Origin: Armatimonadota bacterium
GTDB taxonomy: Bacteria > Armatimonadota > Hebobacteria > GCA-020354555 > CP070648
Direction of reading: 5' to 3'
NCBI GenBank assembly: GCA_020354555.1
Contig: CP070648.1
Coordinates: forward strand, 2,544,152-2,608,151
Length of the DNA stretch: 64,000 bases
In this document: positions 1-64,000 of the stretch, piece after piece
Numbering within the stretch: the stretch's first letter is position 1
Layout of the letters: every line of letters starts with the position of its first letter
Notes under the pieces: generated by a model
Databases searched by the model: none
Told to the model about the DNA's origin: nothing
The model's input: only the letters and a program-made list of their open reading frames with translations
Program-made: the position numbers and the translations under genes

Positions 1-1
1 G

Positions 2-856
2 GCCCGGACCCAGGAAGCGATGGCGCAGATATTCGACTTTCAGGGGCAGGGATACACGGACATCAGCCGGATGCTGGCGCAACACGAGTTGGACGCGGCC
101 AGTGTGTGCAGTCCGCATCAACTCCACCGCGAGCACTCCCTGGCCTGTCTCGAGGCCGGGGCGCACGTGTTGTGTGAGAAGCCCCTGGTGTGGGACGTCG
201 CCAAGTCGCCCGAGGATGTGCTGGCGGACGCCAAATCCATGATCTCGGCCGCCGAGCGAGTGGGCCGCATGCTCGCAGCCAACACGCAGTATGTGGCCGC
301 CATCAAGCCGTACCTCGCGCTCTACGAGCAACACCGCGGACCGCTGAACCGATGCGAGCGTCTCGATTTTCGGATGGAGTCGAAGGGCGGCGCGAGCGGC
401 CCCAACCAATACGACGAGATCTGGATAGACCTCGCGAGCCATCCGCTGAGCCTGATGCTCAGGCTGCTGCCGGGCGCGATGTTCGTCGCGGACTCCGCTG
501 ACTGCGTGATCCGGCGCGACGAGGTCGTAGCCGTGTTCGCGATGGAACTGCCGGGCGGTGAGCGCTGCCCGGTGACGATAGAGCTGCGCAACGTCTACGA
601 CGGCCCGATGGTGCGCCGGCTTGGCGCCGACGGCTTCACGGCTGACCTCTCGGGCGCGAATGACGAGCGCGGCATCTATCGAACTCACGTCACCGTCGGT
701 GACGAGCGGGTGGTGTGCGAGGACCTCGTGCACACCTCGGTGCGGCGGTTCGCGGAGGCGGTGCGAGGCGAGGGCGGACCCCTCGCGACGGCGGCGGAGG
801 CGTACGCCAATCTCGAGATCCAACTTGCGTTGTACGGGGCGGCGCGTCGGGAATAG
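2..856 (+). CDS. Gfo/Idh/MocA-family NAD(P)-dependent oxidoreductase, 5'-truncated by the window edge
   Basis: The frame of ORF 20..856 stays open back to base 2. 'HSLACLEAGAHVLCEKPLV' is the family EKP motif, which normally sits about 100 aa into the protein, so the Rossmann N-terminus lies upstream of the window. Confidence 0.8.
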   Translation, partial: ARTQEAMAQIFDFQGQGYTDISRMLAQHELDAASVCSPHQLHREHSLACLEAGAHVLCEKPLVWDVAKSPEDVLADAKSMISAAERVGRMLAANTQYVAAIKPYLALYEQHRGPLNRCERLDFRMESKGGASGPNQYDEIWIDLASHPLSLMLRLLPGAMFVADSADCVIRRDEVVAVFAMELPGGERCPVTIELRNVYDGPMVRRLGADGFTADLSGANDERGIYRTHVTVGDERVVCEDLVHTSVRRFAEAVRGEGGPLATAAEAYANLEIQLALYGAARRE

Positions 857-922
857 GCCACGCCGCAGTCCGCGCGCGGGGCTGCCGCATCGCGGCCGTC
901 GCTGGACGGCCCCCGTATGCGA

Positions 923-951
923 TTGCCGCATTCGGCGGGCCGGGGTATAAT
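923..951 (+). promoter_or_regulatory. sigma70-type promoter (TTGCCG-17-TATAAT) for the TolB-like gene
   Basis: TTGCCG at 923-928, a 17-nt spacer, then TATAAT at 946-951. It lies about 45 nt upstream of the ATG at 997, which is preceded by AGGAGGA. Confidence 0.5.
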
Positions 952-996
952 GACAGGTGGCGCGGAGCAGCTCTCCCGCGCGCAGGAGGAAGTGCT

Positions 997-3633
997 ATGC
1001 TAGCCAGGGCCAGGCTGTGTCGTGTTGCGGTGACGGCCCTTGTCGCGATGTGGTTGTTGGCGCAGATGTGCGGCGCCGACCGTATCGCGTATCAGGGCCG
1101 TCTCGTGATGGGCAGCCGAGGCATTGTCGTCATGAGCGGCAACGGGGACAACCCGGTTGAATTGCCGCACCCCTCCGCGTCGGATCGCATCACGCCCGCT
1201 CTCAGCCCCGACGGCACCATGCTCGCCTACGCGGCCATGGCCGACGATGCGTACAAGATATGGATCGTGCGGCTCGGCGACAACAACTCGCCCGCCGCCG
1301 CGCCGGTTCAGGTGACCACCGGCGACCCCGACGACGAGCAGCCCGCCTGGTCGCCCGATGGTCGGCGCATCGCCTATGTGTCCGGGAAGGCCGAGGAACG
1401 AGGGCTCTACACCATATCGGTCGAAGGCGGCTCGCCGTCGTTCGTGACGGCCCTCGGGAGCGATTTCCGCAGCGCGTGCCCCCACTGGTCGCCGGACGGA
1501 TCGCGACTCGTCTTTACGCGTGACGAGAAGCTCTTCATCGTGGGAGCGGACGGCGGCAGCGCACGCGAGCTGACCGATGACGGCATGTACCCGTCGTGGT
1601 CGCCCGACGGAAGCCAGATCGCATTCTTCAGACAGAAGCAGGAATCAGCGCTCAGCCTCATCTCCCCGGGAGGCGGAGCGCCTCGTACGCTGGTCAACCA
1701 CGTGGGCTTCTTCGGCGAGACCGCATGGTCGCCCGACGGGAAGTCCATCGCCTTCAAGGCGGACGAGGTTGACGGCGTCGAGGGGAGCCTGTGGGTCGTC
1801 ACCGCCGCTGGGGGCGAGGCGAAGCCTCTGCGGTCGTACGGCGTGCCCCACGGGTATCTCGACTGGTCGGCGAGCCCGGTGCAGGTCGCAGCGGCACCGA
1901 CTCCGGAAGAGGTAGTCGTCTCTGACGCCAGCCCACGTCCCTCCGGCGAACAGGCCTCTGGGACAGCGGCGACGACGCCGAAGCCCGCGCCGATGCGGCT
2001 TGCCATGGCGACCGAGGAATCGAGCAAGCAACCGCCGAAGCCCGCGTCGGTCAAGCCGTCTCCGCAAGTGACGGCGTCAGTGAAGGCGAGCCCCAAGCCG
2101 GCGGCATCGGTGACGCCGACGTCGCCGCCGCCGGAGCCCGTGCAGTCGGCGTCCGCGTCCGAGGAACCGGCCAAGCCCGTCGAGGCGCTGGCGCAGCAGC
2201 CACCCGTGCGGATACTTTCGCCTGCCGACAATGCGACGGTACGCGGCCTGACCAAGGTGACGGTCAGCAAAGACTCGCCGGGCGGCTATGTCGGCTTCTT
2301 CGTGGACGGCACGTTCGCCAAGGCGACCGTAGCGCCCTTCGAGATGGAGTGGGACACGCGGCCGAGCGGGGATGGGCCCCATACGATTCAGGTGACGGCA
2401 TACGGCGAAGCGGGCCGTATCGAGGGCACGGCTGAAGCGCGGGTAGAGGTCCGGAATGCGATTAGCGCTGACACGCTGCCCGAAGAGGGAGTGGCACTGC
2501 GCTATCGCTACAAGGAAAAGGAGAAGTGGGATTACGGGATCCGCGTCACGGCTCAGGCGGGCGCCAAAGGAGAGGTCCCAATGGCTGCCGTGGCCGCTCA
2601 GGCCGGGACGCTGGATGCTCTCATCACACAGCGTGTGGAGTCGGTAGGCGAGGCCCCGCAACAGGAATCGGGGCGCCCGGGAACGCCGGGGGCTGCCCCG
2701 CCCGGCGCGGCGGGGCCCCCGGCCGGCGGGGAGCCGGCCGAGATGGAAACGATAGCGACCATCATCACGCAAGTCAGGACTGGGAGATTGGACGCCCCAG
2801 GCACCGGAGGACGGTTGCCACAAGTGGGGCAGGCTGGGCGGTCGAGGCAGAACTTGGAGGGCGAGCTGACGCCCCTGGCGGGAGGAGGGAGCCAGCCGAT
2901 CGCGCTGGGGAATCTGTCCATCGTGTTCCCGGAGGAACCGATCAAGATAGGTGACAAGTGGACCGCGCCGATGACCGTGCTGCCGCTGCTGCGGTCGAAC
3001 GCGGTGGCGCGCGTGACCGCAGAGCACACCGCCGAGGCGCTGCAGTGGGAGCAGGGGCTGGAAACCATCCGCATCGTCTCCACCTTCAAGGTGGGATCGC
3101 TTCCGGTCGGACTCGCTGGCATGTCCATGCTCAACGTTACGGGCACGCGGACAACGTGGTTCGCGTACAAGGAGCATCAGGTCCTGCGGATAGAAGACAC
3201 GGTTCAAGGCGTTTTCAATCAGAAGGCAGCGCTTGCGGCGGCGCAGACGGCCGCAGCGCCGGCGACGCGCACGACCGGTGCCGGACAGGTGGGGCGGCGC
3301 ACCGCAGGCCCGGGCACTGCACGAACCGCCCGGCCGTCAGGAGGGTTGGCGCTGCGCCTCGGAGGGGGACGCGACAGGCAGCCCGCTGGGACCCGGCCGA
3401 GCCCCGCGACCCGCCCCCGCGGAGCGGTTGGGCCGGGCGCTCTGCAACTGCGCCTCGGCGGTGCCCGGGGTGGCCGACAGGCGCCTCGCACAACCACGCG
3501 GCGGCAGCCCGCTGCGACGGCGCGCACAAGCCAAGGCGCCGTTGCCGCTGCCACCGCTGCACAGCCGGCGGCGAAGCCGCCGACCCCGACGCTTCGCTAC
3601 ACGCTGACGTTGGCTGCGGCGCGCCAGAAGTAA
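997..3633 (+). CDS. secreted or anchored TolB-like PD40 beta-propeller protein with a Pro/Ala/Lys linker, an Ig-like domain and a C-terminal domain of unknown function
   Basis: The start is re-set to ATG 997 (RBS AGGAGGA at 984-990). The ORF-track start at 715 adds an Arg/Gly-rich extension that does not look protein-like. The protein has a hydrophobic N-terminus (VAVTALVAMWLLAQM) and five 'WSPDG' PD40 repeats. An Ig-like segment follows ('VRILSPADNATVRGLTKVTV...HTIQVTAYGE'). Confidence 0.75.
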   Translation: MLARARLCRVAVTALVAMWLLAQMCGADRIAYQGRLVMGSRGIVVMSGNGDNPVELPHPSASDRITPALSPDGTMLAYAAMADDAYKIWIVRLGDNNSPAAAPVQVTTGDPDDEQPAWSPDGRRIAYVSGKAEERGLYTISVEGGSPSFVTALGSDFRSACPHWSPDGSRLVFTRDEKLFIVGADGGSARELTDDGMYPSWSPDGSQIAFFRQKQESALSLISPGGGAPRTLVNHVGFFGETAWSPDGKSIAFKADEVDGVEGSLWVVTAAGGEAKPLRSYGVPHGYLDWSASPVQVAAAPTPEEVVVSDASPRPSGEQASGTAATTPKPAPMRLAMATEESSKQPPKPASVKPSPQVTASVKASPKPAASVTPTSPPPEPVQSASASEEPAKPVEALAQQPPVRILSPADNATVRGLTKVTVSKDSPGGYVGFFVDGTFAKATVAPFEMEWDTRPSGDGPHTIQVTAYGEAGRIEGTAEARVEVRNAISADTLPEEGVALRYRYKEKEKWDYGIRVTAQAGAKGEVPMAAVAAQAGTLDALITQRVESVGEAPQQESGRPGTPGAAPPGAAGPPAGGEPAEMETIATIITQVRTGRLDAPGTGGRLPQVGQAGRSRQNLEGELTPLAGGGSQPIALGNLSIVFPEEPIKIGDKWTAPMTVLPLLRSNAVARVTAEHTAEALQWEQGLETIRIVSTFKVGSLPVGLAGMSMLNVTGTRTTWFAYKEHQVLRIEDTVQGVFNQKAALAAAQTAAAPATRTTGAGQVGRRTAGPGTARTARPSGGLALRLGGGRDRQPAGTRPSPATRPRGAVGPGALQLRLGGARGGRQAPRTTTRRQPAATARTSQGAVAAATAAQPAAKPPTPTLRYTLTLAAARQK

Positions 3634-3677
3634 AGCGCTGGGGTGAGAGCGGCGCGAGCGATGCTGGCTCACTCGGC

Positions 3678-6600
3678 CTAGCGCGCCGCTAGGCGCAGCT
3701 CGCCGTACCCATTGCCCACGTCCTGGGCAGTGATGACGACGCGCAGGAGACCGCGTTCGCTTCGCGTCTCGACGCTTCGAGCCGCCTCGCCTTCCCTCTG
3801 CCACAGCGCGCGCGTGCCCTCCTCGACAGGCAGAGAGATCTCGACGGTGCCCGTCGCCTCGATTCGATAGCGCCCGTGGGCAGTGCGCTCAACGTGGGCG
3901 GTGGGCTTGACCTCCACGGCGTCGCCGACCCCGAAATCGAACAGCCGCACGAAGGTCCTGCCGTCACCATCGGCATCGGTCGGCCTGGCGTCGGAGTTGT
4001 CGAAAGTAATGCGAGCGGCCTCGATGCCAGTAACCCGCCCGAGTCGCCGTCCCTCCTCGTCGAGGGCCGTCATCCCGTCGTAGAAGTCGAGGCCGGCAAG
4101 GTGAAGGTGGTTCGGCGTATTCACCCAGCCCGGACCGCTCTCCGATACCAGGAGGAGTGCTGTCTGCGGATCCAAGTCCTCCAGGCGCAGGATCACCGTG
4201 CCGTCGCCAGCCGCAGTGGCATCCACGATGCCCCACGCCGTTGAGCGCCCGCCGCCGCCGAAGACCACGGTGCTGCCGGCCAATGCCGGCAAAGATGCAC
4301 CGCAGGCGCTTGGCCTCATCGTCACGGTCCGCGCCTCGTAATCAGCAGCGATAACGCGTCCCCGCAGTCCCTCCGAAAGGGTGAATCGCAGGTCGCCGAT
4401 GCCTATATGTCCGGGGCCGCAGAGAAAGGCGCGGTTGATCCGGTTGGCGGAGTGCGAAATGAGGCCAAAGCTGCCGGCGAACGTGAAGCCTCCCTCCGCC
4501 TCCAAGCTGCCGCCGCGCGGACAGCTTCCGATGTAGTCATCTCCGTCGGCGGTCTGGACGCGCGCCGCGAAAGACAGCGGATCGGCGTTCCTGACGGGCA
4601 GGCTGCGCGCGCTGATCGCCGGAGGGCGCTCGCGGTATGGTTCGAATAGGGAGGCGAATACGCTCGTCAGCGGCTCGCGGGCGGACTCACTGCCGACCTC
4701 TTGTCGACGGCACAGGACATACTTGAGCTGGTCGGGATTGCCGGGCCGGAACGGCGGGGTCCCGTCGCACACGAAGACCTGCTGCGACTGCTGCGGAAGC
4801 CATGTGATCCGGAGATGGCCGGCGTCCTCGGGCAGGGTCCACAGCGCGCTCCACGGGTTCTCAGCTTCGCCTCGCTGTACGTTGGTCAGGAAACTGAACC
4901 CGCTTCCCGCATAACCGTAGAACGGGCCGTCGTAATCGAGGGCGCTGCGCTCGGGATCATCGTAGAAGTTGGCGAATGGCACCTCCGGCCCGGCGAGCGT
5001 TCCTGCGGTCTGCGGCGGGGACAGGTCGAGGCCGGTCGCCTCGAACTCGCCGTCCGGCCCGTGGAGCGAATAGTCATGCTGTGTGCCGCCGACGACGCGG
5101 AAGATGTCGAGAGCGTAGGGGCCCGCGGGATTATCAACGAGCGCGACGGTGCGGCGATACATCTCCACCTCTTCGCGATAGGCGTCGGGCGCGTCCACCT
5201 CGACGAGCTGCACAGTAGCGGACGACGCGAAAGCGACGATCTCGCCGCAGTCGCCGGTCGTCTGCCCCTTGGCGTTCACGACCACCGTGTTGTGGCTCAC
5301 CGTGTTGCGCGACCAGCCAGGCGGCTCGGGGTCATCCGCCGCGAACTGCGGGTAGCCGAGATCGGGCATGAGCTTGCGCCCGAGCGCGAACAGCTCGATG
5401 TTGAGGCGATCGGCGTGGCCGTGGCCGACACCGGTGCCGTAGAACAGCGAGATATCGGCGGGGTGCTCCAGGTCGCGGCCGCGCAGCAGCGCGAGGCCGT
5501 AACCCCCGAGATTCTCCGAATCGCGGGGGAAAGCTGGCGGCGGCATCTCGGCCGACGCAGCGGGCTCGTCGAAGATATCCTCATACGTCGCGAAGCCCGG
5601 CGCAGTGACCGGCTTCACGCCCGGGAGCGCGTCGAATACATCCGGCCCGTACTCGCGAATCGCGATGCGGGTCATCCACGCGGGAATCGTGACCGAGCCC
5701 GCGGTGACACTGCTCGAGTCGCCGATGGCAGGAGTGAAGCCGCCGTGGACGATCATGCGCGGCGGGCCGAGGTAGAGCTGGCGCATGCGCGGCTCGCGGT
5801 ACAGGTCAACCCCGGCGCCGCGCAGCACCTCCGCGATGCGCGTCAGCGTATTGGCCCAGATGAAGCAGTACCCCGGCGCGGTCTCATGCACCGACAGCCC
5901 GTCGCGTGAGAGCAAGTTGACCAGCGCGTAGCGAATGCCTTCGTATTGCATGCCCCGGCCCGTCGTGTGCAGGAGGAAGTCCACGACATCCCCGAGATCC
6001 TTCTCGCCTACCATCGCAGCAGTCAGCAGCGTCTCTTGGTGCATCCCGTAGTTGCCGCGGATCGTGGCGTCGTATACACCTTTGACCACTTCATCCACTA
6101 CGTTGCGCTCGATGTTGGCGCGTATGTCGGCGCCGGACTTGCCCAGGAAACGCTGCGCGGCGCCCGCTTCGTCAATTGCATCGTACACGTTGTCGTACGC
6201 CTCGGCCAGCGTTGCCCCGGTGTACGTCTCCCAGATCAGGTTCAGGATCTTGCCGGTGTACGACGGAGAGAACTCCTGCGCGTAACGGGACTGCTTGTTA
6301 TAGTCCATCGCCGGGTAAACTTCCGCGATGCGGTCGAGCAGAATGATCGCCTGCTGCGCGTAGTGCGGATCGCCGGTCAGCAGGTAGGCGCGGGACAGGT
6401 TCAGGGTCATCGGCAGAACATGCCATCGCCACGCCCAGTGATTGTAGTACGCGACGAACCAGTACTTCTTCTCTTCGCCGGGCTTGTGCCAGCCCCAGCC
6501 GTCGTCGGGGTAGTCGCCCGTCAGCAGCGACCGGTCGGTCATGCCGGAATCGAGGAACGCCCGGAAGTCGTTGGATGGGTACTCCTCGCCCCCGACCGGA

Positions 6601-6971
6601 CACTTGACCTTGAACGGGCGGTCGAGGTCTATCGAGAAGGAGTAGTTACCGTGCTTGAACGCGTCGCGCCCATGGATGGGGCAGCCGGAGAAGCTGATGT
6701 TGAAAGCCCGCGGCGCCTCCGGCGGCGTGACGAGGCCGGCGACCCATTCGTCGCTGCGACCGCGCCATGCATCGGCCGCTTTGACAATGGAATCGGCAAT
6801 CGCCTGCGCCCCCGGGTATTCGGCGATGTTGCGGCGGGCGCGGGCGATCTCTGCGCCTGTGTGCAGCGCGCGGCGGGTCTTGACTGAGCGCATAGGTGCC
6901 TCCTCGGGGACGGCGGGCATCGCGAACGCGATCGCGAGGGCAAGGGTGAGCGAGGGGGTGATGCAATTCAC
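3678..6971 (-). CDS. heparinase II/III-like polysaccharide lyase family protein (large, secreted)
   Basis: 'GHGHADRLNIELFALGRKLMPDLGYPQF...WSRNTVSHNTVVVNAKGQ' matches the Hepar_II_III C-terminal domain signature. The start is re-set to GTG 6971, which follows GGAGGA by 5 nt and gives a signal peptide (VNCITPSLTLALAIAFAMPAVP). Confidence 0.8.
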   Translation of the reverse strand: MNCITPSLTLALAIAFAMPAVPEEAPMRSVKTRRALHTGAEIARARRNIAEYPGAQAIADSIVKAADAWRGRSDEWVAGLVTPPEAPRAFNISFSGCPIHGRDAFKHGNYSFSIDLDRPFKVKCPVGGEEYPSNDFRAFLDSGMTDRSLLTGDYPDDGWGWHKPGEEKKYWFVAYYNHWAWRWHVLPMTLNLSRAYLLTGDPHYAQQAIILLDRIAEVYPAMDYNKQSRYAQEFSPSYTGKILNLIWETYTGATLAEAYDNVYDAIDEAGAAQRFLGKSGADIRANIERNVVDEVVKGVYDATIRGNYGMHQETLLTAAMVGEKDLGDVVDFLLHTTGRGMQYEGIRYALVNLLSRDGLSVHETAPGYCFIWANTLTRIAEVLRGAGVDLYREPRMRQLYLGPPRMIVHGGFTPAIGDSSSVTAGSVTIPAWMTRIAIREYGPDVFDALPGVKPVTAPGFATYEDIFDEPAASAEMPPPAFPRDSENLGGYGLALLRGRDLEHPADISLFYGTGVGHGHADRLNIELFALGRKLMPDLGYPQFAADDPEPPGWSRNTVSHNTVVVNAKGQTTGDCGEIVAFASSATVQLVEVDAPDAYREEVEMYRRTVALVDNPAGPYALDIFRVVGGTQHDYSLHGPDGEFEATGLDLSPPQTAGTLAGPEVPFANFYDDPERSALDYDGPFYGYAGSGFSFLTNVQRGEAENPWSALWTLPEDAGHLRITWLPQQSQQVFVCDGTPPFRPGNPDQLKYVLCRRQEVGSESAREPLTSVFASLFEPYRERPPAISARSLPVRNADPLSFAARVQTADGDDYIGSCPRGGSLEAEGGFTFAGSFGLISHSANRINRAFLCGPGHIGIGDLRFTLSEGLRGRVIAADYEARTVTMRPSACGASLPALAGSTVVFGGGGRSTAWGIVDATAAGDGTVILRLEDLDPQTALLLVSESGPGWVNTPNHLHLAGLDFYDGMTALDEEGRRLGRVTGIEAARITFDNSDARPTDADGDGRTFVRLFDFGVGDAVEVKPTAHVERTAHGRYRIEATGTVEISLPVEEGTRALWQREGEAARSVETRSERGLLRVVITAQDVGNGYGELRLAAR

Positions 6972-7149
6972 AGCGATCCTCCGCGAGGTGATTCGGCATG
7001 CGCCGGGGCCCGCCCTGCCGAGGCTGTCTGGAGGATGAATCCACTCCACAGCGAAGTTAGAGCCCAAGCCATGAATGGCGAGAAGCCTTGGCGAGATCCT
7101 GCGCTTCGTTTGGCACAGCATCTCGGCTGACGACACGGGAGGGTCACGC

Positions 7150-8274
7150 ATGACCTCGCGGGAACGCCTGCTGGCGCTGCTTCAGGGCAGGCCGGTTGAT
7201 CGCTGCGGCGTGTGCACCTACACCCACGACGGGCTCAACAACTCCCGCCTGAGAGAGGAGCCGAGTTGTGCGGAGATGATGCCGGTCATCGACGCGGAAA
7301 CAGAGATCTTCCTCGGCTGGGGGCCCAAGGTTGAGCCCAACGTATTCCTGTCCACATCACCCGACATCTCCATCTCCGAGGAGGAGCACCCCGAAGACGA
7401 CCACGTCGTGATTCGCTCCACGCTCCACACGCCGAAGGATGATCTGCATTCCCTGTGCGTGAGGCACGACGGCGTCGCGACGACGTGGAAAGTGGAGCAC
7501 TATCTCAAGACCGACGAAGACGTCGAGCGGTTCCTCTCCATGCCGTACGTTCGCCCGCGCGTTGAAGACAATGATTTCGCTGGGGCCCTGGCGCGCGTTG
7601 GCGAGCGGGGGCTGGTCGAAATCGGGATGGCCGACCCGATCTGCTACGTTGCGGACCTCTTCGAATTCGGCGACTGGACGATAAGAGCGTGGCAGGACCG
7701 CAAGACGATCCGCCGGTTGCTCGACGCGATAGCGCCTCGCGTGTACGATTGGCTCGACGGCGTGCTCGCGCTGGGTATCAGCGGCACGGTGTTCAGGCTG
7801 TGTGGCCCGGAATACGCGAGCGAGCCGTACGTGAGCCCTGCGCTGTTCCGCGAGTTCGTGACCGAGTATGATCTGCCCATCGCGCGCAAGATGCATGACG
7901 CCGGATGCTACCTGCGCCTGCACAGCCATGGGCGGCTCGGCAACGTGCTCGACCACATCATGGAACTGGAGCCGGATATTCTCGAGCCCGTCGAAGGACC
8001 GCCGAGCGGAGACATCACCATCGGCGAAGTGGCGCGGCGCGTGGGGCGCGACTGCGTGCTCATGGGCAACCTCGAGCCGCGCGAGTTGGAGTTCGCCGAT
8101 GCCGAGGTGGTTGACGCGCTCGTGCGTGAGATCATGGCATCGGTGGCCGGTCATTCGCCGTTGATCGTCGCTCCGACCGATATGCCGATCGCCTTCCCGC
8201 TGTCGCCTGTCTACGCGCGCAACATCCGACGCTACGTCGAGGTGGTGTTGGAAGAGGCGGGCGAGTATAATTGA
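7150..8274 (+). CDS. uroporphyrinogen-decarboxylase (URO-D) family protein, function unknown (paralogue 1)
   Basis: ATG 7150 is preceded by GGGAGGG. The C-terminal half 'LRLHSHGRLGNVLDHIMELEPDILEPVEG...VLMGNLEP' is typical of URO-D/MtaA-like TIM barrels. Confidence 0.7.
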   Translation: MTSRERLLALLQGRPVDRCGVCTYTHDGLNNSRLREEPSCAEMMPVIDAETEIFLGWGPKVEPNVFLSTSPDISISEEEHPEDDHVVIRSTLHTPKDDLHSLCVRHDGVATTWKVEHYLKTDEDVERFLSMPYVRPRVEDNDFAGALARVGERGLVEIGMADPICYVADLFEFGDWTIRAWQDRKTIRRLLDAIAPRVYDWLDGVLALGISGTVFRLCGPEYASEPYVSPALFREFVTEYDLPIARKMHDAGCYLRLHSHGRLGNVLDHIMELEPDILEPVEGPPSGDITIGEVARRVGRDCVLMGNLEPRELEFADAEVVDALVREIMASVAGHSPLIVAPTDMPIAFPLSPVYARNIRRYVEVVLEEAGEYN

Positions 8275-8373
8275 GGATAAGCTCGGCGCGAGTCGAGTCA
8301 CGCCGCGTGCTGCTTGCGGAGAGCTGACGGCTCGGGCCCGAGGGGAACCGCGACGCAGCAGACAAGGAACGCA

Positions 8374-9129
8374 ATGAGTGGCGGCTGTGCTGCGAGGAGA
8401 CGGACGCGCGAGTGGCGTGTGGAACGCGTGGTGGCTCCGGGGCGAGGGTACCACGCCGCGCTGACGCTCGTATCCGACGGTACGGAGCAGGCGTTGGTCA
8501 AGGACTACTCGGGCAGCGGGCCCTTGTTCCGCTTGGTCGCGGCGCCGTGGCTTGCGGCGCGGGAGGCGCGAATATACCGGCGATTGGCGGGCACCCGCGG
8601 GGTGCCGCGCTCCTACGGCCGGTGGGGGCGCACCGGGGTGCTGCTCGAATACGTCGACGGGCGCAACTGCCAGGAAGTCGCGCAAGGCGAAGTCGGCTCG
8701 TGTTTCTTCGACCGCCTGCGCGAGGTGGTGAGCGCGATCCACGGGCGCGGCGTGGCGCACTGCGACCTCAAGACGGCAGACAATATCGTGGTGACGCCCA
8801 CGGGCGAACCGATCATCGTGGATTTCGCGCAAGCCATCAGACGTCCAGCGCGATGGAATCTTCTGGCGCAGGCGATCTATCAGCGCTTCGAGCGCGACGA
8901 TTGGCTGGCACTCTCGAAGCTCAAGGCACGGCTGGCGCCGGGACTGTTGACCGAAGTGGAGATTCGCGCGCTGCGGTGGCGCAGCCCGGCTGAGCGGTTC
9001 GTCCGCGCGGTACGTGACCGCCTGCGGGCGCTGTCCCAGTGGGCGTTCGAGGCGGACGCGCGCGTCTCGCGCGCGCAGGAGAGAACTCGCGAGCGCGGCG
9101 CGTCGGCGCGAGTGCTGGCGCGGAAATAG
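8374..9129 (+). CDS. small atypical protein kinase (RIO / Kdo-WaaP-like fold)
   Basis: It has a catalytic loop 'HCDLKTADNIVV', a metal loop 'IIVDFAQAI' and an N-lobe Lys in 'QALVKDY'. The start is uncertain (TTG 8314 in the ORF track, or ATG 8374 after AAGGAA). Confidence 0.65.
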   Translation: MSGGCAARRRTREWRVERVVAPGRGYHAALTLVSDGTEQALVKDYSGSGPLFRLVAAPWLAAREARIYRRLAGTRGVPRSYGRWGRTGVLLEYVDGRNCQEVAQGEVGSCFFDRLREVVSAIHGRGVAHCDLKTADNIVVTPTGEPIIVDFAQAIRRPARWNLLAQAIYQRFERDDWLALSKLKARLAPGLLTEVEIRALRWRSPAERFVRAVRDRLRALSQWAFEADARVSRAQERTRERGASARVLARK

Positions 9130-9154
9130 AGATCGCTGTCTGAGGTCATTCCCT

Positions 9155-9616
9155 ATGCCGAGATGCGTCAGATGCGGCACCGAGAATCCTGACGGCCGCT
9201 CGCTGTGTTCCCAGTGCGGGGACGATCTGGCCGCTCAAGCGCAGATCGAGGACGACGACACGCTGATCATGCGCCTCGTTACCGGGGAAACGGCACGCCC
9301 ACGGGAGCAGGCGGCGCGCGCGTACCTGTGGCTCCTCGACCCGACCGGGGAGCAGGTCGAGCGTGCCGCGGAGATCTCAGACGATGAATCGGTGATCATC
9401 GGACGGCGGGCGGATTGTACGGTGGTCCTGCCCTCTAACACGGTCTCGCGGCGCCACGCGCGCATCTGGCGTGACGGCGACGACTACCTTCTCGCCGATC
9501 TCGGAAGCACCAATGGGACGCTGCTCAACGGCGAGCCCGCCATCGGCGCGGAGCGACTGAACGACCGCGACGAGATCGCAGTGGGCATCTACAAGTTGAT
9601 ATTCCGCAAGACCTGA
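9155..9616 (+). CDS. zinc-ribbon plus FHA domain protein
   Basis: The N-terminal 'CVRCGTENPDGRSLCSQCG' is a CxxC..CxxC ribbon. The FHA signature is 'IIGRRADCTVVLPSNTVSRRHARI...LADLGSTNGTLLNG'. ATG 9155 lies 25 nt after the kinase stop codon. Confidence 0.9.
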   Translation: MPRCVRCGTENPDGRSLCSQCGDDLAAQAQIEDDDTLIMRLVTGETARPREQAARAYLWLLDPTGEQVERAAEISDDESVIIGRRADCTVVLPSNTVSRRHARIWRDGDDYLLADLGSTNGTLLNGEPAIGAERLNDRDEIAVGIYKLIFRKT

Positions 9617-9741
9617 TGCGACAAGGTCGTTGCGTTACCGGAGAGTCCCAGGCCGGGCCGATCATGCCCGAGGGCTGCATTGCGGAAGAGCTTCGGGCCC
9701 TGCGATGACAGCCGAAACTCCATAATTGCGTCACACGACCT

Positions 9742-12654
9742 ATGCTCTATCCTGCGGCGGCTTTCGCTATCGCTTTCGTCGTGACCCTCGGCGGCACAGC
9801 GCTGCTGCGCCGCCGGCTCGGGGCATTCGTCTCGCGCGAGGCCAAGCCGGGCAAGGAGAGGATTCACCGGCTGTTCCCCAAGCCGCGCAAGCCCCTCGGG
9901 GGCGGCGTCGGCATGATGGCGGCCTTCGCCGCCGGTACCCTGGTCGCGGCGTGGCTGCGCGGCGATCCGCCCCGGATGATTGAAGCCGCCCTCGTCATCG
10001 TCGCAGGTGCTTGGCTGTTCGCCGCCATCGGCATCGGCGATGACCTGCGCAAGGCGCGCGGGGCGGGCATGTCGGAGCGGAGCAAGTTGCTGCTGCAGAT
10101 TGCGGCGGGGCTCGCGCTCGGCCTCTACCTCAAGCTGCGCGTGATGGGCGCGGGCGACGTGTACGTCCCGCTCGTCCGCTACACGCTTCACACCGGATGG
10201 CTCTATGTCCCGTTCGCGGCGCTGGTGATTATCGCGACGGCCAACGGCGTCAACCTGGCGGACGGCGTGGACGGGCTCGCGGCGGGCAGTGTCGCGATCG
10301 CGGGGTTCGCTTACTTCGTCATCGGGTCGTTCTGGAACCCGCAGGTGATGGTCGCGGCCCCGGCGTTGACGGGGGCGTGCCTCGGCTTCCTGGTGCTGAA
10401 TTACCCGCCGGCGCGCGTGCTCATGGGCGACACGGGTGCGTTGGGCCTCGGCGCCGCGCTGGCCATGATGGCGCTGCTCTCGATGGGCGAGTGGGCGCTG
10501 GTGCTCATCGGCGGCGTGTTCGTAATTGACGCGATGTCTGTCATCCTCCAAACCGGAGCGATACGCCTGGTGCGCGGGCCGGTGCAACTCCTGCGCCACC
10601 GCACGACGGAGGCCTGGCGGCCGTTCCTGTGCACGCCGCTGCACCATCATTTTCAGTGGTTGGGCTGGCGCGAGCCGCGCATCCTTGCGTTGTTCTGGAG
10701 CGTCGGCTTGCTGCTCGTCCTGCTCGGGTTTGCCGACTACGCGCTGCGCGTGGATTGGCCATGGCTCGTCGGGCTGGGGGTGATGGCCGCCTTCCTGGCC
10801 GGGGCGGCGTGGCAGAAGGTGGCGCGCGCCAACTTCTTCCTCGGGCTCATGCCGTCGCAGGAAGGGGAGGACCTGCTCGCGCTGTTCCGCGGCATACCCG
10901 TGCGCCTGCTCGGCCGTAGGCTGTATCAGCCCTGCAAGGTGACGCCGATACCCGAGAGCGCGGTCGAGTCGGTGGCGGAGGAGAATCTGTGGCGGCCGAT
11001 GGGGGAGGTCGAGGCGGAGATCATCCTCGGCAAAGTCTACTGCGATCATAAGCTTTACGACCAGGCGATTGGGGAGTGGGAGCAGGTGCCGGTGCGCAAC
11101 TTGATGCTGCGCGAGGACGTCGTGCTGCGCCTGGCGCGGATCTACTACGCGCGCAATCGGATTCTCGACGCCGTGCGGCTGTGGGAGAGGCTGCCGTCGG
11201 CGCGACAGGACAACGGCGAAGGTCTGGGCTCGGTCGTGGCACGCGCCAAGGCCCGCCTCGCCGACCTCGCAGGCAAGTCCTATCGCCAGGCGATGCGCTC
11301 CGGTGTCCGCGCCGAACTGGCACAGGCGCGCCGACTCAACCAGGACCTGCTCGAACTCCTGGTTTACGAGCGGGAGAAGCTGGAGGCTCCTGGGGCAGGC
11401 GCCCAGGTGCCGCAGGCGACGCACGAGCGCGGCCTCTTCCGACGGATGGAGCGGGCGGTGCTGCGGCGCATCGGCGACCTCGACCAGCGACTGGAAACCC
11501 CGGCGCCCGCCGTGCGCGCCGTGCCGGCGGCCGCACTCGACGAGCAGACCGAGGCTGTCGCGCGTCGTCTCGGGATCAGCACACAGGAACTCGTCGAGGC
11601 CTTCGCCGCCTGTCCCTACGGAGTCCCTCGCCTGCGATGGTGCGAGGCGGTGGCCGGAGCGTCGCGCAACGAAATCTACCGCATGGAGGCGGAGTGGGCC
11701 GGCCCGGAGACCATGATCGCGAAGCGCTATGACCCGGCGCGCATTCAGTTCTTTTCGGCGTGCTACCGGCGGGAGGCCGAGGTCGTGCGCTTACTCCATC
11801 AGTACGCGGTCAGCGTGCCGGAGTTCTACGGAGGAGTGGATAACGAGAAGCGTGCGGTGGGGTTCTTCGAGGATCTCGGTGCGGTGACCCTCGCCGGGCG
11901 CCTACGCGAGAACAAGCGCGAGGCGCGAGCACGACTGCTGGAGGAGGCGGTCAGAGCGGTCGCGCGGATGCACGCCGTGGCGCGGCGCAACCTGCCGCGG
12001 CTTCGCGAGGAGATCCTGCGCATCGACAAGGAAGCATTGAGCGAGCGGTATTACATGGACGCGTTCCGCATCGCGCTCGAACGGCTCGTGGAGACCGCTG
12101 GCGCGGAGCTGTCCGCCGATGAGCGGCGGATTGTGGAGGGCCAACTGAGCGAAGTGGCGGCGACCCTCGCGACTCAGCCCAAGACATTCATCCACTTCGA
12201 GCTCACGCCGCATCATCTGGCGGTTCGCGGCGATGACTTCGTGGCGTTCGACTTCGAGCAGGCGACGCTCGGCCCGCCCGAGTTCGACCTCGTGACGCTG
12301 CTGCGCTCCCCGGACAGCGACTTGCAGGATTCGGAAATCGAGCGCCTGCTCGAACGCTATCGGCTGTGCATGACGGAGTCGGATCCCGATCCCCTGCCTC
12401 CTCGCGCGCCCGCAGCCGCAGACTACGCGGCATTGTTCAAGGGACTGTTCTACGCCGGGGCCGCGGCGAATTTCTGGCGCAAATTCGACGACGAGGCGTG
12501 GCTGACTCGCTTGCGCTGGTACCTCAAGGACTGGCAGGCCGTGGCGGCGCGCTACCCCGGGCTGGCGGAAGTGGGGCACATGCTGCGCTCCCGCTTCGGG
12601 CGCATGCCGCGCGCTTCGGGGCAGGGCAACGGCACAGGTGGCGGAGCGACCTAG
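9742..12654 (+). CDS. mraY: phospho-MurNAc-pentapeptide translocase (MraY) fused to TPR repeats and a C-terminal APH-type kinase-like domain
   Basis: MraY motifs are present: 'IGDDLRK', 'NGVNLADGVDGLAAG', 'VLMGDTGALGLG' and 'PLHHHFQWLGW'. The C-terminus shows 'GASRNEIYRM..MIAKRY', 'FFEDLG', 'FIHFELTPHHL' and 'AFDFEQATLG..FDLVTLL'. The whole is a single 970-codon frame. Confidence 0.8.
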   Translation: MLYPAAAFAIAFVVTLGGTALLRRRLGAFVSREAKPGKERIHRLFPKPRKPLGGGVGMMAAFAAGTLVAAWLRGDPPRMIEAALVIVAGAWLFAAIGIGDDLRKARGAGMSERSKLLLQIAAGLALGLYLKLRVMGAGDVYVPLVRYTLHTGWLYVPFAALVIIATANGVNLADGVDGLAAGSVAIAGFAYFVIGSFWNPQVMVAAPALTGACLGFLVLNYPPARVLMGDTGALGLGAALAMMALLSMGEWALVLIGGVFVIDAMSVILQTGAIRLVRGPVQLLRHRTTEAWRPFLCTPLHHHFQWLGWREPRILALFWSVGLLLVLLGFADYALRVDWPWLVGLGVMAAFLAGAAWQKVARANFFLGLMPSQEGEDLLALFRGIPVRLLGRRLYQPCKVTPIPESAVESVAEENLWRPMGEVEAEIILGKVYCDHKLYDQAIGEWEQVPVRNLMLREDVVLRLARIYYARNRILDAVRLWERLPSARQDNGEGLGSVVARAKARLADLAGKSYRQAMRSGVRAELAQARRLNQDLLELLVYEREKLEAPGAGAQVPQATHERGLFRRMERAVLRRIGDLDQRLETPAPAVRAVPAAALDEQTEAVARRLGISTQELVEAFAACPYGVPRLRWCEAVAGASRNEIYRMEAEWAGPETMIAKRYDPARIQFFSACYRREAEVVRLLHQYAVSVPEFYGGVDNEKRAVGFFEDLGAVTLAGRLRENKREARARLLEEAVRAVARMHAVARRNLPRLREEILRIDKEALSERYYMDAFRIALERLVETAGAELSADERRIVEGQLSEVAATLATQPKTFIHFELTPHHLAVRGDDFVAFDFEQATLGPPEFDLVTLLRSPDSDLQDSEIERLLERYRLCMTESDPDPLPPRAPAAADYAALFKGLFYAGAAANFWRKFDDEAWLTRLRWYLKDWQAVAARYPGLAEVGHMLRSRFGRMPRASGQGNGTGGGAT

Positions 12655-12766
12655 CCGGCGCTGCCTCGGGCCCCAATGGCGCGCCTGCGAACCGGGACCC
12701 CCTCGGGAAGCGTTCGAGGCGTTCCCGTCTCGGCGCGGGTTCAGCATATGGAGGAGCACCCCACAG

Positions 12767-13552
12767 ATGAGCGACGACGAGGTGGGCCGCTGCTGGGACG
12801 AGAACGCGGAGGTGTGGGCGCGGCACGTCCGCGCCGGCTACGATCACTACCGCGATCTCTACAACAACCCGGCGTTCTTCGAGTTCGTCGGTGACCTGGC
12901 GGGCCGGATGGTTCTTGACGCCGGCTGCGGCGAGGGCTACAACACCCGGCTCCTGGCGCGCCAGGGCGCGACGATGACCGGCGCGGATATCTCGACGAAG
13001 ATGATCGAGTTGGCCCGCGCGGAGGAGCAGCGCGAGCCGCTGGGGATACGGTATGAGGCCGCTTCGATCAGCGACCTGTCGCTGTTCGCCGACGCGACCT
13101 TCGACGCTGTGGTCTCCACAATGGCGCTGATGGACTGCGCCGATTACGAGGGCACGATTCGCGAGTTCCAGCGCGTTCTGCGACCGGGCGGCTTGCTCGC
13201 CTTCAACGTGTGTCACCCGTGCTTCACCTACGCGATTCGCGACTGGGACTACGATGAGAAGGGCGACGTCGTTGGCATTCGGCTCGGGGCGTACTTCCAG
13301 CGGGGCTCCCACGTCGAGCGCTGGCGGTTCGGCGCCGCACCCGACTCCGAGGATGCAGATCCGTTCACGGTGATCTACTTCCACCGGACGTTGGCAGAGT
13401 TCTTCAACCCCTTTTGCGCGGCTGGGTTCAGCATTGAAGCTGTCGCCGAGCCGCAGCCAACGGAAGAAGCGTGTCAGGCTGATCCACGGCTGCGCAAGCA
13501 CCGCCTCGTCCCGCAAACGCTCTGTGTCAAGGCGCGCAAGGCCGAGCGGTGA
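12767..13552 (+). CDS. class I SAM-dependent methyltransferase
   Basis: Motif I is 'VLDAGCGEGYNT', and 'RVLRPGGLL' is also present. ATG 12767 lies 10 nt after GGAGGAG. Confidence 0.85.
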   Translation: MSDDEVGRCWDENAEVWARHVRAGYDHYRDLYNNPAFFEFVGDLAGRMVLDAGCGEGYNTRLLARQGATMTGADISTKMIELARAEEQREPLGIRYEAASISDLSLFADATFDAVVSTMALMDCADYEGTIREFQRVLRPGGLLAFNVCHPCFTYAIRDWDYDEKGDVVGIRLGAYFQRGSHVERWRFGAAPDSEDADPFTVIYFHRTLAEFFNPFCAAGFSIEAVAEPQPTEEACQADPRLRKHRLVPQTLCVKARKAER

Positions 13553-13797
13553 GGAGGGTCGCCGGCAGGCGCAGTGACACAGGACGCGCGGCCCCGCTTG
13601 CGTGTGAACTGCGCAGAGGCAAATCCGCGCAGCGCGGACCTCATATGGCACCAGAGCGGCGCGTTCGGACGTGGATCATCGTGAGACCGTCGTGCGCGGT
13701 AGTGCCGGTTGCGCGGGGATGAACGAATCTGCCCGGCGCTGTGCCGAAATGCAGGGCGGGGACTCAGCAGGGCGCTCTGTCACCGCAGACACGCCTG

Positions 13798-14565
13798 CTA
13801 GGAACGGCGTCGGCGGCGCAGCCCGCCAAGCACTGCGAGGCCACCCGCCAAGAGCAGAATGCTCGTGGGCTCGGGAATCACCCGGGGGACTATGATGCCG
13901 TGGTGATGCTCCAGCAGCGGGATGCCGGCCGCCAAGGGCCACGCCGGGAACCCGCGCTTGCCTGCTTCAACCGCTTGCGCCAGAGGAACCTCGAGTGCCG
14001 CCGCGCGCGGCAACTCCACCAGCAGCGTGTACTCCTCGGGACAGTGAACCGCCGTCGCGCTGGGCATCTCGAACGTCGGCGCAACGGGGAGCGATACCAC
14101 CTGGGTATACTCTTCCGGCGCGTGAGTGCTGGGTGCTTCCCACGTTACCACGGGTGCGACTGTTGGGAGTTCTGTGACGATGGGGTTGGCGCACGCGTAT
14201 TTCATCAGCGGCGTTCCGTCGCTCAGGCCGAATACCTTGCCGCCCTTGCGGAAGTAATCGCGGCTCTTGTAGATCCGTCCCGTGCGGGTGACGCCGTAGA
14301 CCGGCCGCCAGCCGGACTCAGAGAACGTAATGACTTGGATGTTGTCACGCAGATACTTGACCAGATCCGCTTGCGAAACGTGGAAGTGCTTGGCGAGCCG
14401 CTGGCAAACGACCGCGTCACTCTCGACCTGCGCCACCAGCTCGTCTACCGTATAGGCGCGGTAGGGGACAAACGAATCCGGTCCGGTTCGTTCCTTGGCG
14501 GCGAGAGCAGGCAACGCCAAGAGGCCGAGCAGAACCACCGCCAGCAATCGCGCGGGCACTCTCAC
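13798..14565 (-). CDS. PEP-CTERM sorting-domain secreted protein
   Basis: It has an N-terminal signal peptide (LLAVVLLGLLALPALA). The C-terminus 'VIPEPTSILLLAGGLAVLGGLRRRRRS' gives PEP, a TM helix and an Arg cluster. Confidence 0.85.
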   Translation of the reverse strand: MRVPARLLAVVLLGLLALPALAAKERTGPDSFVPYRAYTVDELVAQVESDAVVCQRLAKHFHVSQADLVKYLRDNIQVITFSESGWRPVYGVTRTGRIYKSRDYFRKGGKVFGLSDGTPLMKYACANPIVTELPTVAPVVTWEAPSTHAPEEYTQVVSLPVAPTFEMPSATAVHCPEEYTLLVELPRAAALEVPLAQAVEAGKRGFPAWPLAAGIPLLEHHHGIIVPRVIPEPTSILLLAGGLAVLGGLRRRRRS

Positions 14566-15407
14566 TCGGCTGCCTCCAGGGCTTTGACGTCTACCGTGAC
14601 CCAGGCCGGTGCACCGAACCGCCCCGCTCCGTCACCCGCCCGCATCGTGAAGATGAGCCTGCCGGGCTCCTGCCCTTGGCCCTCCTCGTTCCGCGGCTCG
14701 AGCAAGACGTGAGTCTCAATCGGCAGTTTGGGGGAGACATAGGTCACTCGGCCGTCGCGGGTCAGGGTGTAGAAGAACTCTCTGACCGCGGGACCGGCGG
14801 AAACGAAGAACAACGTCGCCTTGGACACAGTCGTCGGGGCCGCGGCCTCTGTGAGTTGCTCGTCCGCCTTCGGATCACGTGACCGGATGGTGCAGGCCAG
14901 TCGTTCCTCGTCGGTCACGGGCGGACCGCTTTCCGCAGTCGCGCCGCCGAGGGCGCGCAGCAGGGGATCGGTCTCGGGGACGACGAGAAAAGTCGCGGTC
15001 GCGCTGTTCTCCATGGCATTCGGCTTCTTAGTTGCCGCCCATACTTCGACCATGTGATAACCGGCCTCGACGTCGGCGGTGTTGACCTTCACCCGCCATG
15101 GGGGCTCAGCCTTCGACGACAACTCATCGTTGTCGAGGCGCACCCGCAGTTCGGCCAACTCGGCCCCGCCGGTGGTGATCATCGGATTGATCGTCAACTC
15201 GTCGCCTTGCACTACCGGTAGTTCCTGCGCCCAATAGGTGGGAGGCTCTCCGGCGCGTTGGAAACTGCGCAGGTCTCCCTGCGGACTGCGCACCTCAAAC
15301 ACGACCTTGATTGCGGGCACGTAGGCTTTCTCGTCGGCCTGCGCGGACAAGGGCGCGACGCACAACAGGGTTGTCGCGACGACGGCACAAATAAGCCATT
15401 TCATCAT
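14562..15407 (-). CDS. secreted hypothetical protein with an Ig-like segment, translationally coupled to the PEP-CTERM gene
   Basis: It has a signal peptide 'MMKWLICAVVATTLLCVAPLSAQA' and an RBS GAGAGGTG upstream of ATG 15407. Its stop overlaps the downstream start by 4 nt (14562-14565). Confidence 0.6.
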   Translation of the reverse strand: MMKWLICAVVATTLLCVAPLSAQADEKAYVPAIKVVFEVRSPQGDLRSFQRAGEPPTYWAQELPVVQGDELTINPMITTGGAELAELRVRLDNDELSSKAEPPWRVKVNTADVEAGYHMVEVWAATKKPNAMENSATATFLVVPETDPLLRALGGATAESGPPVTDEERLACTIRSRDPKADEQLTEAAAPTTVSKATLFFVSAGPAVREFFYTLTRDGRVTYVSPKLPIETHVLLEPRNEEGQGQEPGRLIFTMRAGDGAGRFGAPAWVTVDVKALEAAE

Positions 15408-15439
15408 GTCGCACCAGCACCTCTCACTCATGTTTTACT

Positions 15440-15455
15440 AGCACGAATCGTGCCA
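15440..15455 (-). promoter_or_regulatory. candidate sigma54 (RpoN) -24/-12 promoter
   Basis: The minus strand reads TGGCACGATTCGTGCT against the consensus TGGCACG-N4-TTGCW, with a single mismatch in the defined positions. It lies about 35-50 nt upstream of ATG 15407. Confidence 0.5.
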
Positions 15456-15733
15456 AGCCCCTGCAAACGGGCGTTTCGGAGAGCAAAAAACGCCGCTCAC
15501 CGACGCCTGCCGCCCCACCCCTGGTCTTAATGCGGCATGATGGACGGATCTTCCTTCAACTCCAGCGGATTGCACCCGGGCGCGATCCGCCCAGTCCAAG
15601 ATCTCACCGTAAGCCAGACGCATCGCGGCCAAGTACCATCTCGGCGCACAGGCGCTGACGCCCGCGCGATCGCAGTGGTTGCCGATGAGCCGGGCCGATT
15701 CGTGACGGTGTCCGGTCGAGCTTCGTCCCGCAC

Positions 15734-15762
15734 TTGCGGCACTACCTGCGCTGTGGTATGAT
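15734..15762 (+). promoter_or_regulatory. sigma70-type promoter (TTGCGG-17-TATGAT, with a TG extension) for dgt
   Basis: TTGCGG at 15734-15739, a 17-nt spacer ending in TGG, then TATGAT at 15757-15762. Confidence 0.45.
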
Positions 15763-15879
15763 GCGCGGCGAGGCCTCACGGTATTACGCCGAGGCCTTCA
15801 CGCTCATGCGCAGGCCGGAGGCAGGCATGCAGCAGCGCCGCCCGTTTACCCCGACGACCGCACTTGGTGACGCCAAGCG

Positions 15880-16938
15880 ATGACGATCCGCGAGCAGACG
15901 GAGGAGTTGGAGGCTGAGCTGCTGTCACCTCGTGCTGCGAAGGCGGCGGCGAGCCGCGGGCGCGAGCGCGACGAACCAAGGTGTCCGCTGCGAACCGATT
16001 TCCAGCGCGACCGCGACCGCATTATCCACAGCAAGTCGTTCCGCCGCCTCACCTACAAGACCCAGGTCTTCATTGCCCCCGAGCGCGATCATTACCGCAC
16101 CAGGCTCACCCACACGCTCGAGGTAGCGCAGATCGCGCGCACCATCGCCCGAGCGCTGCGCCTCAACGAGGATCTGACCGAAGCCATCGCCCTCGGCCAT
16201 GATCTGGGTCATACTCCGTTTGGCCACGCGGGCGAGCAGGCGCTGGATCAGGCGTATCGCCGCTTCGATCCCGACGCTCGGTTCACCCATTGGCGGCAGA
16301 GCCTGCGCGTGGTGGAGGTCCTCGAAAACGACGGCCAGGGATTGAATCTGACGTGGGAGACGCGCGACGGCATTGCCCGGCACAGTAAAGGGCAGGACGA
16401 CCTTCCCCGCCACGGCGAGCAGCGCGGCGGCGACCAACCCGCAACCGTGGAGGGCAGAGTCGTCATGATCGCCGACCGCATCGCTTACATCAATCACGAC
16501 ATTGACGACTCCATTCGCGGGAACCTCATTGCCCTGAATGAGCTGCCCGAGCGCTGCCTGCGGGTGCTCGGCAACACGCATTCGCAGCGCATCACGACCA
16601 TGGTCGCCGACCTCGTCCATTACACTGCGGACGGCGACGACATCAAAATGGGAGAGGACGTCCTCGCGGCCACGAACGAGTTGAAGGACTTCCTGTTCGA
16701 GCGGGTGTACGGCGGCTCCCGCGCGGTACAGGGGCTGCGCAAGGTATCCGAAGTGGTGGGCAATCTCTTCCGCTACTACATGGAGAACTCGCACGGGATT
16801 CCCGGCGGCGCCCGCCCCGGCGAATCTCAGCCGGAGCTTGCTCGGCGGGTCTGCGATCACATCGCAGGCATGACGGACCGGTACGCGAAGCAGCAGTTCA
16901 TCACGCACTTCCTGCCCGAGGAGTGGCGGGCCGAGTAG
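15880..16938 (+). CDS. dgt: dGTP triphosphohydrolase-like HD-domain protein
   Basis: 'FQRDRDRIIHSKSFRRLTYKTQVF...RTRLTHTLEVAQIAR...LGHDLGHTPFGHAGE' is the classic dGTPase/HD signature. Confidence 0.9.
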   Translation: MTIREQTEELEAELLSPRAAKAAASRGRERDEPRCPLRTDFQRDRDRIIHSKSFRRLTYKTQVFIAPERDHYRTRLTHTLEVAQIARTIARALRLNEDLTEAIALGHDLGHTPFGHAGEQALDQAYRRFDPDARFTHWRQSLRVVEVLENDGQGLNLTWETRDGIARHSKGQDDLPRHGEQRGGDQPATVEGRVVMIADRIAYINHDIDDSIRGNLIALNELPERCLRVLGNTHSQRITTMVADLVHYTADGDDIKMGEDVLAATNELKDFLFERVYGGSRAVQGLRKVSEVVGNLFRYYMENSHGIPGGARPGESQPELARRVCDHIAGMTDRYAKQQFITHFLPEEWRAE

Positions 16939-17002
16939 CCCCGCCGCGCGATGGTGCGCGCGGTGCCCACACCGCGCGCGGGAGTCTATCGCCTTCGCTC
17001 GC

Positions 17003-17032
17003 TTGACCCCGCATTTCCGGCGCTGCTATAAT
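17003..17032 (+). promoter_or_regulatory. sigma70-type promoter (TTGACC-18-TATAAT) for ahcY
   Basis: TTGACC at 17003-17008 and TATAAT at 17027-17032. This leaves a leader of about 125 nt before ATG 17166. Confidence 0.55.
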
Positions 17033-17153
17033 CCGACCGTCTCCCGCCTGCCGCGATAGTGCGCGAACCGAGGGGTGACTTGCCCGCGCTGCGCGTTGCG
17101 GATGCGGACGTCGTCGCTCTGCTGCACAGGACTGGAGCTATTCCCGACGATGA

Positions 17154-18422
<1,269 letters not shown>

Positions 18423-18523
18423 GCTCGGTCGCGGTCGGCCGCACGGCGCCTTGAGAGCGAGTACGAGGCGCCCGGTCGGCGGGCCCGCAAGGTTCGGACT
18501 ATTGACGACGGCCGACAGACGTC

Positions 18524-20353
18524 GTGGAGGCCACGTTGGTGTTGGCGCTCGGTAATGTGCCGCCGCTGGTTATCGGACTCGCCGCCGCAGCTCTGGGCTA
18601 TGCGCTGCCGGCGATATGGCTGCGCGTGACGGCGAGGCGTTGGCGCAAAGCCCCTCATTCGCGCACGGTGCGCATCGTATCCGGCGCAGGGGTGTTCGCC
18701 GCCTTCGTCGTTCCCCTGGTCGTGCTGGCTTCGGGTGAGGCGATACGCCCGGTCGCCCTCGCGTGCGCTGCCGTGTTCGTCGTCGGCGTCGCCGACGACG
18801 TCCACACGCTGCCGCGCTGGCTCAAGCTCCTGTTGTTTGCAGCGGTCGCCTATTGGGCGCACTCGCTCGGGATCCGCATCGACACGGTCAAGCCGCCGTT
18901 CACCACGGCATACGCGAACCTGGGACTGTGGTCGGCCCCGGTGACCGTGATCTGGCTGCTCGGCGTGATGTGGGCCATCGCGCTCAGCCGCCGAGTACCG
19001 GGCCTCACCCCGGGGCTGGTGGCCCTCATATCACTGACGTTCGCCGCGGCTGCGGGAATCGCGCCGGGCAGCCCGAGGGCGGTCACGGTAGCGATTACGT
19101 TCCCCCTGGCCGGCGCGGCGCTCGGTTATCTGCGCTATGAGCTGCCGCCGGCGCGGATGATGCTCGGCAGCAGCGGACACTATGCGCTCGGCTTCGCGCT
19201 CGCCGCCGTGAGCGTCATCGGCGCGCTCAAGAACACCGCCTTTCTCGTTGTCGGGCTGCCGTTGCTGGTGCTGGCGGTGCCGCTGCTCAATACGACCTAT
19301 GCGGCGGTGTACGCGTCTCGCCGCGGCCGCGCAGCTTTCACCATCGCGCCGCGCGCGGAATACCTGCACCAGATCATGCTCCGCGAGGGCGTGCGCTTGC
19401 GCCACGTCGTGCTCTTGTTCTACATGATGACGGCATACCTGTGCCTCGTGGGTCTGATCCTTGTCGTCGTCATCGAGGTGTCGTTCCTGGTCAAGTTCGC
19501 GCTGCTGGCGGTTCTGGTCGCCATCGGGCTGGTTGGATTCTATGTCACGGCGCGAGTTCTCTCGCATCCCGACGCAGTCGGGCACAGCGCCGTCGAGCTC
19601 CTGGGCGTGGCGGTGCATCGCACCGACGTCGCCGGCGCGCTGCATCGCATAACGCAGTTCGTCGAGGAAGGCGCGCCGCATCATGTCGTGACTCCGGATT
19701 CCTCGGCACTGGTGCGCGCTCAGGAGGACCCGGAGTTGATGGATATTCTGCGCTCGGCCGACCTCGTCACCGCCGATGGCGCCGGCGTCGTGTGGATGGC
19801 CAAGGTGCTGGGCTTGCCGCTGTGGGAGCGCGTCTCGGGCGTGGATCTGATGGATCACATCTGCGAACTCGCCGCGGAGAAGCGCTACTCCGTTTACCTG
19901 CTCGGGGCCGCGCCCGGCGTCGCCAAAGCCGCCGCGCAGAAGCTTCAGGAGTGTTACCCGGGCCTGACCGTGGCGGGCACGACGCACGGCTATTTCAACG
20001 AGACTCAGGAGTCGCAGGTGGTGCACCGCATCGCCGAGGCGAAGCCGGACATCCTCTTCGTGGCGCTCGGCGTGCCGAAACAGGAGAAATGGATCCGGCG
20101 CCATCTCGACGATCTCAAAGCGCCGGTGGCGATCGGCGTCGGCGGCAGCTTCGACGTCATCTCGGGGCGCGTGAGGCGAGCGCCCGCGTTTATGCGGCGG
20201 TGGGGCTTGGAGTGGCTGTGGCGAACGCTGTGGCAGCCGTCGCGCCTGCCGAGGCTCGCGGCGTTGCCGAGGTTCGTATGGATGGCCGCCGCCGACCGGA
20301 TACGCCGCCGCGGGCAGGCCGGACGCCCTGGGCAGTCGGCGCCCCCCGGTTGA
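18524..20353 (+). CDS. fusion protein: degenerate WecA/TagO-like polytopic membrane domain plus WecG/TagA/CpsF-family (GT26) glycosyltransferase
   Basis: The C-terminal ~240 aa ('VTPDSSALVRAQ...LVTADGAGVVW...LLGAAPGV...FVALGVPKQEKW...GVGGSFDV') are TagA/WecG-like. The N-terminal ~350 aa are multi-TM with 'GVADDV' but read 'VPGLTPGL' and 'MLGSSGH' where the GT4 family has DGxDGL and GDxGS. Confidence 0.8.
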   Translation: MEATLVLALGNVPPLVIGLAAAALGYALPAIWLRVTARRWRKAPHSRTVRIVSGAGVFAAFVVPLVVLASGEAIRPVALACAAVFVVGVADDVHTLPRWLKLLLFAAVAYWAHSLGIRIDTVKPPFTTAYANLGLWSAPVTVIWLLGVMWAIALSRRVPGLTPGLVALISLTFAAAAGIAPGSPRAVTVAITFPLAGAALGYLRYELPPARMMLGSSGHYALGFALAAVSVIGALKNTAFLVVGLPLLVLAVPLLNTTYAAVYASRRGRAAFTIAPRAEYLHQIMLREGVRLRHVVLLFYMMTAYLCLVGLILVVVIEVSFLVKFALLAVLVAIGLVGFYVTARVLSHPDAVGHSAVELLGVAVHRTDVAGALHRITQFVEEGAPHHVVTPDSSALVRAQEDPELMDILRSADLVTADGAGVVWMAKVLGLPLWERVSGVDLMDHICELAAEKRYSVYLLGAAPGVAKAAAQKLQECYPGLTVAGTTHGYFNETQESQVVHRIAEAKPDILFVALGVPKQEKWIRRHLDDLKAPVAIGVGGSFDVISGRVRRAPAFMRRWGLEWLWRTLWQPSRLPRLAALPRFVWMAAADRIRRRGQAGRPGQSAPPG

Positions 20354-20378
20354 ACCGGTTAGAGTATCACGGTATAAT
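20350..20378 (+). promoter_or_regulatory. sigma70-type promoter (TTGAAC-17-TATAAT) for tRNA-Arg
   Basis: TTGAAC at 20350-20355 contains the TGA stop of the upstream gene. TATAAT is at 20373-20378, and the tRNA starts about 37 nt further downstream. Confidence 0.6.
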
Positions 20379-20414
20379 CGTAGCAGTTCCCGTGTACTGC
20401 CACACTAGTCCTGC

Positions 20415-20490
20415 GCCCCCGTAGCTCAGCGGATAGAGCGAGGGCGTCCTAAGCCCTGCGTCGCCCGTTCGATTCGGGCCGGGGGCGCCA
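20415..20490 (+). tRNA. tRNA-Arg (anticodon CCU)
   Basis: A cloverleaf folds by hand. The acceptor pairs GCCCCCG with CGGGGGC, and the D-arm pairs GCTC with GAGC. The anticodon stem pairs AGGGC with GCCCT around loop GTCCTAA. The T-arm is GCCCG-TTCGATT-CGGGC, followed by discriminator G and an encoded CCA. Confidence 0.9.
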
Positions 20491-20594
20491 TGATCACTCG
20501 GCGACCGCATCCCGCGGTACGCGTGGACTGCCGGCACGGAGCCCAGACGGGTCGTGGCGGCTAGGTTGGCCCGAGCAGGAGGCGGACTCCTGCC

Positions 20595-21983
20595 CTACGA
20601 CTCCGCGTCCGCAAGCCGCGCCGGCATCACCTCCCGCGACTTGAACCGCCCGCCCTGCGTCACCAGCCCCCAGTGCAGGCTGTCCTCATTCATGTAGTGG
20701 TCGCGCCATACCCACCAGCACCAGCCGAGCATGTCATTCGCGCGGGCGAAGCGCTCCACTTCCCGCACATATTCGGCACGGCGCCGGTCGCGCTCCGCCT
20801 CCGCCGCCTCGGGATAGACGTGAAAGACATCCATGCCGACCTCCCACACCAGGAACGGCTTCGGGCGCGTCGCGCGGCTGCGAATCGCATCTATCTCGCG
20901 AAGCAGATGGCTCTGGGCGTCATCGAGTTCCTCTTGCGACCACGGATACCAGCCCTGGCAGTAGAAGTCCACGCTGCCGACACCCCAGGTCATCTCGCGC
21001 CAGTACCCGAAGCGCCACGGATCAACGCGCTGCACGACGAGAGTGTCGGGAGCCCCTCGCCGCAAGGCGGCGGTGATGGCCTCTATGACCTTGATGGACA
21101 GCGGATTGTGCCAGCGATTGAAATCCTGCCACTTCTCTTCTTCGTAAGGCGTGACCGGCAGGTCACGGTACGGCGTCCCCTCGAGCCTGCAGATCGAGTC
21201 GCGCGCCCATTCGTCAACGGGAAACAGCACGTCATCCCACGACGGGTTGCTCTCGCCCCAGCGTTTGTTCCAGTAACCGAGGTCCGGGTTATCCCGGCGC
21301 AGGAAATCGCGCCACGAGCGCAGGTTGAGCGGATCGTTGAAGTTCCAGTGATTCAGGTTGAGATGCTGCCAGTCCAGCGGGTCGAAGATGACGTTGTCGT
21401 AGCTGCGGCACACGCGCGCGACGCGTTCGTGAAAGCGCAGGAACGCCTGCCAGGAGTAGGTGTCGTAGTCCGCAATGGCCGGCCAGTCAGTCACCAACCA
21501 ACCGTAGTACGCATCGTGTTTCCGGCCGCCCAGATCGGTAAACGCAGCGTTGAAGAGGCCGTTCACCCCGGCGGGAACGCGCGACATCCCGAACCACAGG
21601 TCAACATAGAGCCCGTGGCGCTGCGCCGAGTCGAGCAGATGAACCAGCTTGCGCTGCGCGTTCCGGCTCCACTCGTAGCGCCCGCCCTCGACGTCCACGC
21701 TCGGCATGAAGCTGCCCCAGTTGACCTGCACTGCCGCCAGGTTAAACCCCTGGCGCTGCATCGCCGCGAAATCGCGCTCCACCATCGCCTCGTCGAGGTC
21801 CTCCCAGAAGCAGTGGTGGAAGGCGTGCGGCTGCCAGTACATCGCGCCGCGGATGAACACGGGCGCCCCGCCGTCTACGAGTCGGCCGTCTTGCAGCTCT
21901 AGGCCCGCCGGAGCGCCGGTCGCGGCCAGCGTCAGGGCCACAGCGGTGACTGCGACGGTCAGAGATGCGATACGTGCCGTCAT
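20595..21983 (-). CDS. secreted glycoside hydrolase, TIM-barrel clan GH-A-like (GH5/GH42-like), family uncertain
   Basis: It has a signal peptide 'MTARIASLTVAVTAVALTLAATGA'. Cellulase-like segments include 'FIRGAMYW', 'DFAAMQRQGFNLAAVQVNW' and 'FLVWEVGMD' (a putative nucleophile Glu). Confidence 0.5.
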   Translation of the reverse strand: MTARIASLTVAVTAVALTLAATGAPAGLELQDGRLVDGGAPVFIRGAMYWQPHAFHHCFWEDLDEAMVERDFAAMQRQGFNLAAVQVNWGSFMPSVDVEGGRYEWSRNAQRKLVHLLDSAQRHGLYVDLWFGMSRVPAGVNGLFNAAFTDLGGRKHDAYYGWLVTDWPAIADYDTYSWQAFLRFHERVARVCRSYDNVIFDPLDWQHLNLNHWNFNDPLNLRSWRDFLRRDNPDLGYWNKRWGESNPSWDDVLFPVDEWARDSICRLEGTPYRDLPVTPYEEEKWQDFNRWHNPLSIKVIEAITAALRRGAPDTLVVQRVDPWRFGYWREMTWGVGSVDFYCQGWYPWSQEELDDAQSHLLREIDAIRSRATRPKPFLVWEVGMDVFHVYPEAAEAERDRRRAEYVREVERFARANDMLGWCWWVWRDHYMNEDSLHWGLVTQGGRFKSREVMPARLADAES

Positions 21984-22251
21984 TCGTAACCCTCCGCGTT
22001 CACGTCTGGTTGTCAGTCGTACTGCTGACGCAACGGCGAACGCATGCCGTCGTGAGGTGTGTGGGTGATCGAGAGCCGCCGGTGTCGTGCGCGCCGGTCA
22101 CGTAGAGCAATCGCCCTCGATAGAGACACCACCGAGCCCTCGCCATGTCGTCCGTACGGAGATACGCAACGGACGAAGCGAAGCGTCCCCGCCCCGTCAC
22201 GACAGTTATTCAGGCAGGGCGTAACGAGACCCCGCGAGCGCGGCCCGCCCG

Positions 22252-23211
22252 CTATCGCCCGAGCAGGCTCTTGATCTCCGGCGTGTCGAGATTCTCCTTC
22301 GTCACCGCGCTGACGCCGGTATCAACGTAGCGCGGAACCGGCTCGCCGCGGATCGCCTTGACGACAGTTTGCACGCCCTCGTACCCCATCTTGAACGGGT
22401 TCTGCACGATGAGCGCTTGAATGGTGCCGCGCTCGAGCGCGGCAATCTGGCTGTCGGCGGCATCGAACGCGACGAGCTTCACCTTCCCCGCCAGGCCTCG
22501 CTGCTCAATCGCCCGCGCCGCGCCGATTGCGCCCGGCTCATTGGCGGCGAAGATGCCGGCGAGGTCGGGGTTCGACGTCAGCATATTCTCCGTAACGGCC
22601 ATCCCCTTCGCGGCATCGCTCTCGGAATACAGGACGCTGACGATCTCTACCTGCGGATGCTTCTTGATTTCCTCTTTGAACCCATTCTCCCGCATCGTCG
22701 AAGTGGCTGCTCCCGCGACGAACGGAATCAGGCCGACCTTGCCTTTGCCCCCGATCAACTCGACGAGCGTTTCCCCGGCGATACGCGCCCCTCTAATGTT
22801 ATCGGTGGCCACGAGTGGCACAGACGGGTCGTCCACACCGGAGTCAATCGTGATGAGCGGTATCTTCGCTTCCGCCGCTCTCCTGACGATCGGCGCCAAC
22901 GCCTTGGAATCACACGCGGCCATGACGATTCCGTCCACGCGCGAGTTGATGAGATCCTCGAGCATCGAAATCTGGCCGGCCACATCGCGCTCATCCGACG
23001 GCCCACGCCAGATGATGGTGGCGTCGTTCTCCTCCGCCGCCTGGTCCGCGCCCGCCTTCACCGAAAGCCAGAAGTCGAACGCAACGGCCTTGGGCACGAC
23101 GGCGATGGTCAGTTTCCCGGCGCCGGGCTGCGCGCCGCGCTCCCGGCGCGCGCAGCCACAGATGACAACGACGACAGCCAGTGTGAGACAGATAACGCGC
23201 AAGGCTCTCAT
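22252..23211 (-). CDS. sugar ABC transporter substrate-binding lipoprotein (RbsB/CUT2-type periplasmic binding protein)
   Basis: ATG 23211 follows GAGGAG, and the lipobox is 'VVICGC'. 'KLTIAVVPKAVAFDFW...VDGIVMAACDS...PLITIDSG...VKLVAFDA' is typical of Peripla_BP_4. Confidence 0.85.
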   Translation of the reverse strand: MRALRVICLTLAVVVVICGCARRERGAQPGAGKLTIAVVPKAVAFDFWLSVKAGADQAAEENDATIIWRGPSDERDVAGQISMLEDLINSRVDGIVMAACDSKALAPIVRRAAEAKIPLITIDSGVDDPSVPLVATDNIRGARIAGETLVELIGGKGKVGLIPFVAGAATSTMRENGFKEEIKKHPQVEIVSVLYSESDAAKGMAVTENMLTSNPDLAGIFAANEPGAIGAARAIEQRGLAGKVKLVAFDAADSQIAALERGTIQALIVQNPFKMGYEGVQTVVKAIRGEPVPRYVDTGVSAVTKENLDTPEIKSLLGR

Positions 23212-23285
23212 CTTCCACTCCTCAATCGTCGGTGTACGAGTACCCGTCGCTCGTGCACGTCTATGGTTCGGCCCCCGGCAGCCGG

Positions 23286-24266
23286 CTACCTCCGCCGGCG
23301 AAACTGGTCGAGGAACACGGCAGCGATGATGATGACCCCGATTGCGACCTGCTGCCAGAATACCGGAACCCGCAGGAGGTCGCACCCGTTGCGCAACACG
23401 GCCATTATCAGCGCGCCAATGAGCGTCCCGGCCACCGTTCCCTGGCCGCCCATCAGGCTCGCGCCGCCGATTACGGCTGCGGCAATCGCGTCCAGCTCGT
23501 AGCCGACCCCGGCCGTCGGTTGCCCGATACTGAGGCGGCTGGTCAGCGCGAGGCCCGCCAGGGCCGACAGCAACCCCGCGATGGCAAAGATAATGGTCAC
23601 GACTCGCTTGACGGGAATTCCCGAGAGCCGGGCCGCCTCGGGATTACCGCCGATGGCGTAGATACTGCGCCCCAGTGATGTTCGGGTGAGCACCACGTGC
23701 GCCGCGACCGCGACTGCACCGGCGAGCAGCGCGGGCAGCGGAATGCCGACCCGTCGCGCCATCGAGAGGTCGGCGAACCTCTGCGGCACCCCGAACACGT
23801 TCACCCCGCCCGTGATAATCAGTGCGGCGCCCCTCGCAATGCCCATCATCCCCAGGGTGACGATGAACGAGGGCATTCGCCCAAACGCGGTCAGCGCCCC
23901 GCTCAGTGTGCCGACGCCAACGCCAAGCGCAACGCCGAGCAGCACCGACGGCGCGATCCCCACCCCGCTGCGCATCAACAGCGCCGCCGCACAGCCGCAC
24001 AGCGCCAGCACCGATCCCACCGACAGGTCAATGTTGCCGCTGATGATGACCATCGTCTCGGCGACCGCGAGGATTGCCACCGCCGACGCCTGTACCGCGA
24101 CAGTTGCCAGATTATTGGGCGTGAGAAAGTGAGGCGAGGCGAAGGATAGGATGACCCCCATCACGATCAACGCCGCCAGCGGCCGCAGCCACTCGGCAAC
24201 CCGCTGCCACGCCAAAACGGGTGCGACGTCTCCTATCACATGCGAGTTGTCTCTCTGTTGCCCCAT
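23286..24266 (-). CDS. sugar ABC transporter permease (RbsC/BPD_transp_2 type)
   Basis: It is multi-TM and Gly/Ala-rich, with 'IDLSVGSVLAL' and 'GGNPEAARLSGIPV', which are characteristic of CUT2 permeases. The start is either ATG 24266 or TTG 24272. Confidence 0.85.
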   Translation of the reverse strand: MGQQRDNSHVIGDVAPVLAWQRVAEWLRPLAALIVMGVILSFASPHFLTPNNLATVAVQASAVAILAVAETMVIISGNIDLSVGSVLALCGCAAALLMRSGVGIAPSVLLGVALGVGVGTLSGALTAFGRMPSFIVTLGMMGIARGAALIITGGVNVFGVPQRFADLSMARRVGIPLPALLAGAVAVAAHVVLTRTSLGRSIYAIGGNPEAARLSGIPVKRVVTIIFAIAGLLSALAGLALTSRLSIGQPTAGVGYELDAIAAAVIGGASLMGGQGTVAGTLIGALIMAVLRNGCDLLRVPVFWQQVAIGVIIIAAVFLDQFRRRR

Positions 24267-24379
24267 ACGCAATCCAATCCGAGTCGCTCAGTTGGATTCG
24301 CGACAAGATAGCACGCTCCTGCCCGCAGGCGTACGGGCAGGCAAAGGATGACGCACTCGCGGCGTGGAATCAGTGCGCC

Positions 24380-25483
24380 ATGACCGACCAGCACGTTGAC
24401 GATCAACAGCCCGCTGCCCTCGATCGCGCCGTCGAAGAGCGCATCGCCCGCTCGATCAACTTCGAGGAGGGCGACCGCGTTCCAATCTGGGACTACATTG
24501 ACAACCCTTCCGCCATCGACCACTTCGCGCCGGGCGAGGAGGATCTGCTCGCCGCCAATGTCAAGGTCTATCACGGCCTGGGGATTGACCTGTGCCGAGG
24601 CTTCGGCGGCAGCTACGCGGCAGAGCGCAACGGCGAGCAGCACACGGACGACGAAGGCGCGGTGCGCAGCATCATCTCGGGGCAGACCTGCTGGTCGGTG
24701 CGCAAGGCGATACGCAGCATCGAGGAACTGCGGGCGTACAAGCCGCCCGCGCCGCGCGACATCGAGCAGATGCGCGCGGAATGGGTGCCGCACGTGCGTG
24801 CCGTGCAGGCGGCGTTCGCGCCCCTGACGATGTACGTCCCCGGCCACGGCTGCGGCTTCCACGGCACGTACGACATGATGGGGCTCCAGCTCTTCTCCTA
24901 CGCCATCTACGACTGCCCGGCCGAGGTCGAGCGGCTGATCGAGGCCGGCAACGTCCCCGGCGTGCACATCGCAAGGATCGCCGCGGAGGCAAAGCTGTGC
25001 CCGCTCTTCTTCATCGGCGACGACATCGCCTACAAGCAGCGGCTGATGTTCTCGCCGGAATTCCTGCGCCGCACGTTCATCCGCGCGCTGCGCAACATGT
25101 GCGAGCCGCTGCGCAACGCGGGCATCAAGGTGATTTTCCACAGCGACGGCAATGTCACCGACATCCTCGATGACATGATCGAGGCGGGCATCAGCGGGCT
25201 CAACCCCATCGAGCCGCTGGCGGGGATGGATATCGGCTGGCTCAAGCGGCGCTACGGCAAGGAGTTGATCCTCGTTGGCAACGTGGATTGTTCCCAGGTG
25301 CTGCCGCTCGGCACGGTCGCGGAGGTCGTTGCGGCGGCAAAGGAATGCCTGCGCCAGGCCGCGCCGGGAGGCGGCCACTTCATCGGCTCTTCCAGCGAAA
25401 TCACGCCCAGCACGCCGCTCGAGAATGTCCTTGCATTCTATGAGGCCTGCCGCGAGCACGGCAGGTATCCGATTCGCCTGTGA
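24380..25483 (+). CDS. uroporphyrinogen-decarboxylase (URO-D) family protein, function unknown (paralogue 2)
   Basis: 'IFHSDGNVTDILDDMIEAGISGLNPIEPLAGMDIGWLKRRYGKELILVGNVDC...GGGHFIGSSSEI' is a typical URO-D-like C-terminal half. The start is re-set to ATG 24380, although the RBS there is weak. Confidence 0.7.
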   Translation: MTDQHVDDQQPAALDRAVEERIARSINFEEGDRVPIWDYIDNPSAIDHFAPGEEDLLAANVKVYHGLGIDLCRGFGGSYAAERNGEQHTDDEGAVRSIISGQTCWSVRKAIRSIEELRAYKPPAPRDIEQMRAEWVPHVRAVQAAFAPLTMYVPGHGCGFHGTYDMMGLQLFSYAIYDCPAEVERLIEAGNVPGVHIARIAAEAKLCPLFFIGDDIAYKQRLMFSPEFLRRTFIRALRNMCEPLRNAGIKVIFHSDGNVTDILDDMIEAGISGLNPIEPLAGMDIGWLKRRYGKELILVGNVDCSQVLPLGTVAEVVAAAKECLRQAAPGGGHFIGSSSEITPSTPLENVLAFYEACREHGRYPIRL

Positions 25484-25591
25484 GCGCATCCGCGTCTTGC
25501 GTGAGCGCAGGACATCGGGGATTGCATCGCGAATCTAGCTCGTGGTGGAACGCCGCTTCAGACAGGTCTTCGACGAAAGGATACGAGGAGG

Positions 25592-26326
25592 ATGGACAGA
25601 CCGATTCGCGTCACCGTATGGAATGAGTACCGCCACGAGAAGAGGAATGAGCAGATCGCCAAGCTCTACCCCAAGGGGATGCACGGCGCGATTGCCGAGC
25701 ATCTGTCCAAGCAGCCGGGCATCGAGGTGCGCACTGCGACGCTGGACGAGCCCGAGCACGGGCTGACGGAGCAAGTCTTGGCCGAGACCGATGTCCTCAC
25801 CTGGTGGGGGCACACGGCGCACGGGGAAGTCAAGGACGACATCGTCGCCCGCGTGCGCGAGCGAGTGTTGGACGGCATGGGGCTCATCGTGCTGCACTCC
25901 GGCCACTTCTCCAAGATCTTCGGGGCGCTGCTGGGCACGACGTGCAATCTGCGCTGGCGGGAGATCGGGGAGAAGGAGCGCCTGTGGGTGATTGACCGCA
26001 GCCATCCCATCGCCGAAGGCGTTGGCGAGTACTTTGAGTTGCCGCATACCGAGATGTACGGCGAGCCCTTCGACATCCCGGCGCCGGACGCGCTGGTCTT
26101 CGTGAGCTGGTTCGCGGGCGGCGAGGTCTTCCGCAGTGGATGCTGCTTCAACCGTGGCCGCGGGAAGATCTTCTACTTCCGGCCGGGACACGAGACGTTC
26201 CCCATCTACCACGACGCGAATGTGCTGAAGGTCATCACCAACGCCGTTCGCTGGACAGCGAGCGGGCGCGCCGCGGCGCCGACCTTCGGCAACATGCAGC
26301 CCCTGGAGGATGTGAAGCCCGAGTAG
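25592..26326 (+). CDS. ThuA-domain (trehalose-utilisation-like) protein
   Basis: '[12 protein letters not shown]...[11 protein letters not shown]...[14 protein letters not shown]...HPIAEGV...[13 protein letters not shown]...GEVFRSG' matches the ThuA family. The RBS is AGGAGGATG. Confidence 0.85.
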
Positions 26327-26379
26327 AGGCTCCCGCAAAGGGCCGGCCGGGGCGTGATGCAGCGTTCTGTGTAGAAAGA

Positions 26380-26411
26380 GACGCCCGCCGAGAATGATCT
26401 CGGCGGGCGTC
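26380..26411 (-). terminator. intrinsic terminator hairpin between convergent thuA-like and RRM genes
   Basis: A perfect 13-bp stem forms (GACGCCCGCCGAG / CTCGGCGGGCGTC) with loop AATGAT. On the minus strand it is followed by CTCTTTCT. Confidence 0.6.
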
Positions 26412-26486
26412 GAGGTTCAGCTTCACACGGTACCGGCCCCCGGCGCTGGGTGGCCGGAGGCAAGCGAGTCTATTTCAGCGCGGCGA

Positions 26487-26864
26487 TTACCAACGCGGCT
26501 CGCGGCGCCCGCCGCGACCTCCGCCGCCGCGACCTCCCCCGCCGCGACCTCCGCCGCCGCGGCCTCCGCCGCCCCGACCGCCGCCGCCTGAGTCACGACC
26601 GCCGCGGAACCCGCCGCCGCCGCCCGTGCGCTCCGGTCGCGGTTGCGCCTCGTTGACCGTAAGCGGACGCCCCTGGAAGTCTTGACCGTTGAGCGCCTCG
26701 ATGGCCCCGGCCGCTTGCTGTTCGTCGAGCTGGATGAAGGCGAACCCCCGGTTGCCGATCATCCGCACCTCCGTCAACGGCCCATACTGCTCGAACAGTT
26801 GACGCAAGTCGTCCTCGGTTACGCTGTAGGGGAAGTTCCCTACGTACAACGTCTTGTCAGGCAT
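26487..26864 (-). CDS. RRM-type RNA-binding protein with a C-terminal Gly/Arg (RGG) tail
   Basis: RNP2 is 'LYVGNF' and RNP1 is 'RGFAFIQL'. The tail reads 'GGGGRGGGGRGGGGRGGGGRGGGGRGGRR'. Confidence 0.9.
   Translation of the reverse strand: MPDKTLYVGNFPYSVTEDDLRQLFEQYGPLTEVRMIGNRGFAFIQLDEQQAAGAIEALNGQDFQGRPLTVNEAQPRPERTGGGGGFRGGRDSGGGGRGGGGRGGGGRGGGGRGGGGRGGRREPRW
26511..26585 (-). repeat. five tandem copies of a 15-nt unit encoding the (GGGGR)n tail
   Basis: The unit gccgcgacctccgcc is repeated head-to-tail with one or two substitutions per copy. The repeat lies inside the RRM-protein CDS. Confidence 0.9.
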
Positions 26865-27433
26865 GTGCCCTCTCCCTGAGTTCCGCGCACCGCGGAATCT
26901 ATAGTCGCGGCGCTTGGCCGCGCAGCGCGGTTCGTCCGCTGAACTAGCTCTGCTTCACGAGCCTCGGAAGCGCTCGCGCCGCTCCCCGGTGCAGGGAAGC
27001 GACCGCGTCATCGCGCTTCGCAGAGCGATCTGCCGTCCGCTCGACAGTCAGAGAGGACAGGGACGCCTTCGCTTGAGCTTGAAAGTTCTCCGCGCGCGGC
27101 ACATCCCCCTTTGGCGATTTGATGATTCATCATACATCGTGGGATGACGCGATCCGTTTGCGAGACACATTGCCCGGCGACGCGAGCCGCCCTCCGGACG
27201 CCCCGCCGGCTGGTGCGATCGCCATGTGACACTCCGCACCAGCGCGCGGCGGCGGTCGAGATCTGCTCGAACCGACAGTCAGAGAGCGTTGCCCTTAGAG
27301 GCCGAGCGTGACACTGCGTCCTGCTCGGCGCTCCGGGTTGGACGTGCCAGAGCATCCGCGACGACGAACCAGCTGCGCCGTTCCGCACCTTCGGCTGCCA
27401 ACGGTGACCTGGTTGCCGACGCGTCTTCGTTTC

Positions 27434-28021
27434 TCAGCGGCCATAGAGGCCGACGAGTTGTGCCTGACCGAGGATATGCCCCTGCGTCGCCTTGTCTACG
27501 TCGCCCTTGCGCCCGCGGGCGGGCAGGTCGAGCTTCGCGTCGAGAGCATAGAGCCTGAAGTGATAGTGGTGCGCCGGCCCGCGCGGCGGCGATGGCCCCC
27601 CGTAGCCCGCGATGCCGAAGTCATTGAGGCCGTGCTTCGCCCCGCCGAGCTCCGGGACGGTCTCGCGTGAGGGAACGCCCTCGGGAAGCTCGGCACGGTC
27701 CGCGGGCAGATCGTAGAGCACCCAGTGAGTCCAGGTCCCGGCCGGCGCGTCGGGGTCGTCACAGATCACGGCGAGCGAGACCGTGCCCTCGGGCAGCTTA
27801 TCCCATGACAACGGCGGCGATACGTCGGCCCCGTCCGCCGTGTACTTGGCGGGGATCCTGTCGCCGTCCTTGAAAGCGCTGCTGGTCAGGCTGAAGGTCA
27901 TGGCGGTCACCTCCTCTGGAGACGGGAGCGACTGCGGTGCCGGCGCCGGGGCGCGCTGGGCGCATCCGGCGGCATAGAGGACGACAAGCACTACCGTTAC
28001 GATGGCCGAGCTGTGGCGCAT
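27434..28021 (-). CDS. YbhB/YbcL-family (PEBP, Raf-kinase-inhibitor-like) lipoprotein
   Basis: 'CDDPDAPAGTWTHWVLYDLP' and 'PPRGPAHHYHFRLYALD' are present. ATG 28021 follows GGGAGG, and the lipobox is 'LYAAGC'. Confidence 0.85.
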   Translation of the reverse strand: MRHSSAIVTVVLVVLYAAGCAQRAPAPAPQSLPSPEEVTAMTFSLTSSAFKDGDRIPAKYTADGADVSPPLSWDKLPEGTVSLAVICDDPDAPAGTWTHWVLYDLPADRAELPEGVPSRETVPELGGAKHGLNDFGIAGYGGPSPPRGPAHHYHFRLYALDAKLDLPARGRKGDVDKATQGHILGQAQLVGLYGR

Positions 28022-28326
28022 GGCTCGCCTCCCTGTACCGGATCGAGATGACAATTCGGGCCCGCTCTTGTATGCTACCATAGGGCGAAGTGGTAAGGAA
28101 GGCGTCCGGCACGGCAAGCAGTGCTGGAGTAATGTTCCCGTTGGCGGTTGCCGAGACACGCAGGGCTTGCGCCAAAGGGCGCCGCGGGGCGTTTCGGACG
28201 AGAATCCGGCCGGCACGCAGGCGCCGCGGGTCATTGCGATTGAGCGCTATCCCCGGGCAGGTATTCCATGCCGACCGACGAACAAGGCGCAGAATATGGA
28301 GATAATTTGTCCCGAAGGAGGTTCTG

Positions 28327-28716
28327 ATGTATCCGGATGACTTGGTTTATACTGAAAGTCACCAATGGGCGCGCATTGAAGGCGATATTGCGATAATCGG
28401 CATTACCGATTACGCTCAGGATCAGATGGGCGACCTCGTGTACGTTGACCTACCCGAGGTGGGGGACGAGGTGAACGGTGGTGCGCCTCTTGGGCAGGTG
28501 GAATCGGTCAAGGCGGTGAGTGACGTTGTAAGCCCCGTCAGCGGCGAGGTCACGGCGATCAATGAGGCGCTGGTGGATGAACCGGAGACTGTGAATCGCG
28601 ACCCGTACGGTGACGGATGGCTGGTGAAGGTGCGCATGAGCGATCCTACGGAAGCGGAGTCGCTGCTGGATGCGGCTGCTTACCAGGCGGTGCTCGAGAA
28701 GGAACAGTCGTCGTAA
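28327..28716 (+). CDS. gcvH: glycine cleavage system protein H
   Basis: 'YTESHQWARIEGDIAIIGITDYAQDQMGDLVYVDLPEVG...VESVKAVSDVVSPVSGEV' includes the lipoyl-Lys motif. The RBS is GAAGGAGG. Confidence 0.95.
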   Translation: MYPDDLVYTESHQWARIEGDIAIIGITDYAQDQMGDLVYVDLPEVGDEVNGGAPLGQVESVKAVSDVVSPVSGEVTAINEALVDEPETVNRDPYGDGWLVKVRMSDPTEAESLLDAAAYQAVLEKEQSS

Positions 28717-28724
28717 GATGAGAG

Positions 28725-29720
28725 GTGCGCGTGAGTAGCCGTCGCGTACCCGGCGTTGGGCGCGCGACGGCTAAGCGTCTCGGAGCGGTGGGCGTCCTAT
28801 ATGTTGTAGCGGCGGTGTTGTTGTGGAGCTGCGTCCCTCTATTAATCAAGCAAGTGGCGCCGCCGTTTGATGTCAGGTGGGTGGCGCTGCTGCGGCTCGT
28901 GATGGGCGCGGCTTTCCTGGTGGTCGCGGAGGGGCTGATCGCGGATAGGGCCTCTGCGACCGGCGCGCGAATTCGATGGCGCGGCCGGGAGCGCGTTTGG
29001 CTGGCCTTGGGCGGGGCCGGCATCGGCGGGAACTACCTTCTCTACACCCTCGGCGTTGCGCGCACTACTGCCACGGCGGCGAACCTCATCGTACAGGTCG
29101 AAGTCATCGGTCTCGCCCTGTGGGGCATACTCATCCTCAAGGAGCCGGTCACCCGCGCCAAAGGCCTCGGGATGGCCCTGTGCTTCAGCGGAGTATCTCT
29201 GGTGGCGTGGAACGGTGAAAGCCTCGCCGGTCTCGCGCAATCCCGGTATCTTGCGGGCAACCTGATAATAGCCGCAGGCGGCTTGAGCTGGTCCATCTAC
29301 GGGCTCAGCCAGAAGGTGCTGCTGCGGTCGGGCGGCGTGGCCGAGACGGTGATTCCGATACTCGTCATCGGAGCCGGCATCGCGGCGATCGCAGCGGCTT
29401 TCGCACCGCCGTTAAGCCGGCCGCCGACGGCGCTGGAACTGGCTTACCTCGGGGCGCTCGGCTTCGCCTGCACGGGAATGGGCTATCTGCTCATGGTGCG
29501 CGGGCTGCGCGTCATGGAGGCCAGCTCTGTGGCGCTGGTGAGCGCCTTGATGCCCGTGTTCACCATGATCGAAGCGCATCTGCTGCTGGGCGAGGAACTG
29601 ACGGGCTTCATTCTCGGCGGCGCCGCGCTCGTCGTCGGCGGAATCGCGCTGATGGTGGTGACCGGCGCGGGCGGGCGCCTCAAGCCTCGACGGGTGCCCT
29701 CTGAAGACGCGCCAGCGTAA
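28725..29720 (+). CDS. DMT-superfamily (EamA-like) transporter
   Basis: It has about ten predicted TM helices and duplicated EamA-like halves. The start is GTG 28725 or GTG 28731, after GAGAGG. Confidence 0.75.
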   Translation: MRVSSRRVPGVGRATAKRLGAVGVLYVVAAVLLWSCVPLLIKQVAPPFDVRWVALLRLVMGAAFLVVAEGLIADRASATGARIRWRGRERVWLALGGAGIGGNYLLYTLGVARTTATAANLIVQVEVIGLALWGILILKEPVTRAKGLGMALCFSGVSLVAWNGESLAGLAQSRYLAGNLIIAAGGLSWSIYGLSQKVLLRSGGVAETVIPILVIGAGIAAIAAAFAPPLSRPPTALELAYLGALGFACTGMGYLLMVRGLRVMEASSVALVSALMPVFTMIEAHLLLGEELTGFILGGAALVVGGIALMVVTGAGGRLKPRRVPSEDAPA

Positions 29721-29780
29721 CCGGCCGCCGCCGCCGCGTGATGGCCTGCGCGGCTGATGCCGCAGCAGCGAAGTAGCGCC

Positions 29781-31580
29781 CTAGAATCCCGCCCAGGGAG
29801 GACGTCCGTCTGCGCCGTCAGCGGGCGCCGACCGTTGCTCCGCCTCCGACGCCGCCTCGACGCGGAACTGCATGTCGTACAACTGCGCGTACACCGGGCT
29901 GGTGGCTAGCAGCGTCTGGTGATCCGCCTGCGCGACGACGCGGCCGTCTTCGAGGACGACGATGCGGTCGGCGTTCTTGATCGTCGAGAGCCGATGGGCG
30001 ACGATGAACGTGGTGCGCCCGCGCATCAGCCGCTCGAGTGCCTGGTGGATCAGGTACTCCGACTCCGCGTCCACCGACGATGTCGCCTCGTCGAGGATGA
30101 GAATGCGCGGGTCGGCGAGCACCGCGCGCGCGATGGCGATGCGCTGCTTCTGCCCGCCGGACAGCTTGATGCCGCGCTCGCCAACCTGGGTCTCATAGCC
30201 GTCGGGGAGTTCCATGATGAACTCGTGCGCGTTGGCGACCTTGGCGGCCTCCTCGATTTCGTGGTCGGTGGCGTTGAGATTGCCGTAGGCGAGATTCTCT
30301 CGCACGGTGCCGCTGAAGAGGAATGTCTCCTGCAGTACCATGGCGATGCGTGAGCGGAGCGAATCCAGCGCGGCAGTGCGGATGTCGCGGCCGTCAATCC
30401 GGATCGCGCCGCTCTCCGGGTCGTAGAAGCGCGGCAGCAAGTTGATGATGCTGGTCTTGCCCGCTCCGCTGCGCCCGACCAGCGCAATGCGCTCGCCTGG
30501 GTTGACGTGCAGGTTGATGCCCTGCAGCACCTGCTCACCGGTGGCGTAGCGGAAGTACACGTCGTCGAACGCCACCTCCCCGCGGAGGTCCTCAAAGGCC
30601 ACCGCGTCCGGCGCGTCGCGCACCTCGGTCTGCGCGTCGAAGATCTCGAAGATGCGGTCGGCCCCCGCACTGGCGCGGAGAATGACATCGTAGACCCGGA
30701 AGAGTTCCCCGACGGGTCGGTAGAACATGTCGACGTAGAGCAGCGCGGCGGCGACGGTGCCGAAGGGGAACCTGTCCTGGATGAAGAGCCAGCCGCCCAC
30801 GGTAATCACACCCACCATGCCGAGGCTGACCAGATACTCGATCTTCGGGAAGAAGCTGCTCCACAGCCGGATGCCGCGAACGTTCATGTCGTAATACTCG
30901 GTGCTCTCGCGGTCAAAGCGCTCCTGCTCAAACCCCTCGCGGGTGAAGGCCTTGATGACGCGAATGCCCGAGAGGTTATCCTGCAGACGCGCGTTGATGT
31001 CACCCAGGCGGTCGCGGATCGAGCGGTAGATGGGTCGAATGCGGAGGCTGAAGCGGTAGATGCTTACCAGCAGAATCGGGACCGGCGCGAGAATGACCAG
31101 GCCCAACTCCCATGACAGATAGCCGAAGACGATGGCCGCGGCGCCGACGAGGGTCAGGATCTGGACGATGACCGTATCCGTGCCGTGGACGACCAGATCC
31201 TCCAGCACGTTGACGTCGTTGCTGACGCGGCTCATGATTTCGCCGGTCTGCCGCGCATCGTAGTAGGTCAGCGAGAGGCGCTGCAGATGGTCGTAGAGGC
31301 GGCGGCGGATATCGAGCACGAAGCGCTGCCCAAGTACGTGCATGACGTACGTGCGGCGCGCCACAAACAAGGCGTGCACGCCGAACACGAGCACGAACGC
31401 GATCGCCATCGGCAGCAGCAGCGCGGGCTTGTGCGCCAGCAGCACATCATCAATCGTGCGCTTGATCAGCAGCGGCGGCAGGAGACCGGTGCCCGCGACA
31501 CCGATCATCAACAGGGTGCCGATGGCGACGGTACGCGTGTGCGGCCGCAATATGGGGAGCAGTCGGCGCAGGGAACCCAT
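29781..31580 (-). CDS. ABC exporter, fused permease and ATPase (MsbA/ABCB-type)
   Basis: The six-TM N-terminal half is followed by Walker A 'GRSGAGKTS', signature 'LSGGQKQR' and Walker B 'ILILDEATS'. Confidence 0.9.
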   Translation of the reverse strand: MGSLRRLLPILRPHTRTVAIGTLLMIGVAGTGLLPPLLIKRTIDDVLLAHKPALLLPMAIAFVLVFGVHALFVARRTYVMHVLGQRFVLDIRRRLYDHLQRLSLTYYDARQTGEIMSRVSNDVNVLEDLVVHGTDTVIVQILTLVGAAAIVFGYLSWELGLVILAPVPILLVSIYRFSLRIRPIYRSIRDRLGDINARLQDNLSGIRVIKAFTREGFEQERFDRESTEYYDMNVRGIRLWSSFFPKIEYLVSLGMVGVITVGGWLFIQDRFPFGTVAAALLYVDMFYRPVGELFRVYDVILRASAGADRIFEIFDAQTEVRDAPDAVAFEDLRGEVAFDDVYFRYATGEQVLQGINLHVNPGERIALVGRSGAGKTSIINLLPRFYDPESGAIRIDGRDIRTAALDSLRSRIAMVLQETFLFSGTVRENLAYGNLNATDHEIEEAAKVANAHEFIMELPDGYETQVGERGIKLSGGQKQRIAIARAVLADPRILILDEATSSVDAESEYLIHQALERLMRGRTTFIVAHRLSTIKNADRIVVLEDGRVVAQADHQTLLATSPVYAQLYDMQFRVEAASEAEQRSAPADGADGRPPWAGF

Positions 31581-31674
31581 GCGGGCGCCATCCTCCCTCG
31601 TCCGTATAGTATCCGCGTGAGCGAGGTAGTGTCAATTCGCGAAGCGGCAGGCAGATGCCCACGCGACTTGGCTG

Positions 31675-32445
31675 TTACCGGTCCTGGGTCATCGCCCTGA
31701 CACGTGCTGTCCGCCATGCGGGCAGCAGTTCGACGAGGGCGGCGGTGATTCTCCGCGCGGCCTCCTCGACCGCCTGGCGCCTCAGCGGGCCGCCGCCGTG
31801 CAGGTCGTCGAACCTGAGCGGGCGCGCGATCCTGACGCGGATCCTTGCCGGGCGGATGATGGGAGAGTGCCGGGGCAGGGCACGGTCGGTGCCATCCACT
31901 CCGATGGGCAATACCGGCACGCCCGTGCGCAGCGCGAGCATGGCGATCCCCAGTTCCGACGGCATCAGTCTCCCGTCAGGGCTGCGCGTGCCCTCCGGGA
32001 AGACCATGACCCCTTCCCCGGCCCGCAGCAGTTGCTCTGCGCGCCGCAGCGCGGCTCGGTCCGCTACACCGCGGTTGACCGGGAACGAGCCGTACTGACC
32101 AATGAGCCAGCCCAAGAAAGGGATCTCGAACAACTCGACCTTGGCCATGAAGAATATCTGGCGGTGCAGGGCCGAGCCGGCCACCGGCGGATCGAGGTAG
32201 CTGATGTGGTTCGGTGCGACGATGAACCCACCCCGCCGCGGGACATTCCTGCGTCCGGTCACCTGCCAGCGGCAGAACACGAACAGCAGCGCTCGGATTG
32301 CGCGCACGCAGACGAAATAGAGAAAACGGCGGGCAAGGCCCTTGTCCCCGGGACCGCGCTCAGTGCTGCGGCGATCTACGCCAGGGCGTGAATCTCGCGC
32401 GCCAGTTGCTGCAGTTGCTGTGATCCTTCCACTCCTTCCGCCCAC
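31675..32445 (-). CDS. plsC: 1-acyl-sn-glycerol-3-phosphate acyltransferase
   Basis: It has the 'NHISYLD' (HX4D) and 'FPEGTRS' motifs. The start is uncertain. GTG 32445 overlaps the upstream gene by 70 nt, and an internal GTG ('VRAIRALL') is an alternative. Confidence 0.8.
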   Translation of the reverse strand: MGGRSGRITATAATGARDSRPGVDRRSTERGPGDKGLARRFLYFVCVRAIRALLFVFCRWQVTGRRNVPRRGGFIVAPNHISYLDPPVAGSALHRQIFFMAKVELFEIPFLGWLIGQYGSFPVNRGVADRAALRRAEQLLRAGEGVMVFPEGTRSPDGRLMPSELGIAMLALRTGVPVLPIGVDGTDRALPRHSPIIRPARIRVRIARPLRFDDLHGGGPLRRQAVEEAARRITAALVELLPAWRTARVRAMTQDR

Positions 32446-33311
32446 GCCGGCGGAATGCCCGGCAGACCGAGGTAGGCTCCGCTCAACGCCCCGGTCACAG
32501 CGGCAATCGTATCACAATCGCCCCCGCCGTTGACGGCCAGCAGAACCGATTCCGCGAAGTCATCGGGCGTAGAGACAAAGCAGTAAACTGCCGCCGGGAC
32601 CGCTTCGACGGCGAGGCCGGAGCAACCCAACTCGTTCATCGCCAACCTCGGCGGGAGGTCGAGCACATCAGGAATGCCTCGGATCGCGGTGGTCATTCGG
32701 CGGTCGTGTTCTTCGGCGGCTGCGGCGGCATGATCCAGGAACGCAGCGACGTCGAGCGGCCCCTGTGCGAAGAGCAGGTGAGCGACCGCCGCGGCGATGG
32801 TCACGGCACCTGCGACCGCGCGCGCGTCGCGGTGGGTCATCAGGCTGGATGCCACGACGTCCTCGACGAGTCCCCCCGGGCTGCGGCAGTCCAGGAGGCC
32901 GATCACGACCGCCCTCGGGACGGGGCCGCAGCCTGCCGACTGTGATCCCGCGTCGCGCCATGCTGCGCCGCGCAGGAGCCGTTCGCACGCCTCCGCGGTG
33001 CCAGCGCCCGGTCGGCGCGGATCGCCTCCCGCCCACCACTCGCTCAGTGCTTGCGCAGCTGCATCGGCGTCAAACCGTCCGACCCTGACGATGGACTCCC
33101 CGATGGCGATGGCCATCTGCGTGTCGTCGGTGTACTGGCCCGCGCGTAAGTCGGGCGCGGGCAAGAAATCGGCGATCCTGCCCCAGCGCGCGTGGATCTC
33201 GTGCCGCGTCAGTCCCTCAGCAGGCATGCCCAGCGCGTCGCCTATCGCGAGGCCGACGAGGCACCCCACAAGACGCCCTGCATCCGGTTTGTCCGGCGTC
33301 CGATTCGACAT
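32376..33311 (-). CDS. ADP-ribosylglycohydrolase family protein
   Basis: 'GCLVGLAIGDALGMPAEG', 'YTDDTQMAIAI' and 'GGDCDTIAAVTGALSGAYLG' are present. The start is taken at ATG 33311 ('MSNRT'). Confidence 0.85.
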   Translation of the reverse strand: MSNRTPDKPDAGRLVGCLVGLAIGDALGMPAEGLTRHEIHARWGRIADFLPAPDLRAGQYTDDTQMAIAIGESIVRVGRFDADAAAQALSEWWAGGDPRRPGAGTAEACERLLRGAAWRDAGSQSAGCGPVPRAVVIGLLDCRSPGGLVEDVVASSLMTHRDARAVAGAVTIAAAVAHLLFAQGPLDVAAFLDHAAAAAEEHDRRMTTAIRGIPDVLDLPPRLAMNELGCSGLAVEAVPAAVYCFVSTPDDFAESVLLAVNGGGDCDTIAAVTGALSGAYLGLPGIPPAWAEGVEGSQQLQQLAREIHALA

Positions 33312-33452
33312 CGTGCTTCGCCGCAAGGGTTCACCGAGCGCCGCAGGTTTCCCTGCCCGCAGGTCGCGTGTCGGGGCCGGTGCGAGCTGCGTCTCCGCGT
33401 TCTTTCGCATTACACCCGGTCCGTTGCGTGCCGCGATACGAACAGACTCGCC

Positions 33453-33481
33453 TTGACCCTACAAAGCCGCCCCGCTATAAT
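33453..33481 (+). promoter_or_regulatory. sigma70-type promoter (TTGACC-17-TATAAT)
   Basis: TTGACC at 33453-33458 and TATAAT at 33476-33481, about 60 nt upstream of ATG 33542 (RBS GGAGGA). Confidence 0.6.
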
Positions 33482-33541
33482 CAGGCGACGTAGCGCCGGA
33501 GCCCCGGGGCCTTCTGGGCTGCTGGAGACTGGAGGAATCCG

Positions 33542-33958
33542 ATGAGCCAAACGACACAGGTGCTGCTCGGAATCTACCTCGTGATGTATATCGTGCTCGC
33601 CCTAGCGCTCCTTATTGCAGTCCTCTACGTGATATTCAAGGTCAAGTCGCTGATCCGCCAGATCAACGACCGCGTGAATCCCGTCATCAAGCAGGTCGAA
33701 GACGCCGTATCGAAGGTCACCGGGGCGGCGCACACAGTGGCGGATCGCGCGGAGCATATCGCGGAGACCGCGCAAACCACTGCGGATCACGTGGCCAGGC
33801 GCGTCGAGTCGACATCCGAGGTCATACGGGATACCGTGGTGCAGCCCGCCATCGGCGTCAACTCTGTGCTCACCGGAATGCGCCGGGCCGCGGAGGCCCT
33901 GCGCGATCGCTGGATGCGGCGCGCGGGCGCCGGCGGCAAGACCTCAGACGAGGGCTGA
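33542..33958 (+). CDS. small membrane-anchored protein (one N-terminal TM helix plus a helical tail; DUF948-like)
   Basis: 'VLLGIYLVMYIVLALALLIAVLYVIF' is followed by an Ala/Glu/Arg-rich helical region. The family assignment is from memory only. Confidence 0.5.
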   Translation: MSQTTQVLLGIYLVMYIVLALALLIAVLYVIFKVKSLIRQINDRVNPVIKQVEDAVSKVTGAAHTVADRAEHIAETAQTTADHVARRVESTSEVIRDTVVQPAIGVNSVLTGMRRAAEALRDRWMRRAGAGGKTSDEG

Positions 33959-33964
33959 GCGCCG

Positions 33965-34966
33965 TTGGCCTCGCATCCAAAGGGGATGATCCTGGCTGCG
34001 GGCGGCGGCACGCGCCTGTATCCCCTAACCTTTGCCACCGCCAAGCCGATGGTGCCCGTGCTCAACCGCCCGGTCATGGCGCACATCGTCGCCCTCCTGC
34101 GGCGCCACGGCGTCACCCACCTCATCGCCAACCTGCACCACCACGGCGAGCAGATCGCATCCTACTTCGGCGACGGTTCCCAGTTCGGCGTCTCCCTGGA
34201 GTACTCCCGCGAAGAGCAGATCCTCGGCACGGCCGGCGGCGCCAGGAACGTCGCAAGCTTTTTCGGCGGCGAGTCGTTTCTCGTGATCGGGGGCGATGAC
34301 CTGGCGGACTTCGACCTCACGTCGATGACGGCATTTCATCGGGAGCGGAGTGCTCTGGCAACCATAGCCGTGTCCCAGGTGGATCCGGGGCGAGTCAGCC
34401 AGTTCGGCATCGTCGTCACCGAGGACGATGGGCGGATTAAGTCGTTCGAGGAGAAGCCCCAGGCCAACGAAGCGAAGAGCCGCCTCGCCAATACCGGCGT
34501 CTACATCCTGGAACCGGAGGTGCTGGATCTCGTTCCGGCAGGCGAGTTCTTTGACTTCGGCAAGCAAGTGTTTCCGCTGCTGCTCGAGCGCGGCGCCCCG
34601 TTCTTCGCGTGGGTCGCGGCGGGGTACTGGAAGGACATCGGCAACCCGCAGGAATACCTCGAAGCAAACGTTGATTCTCTCGATGGGCGGGCGGGCATTA
34701 CCGCCGAAGGCGAGGAGATCGCACCCGGTGTATGGCGTGATGGTGCGGCGGAGATCGTCTCCGGCGCAGTCGAGGGTCCGGCGGTCCTCGGGGCGGGATG
34801 CCGGGTGGAAAGCGCCGGGCACGTGCGTCGGCCGGTCATTGGGGCTGGGGCGCGCATCCCCGGCCGAGCGCGGCTGGACGAATGTGTCGTGTGGGACGGG
34901 GTGGACGTCCCCGAAATGGCTGCCCGCAGGGCGATATTCGCCCCCGGGTGCGTGGTATGGGCATAA
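33965..34966 (+). CDS. NDP-sugar pyrophosphorylase (sugar-1-phosphate nucleotidyltransferase with a C-terminal left-handed beta-helix)
   Basis: 'MILAAGGGTRLYPLTFATAKPMVPV' is the G-x-G-T-R-L signature. The start is TTG 33965 or ATG 33986. Confidence 0.85.
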   Translation: MASHPKGMILAAGGGTRLYPLTFATAKPMVPVLNRPVMAHIVALLRRHGVTHLIANLHHHGEQIASYFGDGSQFGVSLEYSREEQILGTAGGARNVASFFGGESFLVIGGDDLADFDLTSMTAFHRERSALATIAVSQVDPGRVSQFGIVVTEDDGRIKSFEEKPQANEAKSRLANTGVYILEPEVLDLVPAGEFFDFGKQVFPLLLERGAPFFAWVAAGYWKDIGNPQEYLEANVDSLDGRAGITAEGEEIAPGVWRDGAAEIVSGAVEGPAVLGAGCRVESAGHVRRPVIGAGARIPGRARLDECVVWDGVDVPEMAARRAIFAPGCVVWA

Positions 34967-35034
34967 GGCGCTGAGGAGGCCCGACGCGCAGCCCCTGTAA
35001 TGGCCTCCTGCCGCTAGGCCGGCGGCAGCGCGAT

Positions 35035-35304
35035 CTAATGCACTACCGACGGCGGATGGGGCGGTTCGGGGATGACGCCGAAGTTCTTCTCGTAGTTGCG
35101 GACGTTCTCCTCCAGCGCGCGCACGAATGACTTCGCTACGGCCGGATGGAGCACAACGCGGGTGAGGGGCTCGGACTTATTCGGATCCGGCTGCTCGGGC
35201 GTGCTGCGCTTGAAGTCGAGCAAGAACTCCAACGGGCCGTGGGTTATCCGCGCGAAATTGGCGTAGACAACGGGGAAATCCTCGGTCGGCTCTTCATCGG
35301 GCAC
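35035..35304 (-). CDS. DUF3467-family protein
   Basis: 'VVYANFARITHGPLEFLLDF...RVVLHPAVAKSFVRALEENVRNYEKNFGVI' matches the family. GTG 35304 lies 8 nt after GGAGAG and overlaps the upstream stop by 11 nt. Confidence 0.65.
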   Translation of the reverse strand: MPDEEPTEDFPVVYANFARITHGPLEFLLDFKRSTPEQPDPNKSEPLTRVVLHPAVAKSFVRALEENVRNYEKNFGVIPEPPHPPSVVH

Positions 35305-35560
35305 TGTCACTGCTCTCCCCGGAGGCGCTTTTCTCTGCGCGCTCCTCCAGTTCAGCTTCGGCCTCCTGTGCCATGCGGCGCAGGTCGGCCCTGATCGCGG
35401 CCTCAGCGAGGGGAACGAGCGACCCCAGGAAGCCGCGTGCGGGCGCATCGAGGACGATCGGCTGCGGCTCCCCGTCCTCATCAGGAGCGAGATAGACCGA
35501 GAGGTCGCCCAGATGTCCCAAGGACAGGGGGAAATCCAGCGGGTTCTCCTCGTGCCTCAT
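35294..35560 (-). CDS. small acidic hypothetical protein (88 aa)
   Basis: The RBS is GGAGGGTG before ATG 35560. The composition looks like a real protein, and the gene is translationally coupled to the DUF3467 gene. Confidence 0.5.
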   Translation of the reverse strand: MRHEENPLDFPLSLGHLGDLSVYLAPDEDGEPQPIVLDAPARGFLGSLVPLAEAAIRADLRRMAQEAEAELEERAEKSASGESSDSAR

Positions 35561-35702
35561 CCCTCACACCCTCCATTCCGGAAAACGCTCGCCTCACCGC
35601 TAGAATTCTAGCATTTGGCTCCCCGGTTGGCAAGGGGAGAGGAGGGCGAAAGCAAACACCCATTTGCATCAGTGGGCTCGACACGCGCCGGATGAGCACG
35701 GC

Positions 35703-36623
35703 CTACGCGGCTCCACGGAAATGCTCGACTACCCGCGTCAGTCCGTCGTCCATCGGAACCTGGGCCGACCAGCCGAGGCAGCGCTCCGCCAGGCGGCAGT
35801 CCAGGTAGATCTCCCGCACCTCGCCGGGCCGTTCCGGGGCATGCCGCGCGGCGTGCTGGAAGCCGGTGAGCGCGGCCATCAAGGCGTAGAGGTCGTTGAC
35901 GGACGTCGGCCGCCCGGTGCCGATATTCACCGGTCCGGGAGGGTCAGCCTCCGTGGCGAGTATGTTTGCTCGCACCACATCGCCGACATAGACGAAGTCG
36001 CGCGTCTGCTCCCCGTTGCCGAATATCGTCGGGGCATCCCCACGCAGCATGGCATTGGCAAAGATGGCGATCACCCCCGCTTCGCCGTGGGGATCCTGGC
36101 GCGGCCCATACACGTTGGCGTAGCGCAGGATCGAGCATTTCGGCCCACCCTGCTGTTGGAAGATACGCAGGAACTGCTCGGCGGCGAACTTGTCGAGCCC
36201 GTACGGCGCGAGGGGCTTGACCGGATGGCTCTCGTCCGCAGGCAGGTATTCCGGCTCGCCGTATATCGCGCCGCCCGTGGACGAGAATATGACCCGCTCC
36301 ACGCCATGGGCTGCGCAGCGTTCCAGGACGCGAACCGTGCCGACGACATTCACTTCGATATCATGCGCCGGGTCGGCCACCGATCGGCGCACGTCAATCT
36401 GGGCCGCGTGATGATTTACGACCTGCGGCTGGTGCGCCGCGAATACCTCTTCGAGGCACGGGTCGAGAATGCTCAGCTGGTGAAAAGCCGCTGCCGGGTT
36501 GACGTTCTGGCGCGCGCCGGATGACAGGTCGTCCACGACCGCGACCTCGTGGCCGGCCTCGACATACGCGTCCACGACATGCGACCCGATGAACCCGGCG
36601 CCGCCGGTGACCAGAATCCTCAC
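35703..36623 (-). CDS. NAD-dependent epimerase/dehydratase (UDP-glucose 4-epimerase-like SDR)
   Basis: 'ILVTGGAGFIGSH' and the catalytic 'YGLDK' (YxxxK) are present. Confidence 0.9.
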   Translation of the reverse strand: MRILVTGGAGFIGSHVVDAYVEAGHEVAVVDDLSSGARQNVNPAAAFHQLSILDPCLEEVFAAHQPQVVNHHAAQIDVRRSVADPAHDIEVNVVGTVRVLERCAAHGVERVIFSSTGGAIYGEPEYLPADESHPVKPLAPYGLDKFAAEQFLRIFQQQGGPKCSILRYANVYGPRQDPHGEAGVIAIFANAMLRGDAPTIFGNGEQTRDFVYVGDVVRANILATEADPPGPVNIGTGRPTSVNDLYALMAALTGFQHAARHAPERPGEVREIYLDCRLAERCLGWSAQVPMDDGLTRVVEHFRGAA

Positions 36624-37618
36624 GCGCCGCGCTCCATTTCGCGCATGACGAGCACGGAAGCGCCGACGATGCCCGCGTCATCGCCCAGTTCCGCGGGTAC
36701 GATGCGCGCCGAACTCGCGGGTACCATCATGGCGCGTGCCGCAACCACCCGGCGGGCGGGCGCGAGGAGCACCTCTCCGGCCTGCGCGATGCCGCCGCCG
36801 ACGACCAGCACCTCGGGGTTGTAGAGCGTGATCAGGTTGGTCAGGCCGACGCCGACGTAGTGCCCCGTCTCCGCCATCACTTCCACGCACAGGCCGTCGC
36901 CCTCGCTCGCGCATTCCACGATAAGGGCCGGGGTGACGCGCGAGATGTCGTACTCAATACGCTCGCCGAGCAGGCTCTCGCGGCCGGTTTGCAGTTTGAC
37001 GATGGCGCGGTCAATGATGGCGTCGCGACCGGCGAGCGCTTCCCAGCAGCCGTGGTTGCCGCAGCCGCATTTCGGCCCGTTGACCTCAATCACCATGTGT
37101 CCGACTTCGGCGAAGCCCTCGGTCGAACCCAGGCGCAGTTCGCCGTCGCTGACGACGCCGCCCCCAATGCCGGTTCCGAGGGTGATCATGACCATGTGCC
37201 GGGCGCCCTTGCCGGCGCCGAAACGGTACTCGCCGAGGGTGGCCGTCTTAACGTCGTTGAGCATGAAGGTGGCGACGCCGAGCGCGGCCTGAACGGGTTC
37301 CGTCACCGCGACGTCGCGGCAGTCCGCGAAGTTTGGTGAGAAGTGGCAGATCCCCTGCGGCGAATCGTGGAGACCGGGCACCCCCATGCCGATGCCGCAC
37401 AGATCCTGAGCCGTGATGCCGTGCTCTGCCATCGCCTCGCGCAATGCCTCGACAACCTGCTCGAGCGTCTTCGGCATGCCCTGATCGGCGAGCGCGGGGC
37501 GGCGCGCGTCACACAGGATGTGCGCTTGCTTGTCGAGGATTCCGGCGCGCACGTTGGTGCCGCCGATGTCTACGCCGGCGACGTACTGCGCCTTCGGGTT
37601 CGGCTTGAGCTGAGCCAT
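36620..37618 (-). CDS. ROK-family glucokinase / sugar kinase
   Basis: 'AGVDIGGTNVR' and the zinc motif 'CGCGNHGCWEA' are present. ATG 37618 follows GGAGG, and there is a 4-nt overlap with the epimerase gene. Confidence 0.9.
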   Translation of the reverse strand: MAQLKPNPKAQYVAGVDIGGTNVRAGILDKQAHILCDARRPALADQGMPKTLEQVVEALREAMAEHGITAQDLCGIGMGVPGLHDSPQGICHFSPNFADCRDVAVTEPVQAALGVATFMLNDVKTATLGEYRFGAGKGARHMVMITLGTGIGGGVVSDGELRLGSTEGFAEVGHMVIEVNGPKCGCGNHGCWEALAGRDAIIDRAIVKLQTGRESLLGERIEYDISRVTPALIVECASEGDGLCVEVMAETGHYVGVGLTNLITLYNPEVLVVGGGIAQAGEVLLAPARRVVAARAMMVPASSARIVPAELGDDAGIVGASVLVMREMERGA

Positions 37619-37805
37619 GGGAGCGCCTCCGTCGAAGAAAGCCAGCGGCCGCTTCCGCTGGGAATGGCTGTTCGACAAAGACGCGGCCGTTCCCTGCGAG
37701 TCGCGGGGGCGGTGTGCAGCGGACCGGCCGCCGACCGCCGCCCCTGCGCACTATTAGTGGTTTAGGCCACCGTTCTGCGGTTACACAGCCGCGCCTCGCC
37801 GTCAA

Positions 37806-37834
37806 TTGACACTCCCCCGAGTGTTGTCTATAAT
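37806..37834 (+). promoter_or_regulatory. consensus sigma70 promoter (TTGACA-17-TATAAT)
   Basis: TTGACA at 37806-37811 and TATAAT at 37829-37834, both perfect hexamers. The ORF-track 'start' at 37806 is the TTG of the -35 box. Confidence 0.65.
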
Positions 37835-37892
37835 GTTCGTGGCGGAGGGAACGGGCTCGGCGCCCATCGGCGTGCGCCCTCCGCCGTTTGCC

Positions 37893-38879
37893 ATGATAGT
37901 CCTTGAAGAACTGTGCCCTGATATCGCGTCGGATCTCGAGTGCGTGGCGGCCGAGGTGGCTGCGATCGCGGCCGGCGACCAGATACCGGTAGCCGAGGCC
38001 GCCCGCCACCTGGCCGCGACCCCTGGCAAGCGACTTCGGCCAGGGCTGCTGCTGCTCGCCGCGCGGGCGTGCGGTTACGCCGGGCCGGCGTGCATACTCC
38101 CGGCGGCTGTGATCGAAGTCCTGCACGGGGTATCGCTGGTTCATGACGATGTGATTGACGAAGCCGACACGCGTCGTGGAATGGCCTCCACGCGCGCGGT
38201 GTGGGGCAACAAGATGGCGGTGCTGCTGGGCGATCACCTGCTCGCGGGCGCCTTCAAGCGGTTGACGGAGAGCGGCGAGCGCCTGGTCATGATGGAGATC
38301 GCCGACACCGCGCGGGAAATGTGCCGCGGCCAAATCCGGGAGACGATGTTGGCCGGCCTGGATCTGACCGAGGCGCAGTACCTCGACATCGTGTCGGAGA
38401 AGACCGCTTCGCTCTTCGCGGCGAGTTGCCGCCTCGGAGCCGCCGCCGCCGAGGCGGGTGAGCGTGAACGGCAGACGCTTGATTCCTTCGGCAGGCGCTT
38501 CGGCATTGCCTACCAGATCGCGGATGACGTATCCGACCTCACCGGGGTGCCGGAGGCCATGGGCAAGCCGGTGGCGCGGGACCTGGCGCAGGGCCAGATC
38601 ACGCTCCCCATCATCCACGCGCTGCGCGACGGCTCGCCCGCTTCGCGTGACGAACTGAGGGCCATCCTCAACGGCCAGGTGGGCGCAGGTGTGGATCTGG
38701 CGCGCATACGCGAGGTCATCGCTGAGGCCGGGGGCTTCGAATACGCGACGGGCCGCATTCGGCGCTTCGCCGACGAGGCGGCAGACCAGCTCGTCGAGCT
38801 GGCGGAGTCGCCGGCGCGCGAGTGTCTTCTCGCCCTCACCCGCGACGCACTCGCAGCACCCATCACTACCCGGAACTGA
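37893..38879 (+). CDS. trans-polyprenyl diphosphate synthase (IspB/HepT-like)
   Basis: The FARM is 'LVHDDVIDEADTRRG' and the SARM is 'IAYQIADDVSDL'. The start is re-set to ATG 37893, downstream of the promoter. Confidence 0.9.
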   Translation: MIVLEELCPDIASDLECVAAEVAAIAAGDQIPVAEAARHLAATPGKRLRPGLLLLAARACGYAGPACILPAAVIEVLHGVSLVHDDVIDEADTRRGMASTRAVWGNKMAVLLGDHLLAGAFKRLTESGERLVMMEIADTAREMCRGQIRETMLAGLDLTEAQYLDIVSEKTASLFAASCRLGAAAAEAGERERQTLDSFGRRFGIAYQIADDVSDLTGVPEAMGKPVARDLAQGQITLPIIHALRDGSPASRDELRAILNGQVGAGVDLARIREVIAEAGGFEYATGRIRRFADEAADQLVELAESPARECLLALTRDALAAPITTRN

Positions 38880-38911
38880 CCCTCGTGAATACCGGCCGTC
38901 GGCCTGACTCC

Positions 38912-40354
38912 ATGCTCAGTCCAGGCGCGTCCGCGCTTTGCGTGCTGGCGATCCCACTACTCTGTCTGCTCTTGACCCCCGCGGCTGCGGATCCGTACGT
39001 GGCATTGGCGGAGGCACGCGCGGCCGCCGCGCGCGGTGACCGGGAAGCCGCCATCACTCACCTGGAGCAGGCCGTCGCCGAAGACGACGGTCTCGCGCTT
39101 GCCCATCGCTGGCTGAGCAGGTTATACGCCGAGAAGGGACTGCACGAGAAGGCGCTCGACAGCGTCGCCGCGGCATGGCTCCTCGACCCGGATCCCCGCG
39201 ACGGCGAGCACATGCAACGCCTCCTGGAGGAACGCTTCCCTCGGTCCATGGCTCGGCGCACCGCCAAGGCCATCCCTTTCACGAAGGCCCGAATCGCTCT
39301 CGAACTCGTCGAGCGCGGTTGCGGCGCAGCCGCCCACCTCCGCGAGGCGCTCTACTTCCCAGGCGATGATCGCGATGCTCCTGCGACGGATCCCCAGTTC
39401 GGCTGGCGCTTCGACCGAGCGTGTTACGGCTATGTGCTCGATCCCGAGGTCGGCCGGTGGAGTCTGACGTTTGTCGTGCACTACAGCTCCGCCGCAGGCG
39501 CGACGCGCCGGGAGACGGCGGGCCATTGCACGGCGCTGCTGCTGCGGGCCGCGTGCGCGCGCGAGGAGCACCTCGGGCCGGTCGGACCGCCTGGCAGACC
39601 GCTCGACGTGTGGCTCGCGGAGCTGGGCCGGGCCGGTGCGGAGACCTCGGGCGGCAGCATCTACCTGCTCGACGCGGCCCGCGAGCGGCATCCGGGCGAG
39701 TGGGTGCGCCAGGTGATCCACGAATGCGGCCACGCGGCGCTGCCCGGCGTGAATCATTTCGACGAGCCCGAACCATGGGCGAACGGGAGGCTCGGCGAGC
39801 ATCTCTTCTCCCGCTGGCTCACGGACCGCAGGGCAAGTGCGCCGGAGCATCCGTGGCTCTCCGCCGCCGACTTCGCGCCGCTCATCGCGGACGCCGAGCG
39901 GTGCATGCACCTCTTTCTGCAAACCGGCCCGGGATCGTCCTTGCTCGATGATGCTTCGGCGAGGGGGATGGACTACTACCTCGGCTATGCGAGCTACCTC
40001 GAGCGAGCGTTCGGCGGGCGGCTTCTCGCGAGTGCGATGCGCCTGACGGCCGGCAACGCGAGCCGCGATTTCGCGGCAGGCGTGGAAGAGGCGCTGCGCC
40101 GGGCATCCTCGACTGGTATCGAGTTGCGGGCCGTCCAGCGACCGACTGAGGGCGATGTCGCCCACTGGGTCTATCTCCCCGCGGGCGCGTGGCGCGCGGT
40201 TTGTAAGGGATGCGGTGCGGCGACTGCGTTCAACGGGCATCTGCTGGGCGGCGAGGATGGTGACGTCGGCCGGCTGGACGGGGGTTGGCACTCAGTGGTT
40301 CTGCCCCCCGGCGCGGTCGTCACATTCCGCCCCGCCGCGGCAGAGCAGCGTTAG
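38912..40354 (+). CDS. secreted hypothetical protein with an N-terminal TPR-like repeat and an HEXXH motif (putative zincin)
   Basis: It has a signal peptide 'ALCVLAIPLLCLLLTPAAA', a TPR-like segment 'ARGDREAAITHLEQAVAEDD...' and 'VIHECGHAALPG'. Confidence 0.5.
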   Translation: MLSPGASALCVLAIPLLCLLLTPAAADPYVALAEARAAAARGDREAAITHLEQAVAEDDGLALAHRWLSRLYAEKGLHEKALDSVAAAWLLDPDPRDGEHMQRLLEERFPRSMARRTAKAIPFTKARIALELVERGCGAAAHLREALYFPGDDRDAPATDPQFGWRFDRACYGYVLDPEVGRWSLTFVVHYSSAAGATRRETAGHCTALLLRAACAREEHLGPVGPPGRPLDVWLAELGRAGAETSGGSIYLLDAARERHPGEWVRQVIHECGHAALPGVNHFDEPEPWANGRLGEHLFSRWLTDRRASAPEHPWLSAADFAPLIADAERCMHLFLQTGPGSSLLDDASARGMDYYLGYASYLERAFGGRLLASAMRLTAGNASRDFAAGVEEALRRASSTGIELRAVQRPTEGDVAHWVYLPAGAWRAVCKGCGAATAFNGHLLGGEDGDVGRLDGGWHSVVLPPGAVVTFRPAAAEQR

Positions 40355-40389
40355 GCGCCCGAACACCGCTGGGCGAACCCGCGCCGCAG

Positions 40390-41670
40390 TCAGTGGCCAA
40401 GCAGAATCCGTGACTCCTCCAGCAGGTCGAAGCACACGTAAGCCCGCCCCGCGTGCCACGCCCAGGTCCGATCGCGCAGCCCGGTCAGAGATGCGACAGG
40501 CCGGAGCCTGTGACCGTTCGCCGACACGCGCGCGGGCCTGCGCGCGACGGGGACGCTTACCGTGAAGCGGGGGCACGCGAACGGCGATCGGATGAGGATG
40601 CCATCAGTTGTCAGGCGTGCGCGGGCCGTCTTGGCGGCGGCGAAGTACCGCGCCATTTCGCTGCACTTCAGCCAGATAATGCGCGGGCCGAGTATCTTTC
40701 GCGTCCGCCTCAGGACGCGGCCGAGGACGGTTAGACCGGCCTCCGTGCCGTTAGAGTACAGCGACTGCCAGTGGGTGAGCACGGCGAGGAAGCTGCCGCT
40801 GTCTACGAGATCCACCAGTCGGCCCTGGCCCTGCGTGGTCAGATAGAGGTCGGTTCTCCGGCGCAGATACGGCTCGTCATCGCGCATGGTGTCCTGCGTG
40901 TCCCACAAGTGATCGGAGCAGCCCACGACGACGTGCACGACACCCTCGCCGGATGCACGGCGCATCACCATCAACCGCGGCAGGACTCGCCGGCGACTAC
41001 TGCTCGCCAGGAAATACCATGTGAGTGAGCGGCCGTTCACCTGCTGCTGCGCCCGCAGCGCCGCCTCCGCGTAAGCCGGTTCCACCTCACTGCCGAAACT
41101 CCACGGCGACGTGAAGCCGTTCGGATCGAGACTCGCGCGCTCCAGGATAGCGGCGCCGTGCGCCAGATAGCGGGTCAGGGACTCCACGCCCTGATGCCGC
41201 GACCACGCGTTCTCGTTCTCCGGCAGCCGCCGACCCGTGTCGAGGTCCAGGGCGTGTCCGTGCGTCACCATTTCCGGCGTGATGTCGAAGTCGGCGCTCA
41301 AGCGCGAGCGCACGGTGCGGATGAAACGCATGCAGTCCCGTCTGGGGCAGTCGCGGAATCCCCGGTCGATCTCGCCGAGCCCGAACGGATTCGGAACCAC
41401 GGAGAACTTGCCCCTCGCGCCGCCGTCTTTCACGACATCGCAGAAGCGGTCGAGGAAGTCCAGCGGGATGGTGCGCGCGAGTGGCTGCCCCGCGCTGTTG
41501 TGGGGGCGCTGGTGGCCGTCGAAGAACTTGCGGTGGTAGTACAGCGGATTCAAGCCCGGCATCGGGTCGTCCACCAGCAGCGCCATGGGCGCGCGGAGCA
41601 TGGGCAACTCCACTCGCACCCCCGGCGGCATGCTTGCGATGTGCGGCGGCAGGTCGTCCGCAGTTCTCAC
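40390..41670 (-). CDS. hypothetical protein (426 aa), translationally coupled to the transglutaminase-like gene
   Basis: The GTG start overlaps the upstream TGA (GTGA at 41667-41670). The upstream part of ORF 40390..42258 is an out-of-frame read-through into the TgpA gene. Possible metal-ligand motifs are 'LLVDDPMPG' and 'MVTHGHALD'. Confidence 0.6.
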   Translation of the reverse strand: MRTADDLPPHIASMPPGVRVELPMLRAPMALLVDDPMPGLNPLYYHRKFFDGHQRPHNSAGQPLARTIPLDFLDRFCDVVKDGGARGKFSVVPNPFGLGEIDRGFRDCPRRDCMRFIRTVRSRLSADFDITPEMVTHGHALDLDTGRRLPENENAWSRHQGVESLTRYLAHGAAILERASLDPNGFTSPWSFGSEVEPAYAEAALRAQQQVNGRSLTWYFLASSSRRRVLPRLMVMRRASGEGVVHVVVGCSDHLWDTQDTMRDDEPYLRRRTDLYLTTQGQGRLVDLVDSGSFLAVLTHWQSLYSNGTEAGLTVLGRVLRRTRKILGPRIIWLKCSEMARYFAAAKTARARLTTDGILIRSPFACPRFTVSVPVARRPARVSANGHRLRPVASLTGLRDRTWAWHAGRAYVCFDLLEESRILLGH

Positions 41671-43838
41671 GAGCCGTGATCCTCCCTCTCCGTTCGCTCT
41701 CGCGCGCGCCGCAGCAGAAGCTTGCGCATCGTTAACACGGTGTGCAACCCGTCCGCAATGCCGGCGGCATCGGCGCGCTCCAGCGGCCGCCCACTGTACT
41801 CCGCCGCGAGGTACGTGCCGATGACGCCGCGGATGACCTGGGCCTGCGCGCCGAGCGTCTGCGCCAGGCCGGCGGCGTACTCGCTCGCCGTGGCGCCGGG
41901 CGGCTTGGGCAACCCCCAGGCGGCAAGCCATCCGCACATGCGATCGTAACTGCGACGCACGTATTGCCGAAGCTGCTCGGCATCCGATGTGCGAGGCAGC
42001 GGGAGCGGCTTGTCGCGGCGCAAATAGCGCACCCCCAGAATGACGAGCACCAGAGAAGCCACGATCCCCGGCAGCTTCCACCACCATCCCGGCGTCGCGA
42101 CCAACGCACGCAGCGGCGCAAGCGCCGCGCGCCTGACCCGCTGCAACGCCTGGCTCATAGCCTTCTGTGCCCGCTCGAGCAGCGACGGTTGCCGGCCCGG
42201 CGCCGGGCTCGGATCCAGCTCGAGCCAGCCGTAGCCGTCTATGAACACCTCGACCCAACTGTGAGCGTGCTTTTCGCGCACGACGTACCAGCCGGTTTCC
42301 TCGTCATCTTCGTCGCTGCTGAACCCGGCAACCACGCGCGATGGGATGCCGTTGAGCCGGGCGAGGACCGCCGAGGCGCTCGCGAAGTAATCGCAGTACG
42401 CGCCGTCCATCTCGTGCAGGAAGTAGTCCACATAGTCGCCTACCTCCGCCGGCGGAAGCTCGACGCGCTCACGATAGACGAAGTTGCTCTCGAGATAGGC
42501 ACGCAAGGCGATCGCGCGGTCGCGGTCGTCGCGCTCGGCGGCGGTGATCTTACGCGCCAGGCGCCGCGTACGCGCTGGGATCTCGGGCAACGCCAGGTAG
42601 CGTTTGCGCTCTTCGTCGGCCATAGTCACGCCCGGCCGGTATACAGCGGCGCCAGGTGCCGTCTTGCGCTGCGAGACGACAGTGTACACGGTGCTCGAGC
42701 GGAACGGCGCTGCGTTGGTCAGCACTGATGAATCGCTGACGCGCGGGTGGAAGAACGGACCGGAGAGGGAGCGCGGCTCGTAGGCAGCGACGACGACGCC
42801 TTGCATCGGGACTGCGAGATGGAAGACTTGCCTCAAGTCGCTGCTCGGCACGCCGGCCGCGATGCCCATATCTCTGGTTGGCACGGACCACGAATCGCCC
42901 TGCCGCTCGAGCAGAACTCGGTACGGTGTGCTCTCGGTGCGCCAGCCGCGGCCGGTATAAACGTCGAGAGTCTCCGCGCGCCACAGTGCGCTTTCCGTGG
43001 AGTCGACCCGGAACACGATGTTGTTGCGTAGCGACAGCCCGTCGCTCAACACCATTTGATTCGACCAGCGGGGCACGACCCACGAGGGCGCGGCGATCTG
43101 AAGTATCTGCCGCGTGATGATGTACGGGAGGTAGTTGCTGTAGCGCATCATCAGGGCGCGCGGCAGGTTGATCCAGCCGAAGACGATCGCGGCGACGAAG
43201 GTGGCCGGGACGAGCACGAGCCACATCGTCGAGATGCCGCCGGCGAGGAGTGATCGGCGGCGCGGCGGCGCGAGCAGGCGTGCGTCGCCGCGCTGGCCGA
43301 GTGACTCCTGGTGGTTGAAGGCAAGCAGATAGAGCGCGCCGAGGAAGAACAACAGCAGGGAGATGATGATGCCGGCGCCGCGTACGATGATGGACGATAG
43401 CAGTAGCGTGCTCACCGCGGGGACGACCGTGAGGGTCAAGTCGCGGTCGGTCAGCAGCGAAAAGCTGCGGAACATCGCGACCGTGATGAACATCTGGATG
43501 ACCAGTGCGACGGCAACTCGGTCATCGATGAACAACGCAATACTCACGAGGTCCCCACCGGACGGCAACTGGATGCTCCTGAGCATGCTGAAGATGAAGA
43601 CGAGGCTGACGCCGACGATCATGATGTTGAGGATGCGTCGGTTGGCGTTCGCGGCCCGCAGGTACATACTCGCGGGCGTGCCGATCGCCACGAGCACCAG
43701 GGCGACGTAGGGGAAGAACGATAACAGGTAGATCGGCCAGGCAGACAGGATCGCCGCGACGGTCACGAGCGCCGCAGCGCCGTACGGCAGCCACTGTTCG
43801 GTCCAGTATGCTTCCTGGCGTGCGCTTGCTAAAGCCAT
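41667..43838 (-). CDS. transglutaminase-like membrane protein (TgpA / DUF3488-type)
   Basis: The N-terminus is multi-TM. The transglutaminase core is 'GAYCDYFASASAVLARLNGIPSRVVAGF...HAHSWVEVFIDGYGWLELDPS', giving a Cys-His-Asp triad. Confidence 0.85.
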   Translation of the reverse strand: MALASARQEAYWTEQWLPYGAAALVTVAAILSAWPIYLLSFFPYVALVLVAIGTPASMYLRAANANRRILNIMIVGVSLVFIFSMLRSIQLPSGGDLVSIALFIDDRVAVALVIQMFITVAMFRSFSLLTDRDLTLTVVPAVSTLLLSSIIVRGAGIIISLLLFFLGALYLLAFNHQESLGQRGDARLLAPPRRRSLLAGGISTMWLVLVPATFVAAIVFGWINLPRALMMRYSNYLPYIITRQILQIAAPSWVVPRWSNQMVLSDGLSLRNNIVFRVDSTESALWRAETLDVYTGRGWRTESTPYRVLLERQGDSWSVPTRDMGIAAGVPSSDLRQVFHLAVPMQGVVVAAYEPRSLSGPFFHPRVSDSSVLTNAAPFRSSTVYTVVSQRKTAPGAAVYRPGVTMADEERKRYLALPEIPARTRRLARKITAAERDDRDRAIALRAYLESNFVYRERVELPPAEVGDYVDYFLHEMDGAYCDYFASASAVLARLNGIPSRVVAGFSSDEDDEETGWYVVREKHAHSWVEVFIDGYGWLELDPSPAPGRQPSLLERAQKAMSQALQRVRRAALAPLRALVATPGWWWKLPGIVASLVLVILGVRYLRRDKPLPLPRTSDAEQLRQYVRRSYDRMCGWLAAWGLPKPPGATASEYAAGLAQTLGAQAQVIRGVIGTYLAAEYSGRPLERADAAGIADGLHTVLTMRKLLLRRARERTEREDHGS

Positions 43839-45067
43839 AGTCCAGCGGCTCCCAGAGCGGATGCGATGTCATCGCCGCGCCGCACCGGGCACACCGCGTC
43901 GGCGACACCGAACGCGGCGGACAAGAGACTTCCGTACGCCTCCTCGGCGGGCGGGTCCGGCTCGTCCACAAAGCTGTGGGCGGCGATGAGCACCGCGGTG
44001 ACGTGAGCGCCGGCGCCCCGCAGCATGAGCAGCGGGTAGCTCAACTGCGAATCGGCCGAGGGTGTGATGACGAAGACGGTAGAGGCAGCCGGGATTTCCG
44101 ACAGCCGCGCGCCGAGGGCGGAGGCGAAGTCCGTATTGCCGTCGCCTCTCGCCACCGCGAGGTGCTCCAGCGCCTTGTTGAGCTGATGTTCCCCGCGGTC
44201 CATGGGCAGCAGGAACCGCTCCGCGCCGGTCGAGATCAGGCTCAGGGAATTGCCCGAGGCCACGACGTGCTGAGCGAGCGAGGCGGCGATGGCAACTGCG
44301 TACTCCAACGTCGCCTGCGCGCCGGCACCGCGATGCGCCGCATCGTGGAGGTCGAGGACGATCGTCGCCGCGGTGGAAAGCCGCTGCTCGTACTCCTTAA
44401 TGGCGAGGCGCCCGGTGCGGGCAGTGGACTTCCAGTGTACTCGACGCAGGTCATCGCCGTACTGGTACGGGCGAATGCCGTAGAATTCCTGAGTCGCTCC
44501 CGCCAGGGGCGCGGTGCGAAGCTCACTCAGTCTGTACGACGAGAGGCCCTGAAGATACATATTGGGCAGCGGGAGCGGCCGCGGATAGACGATCACATCG
44601 GCTGATTGGCCGGCCTGCGATTTGCGGACGAAGAGTCCCGTGGGATCCGACCCTTCGAGTACCAGCGGCCCCAGACGATAGTGACCGCGCAGAGGGAACT
44701 GAAGTGCGCGCTTGAGGACGCCCTCGGCGGTGCCCGGCTCCGCCTGGAAGACGTACTCCGACTCCTCGGTCGTGTCTCGCGTGATGCTGCGCACCGGGTC
44801 CCTGATGAGGATAGCCTGGGATGACCCCGGGGGATGATGCACGCGCAGCGTCATCTCGAGCGGGTCGCCTTGGAACATCCGGTTGCCGGCCAGGTGTCGC
44901 GCAACGGAGATACGGCGCAGCGACCGGCGGGCGTACACGTAGGCGGCCCCGAGCAAGCAGACGGTCGCCCACCACAGGACGTACGCGGGGAAGGTGTCGT
45001 TGACGAGCGCGACGACGTAGAAGGCCGCCGAAATCAAGACGAGCATCTTCGCGTTTCGCGTCCACAT
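43829..45067 (-). CDS. DUF58 (vWA-like) domain protein
   Basis: 'RPYQYGDDLRRVHWKSTARTGRLAIKEYEQ' is present. Two N-terminal TM helices follow ATG 45067, and there is a 10-nt overlap with the tgpA-like start. Confidence 0.85.
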   Translation of the reverse strand: MWTRNAKMLVLISAAFYVVALVNDTFPAYVLWWATVCLLGAAYVYARRSLRRISVARHLAGNRMFQGDPLEMTLRVHHPPGSSQAILIRDPVRSITRDTTEESEYVFQAEPGTAEGVLKRALQFPLRGHYRLGPLVLEGSDPTGLFVRKSQAGQSADVIVYPRPLPLPNMYLQGLSSYRLSELRTAPLAGATQEFYGIRPYQYGDDLRRVHWKSTARTGRLAIKEYEQRLSTAATIVLDLHDAAHRGAGAQATLEYAVAIAASLAQHVVASGNSLSLISTGAERFLLPMDRGEHQLNKALEHLAVARGDGNTDFASALGARLSEIPAASTVFVITPSADSQLSYPLLMLRGAGAHVTAVLIAAHSFVDEPDPPAEEAYGSLLSAAFGVADAVCPVRRGDDIASALGAAGLWL

Positions 45068-45265
45068 CGGGGCAGCTCCGCCGCGCGGCTCGCCGTAGGA
45101 CTGGCGAGCCAGTGCGATGGCGAAGTTCGCCGGCTGCGCGCCTGCCTCACTGTGCCGGCGTGACGCCGCAGTACGGGTCGCCCGCCTGGGATGGAGCGAA
45201 CGATCCCGGCGCGTCCTGAGCAACCGCCCGCGCGCGCAGGCGGCGCGGTCGCACGAACGTCAGTC

Positions 45266-46681
45266 TCAGTCCTGAGGGGATGCCCCCGCCGCGCCTCCCT
45301 GCCGTATGCGCTGCTCGTACAACTCGGGCAGATGCAGTCGCACCTGCTCTTTTAGCTCATCGTCCGAGATCCCGGTCAGGCGGCCGTGAACGGTATACTG
45401 GTCCATCACCCACCGCGCGATCTTGAGCACGTCGCGCTTGCGGACCTGCCCATCGCCCTCGAGACCGAGGAAGTCGTTGACCCAGTGGGTGATGCCATCC
45501 ACGCCGCTCTTGTCGGTGATGGCCACGCGGGGTGGTTGGCCGAGCAGCACGCGCGTGTCGAAGATGTTGTAGATGCGCTCGTCGCGCCGCAGGCCCTCGG
45601 CATGAATGCCCGCCATGGTGCGGTTGAAGTTGCTGCCGACGAAGGGCTGTCCCGCAGGGATTTGTGCGCCGACATGCTCGTCGAAGTAGCGGGCAATCTC
45701 GGTCAGCACGCTGAGGTCCGCCCCGTTGAGCGTGCCCTTGAGGCCCGCATACTCGACCAGGGCGCCTTCGAGCGGTGGATTGCCGGTGCGCTCGCCGAAG
45801 CCGAGCAGCGTCGTGTTGACGGCGTCGCACCCGTAGAGCCAGCAGGTAACGCCGTTGATGTGCGCCTTGTGGAAGTCGTTATGGCCGTGCCATTCCAGGC
45901 GGTCGGAGGGGATCCCACCCTCGTTGACAATGGTATGAACCAGCTTGGGGATGCTGCGCGGCAGGGCCGCCCCTGGGAAAGTGACGCCGTAGCCCAGGGT
46001 GTCACACAGCCTGACCTTGGGCTTCAGATGATCGGGCGCCTGCTCTCCCAACTCCGCCAGCTTCTGCACAAACGGCAGCACGAAGCCTTCGATATCTGCG
46101 CGCGTGACGTCCTCGAGGTGGCAGCGCGGGCGCACACCGGTCGCCAGCGCTCCCTCGACAACGCGGATGTATTGGTCGAACGCTTCGCGCCGCGTCATCT
46201 TCTGCTTGTGGAAGATGTGGTAGTCGCTCGCCGAAGTCAGCATGCCGGTCTCGTCAAGACCCATGTCTTTGACCAGCCTGAAGTCGCCCTCGTCCGCGCG
46301 AATCCATCCCGTGATGCGAGGATACTCATGCCCCAACTCGCGGCACAGGTCAACCGCCTGCCGGTCCTTGGGGGTGTAGAGGAAGAACTCGCTCAGCCGA
46401 ATGACTCCGTTGGGCCCGCTGAGCCTAACGAGCAGGCTGTAAATGTCCCGGATCTGCTCCAGCGAATACGGCGGGCGTGCCTGCTGACCGTCGCGGAACG
46501 TAGTATCGGTGATGAACAGGTCGCGCCTCACCGCCTCCCGCGGGTCGAACTCCACGACCCGGCCGTTGATTTCCTCGCGTATTCGCCCGTCAAAGGTGAT
46601 CAGCGGAACCCTGTCGTACGGGAACACGTCTTCGAGCAGGTTAGGTTGACCCACCTCCTGAACTTCGCGCCGTTCGGTCAT
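45266..46681 (-). CDS. HMGL-like (DRE-TIM) aldolase family: homocitrate / citramalate / Re-citrate-synthase-like
   Basis: 'FITDTTFRDGQQ', 'LEWHGHNDFHKA' and 'LLGFGERTGNPPLE' are present. ATG 46681 follows AGGAGG. Confidence 0.75.
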   Translation of the reverse strand: MTERREVQEVGQPNLLEDVFPYDRVPLITFDGRIREEINGRVVEFDPREAVRRDLFITDTTFRDGQQARPPYSLEQIRDIYSLLVRLSGPNGVIRLSEFFLYTPKDRQAVDLCRELGHEYPRITGWIRADEGDFRLVKDMGLDETGMLTSASDYHIFHKQKMTRREAFDQYIRVVEGALATGVRPRCHLEDVTRADIEGFVLPFVQKLAELGEQAPDHLKPKVRLCDTLGYGVTFPGAALPRSIPKLVHTIVNEGGIPSDRLEWHGHNDFHKAHINGVTCWLYGCDAVNTTLLGFGERTGNPPLEGALVEYAGLKGTLNGADLSVLTEIARYFDEHVGAQIPAGQPFVGSNFNRTMAGIHAEGLRRDERIYNIFDTRVLLGQPPRVAITDKSGVDGITHWVNDFLGLEGDGQVRKRDVLKIARWVMDQYTVHGRLTGISDDELKEQVRLHLPELYEQRIRQGGAAGASPQD

Positions 46682-46707
46682 CAACGAACCTCCTGTGTGA
46701 TACTCGG

Positions 46708-46737
46708 AGTATATAACATCCCTGGGTAATAAGGCAA
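46708..46737 (-). promoter_or_regulatory. sigma70-type promoter (TTGCCT-18-TATACT) for the HMGL-like gene
   Basis: The minus strand reads TTGCCTtattacccagggatgttaTATACT, about 25 nt upstream of the start. Confidence 0.4.
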
Positions 46738-46918
46738 CTCCGCCGTGACACAACCAACGCCTGTGCCCACGGAAGTGCGGATTCCGCAGGCAGAAGCCGC
46801 GGCTGCGACCCGGCGCGAAACGGGTCCTCGCCAAGAGCGCCGTGAAGCGCGCTGCTACAGCCGAGTCTCGCATGTCTATCCAAGGCTACAGGGAACGGTC
46901 CGCCCGCACGCCGCGCGC

Positions 46919-46947
46919 TTGACGCGCCGGCGTACGCGTGAGAGAAT
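46919..46947 (+). promoter_or_regulatory. sigma70-type promoter (TTGACG-17-GAGAAT, with a TG extension) for htrA
   Basis: TTGACG at 46919-46924 and GAGAAT at 46942-46947, preceded by TGA. Confidence 0.5.
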
Positions 46948-46979
46948 CCGGCAAGCAGACCTGATTGGAGTGAGACGCT

Positions 46980-48095
46980 ATGCGCCGCAACATCGCTGTG
47001 ATTATCGCCCGGCACTCGCTGGTCGTCGGGATTGCCATCGGTTGCATCATCGGTGCCGCCTTGACCGGCCTGGTCATGGGACGCAGCCGCGCGGTGCTCG
47101 CCAAGCCGGCGTACGCGCAGGCTACGGCTCCGGAGTCCGAGCCGGCGATCATCGCCGCAATCCAAAAGGTCGGGCCCGCCGTGGTCAACATTGACACCAT
47201 AATCCAGTCCAGAGCCGCAGAGCTGCCCGCGCCCCTGCGCGAGTTCTTCGGGGAGCCGTTCCCGCGGCAGGGACAGGCTTCGGGTGTCATCATTGATGCG
47301 CAGGGCCACGTCCTGACGAACAACCACGTCGTGCAGAACGCGCGCGCGGTGAGAGTCACTCTCGCCGACGGGCGCACGTTCGATGCCTCCGTCGTCGGGA
47401 CCGATCCCCTGACCGATATGGCGGTGGTGAAGATCGAAGGCGCTGACCTGCCCGTGGCCGAGTTGGGGAGTTCCGTGGATGTGCCGATCGGCGGTTGGGT
47501 GATCGCGATCGGCAACCCGTTCGGCTATGAGAACACCGTCACCGTCGGCGTCTTGAGCGCCCGCAACCGCCAACTGCGCGCTCCCACGGGAGCGAACCTG
47601 CACGAGCTGCTCCAGACCGACGCTTCGATCAACCCCGGCAACAGCGGCGGCGCATTGGTCGACATTCGGGGCAAAGTCATCGGCATCCCGACGGCGATCA
47701 TCCCCTATGCCCAGGGCATCGGGTTTGCGATCTCCTCCGAGGCCGCCCGCGGTGTGGCCGATGAACTCATCGCGAAAGGCCGCGTCAGCCACCCGTGGCT
47801 GGGGATTTCCAACGTGCCGGTGAGCGAGCATATCGCACGCCAGTTGAAGCTCCCGGATACCAAGGGCGTCGCAGTCATCGGAGTAGTGCCCGACAGCCCG
47901 GCGGCACGAGCGGGGATCCAACCGCGCGATGTGATCGTTCGCATGGGGGAGCGCGAGATTGCGAAGCAGGACGACGTCGGCGAGGTGCTTAGGGAAAGCG
48001 CGGTGGGACAAGTGCTCGCCCTTACGGTGCGCCGCGCGGGGCAAGAGGTGGAACTCGCGGTGACCGTTGGGGAACGACCGGTGCGGCAGCCGTAG
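46980..48095 (+). CDS. htrA: HtrA/DegP-family serine protease with a PDZ domain
   Basis: It has an N-terminal TM anchor and the catalytic triad contexts 'TNNHVV', 'DMAVVKI' and 'GNSGGALVD'. The C-terminal PDZ includes 'GVVPDSPAARAGIQPRDVIV'. Confidence 0.9.
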   Translation: MRRNIAVIIARHSLVVGIAIGCIIGAALTGLVMGRSRAVLAKPAYAQATAPESEPAIIAAIQKVGPAVVNIDTIIQSRAAELPAPLREFFGEPFPRQGQASGVIIDAQGHVLTNNHVVQNARAVRVTLADGRTFDASVVGTDPLTDMAVVKIEGADLPVAELGSSVDVPIGGWVIAIGNPFGYENTVTVGVLSARNRQLRAPTGANLHELLQTDASINPGNSGGALVDIRGKVIGIPTAIIPYAQGIGFAISSEAARGVADELIAKGRVSHPWLGISNVPVSEHIARQLKLPDTKGVAVIGVVPDSPAARAGIQPRDVIVRMGEREIAKQDDVGEVLRESAVGQVLALTVRRAGQEVELAVTVGERPVRQP

Positions 48096-48147
48096 ATCGC
48101 GGGTCCGGTCGCAGCGCGAGCGCCTCATGGGCCGGACGCGATGACGG

Positions 48148-49317
48148 CTAGGCCCCGATGGCGGCCGCCCGCGCCCGCTCGTAGACGTCCTTGAGCGGCA
48201 CGCCCTTCTCACGCGCGAGGCGCCTGCAATCCTCATATTCCGGCGCCACCGTGACGATTTCGCCCTCAAGCCTAGCGATCTTCACGCGCACCTGGCCGAA
48301 CGGCGTCTCCACCGTGACCCAATCCCGGTCGAGGCAATGGCGGCTGACCTCGCGCGCCCGCACGCCGAGGGTCGTCGTCTCGCGGAACAGGATGCGCAGC
48401 AGTTCGGCCTGCTTGTCCGGGGCCGCGAGCGTCGTGAGCAGCGAAGCCGGGCGCGATTTCTTCATGATGATCGGCGTGATGAAGACGTCCAGCGCGCCGG
48501 CCTCGAAGAGCCGCTCGACAACGCGTTCGTAGAACTCCGGGTTCATGTCGTCGAGGTTGGTTTCGAGGACGACCAGTGTTTCCGCGGCAGACGCGCCTGG
48601 TGCCGCCGCGTCGCCGAGGAACATGCGCAGGCAGTTGGGGTGGGGGAGATCCTTGCTGCCGGCGCCGTAGCCCACGCGGCGCACGGTCATCGCAGGCATC
48701 GGCCCGAAGCTGTCGCAGAGGCCGGTAACGAGAGCGGCGCCCGTGGGAGTCACCAGTTCCGTCTCGGCGCCGCCGCCGTAGGTCGGAAACCCCTCGAGCA
48801 GCTTCGCCGTCGCCGGAGCCGGAATCGGCAGCCGGCCGTGATCCGTCTCGACCCATCCGGAGCCGAGAGGCAACGGCGAGCAGGTGGCGCGTTCGATGCC
48901 GAGCATGCCGAAGCCGACGACCGTGCCGACAATGTCCACGATGGCGTCAACTGCGCCGACCTCGTGGAAGTGCACGTCTTCCACCGCGACGCCGTGGACC
49001 GACGCCTCCGCCTCCGCTAGGCGTCGGAAAATGTCGCCTGCGCGCCGCGCGACCTGCAAATCGAGGGAGCCGCGCTCGATCACGCCAAGGACTTCGGCAA
49101 GGCGCCGCTCGGGCTGGGATTCGGAGACCTCGACCTCCACCAGCGTGCACTCGATGGGCCCCCGTTGAACGCGCTCGGCCCTGAGCCGCCAGCCCTTCAG
49201 ATCGAGGCCCGACAAGGCGGACTGGAGCCCGTCGCGGTCGAGTCCGCAGTCAACCAGCGCGCCGAGCAGCATATTGCCGCTCGCGCCGGAGAAGCAATCG
49301 AGATGCGCTGTTTTCAT
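48148..49317 (-). CDS. larC: nickel-pincer cofactor biosynthesis protein LarC (nickel insertase, DUF111)
   Basis: 'MKTAHLDCFSGASGNMLLGALVDCGL' and 'FHEVGAVDAIVDIVG' are present, with full-length DUF111 architecture. Confidence 0.9.
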   Translation of the reverse strand: MKTAHLDCFSGASGNMLLGALVDCGLDRDGLQSALSGLDLKGWRLRAERVQRGPIECTLVEVEVSESQPERRLAEVLGVIERGSLDLQVARRAGDIFRRLAEAEASVHGVAVEDVHFHEVGAVDAIVDIVGTVVGFGMLGIERATCSPLPLGSGWVETDHGRLPIPAPATAKLLEGFPTYGGGAETELVTPTGAALVTGLCDSFGPMPAMTVRRVGYGAGSKDLPHPNCLRMFLGDAAAPGASAAETLVVLETNLDDMNPEFYERVVERLFEAGALDVFITPIIMKKSRPASLLTTLAAPDKQAELLRILFRETTTLGVRAREVSRHCLDRDWVTVETPFGQVRVKIARLEGEIVTVAPEYEDCRRLAREKGVPLKDVYERARAAAIGA

Positions 49318-49378
49318 GCCGCCGTTGTATTCTACACGCCTGACCGCGAAGACCTGCTTTCAAGAACTGTCACAGGGC

Positions 49379-50434
49379 CTACTCGTGCCTTGCCCGCGGC
49401 GGCACGCGCGCCGGCAGCAGCCACCGCGGGCGCTTGATGAACTCGCCGCCCTTGGGGGTCTGCTCAACCAGGCCGGCCTTTTCGAGGTGGTTGAAGCAGC
49501 TGCGCATGCAGCCCCGCGAGCCCTCGACCCCGTAGCTGCCTGCCTCACCCCACTTCTGGAGCATCGCGTGCCCCTCGACGACGTAACCGGAAGGGAACTC
49601 CTCCGTCGCCCGCCAGCGCCCGGTTGAGAGCGGCCAGCACAGCTTGTAGGCGGCCTCCTCCGACAGCTCCTGCTCGGTCACATCGAAGCTCCACCCCGGG
49701 AGATCGCGGTGCAGGAACGGCGAAACGCGGGGGTCGCCTCCGTGGTAGATGAGTGTGCACTTGCCCATGTCCACATCGGCCCACTCGTAGGTTCTGCCCT
49801 CGATTCGGATTGAGACTGACTTCCCCTCTGTGATGTGAGGGATCGCGCCCGGGCACCCCTTGACGCACTCCATGCAGCGCCGGCAGATGGCGCCCGGTTC
49901 GATCAGCGGGTCGGGCTGCAGGGGCATGTCAGTGATGATGGCGTGAAGGCGCTGGCGTGGCCCGAACCTCGGCGTCAGGAAGACCTTCGACCAGCCGATC
50001 TCGCCCAGGCCGGCGGCGACCGCTGCGATGCGTATTGCGAGTTGCACATCAGGCGCGGCGGCGCCCGGTCGCAGGGCTTCGGTCGGCGGCTGCGCTTCCG
50101 GCACGCCGGGGTAGTAAGGCACCGCCTCCCACCCCTGATCCTCCAGCAGACACGCGACTTCGTACAGCGGGATGGGGATGAAGACAGTGTTGAGCAGGCC
50201 GTGGTAATCGAAATACGTGTATGACGGCCAGTAGGTGCCTTCCTCGATCCCTCGCCAGCCGCCGCGCAAGATGCGTTTGCCGACGACGATGACGGACCGC
50301 GCCTCCGGGAAGATGGCGGCTGGATGCATCCGCGCGGGAGCACCGTCAAAACGCTCGATGTTGGCGACCCCCAGCAGGTCGAGGCCCTGGGAGACGGCGA
50401 ACTCGCGGAGCGATTCTGTGGTGAGAGCGGCCAT
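49379..50434 (-). CDS. QueG/RdhA-superfamily iron-sulfur protein (paralogue A)
   Basis: The N-terminal half resembles epoxyqueuosine reductase or reductive dehalogenase ('GLDLLGVANIERF...IFPEARSVIVVGK...AAGLGEIGWSKVFLTPRFGPRQRL..ITDMPLQPD'). It has a canonical 'CRRCMECVKGCP' 4Fe-4S motif and a distal 'CMRSC'. Confidence 0.7.
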   Translation of the reverse strand: MAALTTESLREFAVSQGLDLLGVANIERFDGAPARMHPAAIFPEARSVIVVGKRILRGGWRGIEEGTYWPSYTYFDYHGLLNTVFIPIPLYEVACLLEDQGWEAVPYYPGVPEAQPPTEALRPGAAAPDVQLAIRIAAVAAGLGEIGWSKVFLTPRFGPRQRLHAIITDMPLQPDPLIEPGAICRRCMECVKGCPGAIPHITEGKSVSIRIEGRTYEWADVDMGKCTLIYHGGDPRVSPFLHRDLPGWSFDVTEQELSEEAAYKLCWPLSTGRWRATEEFPSGYVVEGHAMLQKWGEAGSYGVEGSRGCMRSCFNHLEKAGLVEQTPKGGEFIKRPRWLLPARVPPRARHE

Positions 50435-50439
50435 GGCGC

Positions 50440-51318
50440 TTACAGCAGTCTCCGGTCCTCGACGATTCCCCAGGGCGGGCGCTTGCGGAACGGATGTCGG
50501 AACGTGTTGGCGACGCGGTTGTTGGCCTCGAGGTAGGCAATGCAGCTGCGCGTGCAGAGGGCGGCGAGGCGTTCTGGGCGACCGGAGGGATGATATGGGT
50601 TGGGCGCGGCACCGTTCTTGCACTGCGCACACTTCGAGTGATCGAGTCCGGCCACGAGCATATCTTTGCCGCAAATCGAGATCGTGCGCTCGGCGCCGGG
50701 GTCAATCGCTCCGAGCGGGCAGAAAGCAGCGTGATCCCGCTGGCGGTCGCATACCGGCGCCTCAAGCAGCGGATCGGGCGCCAGCGCTGCGTCGGTAAGG
50801 ATGAGCTGTATCCGCTGGCGCGGCCCGAACTCAGGGGTCAGCAGTAAGCCGCAGTAGCCGATCTCGCCCAGGCCGGCGCGCACGGCGGCATCGTCAAAAT
50901 CGGGCATGACGTTGGGCGCCGGTTGCCCCGGCCGCACCGGCACGCCGAGCGGCGGGACCTCTGCGGGCAGGTTCGGCAGCGGCACCGCTTCCCAACCGCT
51001 GTCCTCCAGCAACTGGGCGATCCTCATCGTGGCCGTGGCGAGCACGCGGTTGTTGAGCCAATCCCGGCCGTAGAGATGATAGAGCTGGAACTGGGTACCC
51101 TCCTCGACGCCGCGCAGCGCCCCGCGCGTGATACGCTTGCCGACAACGAGGACCGATTGGATTTCCGGGAAGATCGCAGCCGGGTGGTGGTCGGCCGCGA
51201 CGTCGCTGAAGCGAGCTATGGAGGCGATCCCCAGCAGATCGGCGCCGAGGTCGCGAGCCTGGGCCTTCAAGTGACGGGTCAGATCGTGTGAATCGCCGCC
51301 CGGTTCCGGTGCAGGCAT
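50440..51318 (-). CDS. QueG/RdhA-superfamily protein (paralogue B, first Fe-S motif degenerate)
   Basis: It is collinear with paralogue A ('FPEIQSVLVVGKRI', 'AGLGEIGYCGLLLTPEFGPRQRI..LTDAALAPD') but reads 'VCDRQRDHAAFCP' where A has CxxCxxCxxxCP. ATG 51318 follows AGGAG, and its stop is 5 nt before the start of A. Confidence 0.65.
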   Translation of the reverse strand: MPAPEPGGDSHDLTRHLKAQARDLGADLLGIASIARFSDVAADHHPAAIFPEIQSVLVVGKRITRGALRGVEEGTQFQLYHLYGRDWLNNRVLATATMRIAQLLEDSGWEAVPLPNLPAEVPPLGVPVRPGQPAPNVMPDFDDAAVRAGLGEIGYCGLLLTPEFGPRQRIQLILTDAALAPDPLLEAPVCDRQRDHAAFCPLGAIDPGAERTISICGKDMLVAGLDHSKCAQCKNGAAPNPYHPSGRPERLAALCTRSCIAYLEANNRVANTFRHPFRKRPPWGIVEDRRLL

Positions 51319-51420
51319 GGACGGTCTCCTGTGTCCGCGGTGGCGGGCGAACGCGGCGGCAAGGCCGTTGGTTCGCTGTCCGGCCGCGCTCGGTCGAGCA
51401 CGGCTTCGGCCTCGCCTGTG

Positions 51421-51461
51421 GAGGCACAGCATGCGTCCCCGCATCCGAAGGGCTGTGCCTC
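51421..51461 (-). other. 10-bp GC-rich hairpin starting at the larB stop codon
   Basis: GAGGCACAGC (51421-51430) pairs with GCTGTGCCTC (51452-51461) around a 21-nt loop. There is no U-tract, and the hairpin lies in a 142-nt spacer. Confidence 0.4.
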
Positions 51462-52261
51462 TACGGTTCGCGCGTGTCCGGTGACGCGTCGGGTGCCGCG
51501 GCGCAGGTCGCGATCAGGGCGGCATAGTAGCCGGCGCCGTAGCCATTATCAATATTAACCACGGCGACGCCGCCGGCGCAGCTATTGAGCATGGTCAGCA
51601 GCGCGCCGATCCCGCCGAAGCTCGTGCCGTAGCCGACGCTGGTGGGCACCGCGACGACAGGCGCGCGCGCCAACCCACCGACGACGCTGGCCAGCGCGCC
51701 CTCCATCCCCGCCACGACAACGATGGCGCTTGCCTCGGCGAGCTTGTCCGCGTGTCCGAGCAGCCGGTGAATGCCCGCGACACCGACGTCGTACAGACGC
51801 TCGACGCGGCAGCCCATCGTCTCGGCGGTGACCGCGGCCTCCTCGGCGACAGGTTGATCGGCGGTACCCGCGGAGATGACGAGCACCGAGCCGCCGCCGG
51901 TGGGCGCATCATCACCCGAGCGCAGCACGATCATCCGCGCAAGCTCTCGGTATTCCGCTTCGGGCAGTTCCGGCCGCACCGCCTCGTACACCTCGCGCGT
52001 CGCGCGGGTTGCGAGCGCGGTCTGCCCGTGCTCGACAAGCCGCTTCATGAGCGCCGCGATCTGTTGGGGGCTCTTGCCCGGGGAGTAGATCGCCTCGGGG
52101 AAGCCTTTGCGCAGGATGCGATGCGTGTCGAGCTTGGCGAAGTCGAGGTCCTCGAACGGCAAGTGCCGCAACCGTTCGAGCGCCTGCTCGACCGGCATTT
52201 CGCCCGACTTGATCTGCTCCAGTAGCTCGCGGAGTCGTTCCTTCATGGTCAGCCTATGCAT
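51461..52261 (-). CDS. larB: nickel-pincer cofactor biosynthesis protein LarB (PurE-like NaAD carboxylase/hydrolase)
   Basis: 'VLVISAGTADQPVAEEA', 'YDVGVAGIHRL', 'VVAGMEGALASVVGGL' and 'VVAVPTSVGYG' are present. Confidence 0.9.
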   Translation of the reverse strand: MHRLTMKERLRELLEQIKSGEMPVEQALERLRHLPFEDLDFAKLDTHRILRKGFPEAIYSPGKSPQQIAALMKRLVEHGQTALATRATREVYEAVRPELPEAEYRELARMIVLRSGDDAPTGGGSVLVISAGTADQPVAEEAAVTAETMGCRVERLYDVGVAGIHRLLGHADKLAEASAIVVVAGMEGALASVVGGLARAPVVAVPTSVGYGTSFGGIGALLTMLNSCAGGVAVVNIDNGYGAGYYAALIATCAAAPDASPDTREP

Positions 52262-52324
52262 CCTGGTTACGCCGCGGCAGGCCGCACCTCCTGCGCGGGC
52301 CAGCAGCGCCTTGGGCAGAACTGA

Positions 52325-52383
52325 TAGGGGCGCACGGCCGTGCGCCCCTACATGAAAGAGATATCCGTCCGGGACTCGGACGG
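52325..52383 (-). terminator. two tandem hairpins downstream of ppdK (candidate terminators)
   Basis: CCGTCC/GGACGG (52365-52383) is followed on the minus strand by ATATCTCTTTCA. Next comes an 11-bp stem TAGGGGCGCAC-GGCC-GTGCGCCCCTA (52325-52350), followed by TCAGTTCT. Confidence 0.45.
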
Positions 52384-52398
52384 CGGGGAACAGGGTCT

Positions 52399-55080
<2,682 letters not shown>

Positions 55081-55170
55081 CAAATCCTCCTTGGATCCTG
55101 TATTATTGCCATGTTGCGCGGCGGAATGGTTCCCGAATCCCGCCGGTGCGGACGATGGGATACCGGTCAA

Positions 55171-56292
55171 TCAGGGCGAGCCGGAGCCGCGTGCGGCTTT
55201 CGCTCGCTCCCACAGCGCGTCCATCTCTGCAAGCTTCATGCCTTCGAGAGTTTTCCCCCGTTCGGCGGCGAGTTCCCGCATTTTCGCGAAGCGGTCGGCG
55301 AAGCGGTCAGCCGCGGCTCTGAGCGCCTGTTCGGCATCGACCCCGGCGAAGCGCGACACATTCACGACCGCGAATAGTATGTCGCCCAGTTCGTGCTCCA
55401 GGCGCGGCGAGCCCGGCGTCTCGGTCGCCAGCTCCCTCTTGAGTTCCTCGATTTCCTCCAGCAGCTTCGCCAGCGGACCCTCCGCCTCGGTCCACTCGAA
55501 GCCGTAATGCGCCGCCCGCCGCTGCACCTTCTGTGCGCGATCGAGCGCGGGCAGCGTGGGCGCCACGCCGGAGAGCAGCCCTTCTGACTCGTCGCTGCCG
55601 GCTTCGTCACGCTTGAGTTCATCCCATCGCCGCAGCACCGCGGCCGCATCGTCGACGACCGCGTCCCCGAACACGTGAGGATGGCGCGACACGAGCTTGT
55701 CGCGCAGCCGCCTCGCGACGTCATTGAAGTCGAACTCCCCGCGCTCGGCCGCGAGATGAGCGTGGAAGATGATCTGGAGCAGGATGTCGCCCAACTCGCT
55801 CGCGAGTTCCTGCCAGTCCGCGCGATCAATGGCGGCGATGGCCTCGTGCGCTTCCTCGAGCAGGCAGCGCCGCAGTGTGCGGTGATCCTGCTCCCGGTCC
55901 CACGGGCAGCCGTCCTCACCGCGCAATCGTGCCATGATGGCGCGCAGACCGTCCACGTCCGCGCGCTGCTCCGCCGGCAGCGCGGCAACGAACACACTCA
56001 CCGGCGGCGGCATCTCCGCCGCCGGTTCCAACTCGGCGAGGGTAACCGCCCGTGTTGCTTGGTGCGACGAGCCGGGGCGACTCACGACTGTCGCAGGATG
56101 ATCCATGGGATAGTGCGCAGTCAGCGTGTCGCGCAAGCGCGAGGCAACATTCGCATTACCTATGCCGATGAACAGGCTGTCGGCGCCGGCATCGGGCGTC
56201 ACCTCTCCTCGGCGCACATCGAACACCCGGACGCCGGTGAGTTCAGCCCCGGCCGCTCTCACAGCGGCCTCGATGGAACTAGCTTTGGGCAC
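55171..56292 (-). CDS. mazG: MazG-family nucleoside triphosphate pyrophosphohydrolase with an N-terminal extension of about 115 aa
   Basis: There are two MazG repeats ('EEAHEAIAAI...ELGDILLQIIFHA' and 'EEIEELKREL...ELGDILFAVVNVS'). The start is GTG 56292. Confidence 0.85.
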   Translation of the reverse strand: MPKASSIEAAVRAAGAELTGVRVFDVRRGEVTPDAGADSLFIGIGNANVASRLRDTLTAHYPMDHPATVVSRPGSSHQATRAVTLAELEPAAEMPPPVSVFVAALPAEQRADVDGLRAIMARLRGEDGCPWDREQDHRTLRRCLLEEAHEAIAAIDRADWQELASELGDILLQIIFHAHLAAERGEFDFNDVARRLRDKLVSRHPHVFGDAVVDDAAAVLRRWDELKRDEAGSDESEGLLSGVAPTLPALDRAQKVQRRAAHYGFEWTEAEGPLAKLLEEIEELKRELATETPGSPRLEHELGDILFAVVNVSRFAGVDAEQALRAAADRFADRFAKMRELAAERGKTLEGMKLAEMDALWERAKAARGSGSP

Positions 56293-56433
56293 GATCGGTC
56301 GCTCGACCTCCGCCGCTCCGCACTCCGCCTGACCCGGTGAAAAGAGCGTAAGCGCCCGCTAAACGGTGCAGGCGCCCACGCTGATTGTTTGCCGATCGCC
56401 TACGTCGCTGTCGCCGCGGCCTGGCAAGGAGCG

Positions 56434-57417
56434 CTACGGCCCGCTCGACTCATCGGAAGGCGGCGGGGGCTGTTGCTGAGGTGCCGGCTGCGGCGGCCCC
56501 GCTCCCGGTATCACCGGCGGCTTTTGCTCCTTGAGCTTCGAATACTGCTCAGTCAGGCTCTGGTACTTGGGCCGGAAGATCGTGATGCTGGCGTCCGCGC
56601 GCAGGTCATCAATGAACTTCTGCACCTCGGTCTGGCGCAGCGCCATTACGGACTGCATGACGCGGCTCTTGACCTCGTCGAACGAGTGCTGCTTGCCCTC
56701 GGTGCGCTCGACCACTTGGATAATCTGGTAGCTGCCCTCGGGGTAGCTGGACTCGATGGGTTCGCTCACCTCGTTGAGAGCGACGGTGAACAGCAGCTTG
56801 CTGACATTGGGGTCGCCGAAGCCCTCGGACACCGGGCCGATCTCCCCGCCGCGCTCCTTCAACACCGGGTCCTCGGACTTCTCCTTGACTGCTTGGGCGA
56901 AATCGAGCTTGCCGGACACGATATCCTGCCGCACCTTCTCTGCTTCCGCCTTGTTCGGCAGGATTATGCGCCGATACTTGGCCTGCGCCGGCTCGTCGAA
57001 GCGCGTCTTGTTCTCGTCGTAGTACTGCTTGAGTTCGTTGTCCGGGATCACCAGCTTGGTCAGGAGGAAATTCTTCTCCAGGTCGGCCCTGACGCCCGCC
57101 TCGGTCTGATCCGCCCGGCGCAGGAACTCATCCCACTTGTCCTCCCCGACGCGTTTCTTGAGGTCGTTGATGGCCTGATCCAACTCGGCATCGGCAACCT
57201 GGATGCCTTTCTCCTTCGCCATCTGCGCCATGAGGTGCTCGAGTATCAGCCGATCAAGCACCTGACGGCCCACGGTGTCCTCCAGCTTACTGTAGAACTC
57301 CTGCTCGGTGATGATGTCACCGTTGACCTTGGCCACGGCCCGCTTGGCGCAACCCGTGGGCGCGACCGCCAGAGTCACGACTAGTGCGAGTAGAACCGGC
57401 GCGACGAGTCGCTTCAT
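56434..57417 (-). CDS. PrsA/SurA-like parvulin-type peptidyl-prolyl isomerase lipoprotein
   Basis: The signal and lipobox are 'LALVVTLAVAPTGC', and the parvulin core is 'YRRIILPNKAEAEKV...GGEIGPVSEG'. The C-terminal tail is rich in Pro and Gln. Confidence 0.85.
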   Translation of the reverse strand: MKRLVAPVLLALVVTLAVAPTGCAKRAVAKVNGDIITEQEFYSKLEDTVGRQVLDRLILEHLMAQMAKEKGIQVADAELDQAINDLKKRVGEDKWDEFLRRADQTEAGVRADLEKNFLLTKLVIPDNELKQYYDENKTRFDEPAQAKYRRIILPNKAEAEKVRQDIVSGKLDFAQAVKEKSEDPVLKERGGEIGPVSEGFGDPNVSKLLFTVALNEVSEPIESSYPEGSYQIIQVVERTEGKQHSFDEVKSRVMQSVMALRQTEVQKFIDDLRADASITIFRPKYQSLTEQYSKLKEQKPPVIPGAGPPQPAPQQQPPPPSDESSGP

Positions 57418-57504
57418 ATCCTAGACTCCTTTCACCGGTACTGGTGTACGGCGTGACGATGAATGCGATGACGCCCCATTGCCGGGACGCGCACCCGCGT
57501 GGTA

Positions 57505-57533
57505 TCAAAACAGGCGGCTCTCTCCAGCCGCCT
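57505..57533 (-). terminator. intrinsic terminator downstream of yraN
   Basis: The minus strand reads AGGCGGCT-GGAGAG-AGCCGCCT followed by GTTTTGAT. Confidence 0.6.
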
Positions 57534-57681
57534 CAATCTGCATTGTACACGACCTGCGGGAGCCACGTCAAGCAAGACTCCGCGGCGACGAACACCCGCT
57601 CGCCCGCCCCCTGTTCCTGGCCCGAACCGCTCCGCATCGGCGGCGAGACACGGCGGGTGCATCCGTGACTGCCGGCGGCTG

Positions 57682-58071
57682 TCACGGGCCGGTCAGGAAT
57701 GCGCCCTCGACCACGCGCACGTCAACCGCGCTGCCGACCTCGGTCAACGTCACCTCGACGACGTCGAACCGGCAGCGCTCCTCTCTTCGCGCCCGGGACG
57801 CCATATAGACCTGCGCCAACTTCACCAGTTTATCGCGTTTGGCGTGGGTGACGGATTCGGCGGGAGCGAAAGTGTCGGACGGGGTGCGGCTTTTCACCTC
57901 AACGAACACCAGGTCGGCCCCGTGACGCGCTACGATGTCAATCTCCCCGAGCTTGGTGCGGTAATTGCGCTCGAGGATCGCGTAACCCCGCGACTGGAGA
58001 TAGCGCGCCGCGATGTCTTCGCCTATGCGCCCCAGCTCGCGACGGCTCTTCGGCTCCGACTGCCCCCACAT
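57682..58071 (-). CDS. yraN: YraN-family (UPF0102) endonuclease-like protein
   Basis: 'GEDIAARYLQSRGYAILERNYRTKLGEIDIVARHGADLVFVEVKSR' is present. The start is taken at ATG 58071. Confidence 0.85.
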   Translation of the reverse strand: MWGQSEPKSRRELGRIGEDIAARYLQSRGYAILERNYRTKLGEIDIVARHGADLVFVEVKSRTPSDTFAPAESVTHAKRDKLVKLAQVYMASRARREERCRFDVVEVTLTEVGSAVDVRVVEGAFLTGP

Positions 58072-58178
58072 CGCTCCGGCCTCCCCCAGGGCGACACGAA
58101 TCTCCGGCGGGTGAGCGCCGGGCGGCGCCCCCCGCATAAACCGTGGGCACGGCTCTTTCCTGCGCGACCCTCGCTTAC

Positions 58179-59735
58179 CTACGGGCCCGCCTGTACCTGC
58201 TTCGATACGTCGTGCATCAACGGCGCCAGGGCTGGATACGTCTCCACGTATTTGCTGAAATAGAAGTCGTACACGCCGCGATGCGTGTCGTCGGGCTTAA
58301 TCTCATCGGTGATGGTGACCATGTTCTCCGACGCCTCCGCTAGGCTCCCGTAATGGCCCGCGGCCACCGCCGCCGCGACGCCGCTGCCGAGCGTCGCCGC
58401 CTCCCCGACCGCGGCGAGGAAAATGGGCAGGCCGCAGACGTCGGCGTGTATCTGCAGCCACAAGCGGCTCTTGGCGCCGCCGCCGGTCGCATAGAGTTCG
58501 GCCACTTTGAAATCGTGCGCCGCCAGGTCCTCCAGGATGTGGCGCGTCCCGAAGGCGGTGCCCTCCAGTATCGCGCGGAACACGTGGGCCGAGCTATGCT
58601 TGAGGCCCAACCCCCAGATGGCCCCGCGCACGAGCGGATCCCGTATCGGCGTGCGATTGCCCTGGAAGTAGTCCACCATCACCAGACCTTCCGAGCCGGG
58701 TGCTACCGCGGCCGCTTTCTCGTCCAGAATCGCGTATGCGTCGCGTCCCGAGTGCTCCGCCTCCGCCTGCTCCGCTGCCGCGAAGTTGTCGCGGAACCAT
58801 TTCACGACGGAGCCGGTTGCGGTCTGCCCCCCTTCCAGCACCCACATGCCCCGTATCAGCGCGTCGGGATACGGCCCCCACACCCCGGAGTCGAATATCC
58901 CGCGATCGCTCAACCCCATGTGGCACGTCGAAGAACCCATCACGATCGCCATGCGCCCCGGCTTGACGGTGGCCATGCCGAGCATGCCCATATAGGCATC
59001 TATGCCGCCCTCGGCGACCGGTATGCCCGCCGGCAAGCCCAGCTCCTCGGCCGCGGTCTTCGAGAGTTCCCCCGCACGCTCCCCGACGGCGAGGACGTCC
59101 TGCGGCCACTTATCGAGGATCTCGCTCATGCCGAGCGTCTCCAGCAGCCGCTTCGGCCAACCGCCCTCGGGCACCGCGTAGTTCCACTTGCACGTGACGA
59201 CGTTGAGCGATGCCGTCCACCGCCCGGTGAGGCGGAACATGAGCCAGTCGGTGACCTCCATGATCCGCTCGGCCCGTTCGTACACCTGCGGCTCGTTCTC
59301 CCTCACCCACAGCGCCTTCGGAATCATCCATTCCGGGCTTTCCTTGCCCCCGACGTACTTGAGCACGGGATCCCCGCTCGCCGTCACGCGCTCGGCCTGC
59401 TCGTGGGCGCGAACGTCCATCCACAGAATGCCGGGACGCAGCGGCTCGCCGTTCTCCTTCGCGCAGACAACGGTGCACGCCGTCCCGTCGAGGCCGATGC
59501 CTGCAATGTCCGTCGGCTTCACCTTGCCGCGCTTCAGGCACTCGGCGATCGTGTCCCGGGCGGCTTGCCACCAGTCGGCAGGCTGCTGTTCGGCCCAGCT
59601 CACCTTGGGGAATTGTATCGGGTACTCGCGGACGGCATAGACGACCGGTTTGCCCGACAAATCGAACACGCCCGTGCGCAGGCTCTGCGTGCCGCAGTCA
59701 ATGCCGAGAACGTAGGGAGGCTTCGGGTCGGCCAC
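58179..59735 (-). CDS. FGGY-family carbohydrate (pentulose/ribulose-type) kinase
   Basis: 'YVLGIDCGTQSLR' and 'GGGAKSRLWLQIHADV' are present. GTG 59735 follows GGAGGTGA. Confidence 0.9.
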   Translation of the reverse strand: MADPKPPYVLGIDCGTQSLRTGVFDLSGKPVVYAVREYPIQFPKVSWAEQQPADWWQAARDTIAECLKRGKVKPTDIAGIGLDGTACTVVCAKENGEPLRPGILWMDVRAHEQAERVTASGDPVLKYVGGKESPEWMIPKALWVRENEPQVYERAERIMEVTDWLMFRLTGRWTASLNVVTCKWNYAVPEGGWPKRLLETLGMSEILDKWPQDVLAVGERAGELSKTAAEELGLPAGIPVAEGGIDAYMGMLGMATVKPGRMAIVMGSSTCHMGLSDRGIFDSGVWGPYPDALIRGMWVLEGGQTATGSVVKWFRDNFAAAEQAEAEHSGRDAYAILDEKAAAVAPGSEGLVMVDYFQGNRTPIRDPLVRGAIWGLGLKHSSAHVFRAILEGTAFGTRHILEDLAAHDFKVAELYATGGGAKSRLWLQIHADVCGLPIFLAAVGEAATLGSGVAAAVAAGHYGSLAEASENMVTITDEIKPDDTHRGVYDFYFSKYVETYPALAPLMHDVSKQVQAGP

Positions 59736-59875
59736 GGGAAGTCACCTCCGAGTAGGGCTGAACGGTCGTTCGCCGCCCCGAGCCGATTACCCTTCACCAG
59801 GTGCATGTCTCGCTTGAGGGCTCGCCGATCGGAGAATCATGTGCCGCTCCCGAGGCACTTGGTGCACGCCGTATC

Positions 59876-59905
59876 TTTACCGCGGGCCGATGCGAGTGAT
59901 ACAAT
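59876..59905 (+). promoter_or_regulatory. candidate sigma70 promoter (TTTACC-18-TACAAT, with a TG extension)
   Basis: TACAAT at 59900-59905 is preceded by TGA. It lies about 25 nt upstream of ATG 59929. Confidence 0.4.
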
Positions 59906-59928
59906 CCTAGTGCAGTAGAGGTGAAGGC

Positions 59929-60588
59929 ATGAGTGGAACCCGTGAATGGCTGGCGTACGCCGGACGCCTCGTCATCGGTAAACTGCGCGAGTGGTGGCGG
60001 CTGCTCGCCGTCAGTCGCGAGATGCACGCATTAGAGGAGCGGCGGGACGAACTCCTGCTGCGCCTCGGCAAGCGCTATCACCAGTACCTCACCGAGACGA
60101 GCGCGGAGCCGGTGCCTGCGGTGGCGGAAACGACGCACGATCTGCGCATCCTGCTTCAGCGCGTCGCGGCGCTGAATGACATGAAGGAGCACATCCGTCA
60201 GGAACAGTACCTGTATGTGCACCCGGAGCTCGTGGTTGAGTTGCCGCCATCGGCAACTGGTGAGCCTGAACCGCCGCCTGTGGCCAGCGCGCAGCGAACG
60301 AGAGCACAGGACCGCGGAGAGAGTATTGACTTCGCTGAGATGCCGCCCGCCCGGCGCGGCCCGCCGAGGCTTGGGGCGGACCGGGTTTGTGAGTGCGGCG
60401 AGACGCTGCCGCCGCGCGCGAAGTTCTGCCCCGCGTGCGGCAAGGCTCACGCGGTCGCCGCCGCGAAGGTGAGCGCCGAGATCGCGCCGCCCCGCAAATG
60501 CCCGAACTGCGGCACGGAGACGCCACTCGGCGCCGAGTTCTGCCCGGAATGCGGCGGGCACATAGACGCCGAAGTGTACGAGATGTAA
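59929..60588 (+). CDS. double zinc-ribbon protein with an N-terminal coiled-coil region
   Basis: 'CECGETLPPRAKFCPACG' and 'CPNCGTETPLGAEFCPECG' form the two ribbons. The RBS is GAGGTGAAGG. Confidence 0.6.
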   Translation: MSGTREWLAYAGRLVIGKLREWWRLLAVSREMHALEERRDELLLRLGKRYHQYLTETSAEPVPAVAETTHDLRILLQRVAALNDMKEHIRQEQYLYVHPELVVELPPSATGEPEPPPVASAQRTRAQDRGESIDFAEMPPARRGPPRLGADRVCECGETLPPRAKFCPACGKAHAVAAAKVSAEIAPPRKCPNCGTETPLGAEFCPECGGHIDAEVYEM

Positions 60589-60762
60589 TCAAGGGCTGCC
60601 GGACGGCAGAGCGGACGCCGTCGCGGCGCGGCGCCCGAATGACGCCGCAAGCAGCACGGTTGGGTTGAGACGGCTCCCGCACGTCGTGCTGGCGGACTCC
60701 GCGTCACCGCCGGGCGTCACCTGGTGCGCAGCACCGCTGCGGCGCAATCATCGAGCGACATC

Positions 60763-61692
60763 ATGGACAAGCGCGACTTCGATCTCCTCGTCCTCGGCGA
60801 CATCAACGTGGACATCATCCTCAGCGGGATGTCGAGCATCCCGGGGCCGGGAACCGAGGAGTTGGCAAGCGACCTCGATTTCCGCAGTGGCGGCTCGGCC
60901 GCCAATTGTGCGCGGGCTGCGGCGAAACTCGGCTTAGCGGTCGCGTTTGTCGGGCTCGTCGGCGGCGACCGGTTCGGCGATTACCTGCTTCAGGTCATGC
61001 GCGAGAGCGACGTCAACGTGGACTACGTTCGCCGCTCGAGTGAGGTCAAGACCGGCATCACGGTATCGCTTTCGCTGGCCGCGGACCGCGCCTTCGCGAC
61101 GTACTCCGGTTCGGTTGCGGAGTTCTCGCTGGAGCACGTGGACTTCTCCGCCTTCGCACGCGCGCGCCATCTGCACATCGGGGGATACTTCCTCCAGACT
61201 CGCATGAAGGGCGGTCACCGGGCGGTGCTCGAGGCGGCGAAGCAGGCCGGCCTGACCACGTCGCTCGATGTGGGGTGGGATCCGCAGCAGCGCTGGAACG
61301 GGGACCTGCCAGGCGCGCTGCAGTTGGTGGACGTATTGCTGCCCAATGAGGATGAGGTGATGCGTCTCGCGGGCGAGGAGCACCTGGGCGCCGCGGCTGC
61401 GAGTCTAACGCGCACTCTGCCGACGTTGGCGGTGAAGCTCGGCGCCGACGGTGCGCTGGGTCGCCAGGGGGACGCGGAGGTGCGCGCGCCCGCGTTCCCG
61501 GTTCGCGTATTCGACACGACGGCGCTGGGCGACTGCTTCAACGCCGGCTTCCTGGCCGCTCACCTGGAGGGACGTGACCTCGAGGCATGCCTGCACGTGG
61601 GTAACGCAGCCGCAGCGGTCGCCGCGTCGCGCATGGGTGATGACCGCTACGCGACGCGCGACGAAGTCGAGCGTCTCCTCGGCGCTGCGTGA
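60763..61692 (+). CDS. PfkB-family carbohydrate kinase
   Basis: 'LLVLGDINVDII', 'GGSAANCA' and 'DTTALGDCFNAGF' are present. Confidence 0.85.
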   Translation: MDKRDFDLLVLGDINVDIILSGMSSIPGPGTEELASDLDFRSGGSAANCARAAAKLGLAVAFVGLVGGDRFGDYLLQVMRESDVNVDYVRRSSEVKTGITVSLSLAADRAFATYSGSVAEFSLEHVDFSAFARARHLHIGGYFLQTRMKGGHRAVLEAAKQAGLTTSLDVGWDPQQRWNGDLPGALQLVDVLLPNEDEVMRLAGEEHLGAAAASLTRTLPTLAVKLGADGALGRQGDAEVRAPAFPVRVFDTTALGDCFNAGFLAAHLEGRDLEACLHVGNAAAAVAASRMGDDRYATRDEVERLLGAA

Positions 61693-61774
61693 GAAGCGGG
61701 CGGCTCGTCGGTTACCCCAGCCAAACGCCCTCCATCGCCAGCCGATTCAGCACCCGCCATGCCCCTCCGCGGCG

Positions 61775-62914
61775 CTAAGCGAGGGACGCGGCAAGCGGCG
61801 CGGGGGCGGCGACGCCCTCCCCCTGCCGCTCGGTTGCCACCGCCCACAGAAATAGGCACGTGTAATACGCGGCGCGAACGTAGGTCGTGAAGGCGATGAC
61901 CAGAGAGAAGCACAGCGCGCCAACGACGACCGCGAGAACGATGGCGCCCCCGGCGAGGCTGAACACCCCGTAAGCGAGCAGCGCCGCGCAGATGAAGCCA
62001 ATCACGCCGAGGATATTCGTCAGGACGATGACGCCGACTTCGCCTACTGCGATGCCCAGCAGATTCCGCCCATGCAGGTCGCGCGCACGGTTCGCGGCCG
62101 CGCGCAGCGACAGGTCCTCCAGGATGATCGCGGGCAGGATGAGATACGTCGCCACCACCCACACGCGGTCTATCGCGCCCGCGGCGATATCGCCCAGGCC
62201 GCGGCCCCTCCTGCCGCGCAGCATGCCGGTCACCAGCGAGACCGCGGTGGAAACGACGGCCAGTCCCACCAGCGCGAGGAAGTTCTTGCGCGCGTCGGCG
62301 AACGCCTCACCCAGTCGCGCGTCGCCCCCGCGTAGGTGGGTGTCCACCAGGTTGACCGTCATCCCGATAAAGAAATACGTGATCGCGTAGTTCACCATCA
62401 CGACGCCGCCGCCGACGATCAGCCACCACCAAGGCGCGGTGTCCTCGTCGGCCAGAGCCTGCAGCGCCCCTGTTTGCCACAGCACGAGCATGATGATGCC
62501 GAGCATCACGGCGTTGGCCACCGTCGCGAAGATCGCGGGCAGGATGAGATCCTTGTCACGGAAGGCCATGACGACGCTTTCCCGGAGGAACACAAAGGCG
62601 CGCGAGATACCGTCGAAGAAACCGTAGCCGCCGGGCGCGCGCGCCACGGTCTGCACTGGCGCGCTGCGCGCCTCGATCTCGGCCCGTTCCGCGGCGCGAC
62701 ACGCGTTGCAGGTTGTCTCCGGGCCGGGCGAGGTCGCGCACTCCGCGCATACCTCCTTGTGGCACTTCTCGCACGTCGCGACGACGCCCTCGCGCCCGCA
62801 CACCGCGCAGCGCGTCTCCGCCATGCGCGCGCATTTCGGGCAGGTGTCGTCGAACGGCTGGAGCAGGTAACCGCACTTCGGGCACTGGGATGACACGGCA
62901 ATCACCTCCCGCAT
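61775..62914 (-). CDS. membrane protein with an N-terminal multi-CxxC zinc-ribbon region and a polytopic C-terminal domain
   Basis: 'CPKCGYLLQPFDDTCPKCA...CAVCG...CEKCHKEVCAEC...CNAC' is followed by about 7 TM helices. The start is ATG 62914 or the GTG 18 nt downstream, after GGGAGGTGA. Confidence 0.6.
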   Translation of the reverse strand: MREVIAVSSQCPKCGYLLQPFDDTCPKCARMAETRCAVCGREGVVATCEKCHKEVCAECATSPGPETTCNACRAAERAEIEARSAPVQTVARAPGGYGFFDGISRAFVFLRESVVMAFRDKDLILPAIFATVANAVMLGIIMLVLWQTGALQALADEDTAPWWWLIVGGGVVMVNYAITYFFIGMTVNLVDTHLRGGDARLGEAFADARKNFLALVGLAVVSTAVSLVTGMLRGRRGRGLGDIAAGAIDRVWVVATYLILPAIILEDLSLRAAANRARDLHGRNLLGIAVGEVGVIVLTNILGVIGFICAALLAYGVFSLAGGAIVLAVVVGALCFSLVIAFTTYVRAAYYTCLFLWAVATERQGEGVAAPAPLAASLA

Positions 62915-63141
62915 GTTCGTCGCTTGTGTTTCGGCGCGCCGCATCGCAACCCTGCCCCGCGCGGCCCGGCGCGCGGACCTGTGCCTGATTCGGTGCCGTG
63001 CGCACGCGGGTGCCGCGGGTCCGGGAAACGCGCGGCGCGCAGGAGAATCGCCGTCGCCGCCGAACTTATCCGAGTCGTCGGCGGGCGGGGCGCCCAGTCC
63101 CAGGACTGAGGCATGGAGGCCGGCGCGTCAGGGAGACCATT

Positions 63142-63879
63142 GTGTCGCATCGCATGGTAAACGTCGCCCACCGCGGGGCAAGCGCAACACGGCCGGAGAA
63201 CACCCTGGCGGCGTTTCGCCGCGCCATCGAAGTCGGCGCGGACATGATCGAACTGGATGCGCGCGCCACCGCTGATGGCGTCGCCGTGGTCATGCACGAT
63301 GGGGCCGTTGACCGCACGACGAACGGGTCGGGCCCTCTCGCGAACCTGACGTTGAAGCGAGTCAAGGCGTTGGACGCCGGATCGTGGTTCGCGGAGGAAT
63401 TCGCGGGCGAGCCGGTGCCGACCTTGACGGAAGTCGTCTCGCTCACCGCGGGCAGGATCGCGCTGGATATCGAGCTGAAAGAGACCGGCTTCGAGCAGCA
63501 GGCGGTGGAAGCTTTGCGCCGGGCCGGCAACGGGTGGTCTTTCATCTCATCGTTCAACGACGGATGCCTGAAACGGGTGCGCGAGATTGACGCCGGCGTC
63601 AGGACCGGGCTCATCGTGGCGATCGGGGAGTTAAGCGACGGCCAGATCACGGAGCTGATCGAGCGCACGCGGGGGCTTGGCGCGAGCATCCTCGCGGCGC
63701 TTCACAGCGGAATCACGCCCGCCCTGGTGGAAGCCGCCAACGCCGCCGATATCAGCCTCGTCGCGTGGACGGTGGACCGCCGCGATGACATGCGCCGCAT
63801 GATGGATCTTGGCATCACGGGTATCGCGACCAATTACCCGGAGGTGCTGCAGGATATGCTCGAGCGCGGCAACGTCTAG
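63142..63879 (+). CDS. glycerophosphodiester phosphodiesterase (GDPD/UgpQ-like)
   Basis: 'VAHRGASATRPENTLAAFRRAIEVGADMIELD...VVMHD' is present. The start is GTG 63142 (after GGGAGA) or ATG 63154. Confidence 0.85.
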   Translation: MSHRMVNVAHRGASATRPENTLAAFRRAIEVGADMIELDARATADGVAVVMHDGAVDRTTNGSGPLANLTLKRVKALDAGSWFAEEFAGEPVPTLTEVVSLTAGRIALDIELKETGFEQQAVEALRRAGNGWSFISSFNDGCLKRVREIDAGVRTGLIVAIGELSDGQITELIERTRGLGASILAALHSGITPALVEAANAADISLVAWTVDRRDDMRRMMDLGITGIATNYPEVLQDMLERGNV

Positions 63880-63910
63880 CCCGAGCTGGAAAGCAACGAG
63901 GAGGGTGCAA

Positions 63911-64000
63911 TTGAAGAAAGTGCGCGTCGGAATCATCGGGACGGGCGGGATCGCCCAGTGGGCTCACATCCCCGGCTACCAGAAGGTTGAAGGGGTGGAG
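63911..64000 (+). CDS. Gfo/Idh/MocA-family oxidoreductase, 3'-truncated by the window edge
   Basis: TTG 63911 follows GAGGAGGG. 'KKVRVGIIGTGGIAQWAHIPGY' is the Rossmann N-terminus of this family. Confidence 0.7.
   Translation, partial: MKKVRVGIIGTGGIAQWAHIPGYQKVEGVE

Follow-up and report, generated by a model that had tools for sequence, protein, structure and literature searches.

The 64,000-nucleotide stretch of Armatimonadota DNA analysed here (the window) carries three adjacent genes on the plus strand: a mini-kinase gene (8374-9129), a zinc-ribbon-FHA gene (9155-9616) and the gene of an MraY/kinase-like fusion (9742-12654). The kinase and FHA genes are 25 nt apart, the FHA gene and the fusion 125 nt, and the local order in the source species is URO-D-like gene, mini-kinase, FHA gene, fusion. 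Re-reading of the open reading frames confirmed the coordinates, motifs, gaps and shared strand described in an earlier sequence-only reading of this DNA, which had proposed that the three genes form one regulatory unit, a phospho-threonine switch on lipid I synthesis. The features are as follows.

8374..9129, plus strand: mini-kinase, 251 aa, RIO-like minimal protein-kinase fold (Pfam, NCBIfam, AF2, Foldseek, 44-member alignment)
9155..9616, plus strand: zinc-ribbon-FHA protein, 153 aa (Pfam; alignment of orthologs from 15 loci)
9260..9262, plus strand: Thr36 codon of the FHA gene, within D-[DE]-D-T-[LI]-I-[MIL]-R-L (ortholog alignment)
9742..10746, plus strand: fusion residues 1-335, MraY domain with 10 TM helices (TIGR00445, Pfam GT4, Foldseek, 62 homologs)
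10756..10827, plus strand: predicted 11th (extra) transmembrane helix of the fusion, residues 339-362 (AF2 helix; hydrophobic sequence)
10834..11496, plus strand: fusion residues 365-404 (small beta domain) and 422-585 (helical repeats, TPR-like) (AF2)
11629..12597, plus strand: fusion residues 630-952, kinase-fold domain of APH/AmgK type (Pfam APH, PDB 3csv, Foldseek, 62 homologs)
12767..13552, plus strand: SAM-dependent methyltransferase downstream of the fusion (Methyltransf_11, 91.8 bits)

The methyltransferase, also noticed in the sequence-only reading, was thus confirmed by its Methyltransf_11 match. It is present in L001/L002, and other genes take its place in L003, L004, L008, L113, L115 and L118; that is, it is kept in the nearest relative only and lies outside the module described below. 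An Rfam search (E <= 0.1) of the 125-nt FHA-fusion spacer and its region found no riboswitch or other RNA, and a fold z-score of -1.4 was unremarkable, so an RNA element in the spacer was rejected. Promoter and terminator scans of the region gave results at or below chance.

The MraY fusion and its FHA partner

The fusion starts at 9742 and comprises 970 aa. It matches Pfam Glycos_transf_4 (106.9 bits) and scores 180.4 bits against TIGR00445 (mraY), just under the equivalog cut-off of 192.05. Foldseek aligned the MraY domain with MraY structures at TMt values of 0.82-0.86. All MraY motifs are intact (the catalytic DD, NxxNxxDGxDGL, MGDTG and HHH), and 62 homologs share without exception residues D100, D101, N168, N171, D174, D177, D230 and H301-H303, so that the domain has both the fold and the motifs of MraY. 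Canonical MraY has both termini outside. In the AF2 model of the fusion a helix (residues 339-362) follows TM10; the residues in question are hydrophobic (WPWLVGLGVMAAFLAGAAW) but remain under the threshold of 1.5 in the hydropathy scan. As an 11th transmembrane helix it would, we infer, return the C-terminal domains to the cytoplasmic side. The sequence-only reading had described the protein as an MraY-TPR-kinase-like fusion. Its MraY and kinase-like parts were borne out, while for the TPR part the Pfam search found no TPR match and in the AF2 model residues 422-585 form repeats made up wholly of helices (pLDDT mostly >85).

The fusion C-terminus belongs to the Pfam family APH (PF01636; 68.3 bits, cut-off 23.2). 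The nearest structure is PDB 3csv (profile 47 bits, Foldseek TMt 0.70) and the nearest curated family is AmgK (40 bits, cut-off 550), both of the same APH subgroup. K661, E678 and D837 are kept, and the ATP-binding Lys-Glu pair and the metal-binding Asp of DFE are invariant in the 62 fusion homologs. The catalytic loop, however, reads H818-F-E820-L-T-P-H-H and not HxDxxxxN, the Brenner motif; in the profile alignment with 3csv, HRD corresponds to HFE and the Asn to His. Glu replaces the catalytic Asp in 62/62 homologs, and the loop Asn is His in the FHA-linked clade but kept (TPGN) in the FHA-less clade. The FHA+ and FHA- sets are separated by 62 clade-specific columns of the fusion alignment; since these sets are also distinct phylogenetic clades, only the HH/GN difference in the catalytic loop was interpreted. 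The C-terminal domain has the fold of a small-molecule kinase of the APH/AmgK type, with changes in the catalytic loop, and is not a Hanks-type pseudokinase.

The FHA gene (ATG at 9155, stop at 9616) encodes 153 aa, and its identity as a zinc-ribbon-FHA protein was confirmed by Pfam matches to FHA (PF00498; 68.9 bits, cut-off 20.7) and Zn_Ribbon_1 (26.6 bits). The ribbon cysteines C4, C7, C18 and C21 are invariant or nearly so among orthologs from 15 loci. The phospho-Thr pocket consists of G83-R84, S98-R-R-H101 and S118-T-N-G-T122, of which G83-R84, S98-R-R-H101 and T119-N120-G121 are invariant or at least 85% conserved across the 15 orthologs. An acidic Thr motif in the linker, D33-D-D-T36-L-I-M (consensus D-[DE]-D-T-[LI]-I), is invariant in 15/15 aligned orthologs and was also found in L113, L114 and L115. 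Thr36 is a candidate phospho-acceptor and a putative self-ligand of the FHA domain. The orthologs form a discrete family of about 100 clusters, from Armatimonadota wherever a source is named, and bounded by a gap in scores (at least 134 bits, then at most 81 bits). Among solved structures, GarA (45 bits), ArnA with its zinc finger and FHA domain (42.6 bits), OdhI (38 bits) and FhaA are closest. The protein is not a member of the GarA/OdhI equivalog NF041660 (52.2 bits, cut-off 200), nor of its best NCBIfam match, FhaB/FipA (NF049868; 63.6 bits, cut-off 125).

In 19 independent loci from Armatimonadota, the fusion is immediately preceded by a same-strand zinc-ribbon-FHA ortholog of about 152 aa, with full-length matches of 147-256 bits and flanks that are otherwise unrelated between loci. 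The FHA-fusion gap is 4-185 nt in the nine loci whose coordinates were called or read; the 125 nt of the window exceed the gap of most relatives. Six divergent fusion loci lack an upstream FHA gene. One FHA ortholog is unlinked to any fusion, and in one case (L006 and L114) an FHA ortholog and an FHA-less fusion locus probably lie at separate sites of a single genome. The adjacency is kept down to about 39% fusion identity (FHA proteins 51-75%) despite full turnover of both flanks, which would not be expected without selection. Conserved gene order thus strongly supports a coupling of the FHA protein to the fusion. The conserved functional unit is a two-gene FHA/MraY-fusion module of Armatimonadota, and the mini-kinase is outside it.

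The mini-kinase of the source species

The kinase gene (ATG at 8374, AAGGA 7 nt upstream, stop at 9129) encodes 251 aa with the motifs VAHCDLKTADNIVV and IIVDFAQAI. Its catalytic residues K43, E64, D131, N137 and D150 are intact and invariant in a 44-member alignment of the family. Pfam RIO1 (PF01163) is matched in part (26.6 bits, cut-off 22; profile positions 54-153 of 187), and 20 of the 44 family members match Pfam RIO as well. The protein scores 19.7 bits against Pkinase (PF00069), below the cut-off of 31.7, and in the AF2 model (pLDDT 86) only helices follow the DFA motif, with neither an activation segment nor a substrate-binding C-lobe. It is not a Hanks-type kinase, in agreement with the sequence-only reading, which had called it non-Hanks. 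All 44 family members weakly match the 'serine/threonine protein kinase' clusters PRK12274 and PRK09188, with the mini-kinase far under the PRK12274 cut-off (59.9 versus 372 bits). Top Foldseek matches were RIO2 (TMq only 0.57), the LanKC kinase domain and PknB. The protein resembles minimal kinases of the RIO2/Bud32 type in its truncated fold, without activation segment, with RIO2 as the best fold match; it differs from RIO kinases in its loop, HCDLKTADN, which carries a Lys and, aligned with A. fulgidus Rio2, one extra residue (RIO loop: HGDLSEYN). Unlike RIO2 and Bud32, its family consists of stand-alone, RIO-like bacterial mini-kinases of about 230 aa (643 clusters) with no known ribosome or KEOPS link.

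For the scan of kinase-family loci we used an 8-sequence alignment (A2), since the family alignment A3 was too diverse. Neither an FHA gene nor a fusion was detected near a kinase-family member in any of 83 loci, and a kinase homolog was absent from about 24 other independent fusion loci (flanks covered as far as the contig reached, to 10 kb at most). The sequence-only reading had made its triad depend on co-occurrence of the three genes elsewhere, and no other fusion locus has the kinase; of its proposed unit, the FHA-fusion link is supported and the kinase as third part is not, although the fixation of the kinase in the source species and the RNA contigs across its junction with the FHA gene, both described below, argue against rejecting it outright. 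Four close relatives with fusions 73-77% identical lack the kinase, and two of them share the order URO-D, FHA, fusion. Searches of their URO-D/FHA spacers for decayed kinase remnants (tblastn, blastn) found none. The kinase was thus gained between the URO-D-like and FHA genes in the lineage of the source species and is not part of the conserved module. With a GC3 of 0.825, the same as that of its neighbours, it bears no compositional signal of recent transfer, and its nearest homolog anywhere is only 44% identical; recent horizontal transfer was set aside as an explanation.

Within the source species the mini-kinase is fixed: the order URO-D, kinase, FHA, fusion was present on DNA contigs from four metagenome studies, and no contig in these metagenomes skips the gene. 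Two metatranscriptome contigs (8993-9189 and 9051-9251) bridge the kinase/FHA junction; they are short and thinly covered, and contaminating DNA is a possible source. One contig from a library of unclear type extends to 9700, into the FHA-fusion spacer. Kinase and FHA gene are apparently co-transcribed.

Possible phospho-threonine control of lipid I synthesis

The near-constant adjacency of FHA gene and fusion points to a form of control, not described before, that would act on the first membrane step in building the cell wall. We consider it reasonably probable that the best explanation of the locus is a two-gene FHA/MraY-fusion module with FHA-based phospho-Thr control, to which the kinase was added in one lineage. 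The mechanism outlined here builds on synteny and motifs. The cytoplasmic FHA protein would dock on the fusion's cytoplasmic tail and, depending on threonine phosphorylation, tune the synthesis of lipid I. The linker sequence DDD-T36-LIM would fit the ligand type pT-x-x-[I/L/M], and the FHA protein may therefore be a switch of the GarA/OdhI style, in which the FHA domain, once T36 is phosphorylated, would bind its own tail and release the target. In most species the phosphate could be donated by an unlinked Ser/Thr kinase or by the fusion's own atypical kinase-fold domain, and in the source species the mini-kinase was perhaps recruited as an extra input. We also put forward, tentatively, a further-reaching form of this proposal: FHA protein and fusion could together be a phospho-switch on lipid I synthesis that is self-contained and extends across the phylum, with the atypical kinase fold (Glu for Asp) as writer, or else as a sensor of muropeptides or nucleotides, DDD-T-LI as the toggled element and the RIO-like mini-kinase as an input added in the source species. 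If true, no regulatory module hard-wired to MraY was known before this one.

Two alternatives concern the mini-kinase. As the cognate Ser/Thr kinase of a triad, it would phosphorylate either the FHA protein or the cytoplasmic part of the fusion, and the FHA domain would read the mark and so switch lipid I synthesis. The shared strand, the 25-nt gap, the RNA contigs across the junction and the fixation of the arrangement in natural populations are in line with such a role, as are the complete catalytic residues, nearest folds and profiles of the protein type (RIO2, LanKC, PknB/StkP) and the Lys/Arg of the HCDL[K/R]xxxN loop, which is typical of Ser/Thr protein kinases. But the three genes do not co-occur beyond the source species (about 24 fusion and 83 kinase-family loci), the module works without the kinase in the four close relatives, and the predicted fold lacks activation segment and substrate-binding C-lobe; moreover, the known RIO-type enzymes are mainly ATPases or autokinases. 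We therefore regard the reading as unlikely, and the kinase-FHA-fusion triad as a lineage-specific embellishment at best. Alternatively, the kinase may act on a small molecule (an LPS-core sugar, Kdo/WaaP-like) or be a RIO-like housekeeping ATPase, its place beside the FHA gene being incidental. Its best named homolog (L030, 41% identical) lies in an LPS-core cluster with the order msbA, lptFG, waaA, lpxK, GT9, kinase, PagL. Family neighbours vary and include housekeeping genes (rpe, gph, trpE and mnmA among others); the Kdo-kinase model is weakly matched by 16/44 family members and PF06293 by 3/44. The locus of L030 is, however, the sole LPS context among 83 loci, and no LPS genes adjoin the mini-kinase in the window. 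The protein itself has no match to Pfam Kdo/WaaP (PF06293) at E <= 0.01, scores 21.5 bits against the Kdo-kinase model (NF002475, cut-off 142), and is matched predominantly by RIO, Pkinase and LanKC; its tight, operon-like spacing to the FHA gene would be a coincidence. A Kdo/LPS sugar kinase, raised in the sequence-only reading as a finding that would speak against the triad, was thus not shown: one homolog sits in an LPS-core cluster, and fold and profile matches favour RIO/protein-type kinases. A Kdo/WaaP kinase was rated low, and we hold this whole alternative to be quite unlikely.

The other two concern the conserved pair. The fusion C-terminus might be an active AmgK-like kinase of MurNAc/GlcNAc (or another precursor) that channels recycled sugars to MraY, in which case the FHA protein would regulate or scaffold this activity and not MraY. 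AmgK and 3csv as nearest family and structure, the invariant Lys-Glu pair and DFE Asp, and the canonical Asn of the FHA-less clade would all fit. Yet the Asp-to-Glu replacement is universal among the homologs, the Asn is replaced by His in the FHA-linked clade, the AmgK score lies far under its cut-off and no MurU-like partner was seen in the fusion neighbourhoods, and we accordingly give this idea little weight. The adjacency might also be inherited operon structure only, with the FHA protein acting elsewhere, for instance at the divisome like FipA/FhaB. Here the best NCBIfam match of the protein and the one ortholog unlinked from any fusion can be cited, but the FipA score is itself under the cut-off, and an order that survives complete flank turnover down to about 39% fusion identity makes mere inheritance very unlikely.

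Relation to known FHA systems

The first membrane-committed reaction of peptidoglycan synthesis is that of MraY, a target of antibiotics. We know of no dedicated, phospho-dependent MraY regulator in the literature, and full-text searches found no paper in which MraY is paired with an FHA protein or fused to a kinase fold. A kinase fold fused to MraY and an FHA partner conserved alongside it would carry the logic of the MurJ-pseudokinase/FhaA system to another enzyme, another kinase lineage and a poorly studied phylum, and the pair would offer a compact two-protein system in which to test it. The case also shows how a triad proposed from synteny can be broken down into a core that is conserved and a passenger confined to one lineage.

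The mycobacterial circuit of the MviN (MurJ) pseudokinase, FhaA and PknB is summarised in PMC12599244. Since the FHA-fusion gene order is conserved, the analogy to this circuit drawn in the sequence-only reading is reasonable in its logic, though not for the kinase as third part. Both systems comprise a membrane enzyme of the lipid-precursor pathway of peptidoglycan with a cytoplasmic kinase-fold domain and a dedicated FHA protein as presumed phospho-Thr reader, and the outcome in both would be control of precursor supply. They differ in phylum and in the enzyme, which is MraY (lipid I synthase) in Armatimonadota and the flippase MurJ in mycobacteria. The Armatimonadota domain is of APH/AmgK type and keeps Lys, Glu and DFE, whereas the mycobacterial one is a Hanks-derived pseudokinase without ATP binding. 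In Armatimonadota the FHA gene adjoins that of its presumed target, and neither a PknB-type (Hanks, PF00069) kinase nor a PP2C phosphatase was found in the annotated fusion loci or among the approximately 48 ORFs of the window.

Like GarA and OdhI of Actinobacteria, the Armatimonadota protein is small, has a single FHA domain and an N-terminal Thr motif that could bind to the domain once phosphorylated, and its presumed target is an enzyme and not a signalling protein. Its N-terminus, however, is a Zn ribbon, its motif is the acidic DDDTLI and not ETTS, and the presumed target is a membrane glycosyl-phosphate transferase instead of TCA/glutamate enzymes. Sulfolobus ArnA (PDB 5a8i; 42.6 bits as given above) has the same two-domain architecture, with a Zn ribbon or finger at the N-terminus and an FHA domain behind it. 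ArnA is regulated by Ser/Thr kinases (ArnC/ArnD network; PMC5300886). ArnA, in contrast to the protein described here, is archaeal and regulates archaellum expression with the vWA protein ArnB, with no link to cell-wall synthesis.

The FHA protein and the MraY fusion form a conserved two-gene module

In a sequence-only reading, a mini-kinase, a zinc-ribbon-FHA protein (FHA protein) and an MraY fusion had been proposed to act together as one phospho-threonine switch. We re-read ORFs, motifs and coordinates from the window sequence and recovered the described gene layout exactly:

8374-9129, + strand: mini-kinase, 251-aa ORF, ATG preceded by AAGGA, contains VAHCDLKTADNIVV and IIVDFAQAI
9155-9616, + strand: zinc-ribbon-FHA protein, 153-aa ORF, N-terminus MPRCVRCG...CSQCG, FHA domain at the end
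9742-12654, + strand: MraY fusion, 970-aa ORF
12767-13552, + strand: methyltransferase, downstream of the fusion

The intergenic gaps are 25 nt (kinase-FHA) and 125 nt (FHA-fusion). In Pfam, the mini-kinase matched RIO1 (26.6 bits, cut-off 22), with Pkinase under its cut-off (19.7 bits); NCBIfam PRK12274 reached 59.9 bits versus a cut-off of 372. The FHA protein matched FHA (68.9 bits) and Zn_Ribbon_1 (26.6 bits), and the fusion matched Glycos_transf_4 (106.9 bits), APH (68.3 bits) and, weakly, AmgK (40 bits), scoring 180 bits against TIGR00445 mraY (cut-off 192). Homolog names place the window in Armatimonadota, and near-identical DNA was found in metagenomes from estuarine, marine-sediment and mangrove sites.

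More than 140 full-length fusion homologs (~960-1030 aa) were detected, from Armatimonadota in every source giving a name. Fusion neighbourhoods were drawn from public assemblies and species-representative genomes, and all their six-frame ORFs were searched with the window's proteins. A full-length FHA ortholog (147-256 bits) directly precedes the fusion on the same strand in 19 independent loci including the window (from the fusion side L001/2, L003, L004/5, L008, L010-L012, L015-L020, L027, L116/117 and L118). In L113 and L115, reached from FHA orthologs, the FHA gene again comes first, 4 and 21 nt before the fusion. The flanking genes are unrelated and differ between lineages, with dxs, a Mut7-C gene cluster, an acyltransferase or a radical-SAM gene among those upstream and DUF3084, CSD, HtrA or a methyltransferase among those downstream. 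We conclude that the conserved unit is a two-gene FHA-fusion module, a pairing stronger than the sequence-only reading could know.

An upstream FHA gene was absent at six loci (L006/7, L021, L024, L025, L026, L029), whose fusions diverge most from the query, with 32-39% identity across its C-terminal region; six further fusion loci were too short to judge. The FHA family itself is discrete, comprising about 100 clusters at 134-338 bits with the next matches at 81 bits or less. One FHA ortholog (L114, 6001-6468), whose DDDT motif is intact, adjoins a GH123-family gene and has no linked fusion. Since it shares its sample and G+C (0.487 versus 0.486) with the FHA-less fusion locus L006 (10001-13042), the pair may merely be separated, lying unlinked within one low-GC Armatimonadota genome. 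In three independent lineages, a DUF3084 gene of ~430 aa (L004/L005 13030-14346; L113 9491-10783; L115 9503-10780) immediately follows the fusion and may be a third, partly conserved module member; the window has a methyltransferase there and no DUF3084 gene.

The mini-kinase is lineage-specific

No kinase homolog at E < 1e-3 was detected among the six-frame ORFs of any fusion locus except the window. L001/L002 (fusion 77% identical) and L116 (76%) share the window's order of URO-D-like gene, FHA gene and fusion, with a 190-330 nt spacer at the position of the kinase, and L003 and L118 (fusions 74% identical) likewise lack it. Blastn revealed collinearity with the relatives on either side of the kinase; tblastn detected no kinase remnant in them. 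In the window, the kinase matches its neighbouring genes in GC3. The URO-D/MtaA-like (uroporphyrinogen-decarboxylase-fold methyltransferase-like) gene at 7075-8274 (+), an upstream neighbour of the FHA gene that the nearest relatives conserve, has a paralog at 24221-25483 (+).

A word-indexed search of 5.8 billion proteins returned eight at E <= 0.001, the window's own and seven relatives (35-41% identity). An exhaustive search yielded 643 kinase clusters (E <= 1e-10); these are almost all stand-alone and 200-250 aa long, the closest being 44% identical. Neither FHA gene nor fusion occurs in any of the 83 loci bearing kinase-family members, where Fur-FeoA, MBL hydrolase, rpe, gph, trpE, mnmA, hypD and a hybrid histidine kinase are recurrent neighbours. 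One homolog sits between purB and mnmA. The best named homolog (41% identical; L030, 1-16675, a Thermodesulfobacteriota MAG) lies within an LPS-core cluster in the order msbA, lptF, lptG, waaA, lpxK, heptosyltransferase, trm112-like gene, kinase, PEMT/ICMT-like gene, PTP, sulfatase (EptA-like) and PagL. In 16 loci (among L033-L112; for example L090, 3063-3770), the gene downstream of the mini-kinase homolog, convergent and at a median distance of 22 nt, encodes a Fur-FeoA fusion protein, the commonest neighbour in the family.

The AF2 model of the mini-kinase (pLDDT 86) comprises a minimal kinase fold with a long C-terminal helix and no activation segment. By fold it most resembles RIO2 (TMq 0.57), class III lanthipeptide synthetases in their kinase domain, and PknB; among PDB sequences the family profile retrieved LanKC kinase domains, Rio2 and Hanks-type kinases such as StkP, as well as Bud32/TP53RK. 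Pfam Kdo/WaaP did not match the window kinase and matched just 3 of its 44 relatives; all 44 weakly matched the uncharacterised NCBIfam clusters PRK12274 and PRK09188. We conclude that this is an unclassified RIO-like mini-kinase, more likely of the protein/ATPase type than a sugar kinase. The public gene call P0001 (236 aa) begins at residue 16 (GTG at 8419); the alternative ATG at 8374 has AAGGA 7 nt upstream, and the model shows residues 1-11 as disordered.

Might the mini-kinase be the cognate writer? It is probably catalytically competent, because K43, E64, D131, N137 and D150 are fully or almost fully conserved among the 44 relatives. The order URO-D/kinase/FHA/fusion is contiguous at >=99% identity in contigs of four independent metagenome studies, in which no contig skips the kinase. 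Two metatranscriptome contigs, short, of low depth and possibly reflecting DNA carry-over, bridge the kinase/FHA junction (8993-9189 with 0 mismatches, 9051-9251 with 7) and are consistent with co-transcription of both genes. On the other side, the three genes co-occur in no fusion locus outside this species, which speaks against the triad on the sequence-only reading's own terms, and we regard a cognate writer role as unlikely. Of the proposed triad, the FHA-fusion core emerges stronger and the kinase part weaker than suggested.

Anatomy of the FHA protein and the fusion

Among 15 aligned FHA orthologs, all four zinc-ribbon cysteines are conserved (C7 in >=85% of the sequences) and the phospho-Thr pocket (G83-R84, S98-x-x-H101, T119-N-G) shows little or no variation. 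Judged by these residues, the FHA domain is predicted to be competent for phospho-Thr binding; the best solved relatives are GarA, OdhI, FhaA and the zinc-finger-FHA protein ArnA. The linker bears an acidic motif, D-[DE]-D-T36-[LI]-I-[MIL]-R-L, whose Thr is invariant (15/15 aligned orthologs as well as L113-L115). Many FHA domains bind ligands of the pT-x-x-[I/L/M] type, and GarA and OdhI have an N-terminal phospho-acceptor; the linker motif fits the former and recalls the latter. The window encodes a further double-zinc-ribbon protein (59929-60588 (+), 219 aa; DZR 42.7 bits, Zn_Ribbon_1 43.8 bits) that lacks an FHA domain.

In the AF2 model of the fusion (pLDDT 88.9), the MraY part has 10 helices, all catalytic motifs are invariant and the TMt to MraY structures is 0.82-0.86; the MraY is intact. 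Since both termini of MraY lie outside, an extra modelled helix (residues 339-362) should bring the chain back to the cytoplasm. Beyond it follow a small beta domain, a helical-repeat region (422-585, no match to Pfam TPR) and a kinase fold (630-952) whose nearest structure is the APH/AmgK-type protein 3csv. The fold is of the APH/AmgK type and not a Hanks pseudokinase as in MviN.

The kinase-fold domain conserves K661, E678 and D837 (DFE motif), but its catalytic loop reads H-F-E-L-T-P-H-H, not HxDxxxxN. Glu takes the place of the Asp in 62 of 62 fusion homologs; the Asn has given way to His in the FHA-linked clade and persists in the FHA-less one. At residues 824-825 (window 12211-12216; TP-H-H), the first His is present in 13/14 and the second in 14/14 FHA-linked fusions, versus TP-G-N with the canonical Asn in 6/6 fusions without an upstream FHA gene (L006, L021, L024, L025, L026, L029). 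Loss of Asn and FHA linkage coincide, but the two sets also represent separate clades. Given the altered loop, the domain is of an atypical small-molecule-kinase type and possibly inactive.

Known systems and a candidate mechanism

In its logic the FHA-fusion module comes closest to the MviN-pseudokinase/FhaA/PknB circuit of mycobacteria (summarised in PMC12599244). It differs from that circuit in enzyme, kinase lineage, gene linkage and phylum, and is an analogue of it, not a member. Full-text literature searches found no paper describing an FHA protein paired with MraY, or MraY fused to a kinase fold. Neither a Hanks kinase nor a PP2C phosphatase was detected in any annotated fusion neighbourhood or among the ~48 window ORFs.

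With moderate confidence, we favour a conserved two-gene module with FHA control of lipid I synthesis and a lineage-specific kinase. The FHA protein would bind the cytoplasmic part of the fusion and modulate lipid I synthesis according to Thr phosphorylation state, and may act through T36 as a GarA-like self-inhibiting switch. The phosphate would be supplied by an unlinked kinase or by the fusion's own kinase-fold domain, and the apparently co-transcribed mini-kinase may add an input in this species.

At 18524-20353 (+) lies the gene for another polyprenyl-phosphate sugar-phosphate transferase fusion, 609 aa long. It combines an N-terminal Glycos_transf_4 domain (WecA/MraY superfamily, 69 bits) with a C-terminal WecG/TagA glycosyltransferase (228 bits), so that the first two steps of a linkage-unit/ECA-type pathway would share one polypeptide.

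What the first reader, a model, noticed from the sequence alone, without database searches (positions are those of the whole stretch)
9742..12654. MraY (lipid I synthase) fused to TPR repeats and an APH/AmgK-type kinase-like domain with a substituted catalytic loop
This is one uninterrupted 970-codon frame. Residues ~1-385 carry every MraY hallmark (IGDDLRK; ANGVNLADGVDGLAAG; NYPPARVLMGDTGALGLG; PLHHHFQWLGW). Residues ~400-520 read as TPR-like helical repeats (GKVYCDHKLYDQAIGEWEQV, LARIYYARNRILDAVRLWERL). Residues ~620-940 show the landmarks of the aminoglycoside/choline/MurNAc-kinase fold. These are an N-lobe 'GASRNEIYRM..MIAKRY', a hinge 'GFFEDLG', 'VARMHAV' and a metal loop 'AFDFEQATLG..FDLVTLL'. 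The catalytic loop reads 'FIHFELTPHHL' where the fold normally has H-x-D-x-x-x-x-N, so Asp is replaced by Glu and Asn by His. MraY is normally a stand-alone protein of about 320-360 aa in the dcw cluster. A cytoplasmic pseudokinase fused to a lipid-linked peptidoglycan-precursor protein is established for mycobacterial MviN/MurJ, which is controlled by PknB and the FHA protein FhaA. I do not know of the same arrangement for MraY. An alternative reading is an AmgK-like anomeric MurNAc/GlcNAc kinase domain that couples sugar recycling to lipid I synthesis.
Basis: partly seen in the sequence, partly recalled or inferred. Interest (0 to 1): 0.8.

Follow-up and report, generated by a model that had tools for sequence, protein, structure and literature searches.

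The report
MraY-like enzyme fused to kinase-fold domain
This is a real gene, conserved across uncultured Armatimonadota, that joins a divergent copy of the cell-wall enzyme MraY through an extra membrane helix to a cytoplasmic kinase-fold domain, usually sits directly after a phosphothreonine-reader (FHA) gene, and probably represents an undescribed way of controlling the first membrane step of cell-wall synthesis.

Summary
Window 9742-12654(+) is one 970-codon ORF. It scores on Pfam Glycos_transf_4 (1.3e-30) and APH (1.1e-18). At least 120 full-length homologues (38-77% identity) exist in independent Armatimonadota assemblies, so it is not an assembly artefact.

- An 11th transmembrane helix brings the C-terminal module back into the cytoplasm.
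- A Zn-ribbon-FHA gene lies immediately upstream in every lineage that has Thr716 in the kinase-fold domain. It is absent where residue 716 is Asp, Asn or Gly.
- The Asp-to-Glu change in the catalytic loop is invariant across the family, while the ATP/Mg residues (K661, E678, D837) are also invariant. That pattern is unlike the degraded MviN pseudokinase.
- The MraY-like domain keeps all catalytic residues. It has lost the uracil-stacking Phe, has a rebuilt loop A and carries a 12-13 residue insertion in loop E.
- Published KEGG counts give two K01000 (mraY) genes in the Hebobacteria MAGs that carry one fusion. The fusion is therefore probably an extra paralogue, not the housekeeping MraY.

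Best reading (moderate confidence): an accessory lipid-I-type synthase controlled through a nucleotide-binding kinase-fold module and an FHA adaptor. I found no curated family and no paper describing it. Novelty: new variant of a known kind. Interest 0.66.

The parts
9742..12654 (+). Whole fusion CDS (970 aa + stop)
   Evidence: At least 120 full-length homologues.
9742..10746 (+). MraY-type polyprenyl-phosphate phospho-sugar transferase domain, residues 1-335, 10 TM helices. The catalytic set D100 D101 K104 K115 N168 N171 D174 D177 N220 D230 Q270 H301-303 is invariant in 70/70.
10576..10617 (+). Family-specific insertion in cytoplasmic loop E (GPVQLLRHRTTEAW). R285 and E290 are invariant; T289 is T/S in 65/70. 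Predicted disordered (pLDDT <50 at 282-292).
10756..10830 (+). Extra 11th transmembrane helix (residues 339-363; W341 and L352 invariant). It returns the chain to the cytoplasm.
10834..10953 (+). Juxtamembrane three-stranded beta element (residues 365-404; G384 invariant, T401 T/S 70/70).
10954..11511 (+). Helical linker (residues 405-590): TPR-like hairpins at 422-483, then three long helices at 495-585. Contains many invariant residues (L416 W417 R418 E422 E424 W446 R452 R457 R505).
   Evidence: (TPR_19, weak).
11542..12597 (+). APH/AmgK-type kinase-fold domain (residues 601-952).
11887..11889 (+). Thr716, just after the hinge EDLG. It is Thr in all FHA-linked loci and Asp/Asn/Gly in FHA-less loci. 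Candidate phospho-docking site (inference).
12193..12216 (+). Catalytic loop H818-F-E820-L-T-P-H-H825. Glu replaces the catalytic Asp in 69/69 aligned sequences. Position 825 is His in 48 and Asn in 21.
9155..9616 (+). Zn-ribbon + FHA adaptor gene (153 aa; GAGG about 9 nt upstream). It is the conserved upstream partner of the fusion.
8314..9129 (+). Small RIO/Kdo-like kinase ORF with intact HCDLKTADN and DFA motifs. Present only in this genome, so it is not a conserved part of the system (start codon uncertain).
12638..13552 (+). SAM-dependent methyltransferase immediately downstream. Conserved only in the closest relatives (77% identity), not family-wide. Start codon uncertain.

Best explanation
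The gene encodes an accessory, divergent MraY paralogue. It occurs in particular uncultured classes of Armatimonadota, including Hebobacteria.

Shown:
- The N-terminal 10-TM domain is an MraY-type phospho-sugar transferase with every catalytic residue intact.
- An 11th TM helix carries the chain back into the cytoplasm.
- A conserved beta/helical linker then holds an APH/AmgK-type kinase-fold domain.
- That domain keeps the ATP- and Mg-binding residues but always has Glu in place of the catalytic Asp.
- In most lineages the gene directly follows, and is probably co-translated with, a small Zn-ribbon-FHA protein whose phosphothreonine-binding residues are intact.

Inferred mechanism:
- The kinase-fold domain acts as a nucleotide-binding regulatory or docking module. 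It is not an AmgK-type sugar kinase.
- Phosphorylation of a Thr recruits the FHA adaptor. The best candidate is Thr716 next to the hinge, phosphorylated either by the domain itself or by a Hanks kinase.
- The FHA-bound or unbound state of the cytoplasmic module is relayed to the MraY-like active site. The relay would run through the family-specific loop A and the loop E insertion, which sit on the same cytoplasmic face.
- This switches an extra lipid-I-type synthase on or off.

Functionally this resembles the mycobacterial MviN(MurJ)-pseudokinase/FhaA checkpoint, but it acts at the MraY step and is built from a different kinase lineage.
For: Identity and architecture.

Conservation across at least 120 clusters and 28 GTDB loci.

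TM11 and topology:
- AF2 helix at 339-363.
- 11 hydrophobic segments and none after residue 370.
- K+R-rich loops at 26-53, 279-310 and 364-400.
- Canonical MraY sequences end after TM10.

FHA linkage:
- The FHA gene is immediately upstream on the same strand in 13 of the GTDB loci, in L109-L111 and in the window.
- The other flanking genes differ between lineages (URO-D, Dxs, acyltransferase).
- There is a 4-nt overlap in L111.
- The FHA pThr-binding residues GR / SRxH / STNGT are invariant.

Thr716/FHA co-variation, including the deep-branching L103.

Nucleotide-site residues K661 70/70, E678 69/70, D837 69/70 and E820 69/69.

Paralogue status:
- K01000 = 2 in 8/13 Hebobacteria MAGs. These include the three MAGs in which exactly one fusion locus was found (L082, L085, L088).
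- K01000 is never 2 in the Zipacnadia columns shown.
- wecA is counted separately (PMC10290634 Suppl. Table 8).
- The fusion's MraY domains form 11 clusters. These are separated by a score gap from all canonical MraY sequences (204 bits or more against 157 or less).
- No dcw genes flank the fusion anywhere.

MviN/FhaA precedent: PMC12599244.
Against: - No binding, phosphorylation or enzymatic activity can be tested here.
- The Thr716/FHA correlation rests on only two or three independent lineages. It could be phylogenetic inertia.
- Clade B (about 30% of the family) has no adjacent FHA gene, so FHA cannot be essential to the protein's core function.
- Strict conservation of Lys/Glu/Asp plus an invariant Glu looks more like an active enzyme than like a scaffold.
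- APH-type kinases normally phosphorylate small molecules, not proteins.
- The second K01000 gene was not retrieved. 'Canonical' is inferred from counts, and only for one class.
- Loss of the uracil-stacking Phe and of the Thr75 equivalent may mean the donor is not UDP-MurNAc-pentapeptide.
- The full-length AF2 model has pTM 0.65, so the inter-domain geometry is uncertain.
Confidence: 0.4

Rival explanations
1. Bifunctional enzyme. The kinase-fold domain is a catalytically active small-molecule or lipid kinase that uses Glu820 as its base. It would supply or modify a substrate of the attached MraY-like domain at the membrane surface. Examples: undecaprenol to undecaprenyl phosphate, or phosphorylation of the lipid-linked product. 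FHA would be a secondary regulator.
For: - The ATP/Mg residues and Glu820 are invariant across sequences only 38-77% identical. That is typical of a functional active site.
- The closest solved and curated relatives are small-molecule kinases: 3csv, corramycin phosphotransferase, APH, MTR kinase, choline kinase and AmgK.
- TM11 plus the juxtamembrane beta element tether the domain at the membrane.
- Clade B works without an adjacent FHA gene.
- Dxs, an isoprenoid precursor enzyme, lies upstream of FHA in one sub-clade.
Against: - The catalytic Asp is essentially universal in active APH/ELK kinases (established knowledge), and Glu replaces it here.
- Asn825 is replaced by His in two thirds of the family.
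- No substrate can be inferred.
- The roughly 240-residue conserved linker and the FHA coupling are not explained by simple substrate channelling.
- The AmgK model scores far below its cut-off.
Confidence: 0.27
2. The MraY-like domain no longer makes lipid I. Having lost the uracil-stacking Phe and the Thr75 equivalent, and with loops A and E rebuilt, it would transfer a different phospho-sugar to a polyprenyl phosphate. That would start another envelope polymer, and the kinase-fold domain would serve that pathway.
For: - Leu/Ile in 70/70 at the Aa-F262 position, against Phe 29 and Trp 1 of 30 canonical sequences.
- Leu/Met at the Aa-T75 position, against Thr/Ser/Asn in canonical sequences (residue roles from PMC6606608).
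- TIGR00445 scores below its cut-off.
- A separate K01000 gene probably covers housekeeping lipid I synthesis.
- The fusion is never found in a dcw cluster.
Against: - The MraY equivalog model still scores 180 bits, against 25 bits for WecA.
- The MraY-specific HHH loop-E motif, NxxNxxDGxDGL, and the K, N and Q residues are invariant.
- Solved MraY structures match far better than GPT (E 1e-36 against 6e-4).
- No polymer-specific glycosyltransferases are conserved nearby.
Confidence: 0.18
3. It is the sole, housekeeping MraY of these bacteria, simply extended by a regulatory tail.
For: - Single copy per genome in most loci.
- The catalytic residues are invariant.
- Armatimonadota often have scattered rather than clustered genes (my own knowledge). 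Flanking genes vary between the fetched loci.
Against: - K01000 = 2 in the fusion-bearing Hebobacteria MAGs, while murD, murF and uppS are 1 or less.
- The family was found in only about 27 GTDB species genomes and in no cultured Armatimonadota.
- Fimbriimonas has murE-murF-mraY-murD-murG as neighbours (PMC6327494).
- The fusion's MraY domains sit on a long branch away from all canonical MraY sequences.
Confidence: 0.12
4. Assembly or frameshift artefact joining two genes.
For: None. Two long-read MAGs (L089, L107) show the opposite error: the gene is split by a frameshift.
Against: - The same architecture occurs in at least 120 protein clusters from independent assemblies and sequencing platforms.
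- The linker between the two domains is conserved and has many invariant residues.
- The AF2 model is confident through the junction.
Confidence: 0.01

Closest known systems
MraY (phospho-MurNAc-pentapeptide translocase; TIGR00445, K01000; structures 4J72, 5CKR, 8G01, 9ZNO)
   Same: - 10-TM PNPT fold, TM-score 0.75-0.86.
- DD, NxxNxxDGxDGL, MGD and PLHHHF motifs invariant.
- 30-44% identity to canonical MraY sequences.
   Different: - 635 extra residues: TM11, linker and kinase fold.
- Loop A GTPTMGG is replaced by R/K-K/R-P-L-G-G-G.
- 12-13 residue loop E insertion (LLRHxTTE).
- Leu/Ile in place of the uracil-stacking Phe.
- Not in a dcw cluster.
- Just below the equivalog cut-off.
- Probably a second copy per genome.
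Mycobacterial MviN (MurJ)-pseudokinase / FhaA / PknB checkpoint
   Same: - A membrane enzyme of the lipid-linked peptidoglycan precursor pathway carries a cytoplasmic kinase-fold domain.
- It is functionally tied to an FHA-domain protein.
   Different: - The MviN domain is a Hanks-type pseudokinase that has lost the VAIK Lys, HRD and DFG motifs and does not bind ATP or Mg (PMC12599244).
- Here the domain is APH/AmgK-type and keeps Lys, Glu and Asp.
- The partner enzyme is MraY-like, not MurJ.
- The FHA gene is adjacent and co-oriented here, which is not reported for mviN (PMC12599244 lists its operon partners without fhaA).
- The FHA protein is a minimal Zn-ribbon-FHA, not FhaA.
AmgK (anomeric MurNAc/GlcNAc kinase) and its structural homologue 3CSV
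   Same: - Best sequence and fold match of the C-terminal domain: 3csv at E 4e-15 and TM 0.63/0.72.
- Shared EDLG hinge and DF(E/Q)(Q/D)A..G...(F/Y)DL..LL metal-loop region.
   Different: - 40 bits against the 550-bit AmgK cut-off.
- Glu instead of the catalytic Asp.
- No MurU partner nearby.
- Membrane-tethered as part of a 970-aa protein.
GarA/OdhI-type FHA switches and T7SSb EssB(YukC) pseudokinase-FHA contacts
   Same: - A small FHA protein that carries its own conserved Thr motif (D-D-T-L-I-[IL]) in the linker preceding the FHA domain.
- A membrane kinase-fold protein paired with an FHA domain.
   Different: No homology beyond the FHA domain. The targets are unrelated: TCA-cycle enzymes for GarA/OdhI (my own knowledge) and type VII secretion for EssB/YukC. 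The similarity is an analogy only.

Membership tests
MraY (TIGR00445 / K01000) | PNPT 10-TM fold matching solved MraY | tested here: met
   Pfam PF00953 1.3e-30. PDB MraY chains at E 1e-29 to 1e-36. Foldseek TMt 0.75-0.86.
MraY (TIGR00445 / K01000) | Catalytic residues: DDxxK, NxxNxxDGxDGL, Mg-binding D of MGD, loop E HHH | tested here: met
   All are invariant in 70/70 family members.
MraY (TIGR00445 / K01000) | Score at or above the curated equivalog cut-off | tested here: not met
   180.4 bits against a cut-off of 192.05. JGI pipelines nevertheless name homologues as MraY.
MraY (TIGR00445 / K01000) | Uracil pocket Phe (Aa F262) and uridine-adjacent Thr (Aa T75) in GTPTMGG | tested here: not met
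   Leu/Ile in 70/70 and Leu/Met in 69/70. Canonical sequences have F29/W1 and T24/S2/N2 of 30. Residue roles are from PMC6606608.
MraY (TIGR00445 / K01000) | Position between murF and murD in a dcw cluster (usual, not obligatory) | tested here: not met
   No Mur ligase or FtsW homologue flanks the gene in the window or in the GTDB loci L081-L108, which were compared with 80 canonical dcw loci. None is among the called genes of L109-L111.
MraY (TIGR00445 / K01000) | Lipid I synthase activity with UDP-MurNAc-pentapeptide | not testable with these tools
   Needs an enzyme assay or complementation.
APH / eukaryotic-like kinase fold (PF01636) | Pfam gathering score and bilobal kinase fold | tested here: met
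   68.3 bits against 23.2. AF2 pLDDT 90.5. Foldseek probability 1.00 to APH, MTR kinase and choline kinase.
APH / eukaryotic-like kinase fold (PF01636) | Nucleotide/metal residues: beta3 Lys, alphaC Glu, DFG-equivalent Asp | tested here: met
   K661 70/70, E678 69/70, D837 69/70.
APH / eukaryotic-like kinase fold (PF01636) | Brenner motif HxDxxxxN with a catalytic Asp | tested here: not met
   H818-x-E820-xxxx-[H48/N21]. Glu in 69/69 aligned sequences.
AmgK (NF045759) | Equivalog score | tested here: not met
   40.4 bits against a cut-off of 550, covering only residues 683-862.
AmgK (NF045759) | Genomic or functional pairing with MurU (NTP transferase) | tested here: not met
   No NTP_transferase among the called genes within 10 kb in L109-L111. 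The nearest one in the window is 24 kb away.
MviN-type pseudokinase / FhaA checkpoint | Hanks-type pseudokinase that has lost the ATP-binding motifs | tested here: not met
   The domain is APH-type with Lys, Glu and Asp retained. MviN features are from PMC12599244.
MviN-type pseudokinase / FhaA checkpoint | Functional partnership with an FHA protein | tested here: inconclusive
   Strong genetic linkage: the FHA gene is adjacent in all clade A loci, and the FHA pThr pocket is intact. Physical binding and phosphorylation are not testable here.
TPR repeat proteins | Pfam TPR model at or above the gathering score | tested here: not met
   TPR_19 gives 15.7 bits against 25, E 0.019. AF2 shows helical hairpins at 422-483 that are compatible with about 2 TPR-like repeats.

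The most novel reading that the evidence does not exclude
The protein and its FHA partner would form a self-contained phospho-switch on the first membrane step of cell-wall synthesis. In this reading the APH-type domain has been re-tooled, with a Glu base, into a threonine (auto)kinase or ATP sensor. It writes or exposes a pThr at Thr716. The Zn-ribbon-FHA protein reads that mark and gates the MraY-like active site through the loop A and loop E insertions. This would be the first known direct post-translational control module built into an MraY, and a case of a small-molecule kinase fold recruited into FHA signalling.
Probability: 0.15. Interest if true: 0.85.

Novelty: new variant of a known kind. 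Interest (0 to 1): 0.66.

Why it matters
MraY catalyses the first committed membrane step of peptidoglycan synthesis and is an antibiotic target. How cells regulate it is only beginning to be understood. The only established case of a lipid-precursor enzyme with a built-in kinase-fold module and an FHA partner is mycobacterial MviN/FhaA, which acts at the flippase step.

A conserved MraY paralogue that is hard-wired to a nucleotide-binding kinase fold and genetically coupled to an FHA reader suggests that regulation by phospho-signalling, or by ATP or metabolite sensing, has evolved independently at the MraY step.

The family also offers natural variants of the MraY nucleotide pocket (Phe to Leu/Ile, Thr to Leu). 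These are relevant to understanding substrate and nucleoside-inhibitor recognition. It also provides an invariant Asp-to-Glu kinase active site that is worth biochemical study.

The limits are that the organisms are uncultured and the function is inferred.

Tried and rejected
1. The search for related loci with the full-length alignment. Only canonical mraY loci from other phyla came back (L001-L080). I reused them as a dcw reference set.

2. Finding a canonical mraY in the fusion-bearing genomes directly. This is not possible, because the tools give only ±10 kb around a match. Ranking canonical hits by similarity and two name look-ups gave no taxonomic information. The question was settled only indirectly, through published KO counts.

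3. The look-up of encoding contigs for the window protein itself: not on record.

4. Aligning the kinase N-lobe alone against PDB sequences gave nothing significant. The 'ASRNxxYR ~ DASxRxYFR' resemblance to AmgK therefore remains a recollection, not a result.

5. The RIO-like kinase at 8314-9129 as the cognate writer kinase. I rejected it as a conserved component. It is absent from the 77%-identical relatives and from all other loci.

6. Conserved partners in clade B. None were found; the flanking genes are unrelated to each other.

7. AmgK/MurU KO rows in the Hebobacteria table. They are absent from the stored, truncated file, so this is uninformative.

8. Promoter and terminator scan of 7-14 kb: nothing above chance.

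9. Literature searches for MraY fusions or paralogues, or MraY with FHA or a pseudokinase: no relevant paper.

Full report
**1. Observation**

Window 9742-12654 (+) is a single ORF of 970 codons.
- Pfam finds Glycos_transf_4 at residues 84-247 (E 1.3e-30) and APH at 646-874 (E 1.1e-18). It gives only a sub-threshold TPR_19 hit at 458-491.
- NCBIfam places the N-terminus closest to the mraY equivalog: 180.4 bits against a cut-off of 192.05, compared with 25 bits for WecA. The C-terminus is closest to AmgK, but at 40 bits against a cut-off of 550.
- Solved MraY sequences match at E 1e-29 to 1e-36, whereas human GPT matches only at 6e-4.
- AlphaFold2 with a 70-sequence family alignment gives a confident full-length model (pLDDT 89.3, pTM 0.65). 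Its N-terminal third superposes on MraY crystal and cryo-EM structures with target-normalised TM 0.75-0.86.
- A separate model of residues 596-970 has pLDDT 90.5 and pTM 0.88. It is a bilobal APH-type kinase fold. The best match is 3csv (TM 0.63/0.72), followed by corramycin phosphotransferase, APH(3')-Ia, MTR kinase and choline kinase. A sequence profile also hits 3csv best, at 4e-15.

**2. Not an artefact**

A search of the large protein collection returned at least 120 clusters of 925-1034 aa with the same two Pfam domains, at 38-77% identity. They come from NCBI, JGI, ENA and Logan assemblies. The few that carry an organism name are labelled 'phosphotransferase [Armatimonadota bacterium]'.

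A scan of GTDB species genomes with two C-terminal family motifs found 28 loci. All are in Armatimonadota or Hebobacteria MAGs, or in MAGs labelled only 'uncultured bacterium'. Two are labelled Bacillota but carry near-identical motifs. Three are complete chromosomes. No cultured Armatimonadota genome appeared.

In the 50%-identity representative library the MraY domains of the family form 11 clusters (E 4e-55 or better). There is then a clear gap before the best canonical MraY, at 6e-41 and 42% identity.

**3.

(a) *Extra transmembrane helix.* Canonical MraY sequences end after TM10 (alignment). By established topology, both termini of MraY are periplasmic (my own knowledge). In this family a further hydrophobic helix at 339-363 follows, with W341 and L352 invariant. 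Hydropathy shows 11 hydrophobic segments, none after residue 370, and K+R-rich loops at 26-53, 279-310 and 364-400. The C-terminal 600 residues are therefore cytoplasmic, where ATP and an FHA protein are available.

(b) *Linker.* After TM11 comes a three-stranded beta element (365-404). Short helical hairpins follow at 422-483, and these are the 'TPR-like' part. Then come three long helices at 495-585. Many residues in this region are invariant.

(c) *Kinase-fold domain.* It keeps the beta3 Lys (K661, 70/70), the alphaC Glu (E678, 69/70) and the metal-loop Asp (D837, 69/70). The catalytic loop is F-I-H818-F-E820-x-T-P-x-[H/N]. Glu replaces Asp in every aligned sequence. The Asn position is His in 48 sequences and Asn in 21 of 70.

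(d) *MraY-like domain.* All catalytic residues are retained in 70/70: D100, D101, K104, K115, N168, N171, D174, D177, N220, D230, Q270 and H301-303. Three things differ from canonical MraY sequences:
- Loop A reads SRExKxGKExIHRLFPKPRKPLGGG instead of ...KxGTPTMGG.
- Loop E has a 12-13 residue insertion, GPVxLLRHxTTE. It is predicted disordered, and T289 is T/S in 65/70.
- The positions equivalent to A. aeolicus F262 (uracil stacking) and T75 (uridine-adjacent pocket) are Leu/Ile (70/70) and Leu/Met (69/70). In 30 canonical sequences they are Phe/Trp and Thr/Ser/Asn.

These points rest. The residue roles come from PMC6606608.

**4. Surroundings**

Directly upstream lies a 153-aa protein with an N-terminal zinc ribbon and an FHA domain (9155-9616). 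An orthologue (E 1e-43 to 1e-48) sits immediately upstream on the same strand in 13 of the 28 GTDB loci, which is every HFE-x-TP-HH locus with enough upstream DNA, plus the deep-branching L103 (HNEFIPRN). The same arrangement holds in three metagenome contigs of closer relatives. In L111 the two genes overlap by 4 nt.

The other neighbours change from lineage to lineage:
- URO-D upstream and a methyltransferase downstream in the window and its 77%-identical relatives.
- Dxs upstream and a DUF3084 protein downstream in a second group.
- An acyltransferase upstream in a third.

The FHA-fusion pair is therefore the conserved unit. The FHA orthologues keep the phosphothreonine-binding residues (GR, SRxH, STNGT) and the CPxC...CxxCG ribbon. 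They also share a conserved acidic linker motif, D-D-T-L-I-[IL]-R-L.

A second clade has the loop HFE-x-TP-GN. It has no FHA gene within 10 kb and no other conserved neighbour.

Comparing the two sets, only one Ser/Thr position is conserved in the His825 group of the family alignment and not in the Asn825 group. That is Thr716, immediately after the hinge EDLG. In the fetched loci it is Thr in all FHA-linked cases, including L103. In all 11 FHA-less loci it is Asp, Asn or Gly, most often Asp. I treat this as a lead and not as proof, because only two or three independent lineages are involved.

No dcw or mur gene flanks the fusion in the window or in any of the GTDB loci. None is among the called genes of L109-L111. 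I saw no Hanks kinase or PP2C phosphatase in the parts of the window I scanned. A small RIO/Kdo-like kinase ORF with an intact HCDLKTADN motif lies at 8314-9129, upstream of the FHA gene. It is unique to this genome.

**5. Is it the cell's MraY?**

I could not scan whole genomes, so the evidence is indirect.
- Fimbriimonas ginsengisoli, a cultured member of the phylum, has murE-murF-mraY-murD-murG as neighbours (PMC6327494).
- Supplementary Table 8 of Carlton et al. 2023 (PMC10290634) lists KEGG counts per MAG. K01000 (mraY) is 2 in 8 of 13 Hebobacteria MAGs.
- Those eight include the three MAGs in which my scan found exactly one, intact fusion locus: M3-38_Bin_440 = L088, M3-44_Bin_391 = L085, Meg19_1012_Bin_93 = L082.
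- K01000 is never 2 in the Zipacnadia columns shown, and no fusion was found in that class.
- murD, murF and uppS are 1 or less in the same MAGs. wecA/tagO (K02851) is counted separately.

The simplest reading is one canonical MraY plus the fusion. The fusion is therefore probably an accessory paralogue, at least in that class. The long branch of its MraY domain and its altered nucleotide pocket fit this reading.

**6. Mechanism**

*Shown:* the architecture, the topology, the intact transferase catalytic set, the intact nucleotide/metal residues together with an invariant Glu for Asp, and the FHA gene linkage.

*Inferred (confidence about 0.4):* the cytoplasmic module is a nucleotide-binding regulatory or docking device. 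With the FHA adaptor it switches an extra lipid-I-type synthase. The signal would be transmitted through the family-specific cytoplasmic loops A and E.

This works like the mycobacterial MviN-pseudokinase/FhaA checkpoint (PMC12599244), but it is not a member of that system. The MviN domain is a Hanks-type pseudokinase that has lost the VAIK, HRD and DFG motifs and does not bind ATP. This domain is APH/AmgK-type and retains those residues.

*Rivals:*
- An active small-molecule or lipid kinase that feeds or modifies the transferase's substrate (0.27).
- A transferase with a changed donor specificity that serves another polymer (0.18).
- The sole housekeeping MraY (0.12).
- An artefact (0.01).

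The AmgK recycling idea is disfavoured for three reasons. The domain scores far below the AmgK cut-off. No MurU is nearby. MurNAc-1-P cannot reach MraY without MurU and MurC-F.

**7. Novelty**

NCBIfam has no model for this architecture. Source annotations say only 'phosphotransferase' or 'MraY'. Full-text searches for MraY together with Armatimonadota, APH fusion, FHA/pseudokinase or paralogue, and a 2025 review of bacterial pseudokinases, gave nothing.

I rate it a new variant of a known kind: a peptidoglycan membrane enzyme with a fused kinase-fold regulator. Interest is 0.66. A cell-wall specialist would find the architecture surprising, and it points to testable regulation at the MraY step. 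Against that, the organisms are uncultured and the function is inferred.

Noticed in passing
window 18524-20353 (+): A second polyprenyl-phosphate transferase in the window. This 609-aa protein fuses a Glycos_transf_4 (WecA/TagO-like) domain to a WecG/TagA/CpsF glycosyltransferase domain (E 8e-68). It looks like a fused first-and-second-step enzyme for a linkage-unit type polymer.
   Followed up: no
window 8314-9129 (+): A small RIO/Kdo-like kinase ORF with intact HCDLKTADN and DFA motifs, inserted between URO-D and the FHA gene. It is absent from the 77%-identical relatives (L109, L110) and from all other loci.
   Followed up: partly
window 9155-9616 and its orthologues in L082-L111: The Zn-ribbon-FHA proteins share a conserved acidic linker motif, D-D-T-L-I-[IL]-R-L, between the ribbon and the FHA domain. 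The Thr has a hydrophobic residue at +3. This is reminiscent of the self-binding phospho-switch of GarA/OdhI.
   Followed up: partly
L089 (OY970296.1) 8152-11113; L107 (OY969415.1) 8162-11257: In two complete MAG chromosomes (isolate names MFD04408.bin.1.1 and MFD00905.bin.2.19) the fusion gene is split into two overlapping ORFs by a frameshift. The protein P0104 shows the same out-of-frame C-terminus. These are probably sequencing errors rather than pseudogenes.
   Followed up: partly
L095 and L096 (both from MAG DASXVL01, SMAG_U4744): Two fusion genes of the FHA-less clade occur in one MAG and are 69% identical. They are either true paralogues or the result of a mixed bin.
   Followed up: partly
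L082, L083, L085, L086, L088-L091 (about 2-4 kb upstream of the fusion): In one sub-clade the conserved block is: TPR protein, Dxs (DXP synthase, isoprenoid precursor pathway), FHA, fusion, DUF3084 protein, with a SPFH/NfeD pair on the opposite strand. Dxs next to an enzyme that uses undecaprenyl phosphate may or may not be meaningful.
   Followed up: partly
PMC10290634 Suppl. Table 8 (Hebobacteria columns): FtsW/SpoVE (K03588) is also present in two copies in most Hebobacteria MAGs, but in 0-1 copies in Zipacnadia. This parallels the doubled K01000 and hints at a duplicated set of membrane-step peptidoglycan enzymes in that class.
   Followed up: no
L084 (JAUVSA01) and L087 (DAOVEW01): Two MAGs deposited as 'Bacillota bacterium' carry fusion genes whose motifs are near-identical to the Armatimonadota ones (QDLGDETLAERLEA, FIHFEFTPHH). 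The bins are probably mislabelled.
   Followed up: no
window 3678-7151 (-) and 715-3633 (+): Two very large genes are present: a 1157-aa protein with a heparinase II/III C-terminal domain, and a 972-aa protein with PD40/DPPIV-N/Big_7 (Tricorn-like) domains. A 922-aa Tricorn/PD40-like protein also lies upstream in the 77%-identical relative L109.
   Followed up: no

Follow-up and report, generated by a model that had tools for sequence, protein, structure and literature searches.

Why two genes for iron-sulfur proteins should stand between larB and larC was the question raised by the Armatimonadota locus considered here, which lies in a stretch of 64,000 nucleotides (hereafter the window). An initial annotation had offered three readings, namely a new class of enzyme dependent on the nickel-pincer nucleotide (NPN), a redox partner or alternative maturation step for this cofactor, and a coincidental insertion, and had cautioned that the sequence alone would not decide between them; this caution was sound. 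The gene order, coordinates and gaps it reported coincided exactly with the open reading frames found here. On the minus strand, larB (51461-52261) was followed by a 142-nt spacer (51319-51460), ParB (50440-51318, with AGGAG 7 nt 5' of its ATG), a 5-nt gap, ParA (49379-50434), a 61-nt gap and larC (48148-49317), all four genes being co-directional.

LarB is the NaAD carboxylase/hydrolase of the first step of NPN synthesis and LarC the CTP-dependent nickel insertase (cyclometallase) of the last, so that larB and larC are two of the three NPN biosynthesis genes. Both identities proposed initially held, each protein scoring above its NCBIfam cut-offs. LarB passed the equivalog test NF033503 (288.9 bits, cut-off 175) and matched the PurE/AIRC-like domain of Pfam AIRC (2.7e-12). 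As the larB product is annotated as 256 aa in relatives, its true start in the window may lie a few codons downstream. LarC matched Pfam Ni_insertion PF01969 over the full length (E 7e-148, profile positions 2-375 of 375) as well as the NCBIfam models for LarC1 and LarC2, with 217.5 bits for TIGR00299 (cut-off 90) and 167 bits for NF052512 (cut-off 50). Both proteins are thus full-length, equivalog-level and encoded co-directionally, as in canonical larB-larC(-larE) clusters; whereas larB elsewhere usually lies directly upstream of larC, here ParB and ParA interpose 2.1 kb of unrelated coding sequence. The upstream flank comprised a pyruvate phosphate dikinase gene recognized by Pfam (PPDK, 52399-55170, minus strand), MazG (55171-56292) and a SurA-like gene (56434-57417), which together mark a lineage-specific synteny.

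ParA (351 aa) and ParB (292 aa) were paralogues with 43% identity, and their initial assignment to the superfamily of epoxyqueuosine reductase (QueG) and reductive dehalogenase (RdhA) was borne out at the level of fold. Sequence similarity to either family appeared weak: bit scores stayed far below the cut-offs of TIGR02486 (RdhA, cut-off 160; ParA 49.3, ParB 35.7) and of the QueG equivalog TIGR00276 (cut-off 200; ParA 27.7, ParB 15.3). Neither protein gave an above-threshold match to Pfam QueG_DUF1730 or Fer4_16; ParA hit Fer4_10 alone, at 17.3 bits and below its cut-off, and ParB hit no family. The AF2 models (pLDDT 91 for ParA and 94 for ParB) retrieved by Foldseek solely QueG, PceA and NpRdhA, followed by MMACHC, with probability 1.00. 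Best matches were QueG 5t8y and PceA for ParA (4e-08) and PceA for ParB (8e-10), and a ParA family profile run against the PDB found PceA 8q4h (E 2e-17) over the segment GLGE.G...GPRxR...CxxCxxCxxxCP. The models thus clearly place both proteins in the RdhA/QueG/MMACHC superfamily, with a nitroreductase-like core and a ferredoxin-like Fe-S insertion.

The cysteine patterns of the pair were conserved and complementary. Against the eight Cys ligands and two [4Fe-4S] clusters of the QueG/RdhA reference, ParA displayed seven conserved Cys, namely C184/187/190/194 of a complete CxxCxxCxxxCP motif, C226, C309 and C313, plus an invariant H231; its second Fe-S motif is interrupted by ~80 residues and an invariant His replaces one Cys. 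ParB displayed six (C190, C200, C230, C233, C255 and C259), its first motif being degenerate through loss of the second and third Cys. Base-off cobalamin binding is not known to follow any simple sequence signature in this superfamily. No B12 genes were found near the pair, no cobalamin or NiCo riboswitch was detected by Rfam in the spacers of the window at gathering threshold, and Rfam returned a single match, at chance level, over 47900-52500.

ParA and ParB are neither QueG nor RdhA, and the case in which the middle genes are bona fide queG does not apply. RdhA proteins (PceA of Sulfurospirillum multivorans, the Desulfitobacterium RDH complex 8q4h and NpRdhA) share the fold (Foldseek probability 1.00; query-normalised TM 0.37-0.54) and, behind the nitroreductase-like core, the ferredoxin-like insertion for two clusters. 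Unlike RdhA, ParA and ParB are ~100-150 residues shorter, lack a twin-arginine signal and an adjacent rdhB anchor, and are either two diverged paralogues in obligate pairing or fused into one double-domain protein. Their N-termini read MAALTTESLREF... and MPAPEPGGDSHD..., with no RRxFLK motif, and neither the window nor the surveyed loci had a small membrane-protein gene beside the pair. Context differs as well, being sugar or peptide uptake and regulators for ParA/ParB and organohalide respiration for RdhA. QueG (5d08/5t8y from B. subtilis, 5d6s from S. thermophilus) belongs to the same superfamily, has a similar length and is likewise cytoplasmic with no signal peptide; it is encoded by a single gene, in contrast to the heteromeric ParB-ParA pair. 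Full-length superposition of ParA on QueG was poor (rmsd 13-14 A), which does not suggest that the C-terminal part of QueG is shared by the modelled ParA.

The pair proved to be widespread. ParB-ParA was conserved in 341 genome loci from many phyla; searches returned 1989 ParA homologues, which among the matches listed had at least 70% identity across phyla, and 942 ParB homologues. Conservation was very strong: in most loci fetched ParA was 66-81% identical, and these covered more than 12 phyla and one archaeal MAG. ParB and ParA were adjacent in nearly all of 160 loci, and 39 of the top 150 representatives were long proteins of 725-836 aa, with two domain copies in all 12 that were inspected. 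ParB-ParA is therefore a self-contained two-gene cassette, always paired or fused. Its recurrent neighbours were IclR (17 loci), AraC (10), FAD_oxidored (10) and U32-like genes (9), together with Gfo/Idh/MocA, SBP/ABC transporters, GntR-LacI and FAD-linked oxidase. A literature search for a characterised member, including the text of PMC11770544, found nothing relevant. Many members carry the JGI label 'epoxyqueuosine reductase', which is very likely an over-annotation.

The association with lar genes was in contrast confined to one narrow Armatimonadota lineage. LarB or LarC occurred within 8 kb of ParB-ParA in none of 80 genome loci and beside the pair in one of 80 metagenome loci (L252, ParA 86% identity). 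Many of the metagenome loci were short, only 41 of the 80 reaching 2 kb or more upstream of ParA and 1.5 kb or more downstream. Where ParA identity was 81% or lower (164 loci, among them the contigs L085, L170, L171, L253 and L258 at 78-81%), no lar gene was nearby. Conversely, neither ParA nor ParB appeared at the 80 closest LarC loci, the best LarC match in genome contigs being 58%; larB was present in 26 of these, 18 of which had its end fewer than 200 nt upstream of larC. The linkage was seen directly in five contigs (L081, L082, L168, L169 and L252), in all of which ParA was 86% identical. They share local synteny with the window, the longer ones keeping SurA-MazG-PPDK-larB (L081, L168 and L169), and the four-gene arrangement has survived in three or more sequence variants of the locus. 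The neighbourhood survey showed no recurrence of the linkage across lineages: it was essentially unique to the window together with those contigs whose ParA shares 86% identity. With PPDK as bait, the closest genomes were Armatimonadota (71-72%) that keep SurA-MazG-PPDK and displayed no lar or ParAB genes downstream, and no 'empty site' relative with PPDK, larB and larC directly adjacent was found.

The initial annotation had also reported that larE and larA were absent from the cluster. For larE this was confirmed in three ways: no window ORF of 60 aa or more, ParA and ParB included, contained the PP-loop motif SGGxDS, tblastn of 25 LarE-like proteins gave no match to the window at E<=0.01, and no PP-loop/LarE-type Pfam family was found among ~39 window ORFs scanned. 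No larE thus lay within the 48 kb on one side or the 12 kb on the other that the 64-kb window covers. For larA the statement applies to the same Pfam scans, in which ~39 ORFs gave no Lar_N and no AKR match; the ORFs at 715-3633, 3678-7181, 9709-12654 and 56434-57420 were outside the scan. Such absences are not unusual beside larC. A LarE-like gene lay no more than 7 kb away in only 25 of the 80 LarC loci, and no recurrent cluster of LarA with larC was seen in these loci. Since larE was missing near larC in 55 of 80 loci, its absence from the window needs no special explanation.

The interval between larB and larC was variable among relatives, and REP-like palindromes flanked larB in the window. 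Repeat search and sequence reading identified a perfect 26-nt REP-like palindrome (52325-52350, no strand assigned), composed of TAGGGGCGCACGG and CCGTGCGCCCCTA, between the terminator-like hairpin of PPDK and the larB start; a preceding G gives it a GTAG head, and it is similar to the GTAGGGGC..GCCCC palindromes on either side of a REP-associated transposase in L252. A second REP-like hairpin, found by repeat search on the minus strand at the larB stop codon (51418-51464), consists of GTAGAGGCACAGC, 21 nt and GCTGTGCCTCCAC. REP-like copies in the window were seen solely on either side of larB, and a degenerate GTAG-palindrome pattern was not enriched across the 64 kb. The larB-ParB spacer was strongly structured (51319-51463, -72.9 kcal/mol, z = -3.9) and matched no Rfam family. 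In L252 larB and ParB are separated by a 195-aa REP-associated tyrosine transposase (NF047646, 65 bits, E 6e-18), L081 retains a remnant of such a transposase, and L081-L084 carry an Ogg/HhH-GPD-like glycosylase gene between ParA and larC that was absent from the window and from 87 other ParA loci. The third gene of L081 was considered as a third paralogue or a conserved partner and was discarded, as it displayed no similarity to ParA or ParB and had no homologue in the window or in 87 other ParA loci. Scans for sigma-70 promoters and intrinsic terminators gave one promoter-like site, inside larB, and one terminator-like hairpin, after PPDK, neither above chance expectation; no terminator-like site was found between ParB and larC.

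Taken with the survey, these data make it likely that the four genes are two unrelated modules, a larBC pair for NPN biosynthesis that was split and now holds an unrelated ParB-ParA Fe-S enzyme, and of the three initial readings that of a coincidental insertion is favoured, given the absence of linkage from 164 ParA loci and the 80 closest LarC loci. The adjacency is most likely a clade-specific accident at a rearrangement-prone junction. ParB-ParA is probably a corrinoid reductase and would form a heterodimer of the reductive-dehalogenase/epoxyqueuosine-reductase/MMACHC superfamily. Electrons from a low-potential donor would pass through [4Fe-4S] clusters, for which ParA has the first motif in full and 3Cys+His at the second site, whereas ParB would keep the second cluster alone, to a corrinoid or other cofactor in the nitroreductase-like core, where a small organic substrate would be reduced. 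A carbohydrate- or peptide-derived compound taken up by the cell is the probable substrate, given the IclR/AraC/GntR regulators, sugar-type oxidoreductases and ABC transporters that adjoin the cassette elsewhere. The cassette would then have come to lie between larB and larC in one Armatimonadota lineage; as no empty-site relative was found, we infer the direction of this event, an insertion or another rearrangement. Counting against two unrelated modules, the co-directional genes, the short gaps and the persistence over at least three locus variants make co-transcription and some selective retention possible.

Base composition also counts against the two-module reading: GC3 of ParA and ParB was 0.80-0.85, a host-like value with no signature of recent transfer.

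A purely regulatory coupling, by which ParBA was captured into the larBC transcription unit and is co-expressed with no biochemical interaction, is unlikely, even if it would account for the shared strand, the 5-nt and 61-nt gaps, the lack of a terminator-like site from ParB to larC and the host-like codon composition. Against it stand the strong hairpin at the larB stop with the structured spacer behind it, and the transposase gene that separates larB from ParB in L252.

That ParAB represents, at least in this lineage, a new class of NPN-dependent enzyme supplied by the flanking larB and larC is very unlikely. Its position on the same strand between the two genes with short gaps, the conservation of this arrangement in five related contigs and the lack of a LarA homologue among the window ORFs scanned all speak for it. 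It also has precedents, since the AKR-type NphT and an ornithine cyclodeaminase use pincer cofactors with folds other than that of LarA and lar genes are reported to occur without larA in hundreds of prokaryotes (PMC13524815). Like ParAB, both families adjoin pincer-cofactor biosynthesis genes with no LarA found nearby. They recur beside lar genes, whereas ParAB does so in one clade only; the NPN-enzyme discovery that drew on lar neighbourhoods rested on recurrence, with 427 co-occurrences for AKRs (PMC13524815). Their hydride-transfer folds are of the NAD(P) type and carry a His/Lys tether, while ParAB has an Fe-S/B12-type fold whose conserved features are those of Fe-S/corrinoid reductases. 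Known pincer enzymes are built on NAD-like hydride-transfer scaffolds. No lar linkage was found at 164 other ParAB loci or at 80 LarC loci, the genes found in the interval in relatives include those for a transposase and a DNA glycosylase, and ParA remains 66-81% identical across phyla in most of the loci fetched, with no lar genes nearby, which implies a conserved function that needs no local NPN supply. A functional reading of the linkage, as first entertained, thus found no support.

The broader proposal that ParAB was recruited to pincer-cofactor biology in this lineage, whether to use NPN as a reductase or to carry out an Fe-S-dependent maturation step independent of LarE, is highly improbable; if true, it would explain why the pair has been kept between larB and larC, neither larE nor larA having been found in the vicinity. 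Least probable of all, and barely credible, is an accessory or alternative maturation role as an Fe-S-dependent replacement of LarE or a redox partner of LarC, for which the lack of larE in the window and the Fe-S-dependent LarE reported from Thermotoga as a precedent for Fe-S in sulfur insertion (PMC9283937) are outweighed by the missing PP-loop and LarE similarity in ParA and ParB, the equal lack of larE near larC in 55 of 80 other loci, the absence of ParAB from all 80 LarC loci and hundreds of ParAB loci with no lar gene nearby.

Mining of lar neighbourhoods is currently a productive route to new nickel-pincer enzymes, and recurrence across lineages needs checking before lar-adjacent candidates are nominated. 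As a useful by-product, ParB-ParA emerges as a branch without a name in the B12/Fe-S reductase superfamily, where few functions have so far been characterised (RdhA, QueG and MMACHC). The substrate-responsive regulators and ABC transporters around it in anaerobic polysaccharide degraders are suggestive of a reductive step in carbon catabolism that has so far gone unrecognised.

The four genes larB, ParB, ParA and larC, ParA and ParB being the paralogous Fe-S genes lying between the two lar genes, were arranged in this order on the minus strand, and their initially annotated coordinates proved exact upon ORF check: larB (51461-52261) was followed by a 142-nt spacer, ParB (50440-51318, 292 aa), a five-nt gap, ParA (49379-50434, 351 aa), a 61-nt gap and larC (48148-49317). 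An AGGAG sequence seven nt 5' of the ParB ATG backed the annotated start of this gene. LarB scored 288.9 bits on NF033503 (cut-off 175), LarC exceeded its cut-offs on TIGR00299 (217.5 bits) and NF052512 (167 bits), and Pfam Ni_insertion spanned all of LarC (E 7e-148); both identities are secure, and the lar genes of the window are ordinary. The upstream flank was composed of PPDK, MazG and a SurA-like gene, and the downstream flank of an HtrA protease in opposite orientation and an HMGL-like gene. Elsewhere, a 500-aa ORF (20595-22097, minus strand) matched no Pfam family although its codon bias resembled that of the host, and very long ORFs of 972 aa (715-3633, plus), 1167 aa (3678-7181, minus) and 981 aa (9709-12654, plus) were encountered.

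The reported absence of larE and larA from the cluster was confirmed: no SGGxDS motif occurred within the window, 25 LarE-like queries yielded no tblastn match in it, and a Pfam scan of ~39 of its ORFs returned neither Lar_N nor AKR. Such a local lack of larE and larA near larC is not unusual. A LarE-like PP-loop gene lay within 7 kb in 25 out of 80 LarC loci, and LarA formed no recurrent cluster among them.

Bracketing of the Fe-S pair by lar genes, although present in the window, was not found outside contigs whose ParA is 86 % identical to that of the window, and the lar linkage of ParAB is not conserved. Within 8 kb of the 80 closest ParA loci from genomes, tblastn with the window LarB and LarC gave no match. 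Only one of the 80 closest metagenome loci (L252, ParA 86 %) carried larB and larC, which were already missing at 81 % ParA identity (L253 and L258). Contigs L081/L082 and L168/L169 (86 %) displayed the order larB-ParB-ParA-(x)-larC with the SurA-MazG-PPDK block upstream as in the window; those inspected at 79 % (L085, L170) and 78 % (L171) had no lar genes. Conversely, neither ParA nor ParB was present in any of the 80 closest LarC loci, 26 of which included LarB, ending less than 200 nt 5' of larC in 18 cases. Adjacent larB and larC thus represent the usual state, to which the lineage of the window is the exception, and the larB/ParAB/larC juxtaposition is a lineage-specific rearrangement. 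PPDK matches of 71-72 % place this lineage in Armatimonadota. Among the readings offered in the initial annotation, whose interpretation is supported in part, coincidental insertion is the best. A redox partner or alternative maturation step for the nickel-pincer nucleotide cofactor, or a new enzyme dependent on it, is not favoured: identification of new pincer enzymes by lar adjacency depends on recurrence (PMC13524815), with 427 co-occurrences of lar genes in the case of NphT, an AKR-type enzyme (PMC13524815), whereas ParAB does not recur with them outside the 86 % contigs.

The interval between larB and larC was itself variable. In L252 the larB-ParB spacer extended to ~800 nt and contained a 195-aa REP-associated tyrosine transposase (245-832; NF047646 65 bits, E 6e-18), with HUH motif NHIHGIV and Tyr motif WQRNYHEHVIRNE, flanked by GTAG-headed palindromes. 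An N-terminal transposase remnant was kept in L081 (6596-6970). The window has lost the transposase yet keeps REP-like palindromes, also GTAG-headed, on both sides of larB: one at the larB stop (51418-51464), whose enclosing spacer folds with z = -3.9, and a perfect 26-nt palindrome (52325-52350). Contigs L081 to L084, among the 86 % relatives, displayed an additional 325-aa gene between ParA and larC (8907-9884 in L081). It resembled Ogg/HhH-GPD DNA glycosylases, with a TIGR00588 score (72 bits) that fell far short of the cut-off and a weak match to Pfam HhH-GPD; neither the window nor 87 other ParA loci compared contained a counterpart. Transposase, palindromes and glycosylase gene fit a plastic larB-larC junction shaped by mobile-element activity, not a tightly coupled operon.

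ParA and ParB shared 43 % identity. With sequence models, resemblance to reductive dehalogenases and QueG seemed only weak: TIGR02486 gave 49 and 36 bits (cut-off 160) and TIGR00276 28 and 15 bits (cut-off 200) for ParA and ParB, respectively, and no Pfam family exceeded threshold. AF2 models were confident (pLDDT 91 and 94; pTM 0.90 and 0.92), and Foldseek against PDB retrieved QueG, PceA, NpRdhA and next MMACHC, with probability 1.00 throughout. The family profile matched PceA (8q4h; E 2e-17) across GLGE.G...GPRxR and CxxCxxCxxxCP. Models, Foldseek and profile settled the superfamily and established the fold, at which level the label of QueG/RdhA-like Fe-S paralogues holds. Assignment to bona fide QueG was rejected (no DUF1730 match, poor full-length superposition on QueG, TIGR00276 below cut-off), as was assignment to RdhA (no twin-arginine signal, no rdhB, TIGR02486 below cut-off). 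These two families are the nearest to ParAB by fold, but ParAB falls outside both at family level and differs in quaternary organisation, Fe-S ligand pattern and genomic context. ParA conserved a complete first motif (C184/187/190/194), C226, C309, C313 and an invariant H231; ParB conserved C190, C200, C230, C233, C255 and C259 and lacked two first-motif ligands. These conserved and mutually complementary patterns suggest a heterodimer with differentiated clusters. Many family members are annotated as epoxyqueuosine reductase, very likely wrongly.

A word-indexed search gathered 1989 ParA homologues; the 120 listed were at least 70 % identical and originated from Armatimonadota, Bacillota, Planctomycetota, Chloroflexota and Ratteibacteria. 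The genome survey widened this range to Omnitrophota, Hydrogenedentota, Kiritimatiellia, Lentisphaerota, one Bathyarchaeota MAG and others, a ParA relative being encoded in 341 species-representative genomes. Most fetched loci, from more than 12 bacterial phyla, displayed 66-81 % ParA identity, which indicates either horizontal spread or a very strong constraint, or the two combined. The archaeal MAG (Candidatus Bathyarchaeota archaeon B26-1; L059, 59-1946) carried ParB-ParA with a ParA 67 % identical to that of the window.

ParB lay immediately 5' of ParA in the 80 closest genome loci with almost no exceptions. An exhaustive HMMER search returned 2173 representative clusters (E<=1e-3); 39 of the 150 best representatives were 725-836 aa long (P0248, P0250, P0255 and 36 others), and the 12 inspected were natural fusions joining two RdhA/QueG-like domains, or occasionally three, that are related to ParA and ParB. 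A Rosetta-stone argument from these fusions suggests that the two subunits act together; their pairing is established. Extra paralogue pairs occurred in some loci, and in L170 a fused 769-aa homologue (4500-6809) immediately preceded a separate ParB-ParA pair. ParB-ParA behaves as an autonomous two-gene module. A second, more divergent ParB/ParA-like pair (35-45 % identity) was observed in L001, L005, L023, L038, L043, L048, L054 and L073, belonging to Omnitrophota, Ratteibacteria and TA06. Here an IclR regulator is followed by the pair genes, with a U32-like gene and PF12831 FAD oxidoreductases lying among them, and the whole makes up a larger conserved, uncharacterised cluster.

Regulators recurring beside ParB-ParA were IclR (17 loci), AraC (10 loci) and a GntR-LacI. 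PF12831 FAD oxidoreductases (10 loci), U32-like proteins (nine loci), Gfo/Idh/MocA dehydrogenases, URO-D-like and ThuA-like proteins and an FAD-linked oxidase were also recurrent, as were sugar or oligopeptide ABC transporters, whose ATPase gene overlapped the ParB start in L171. Cobalamin genes and riboswitches were not found near ParB-ParA. The window included two URO-D-like genes and one ThuA-like gene (7075-8274, 24155-25483 and 25505-26326, plus strand); such genes adjoined ParB-ParA in other phyla too (neighbour clusters c7 and c31). No paper describing the ParAB branch was found in a literature search. The residual interest is the uncharacterised ParAB family, for which we infer a cytoplasmic heterodimeric Fe-S reductase, probably corrinoid-dependent, that would act on an imported organic compound in anaerobic heterotrophs.
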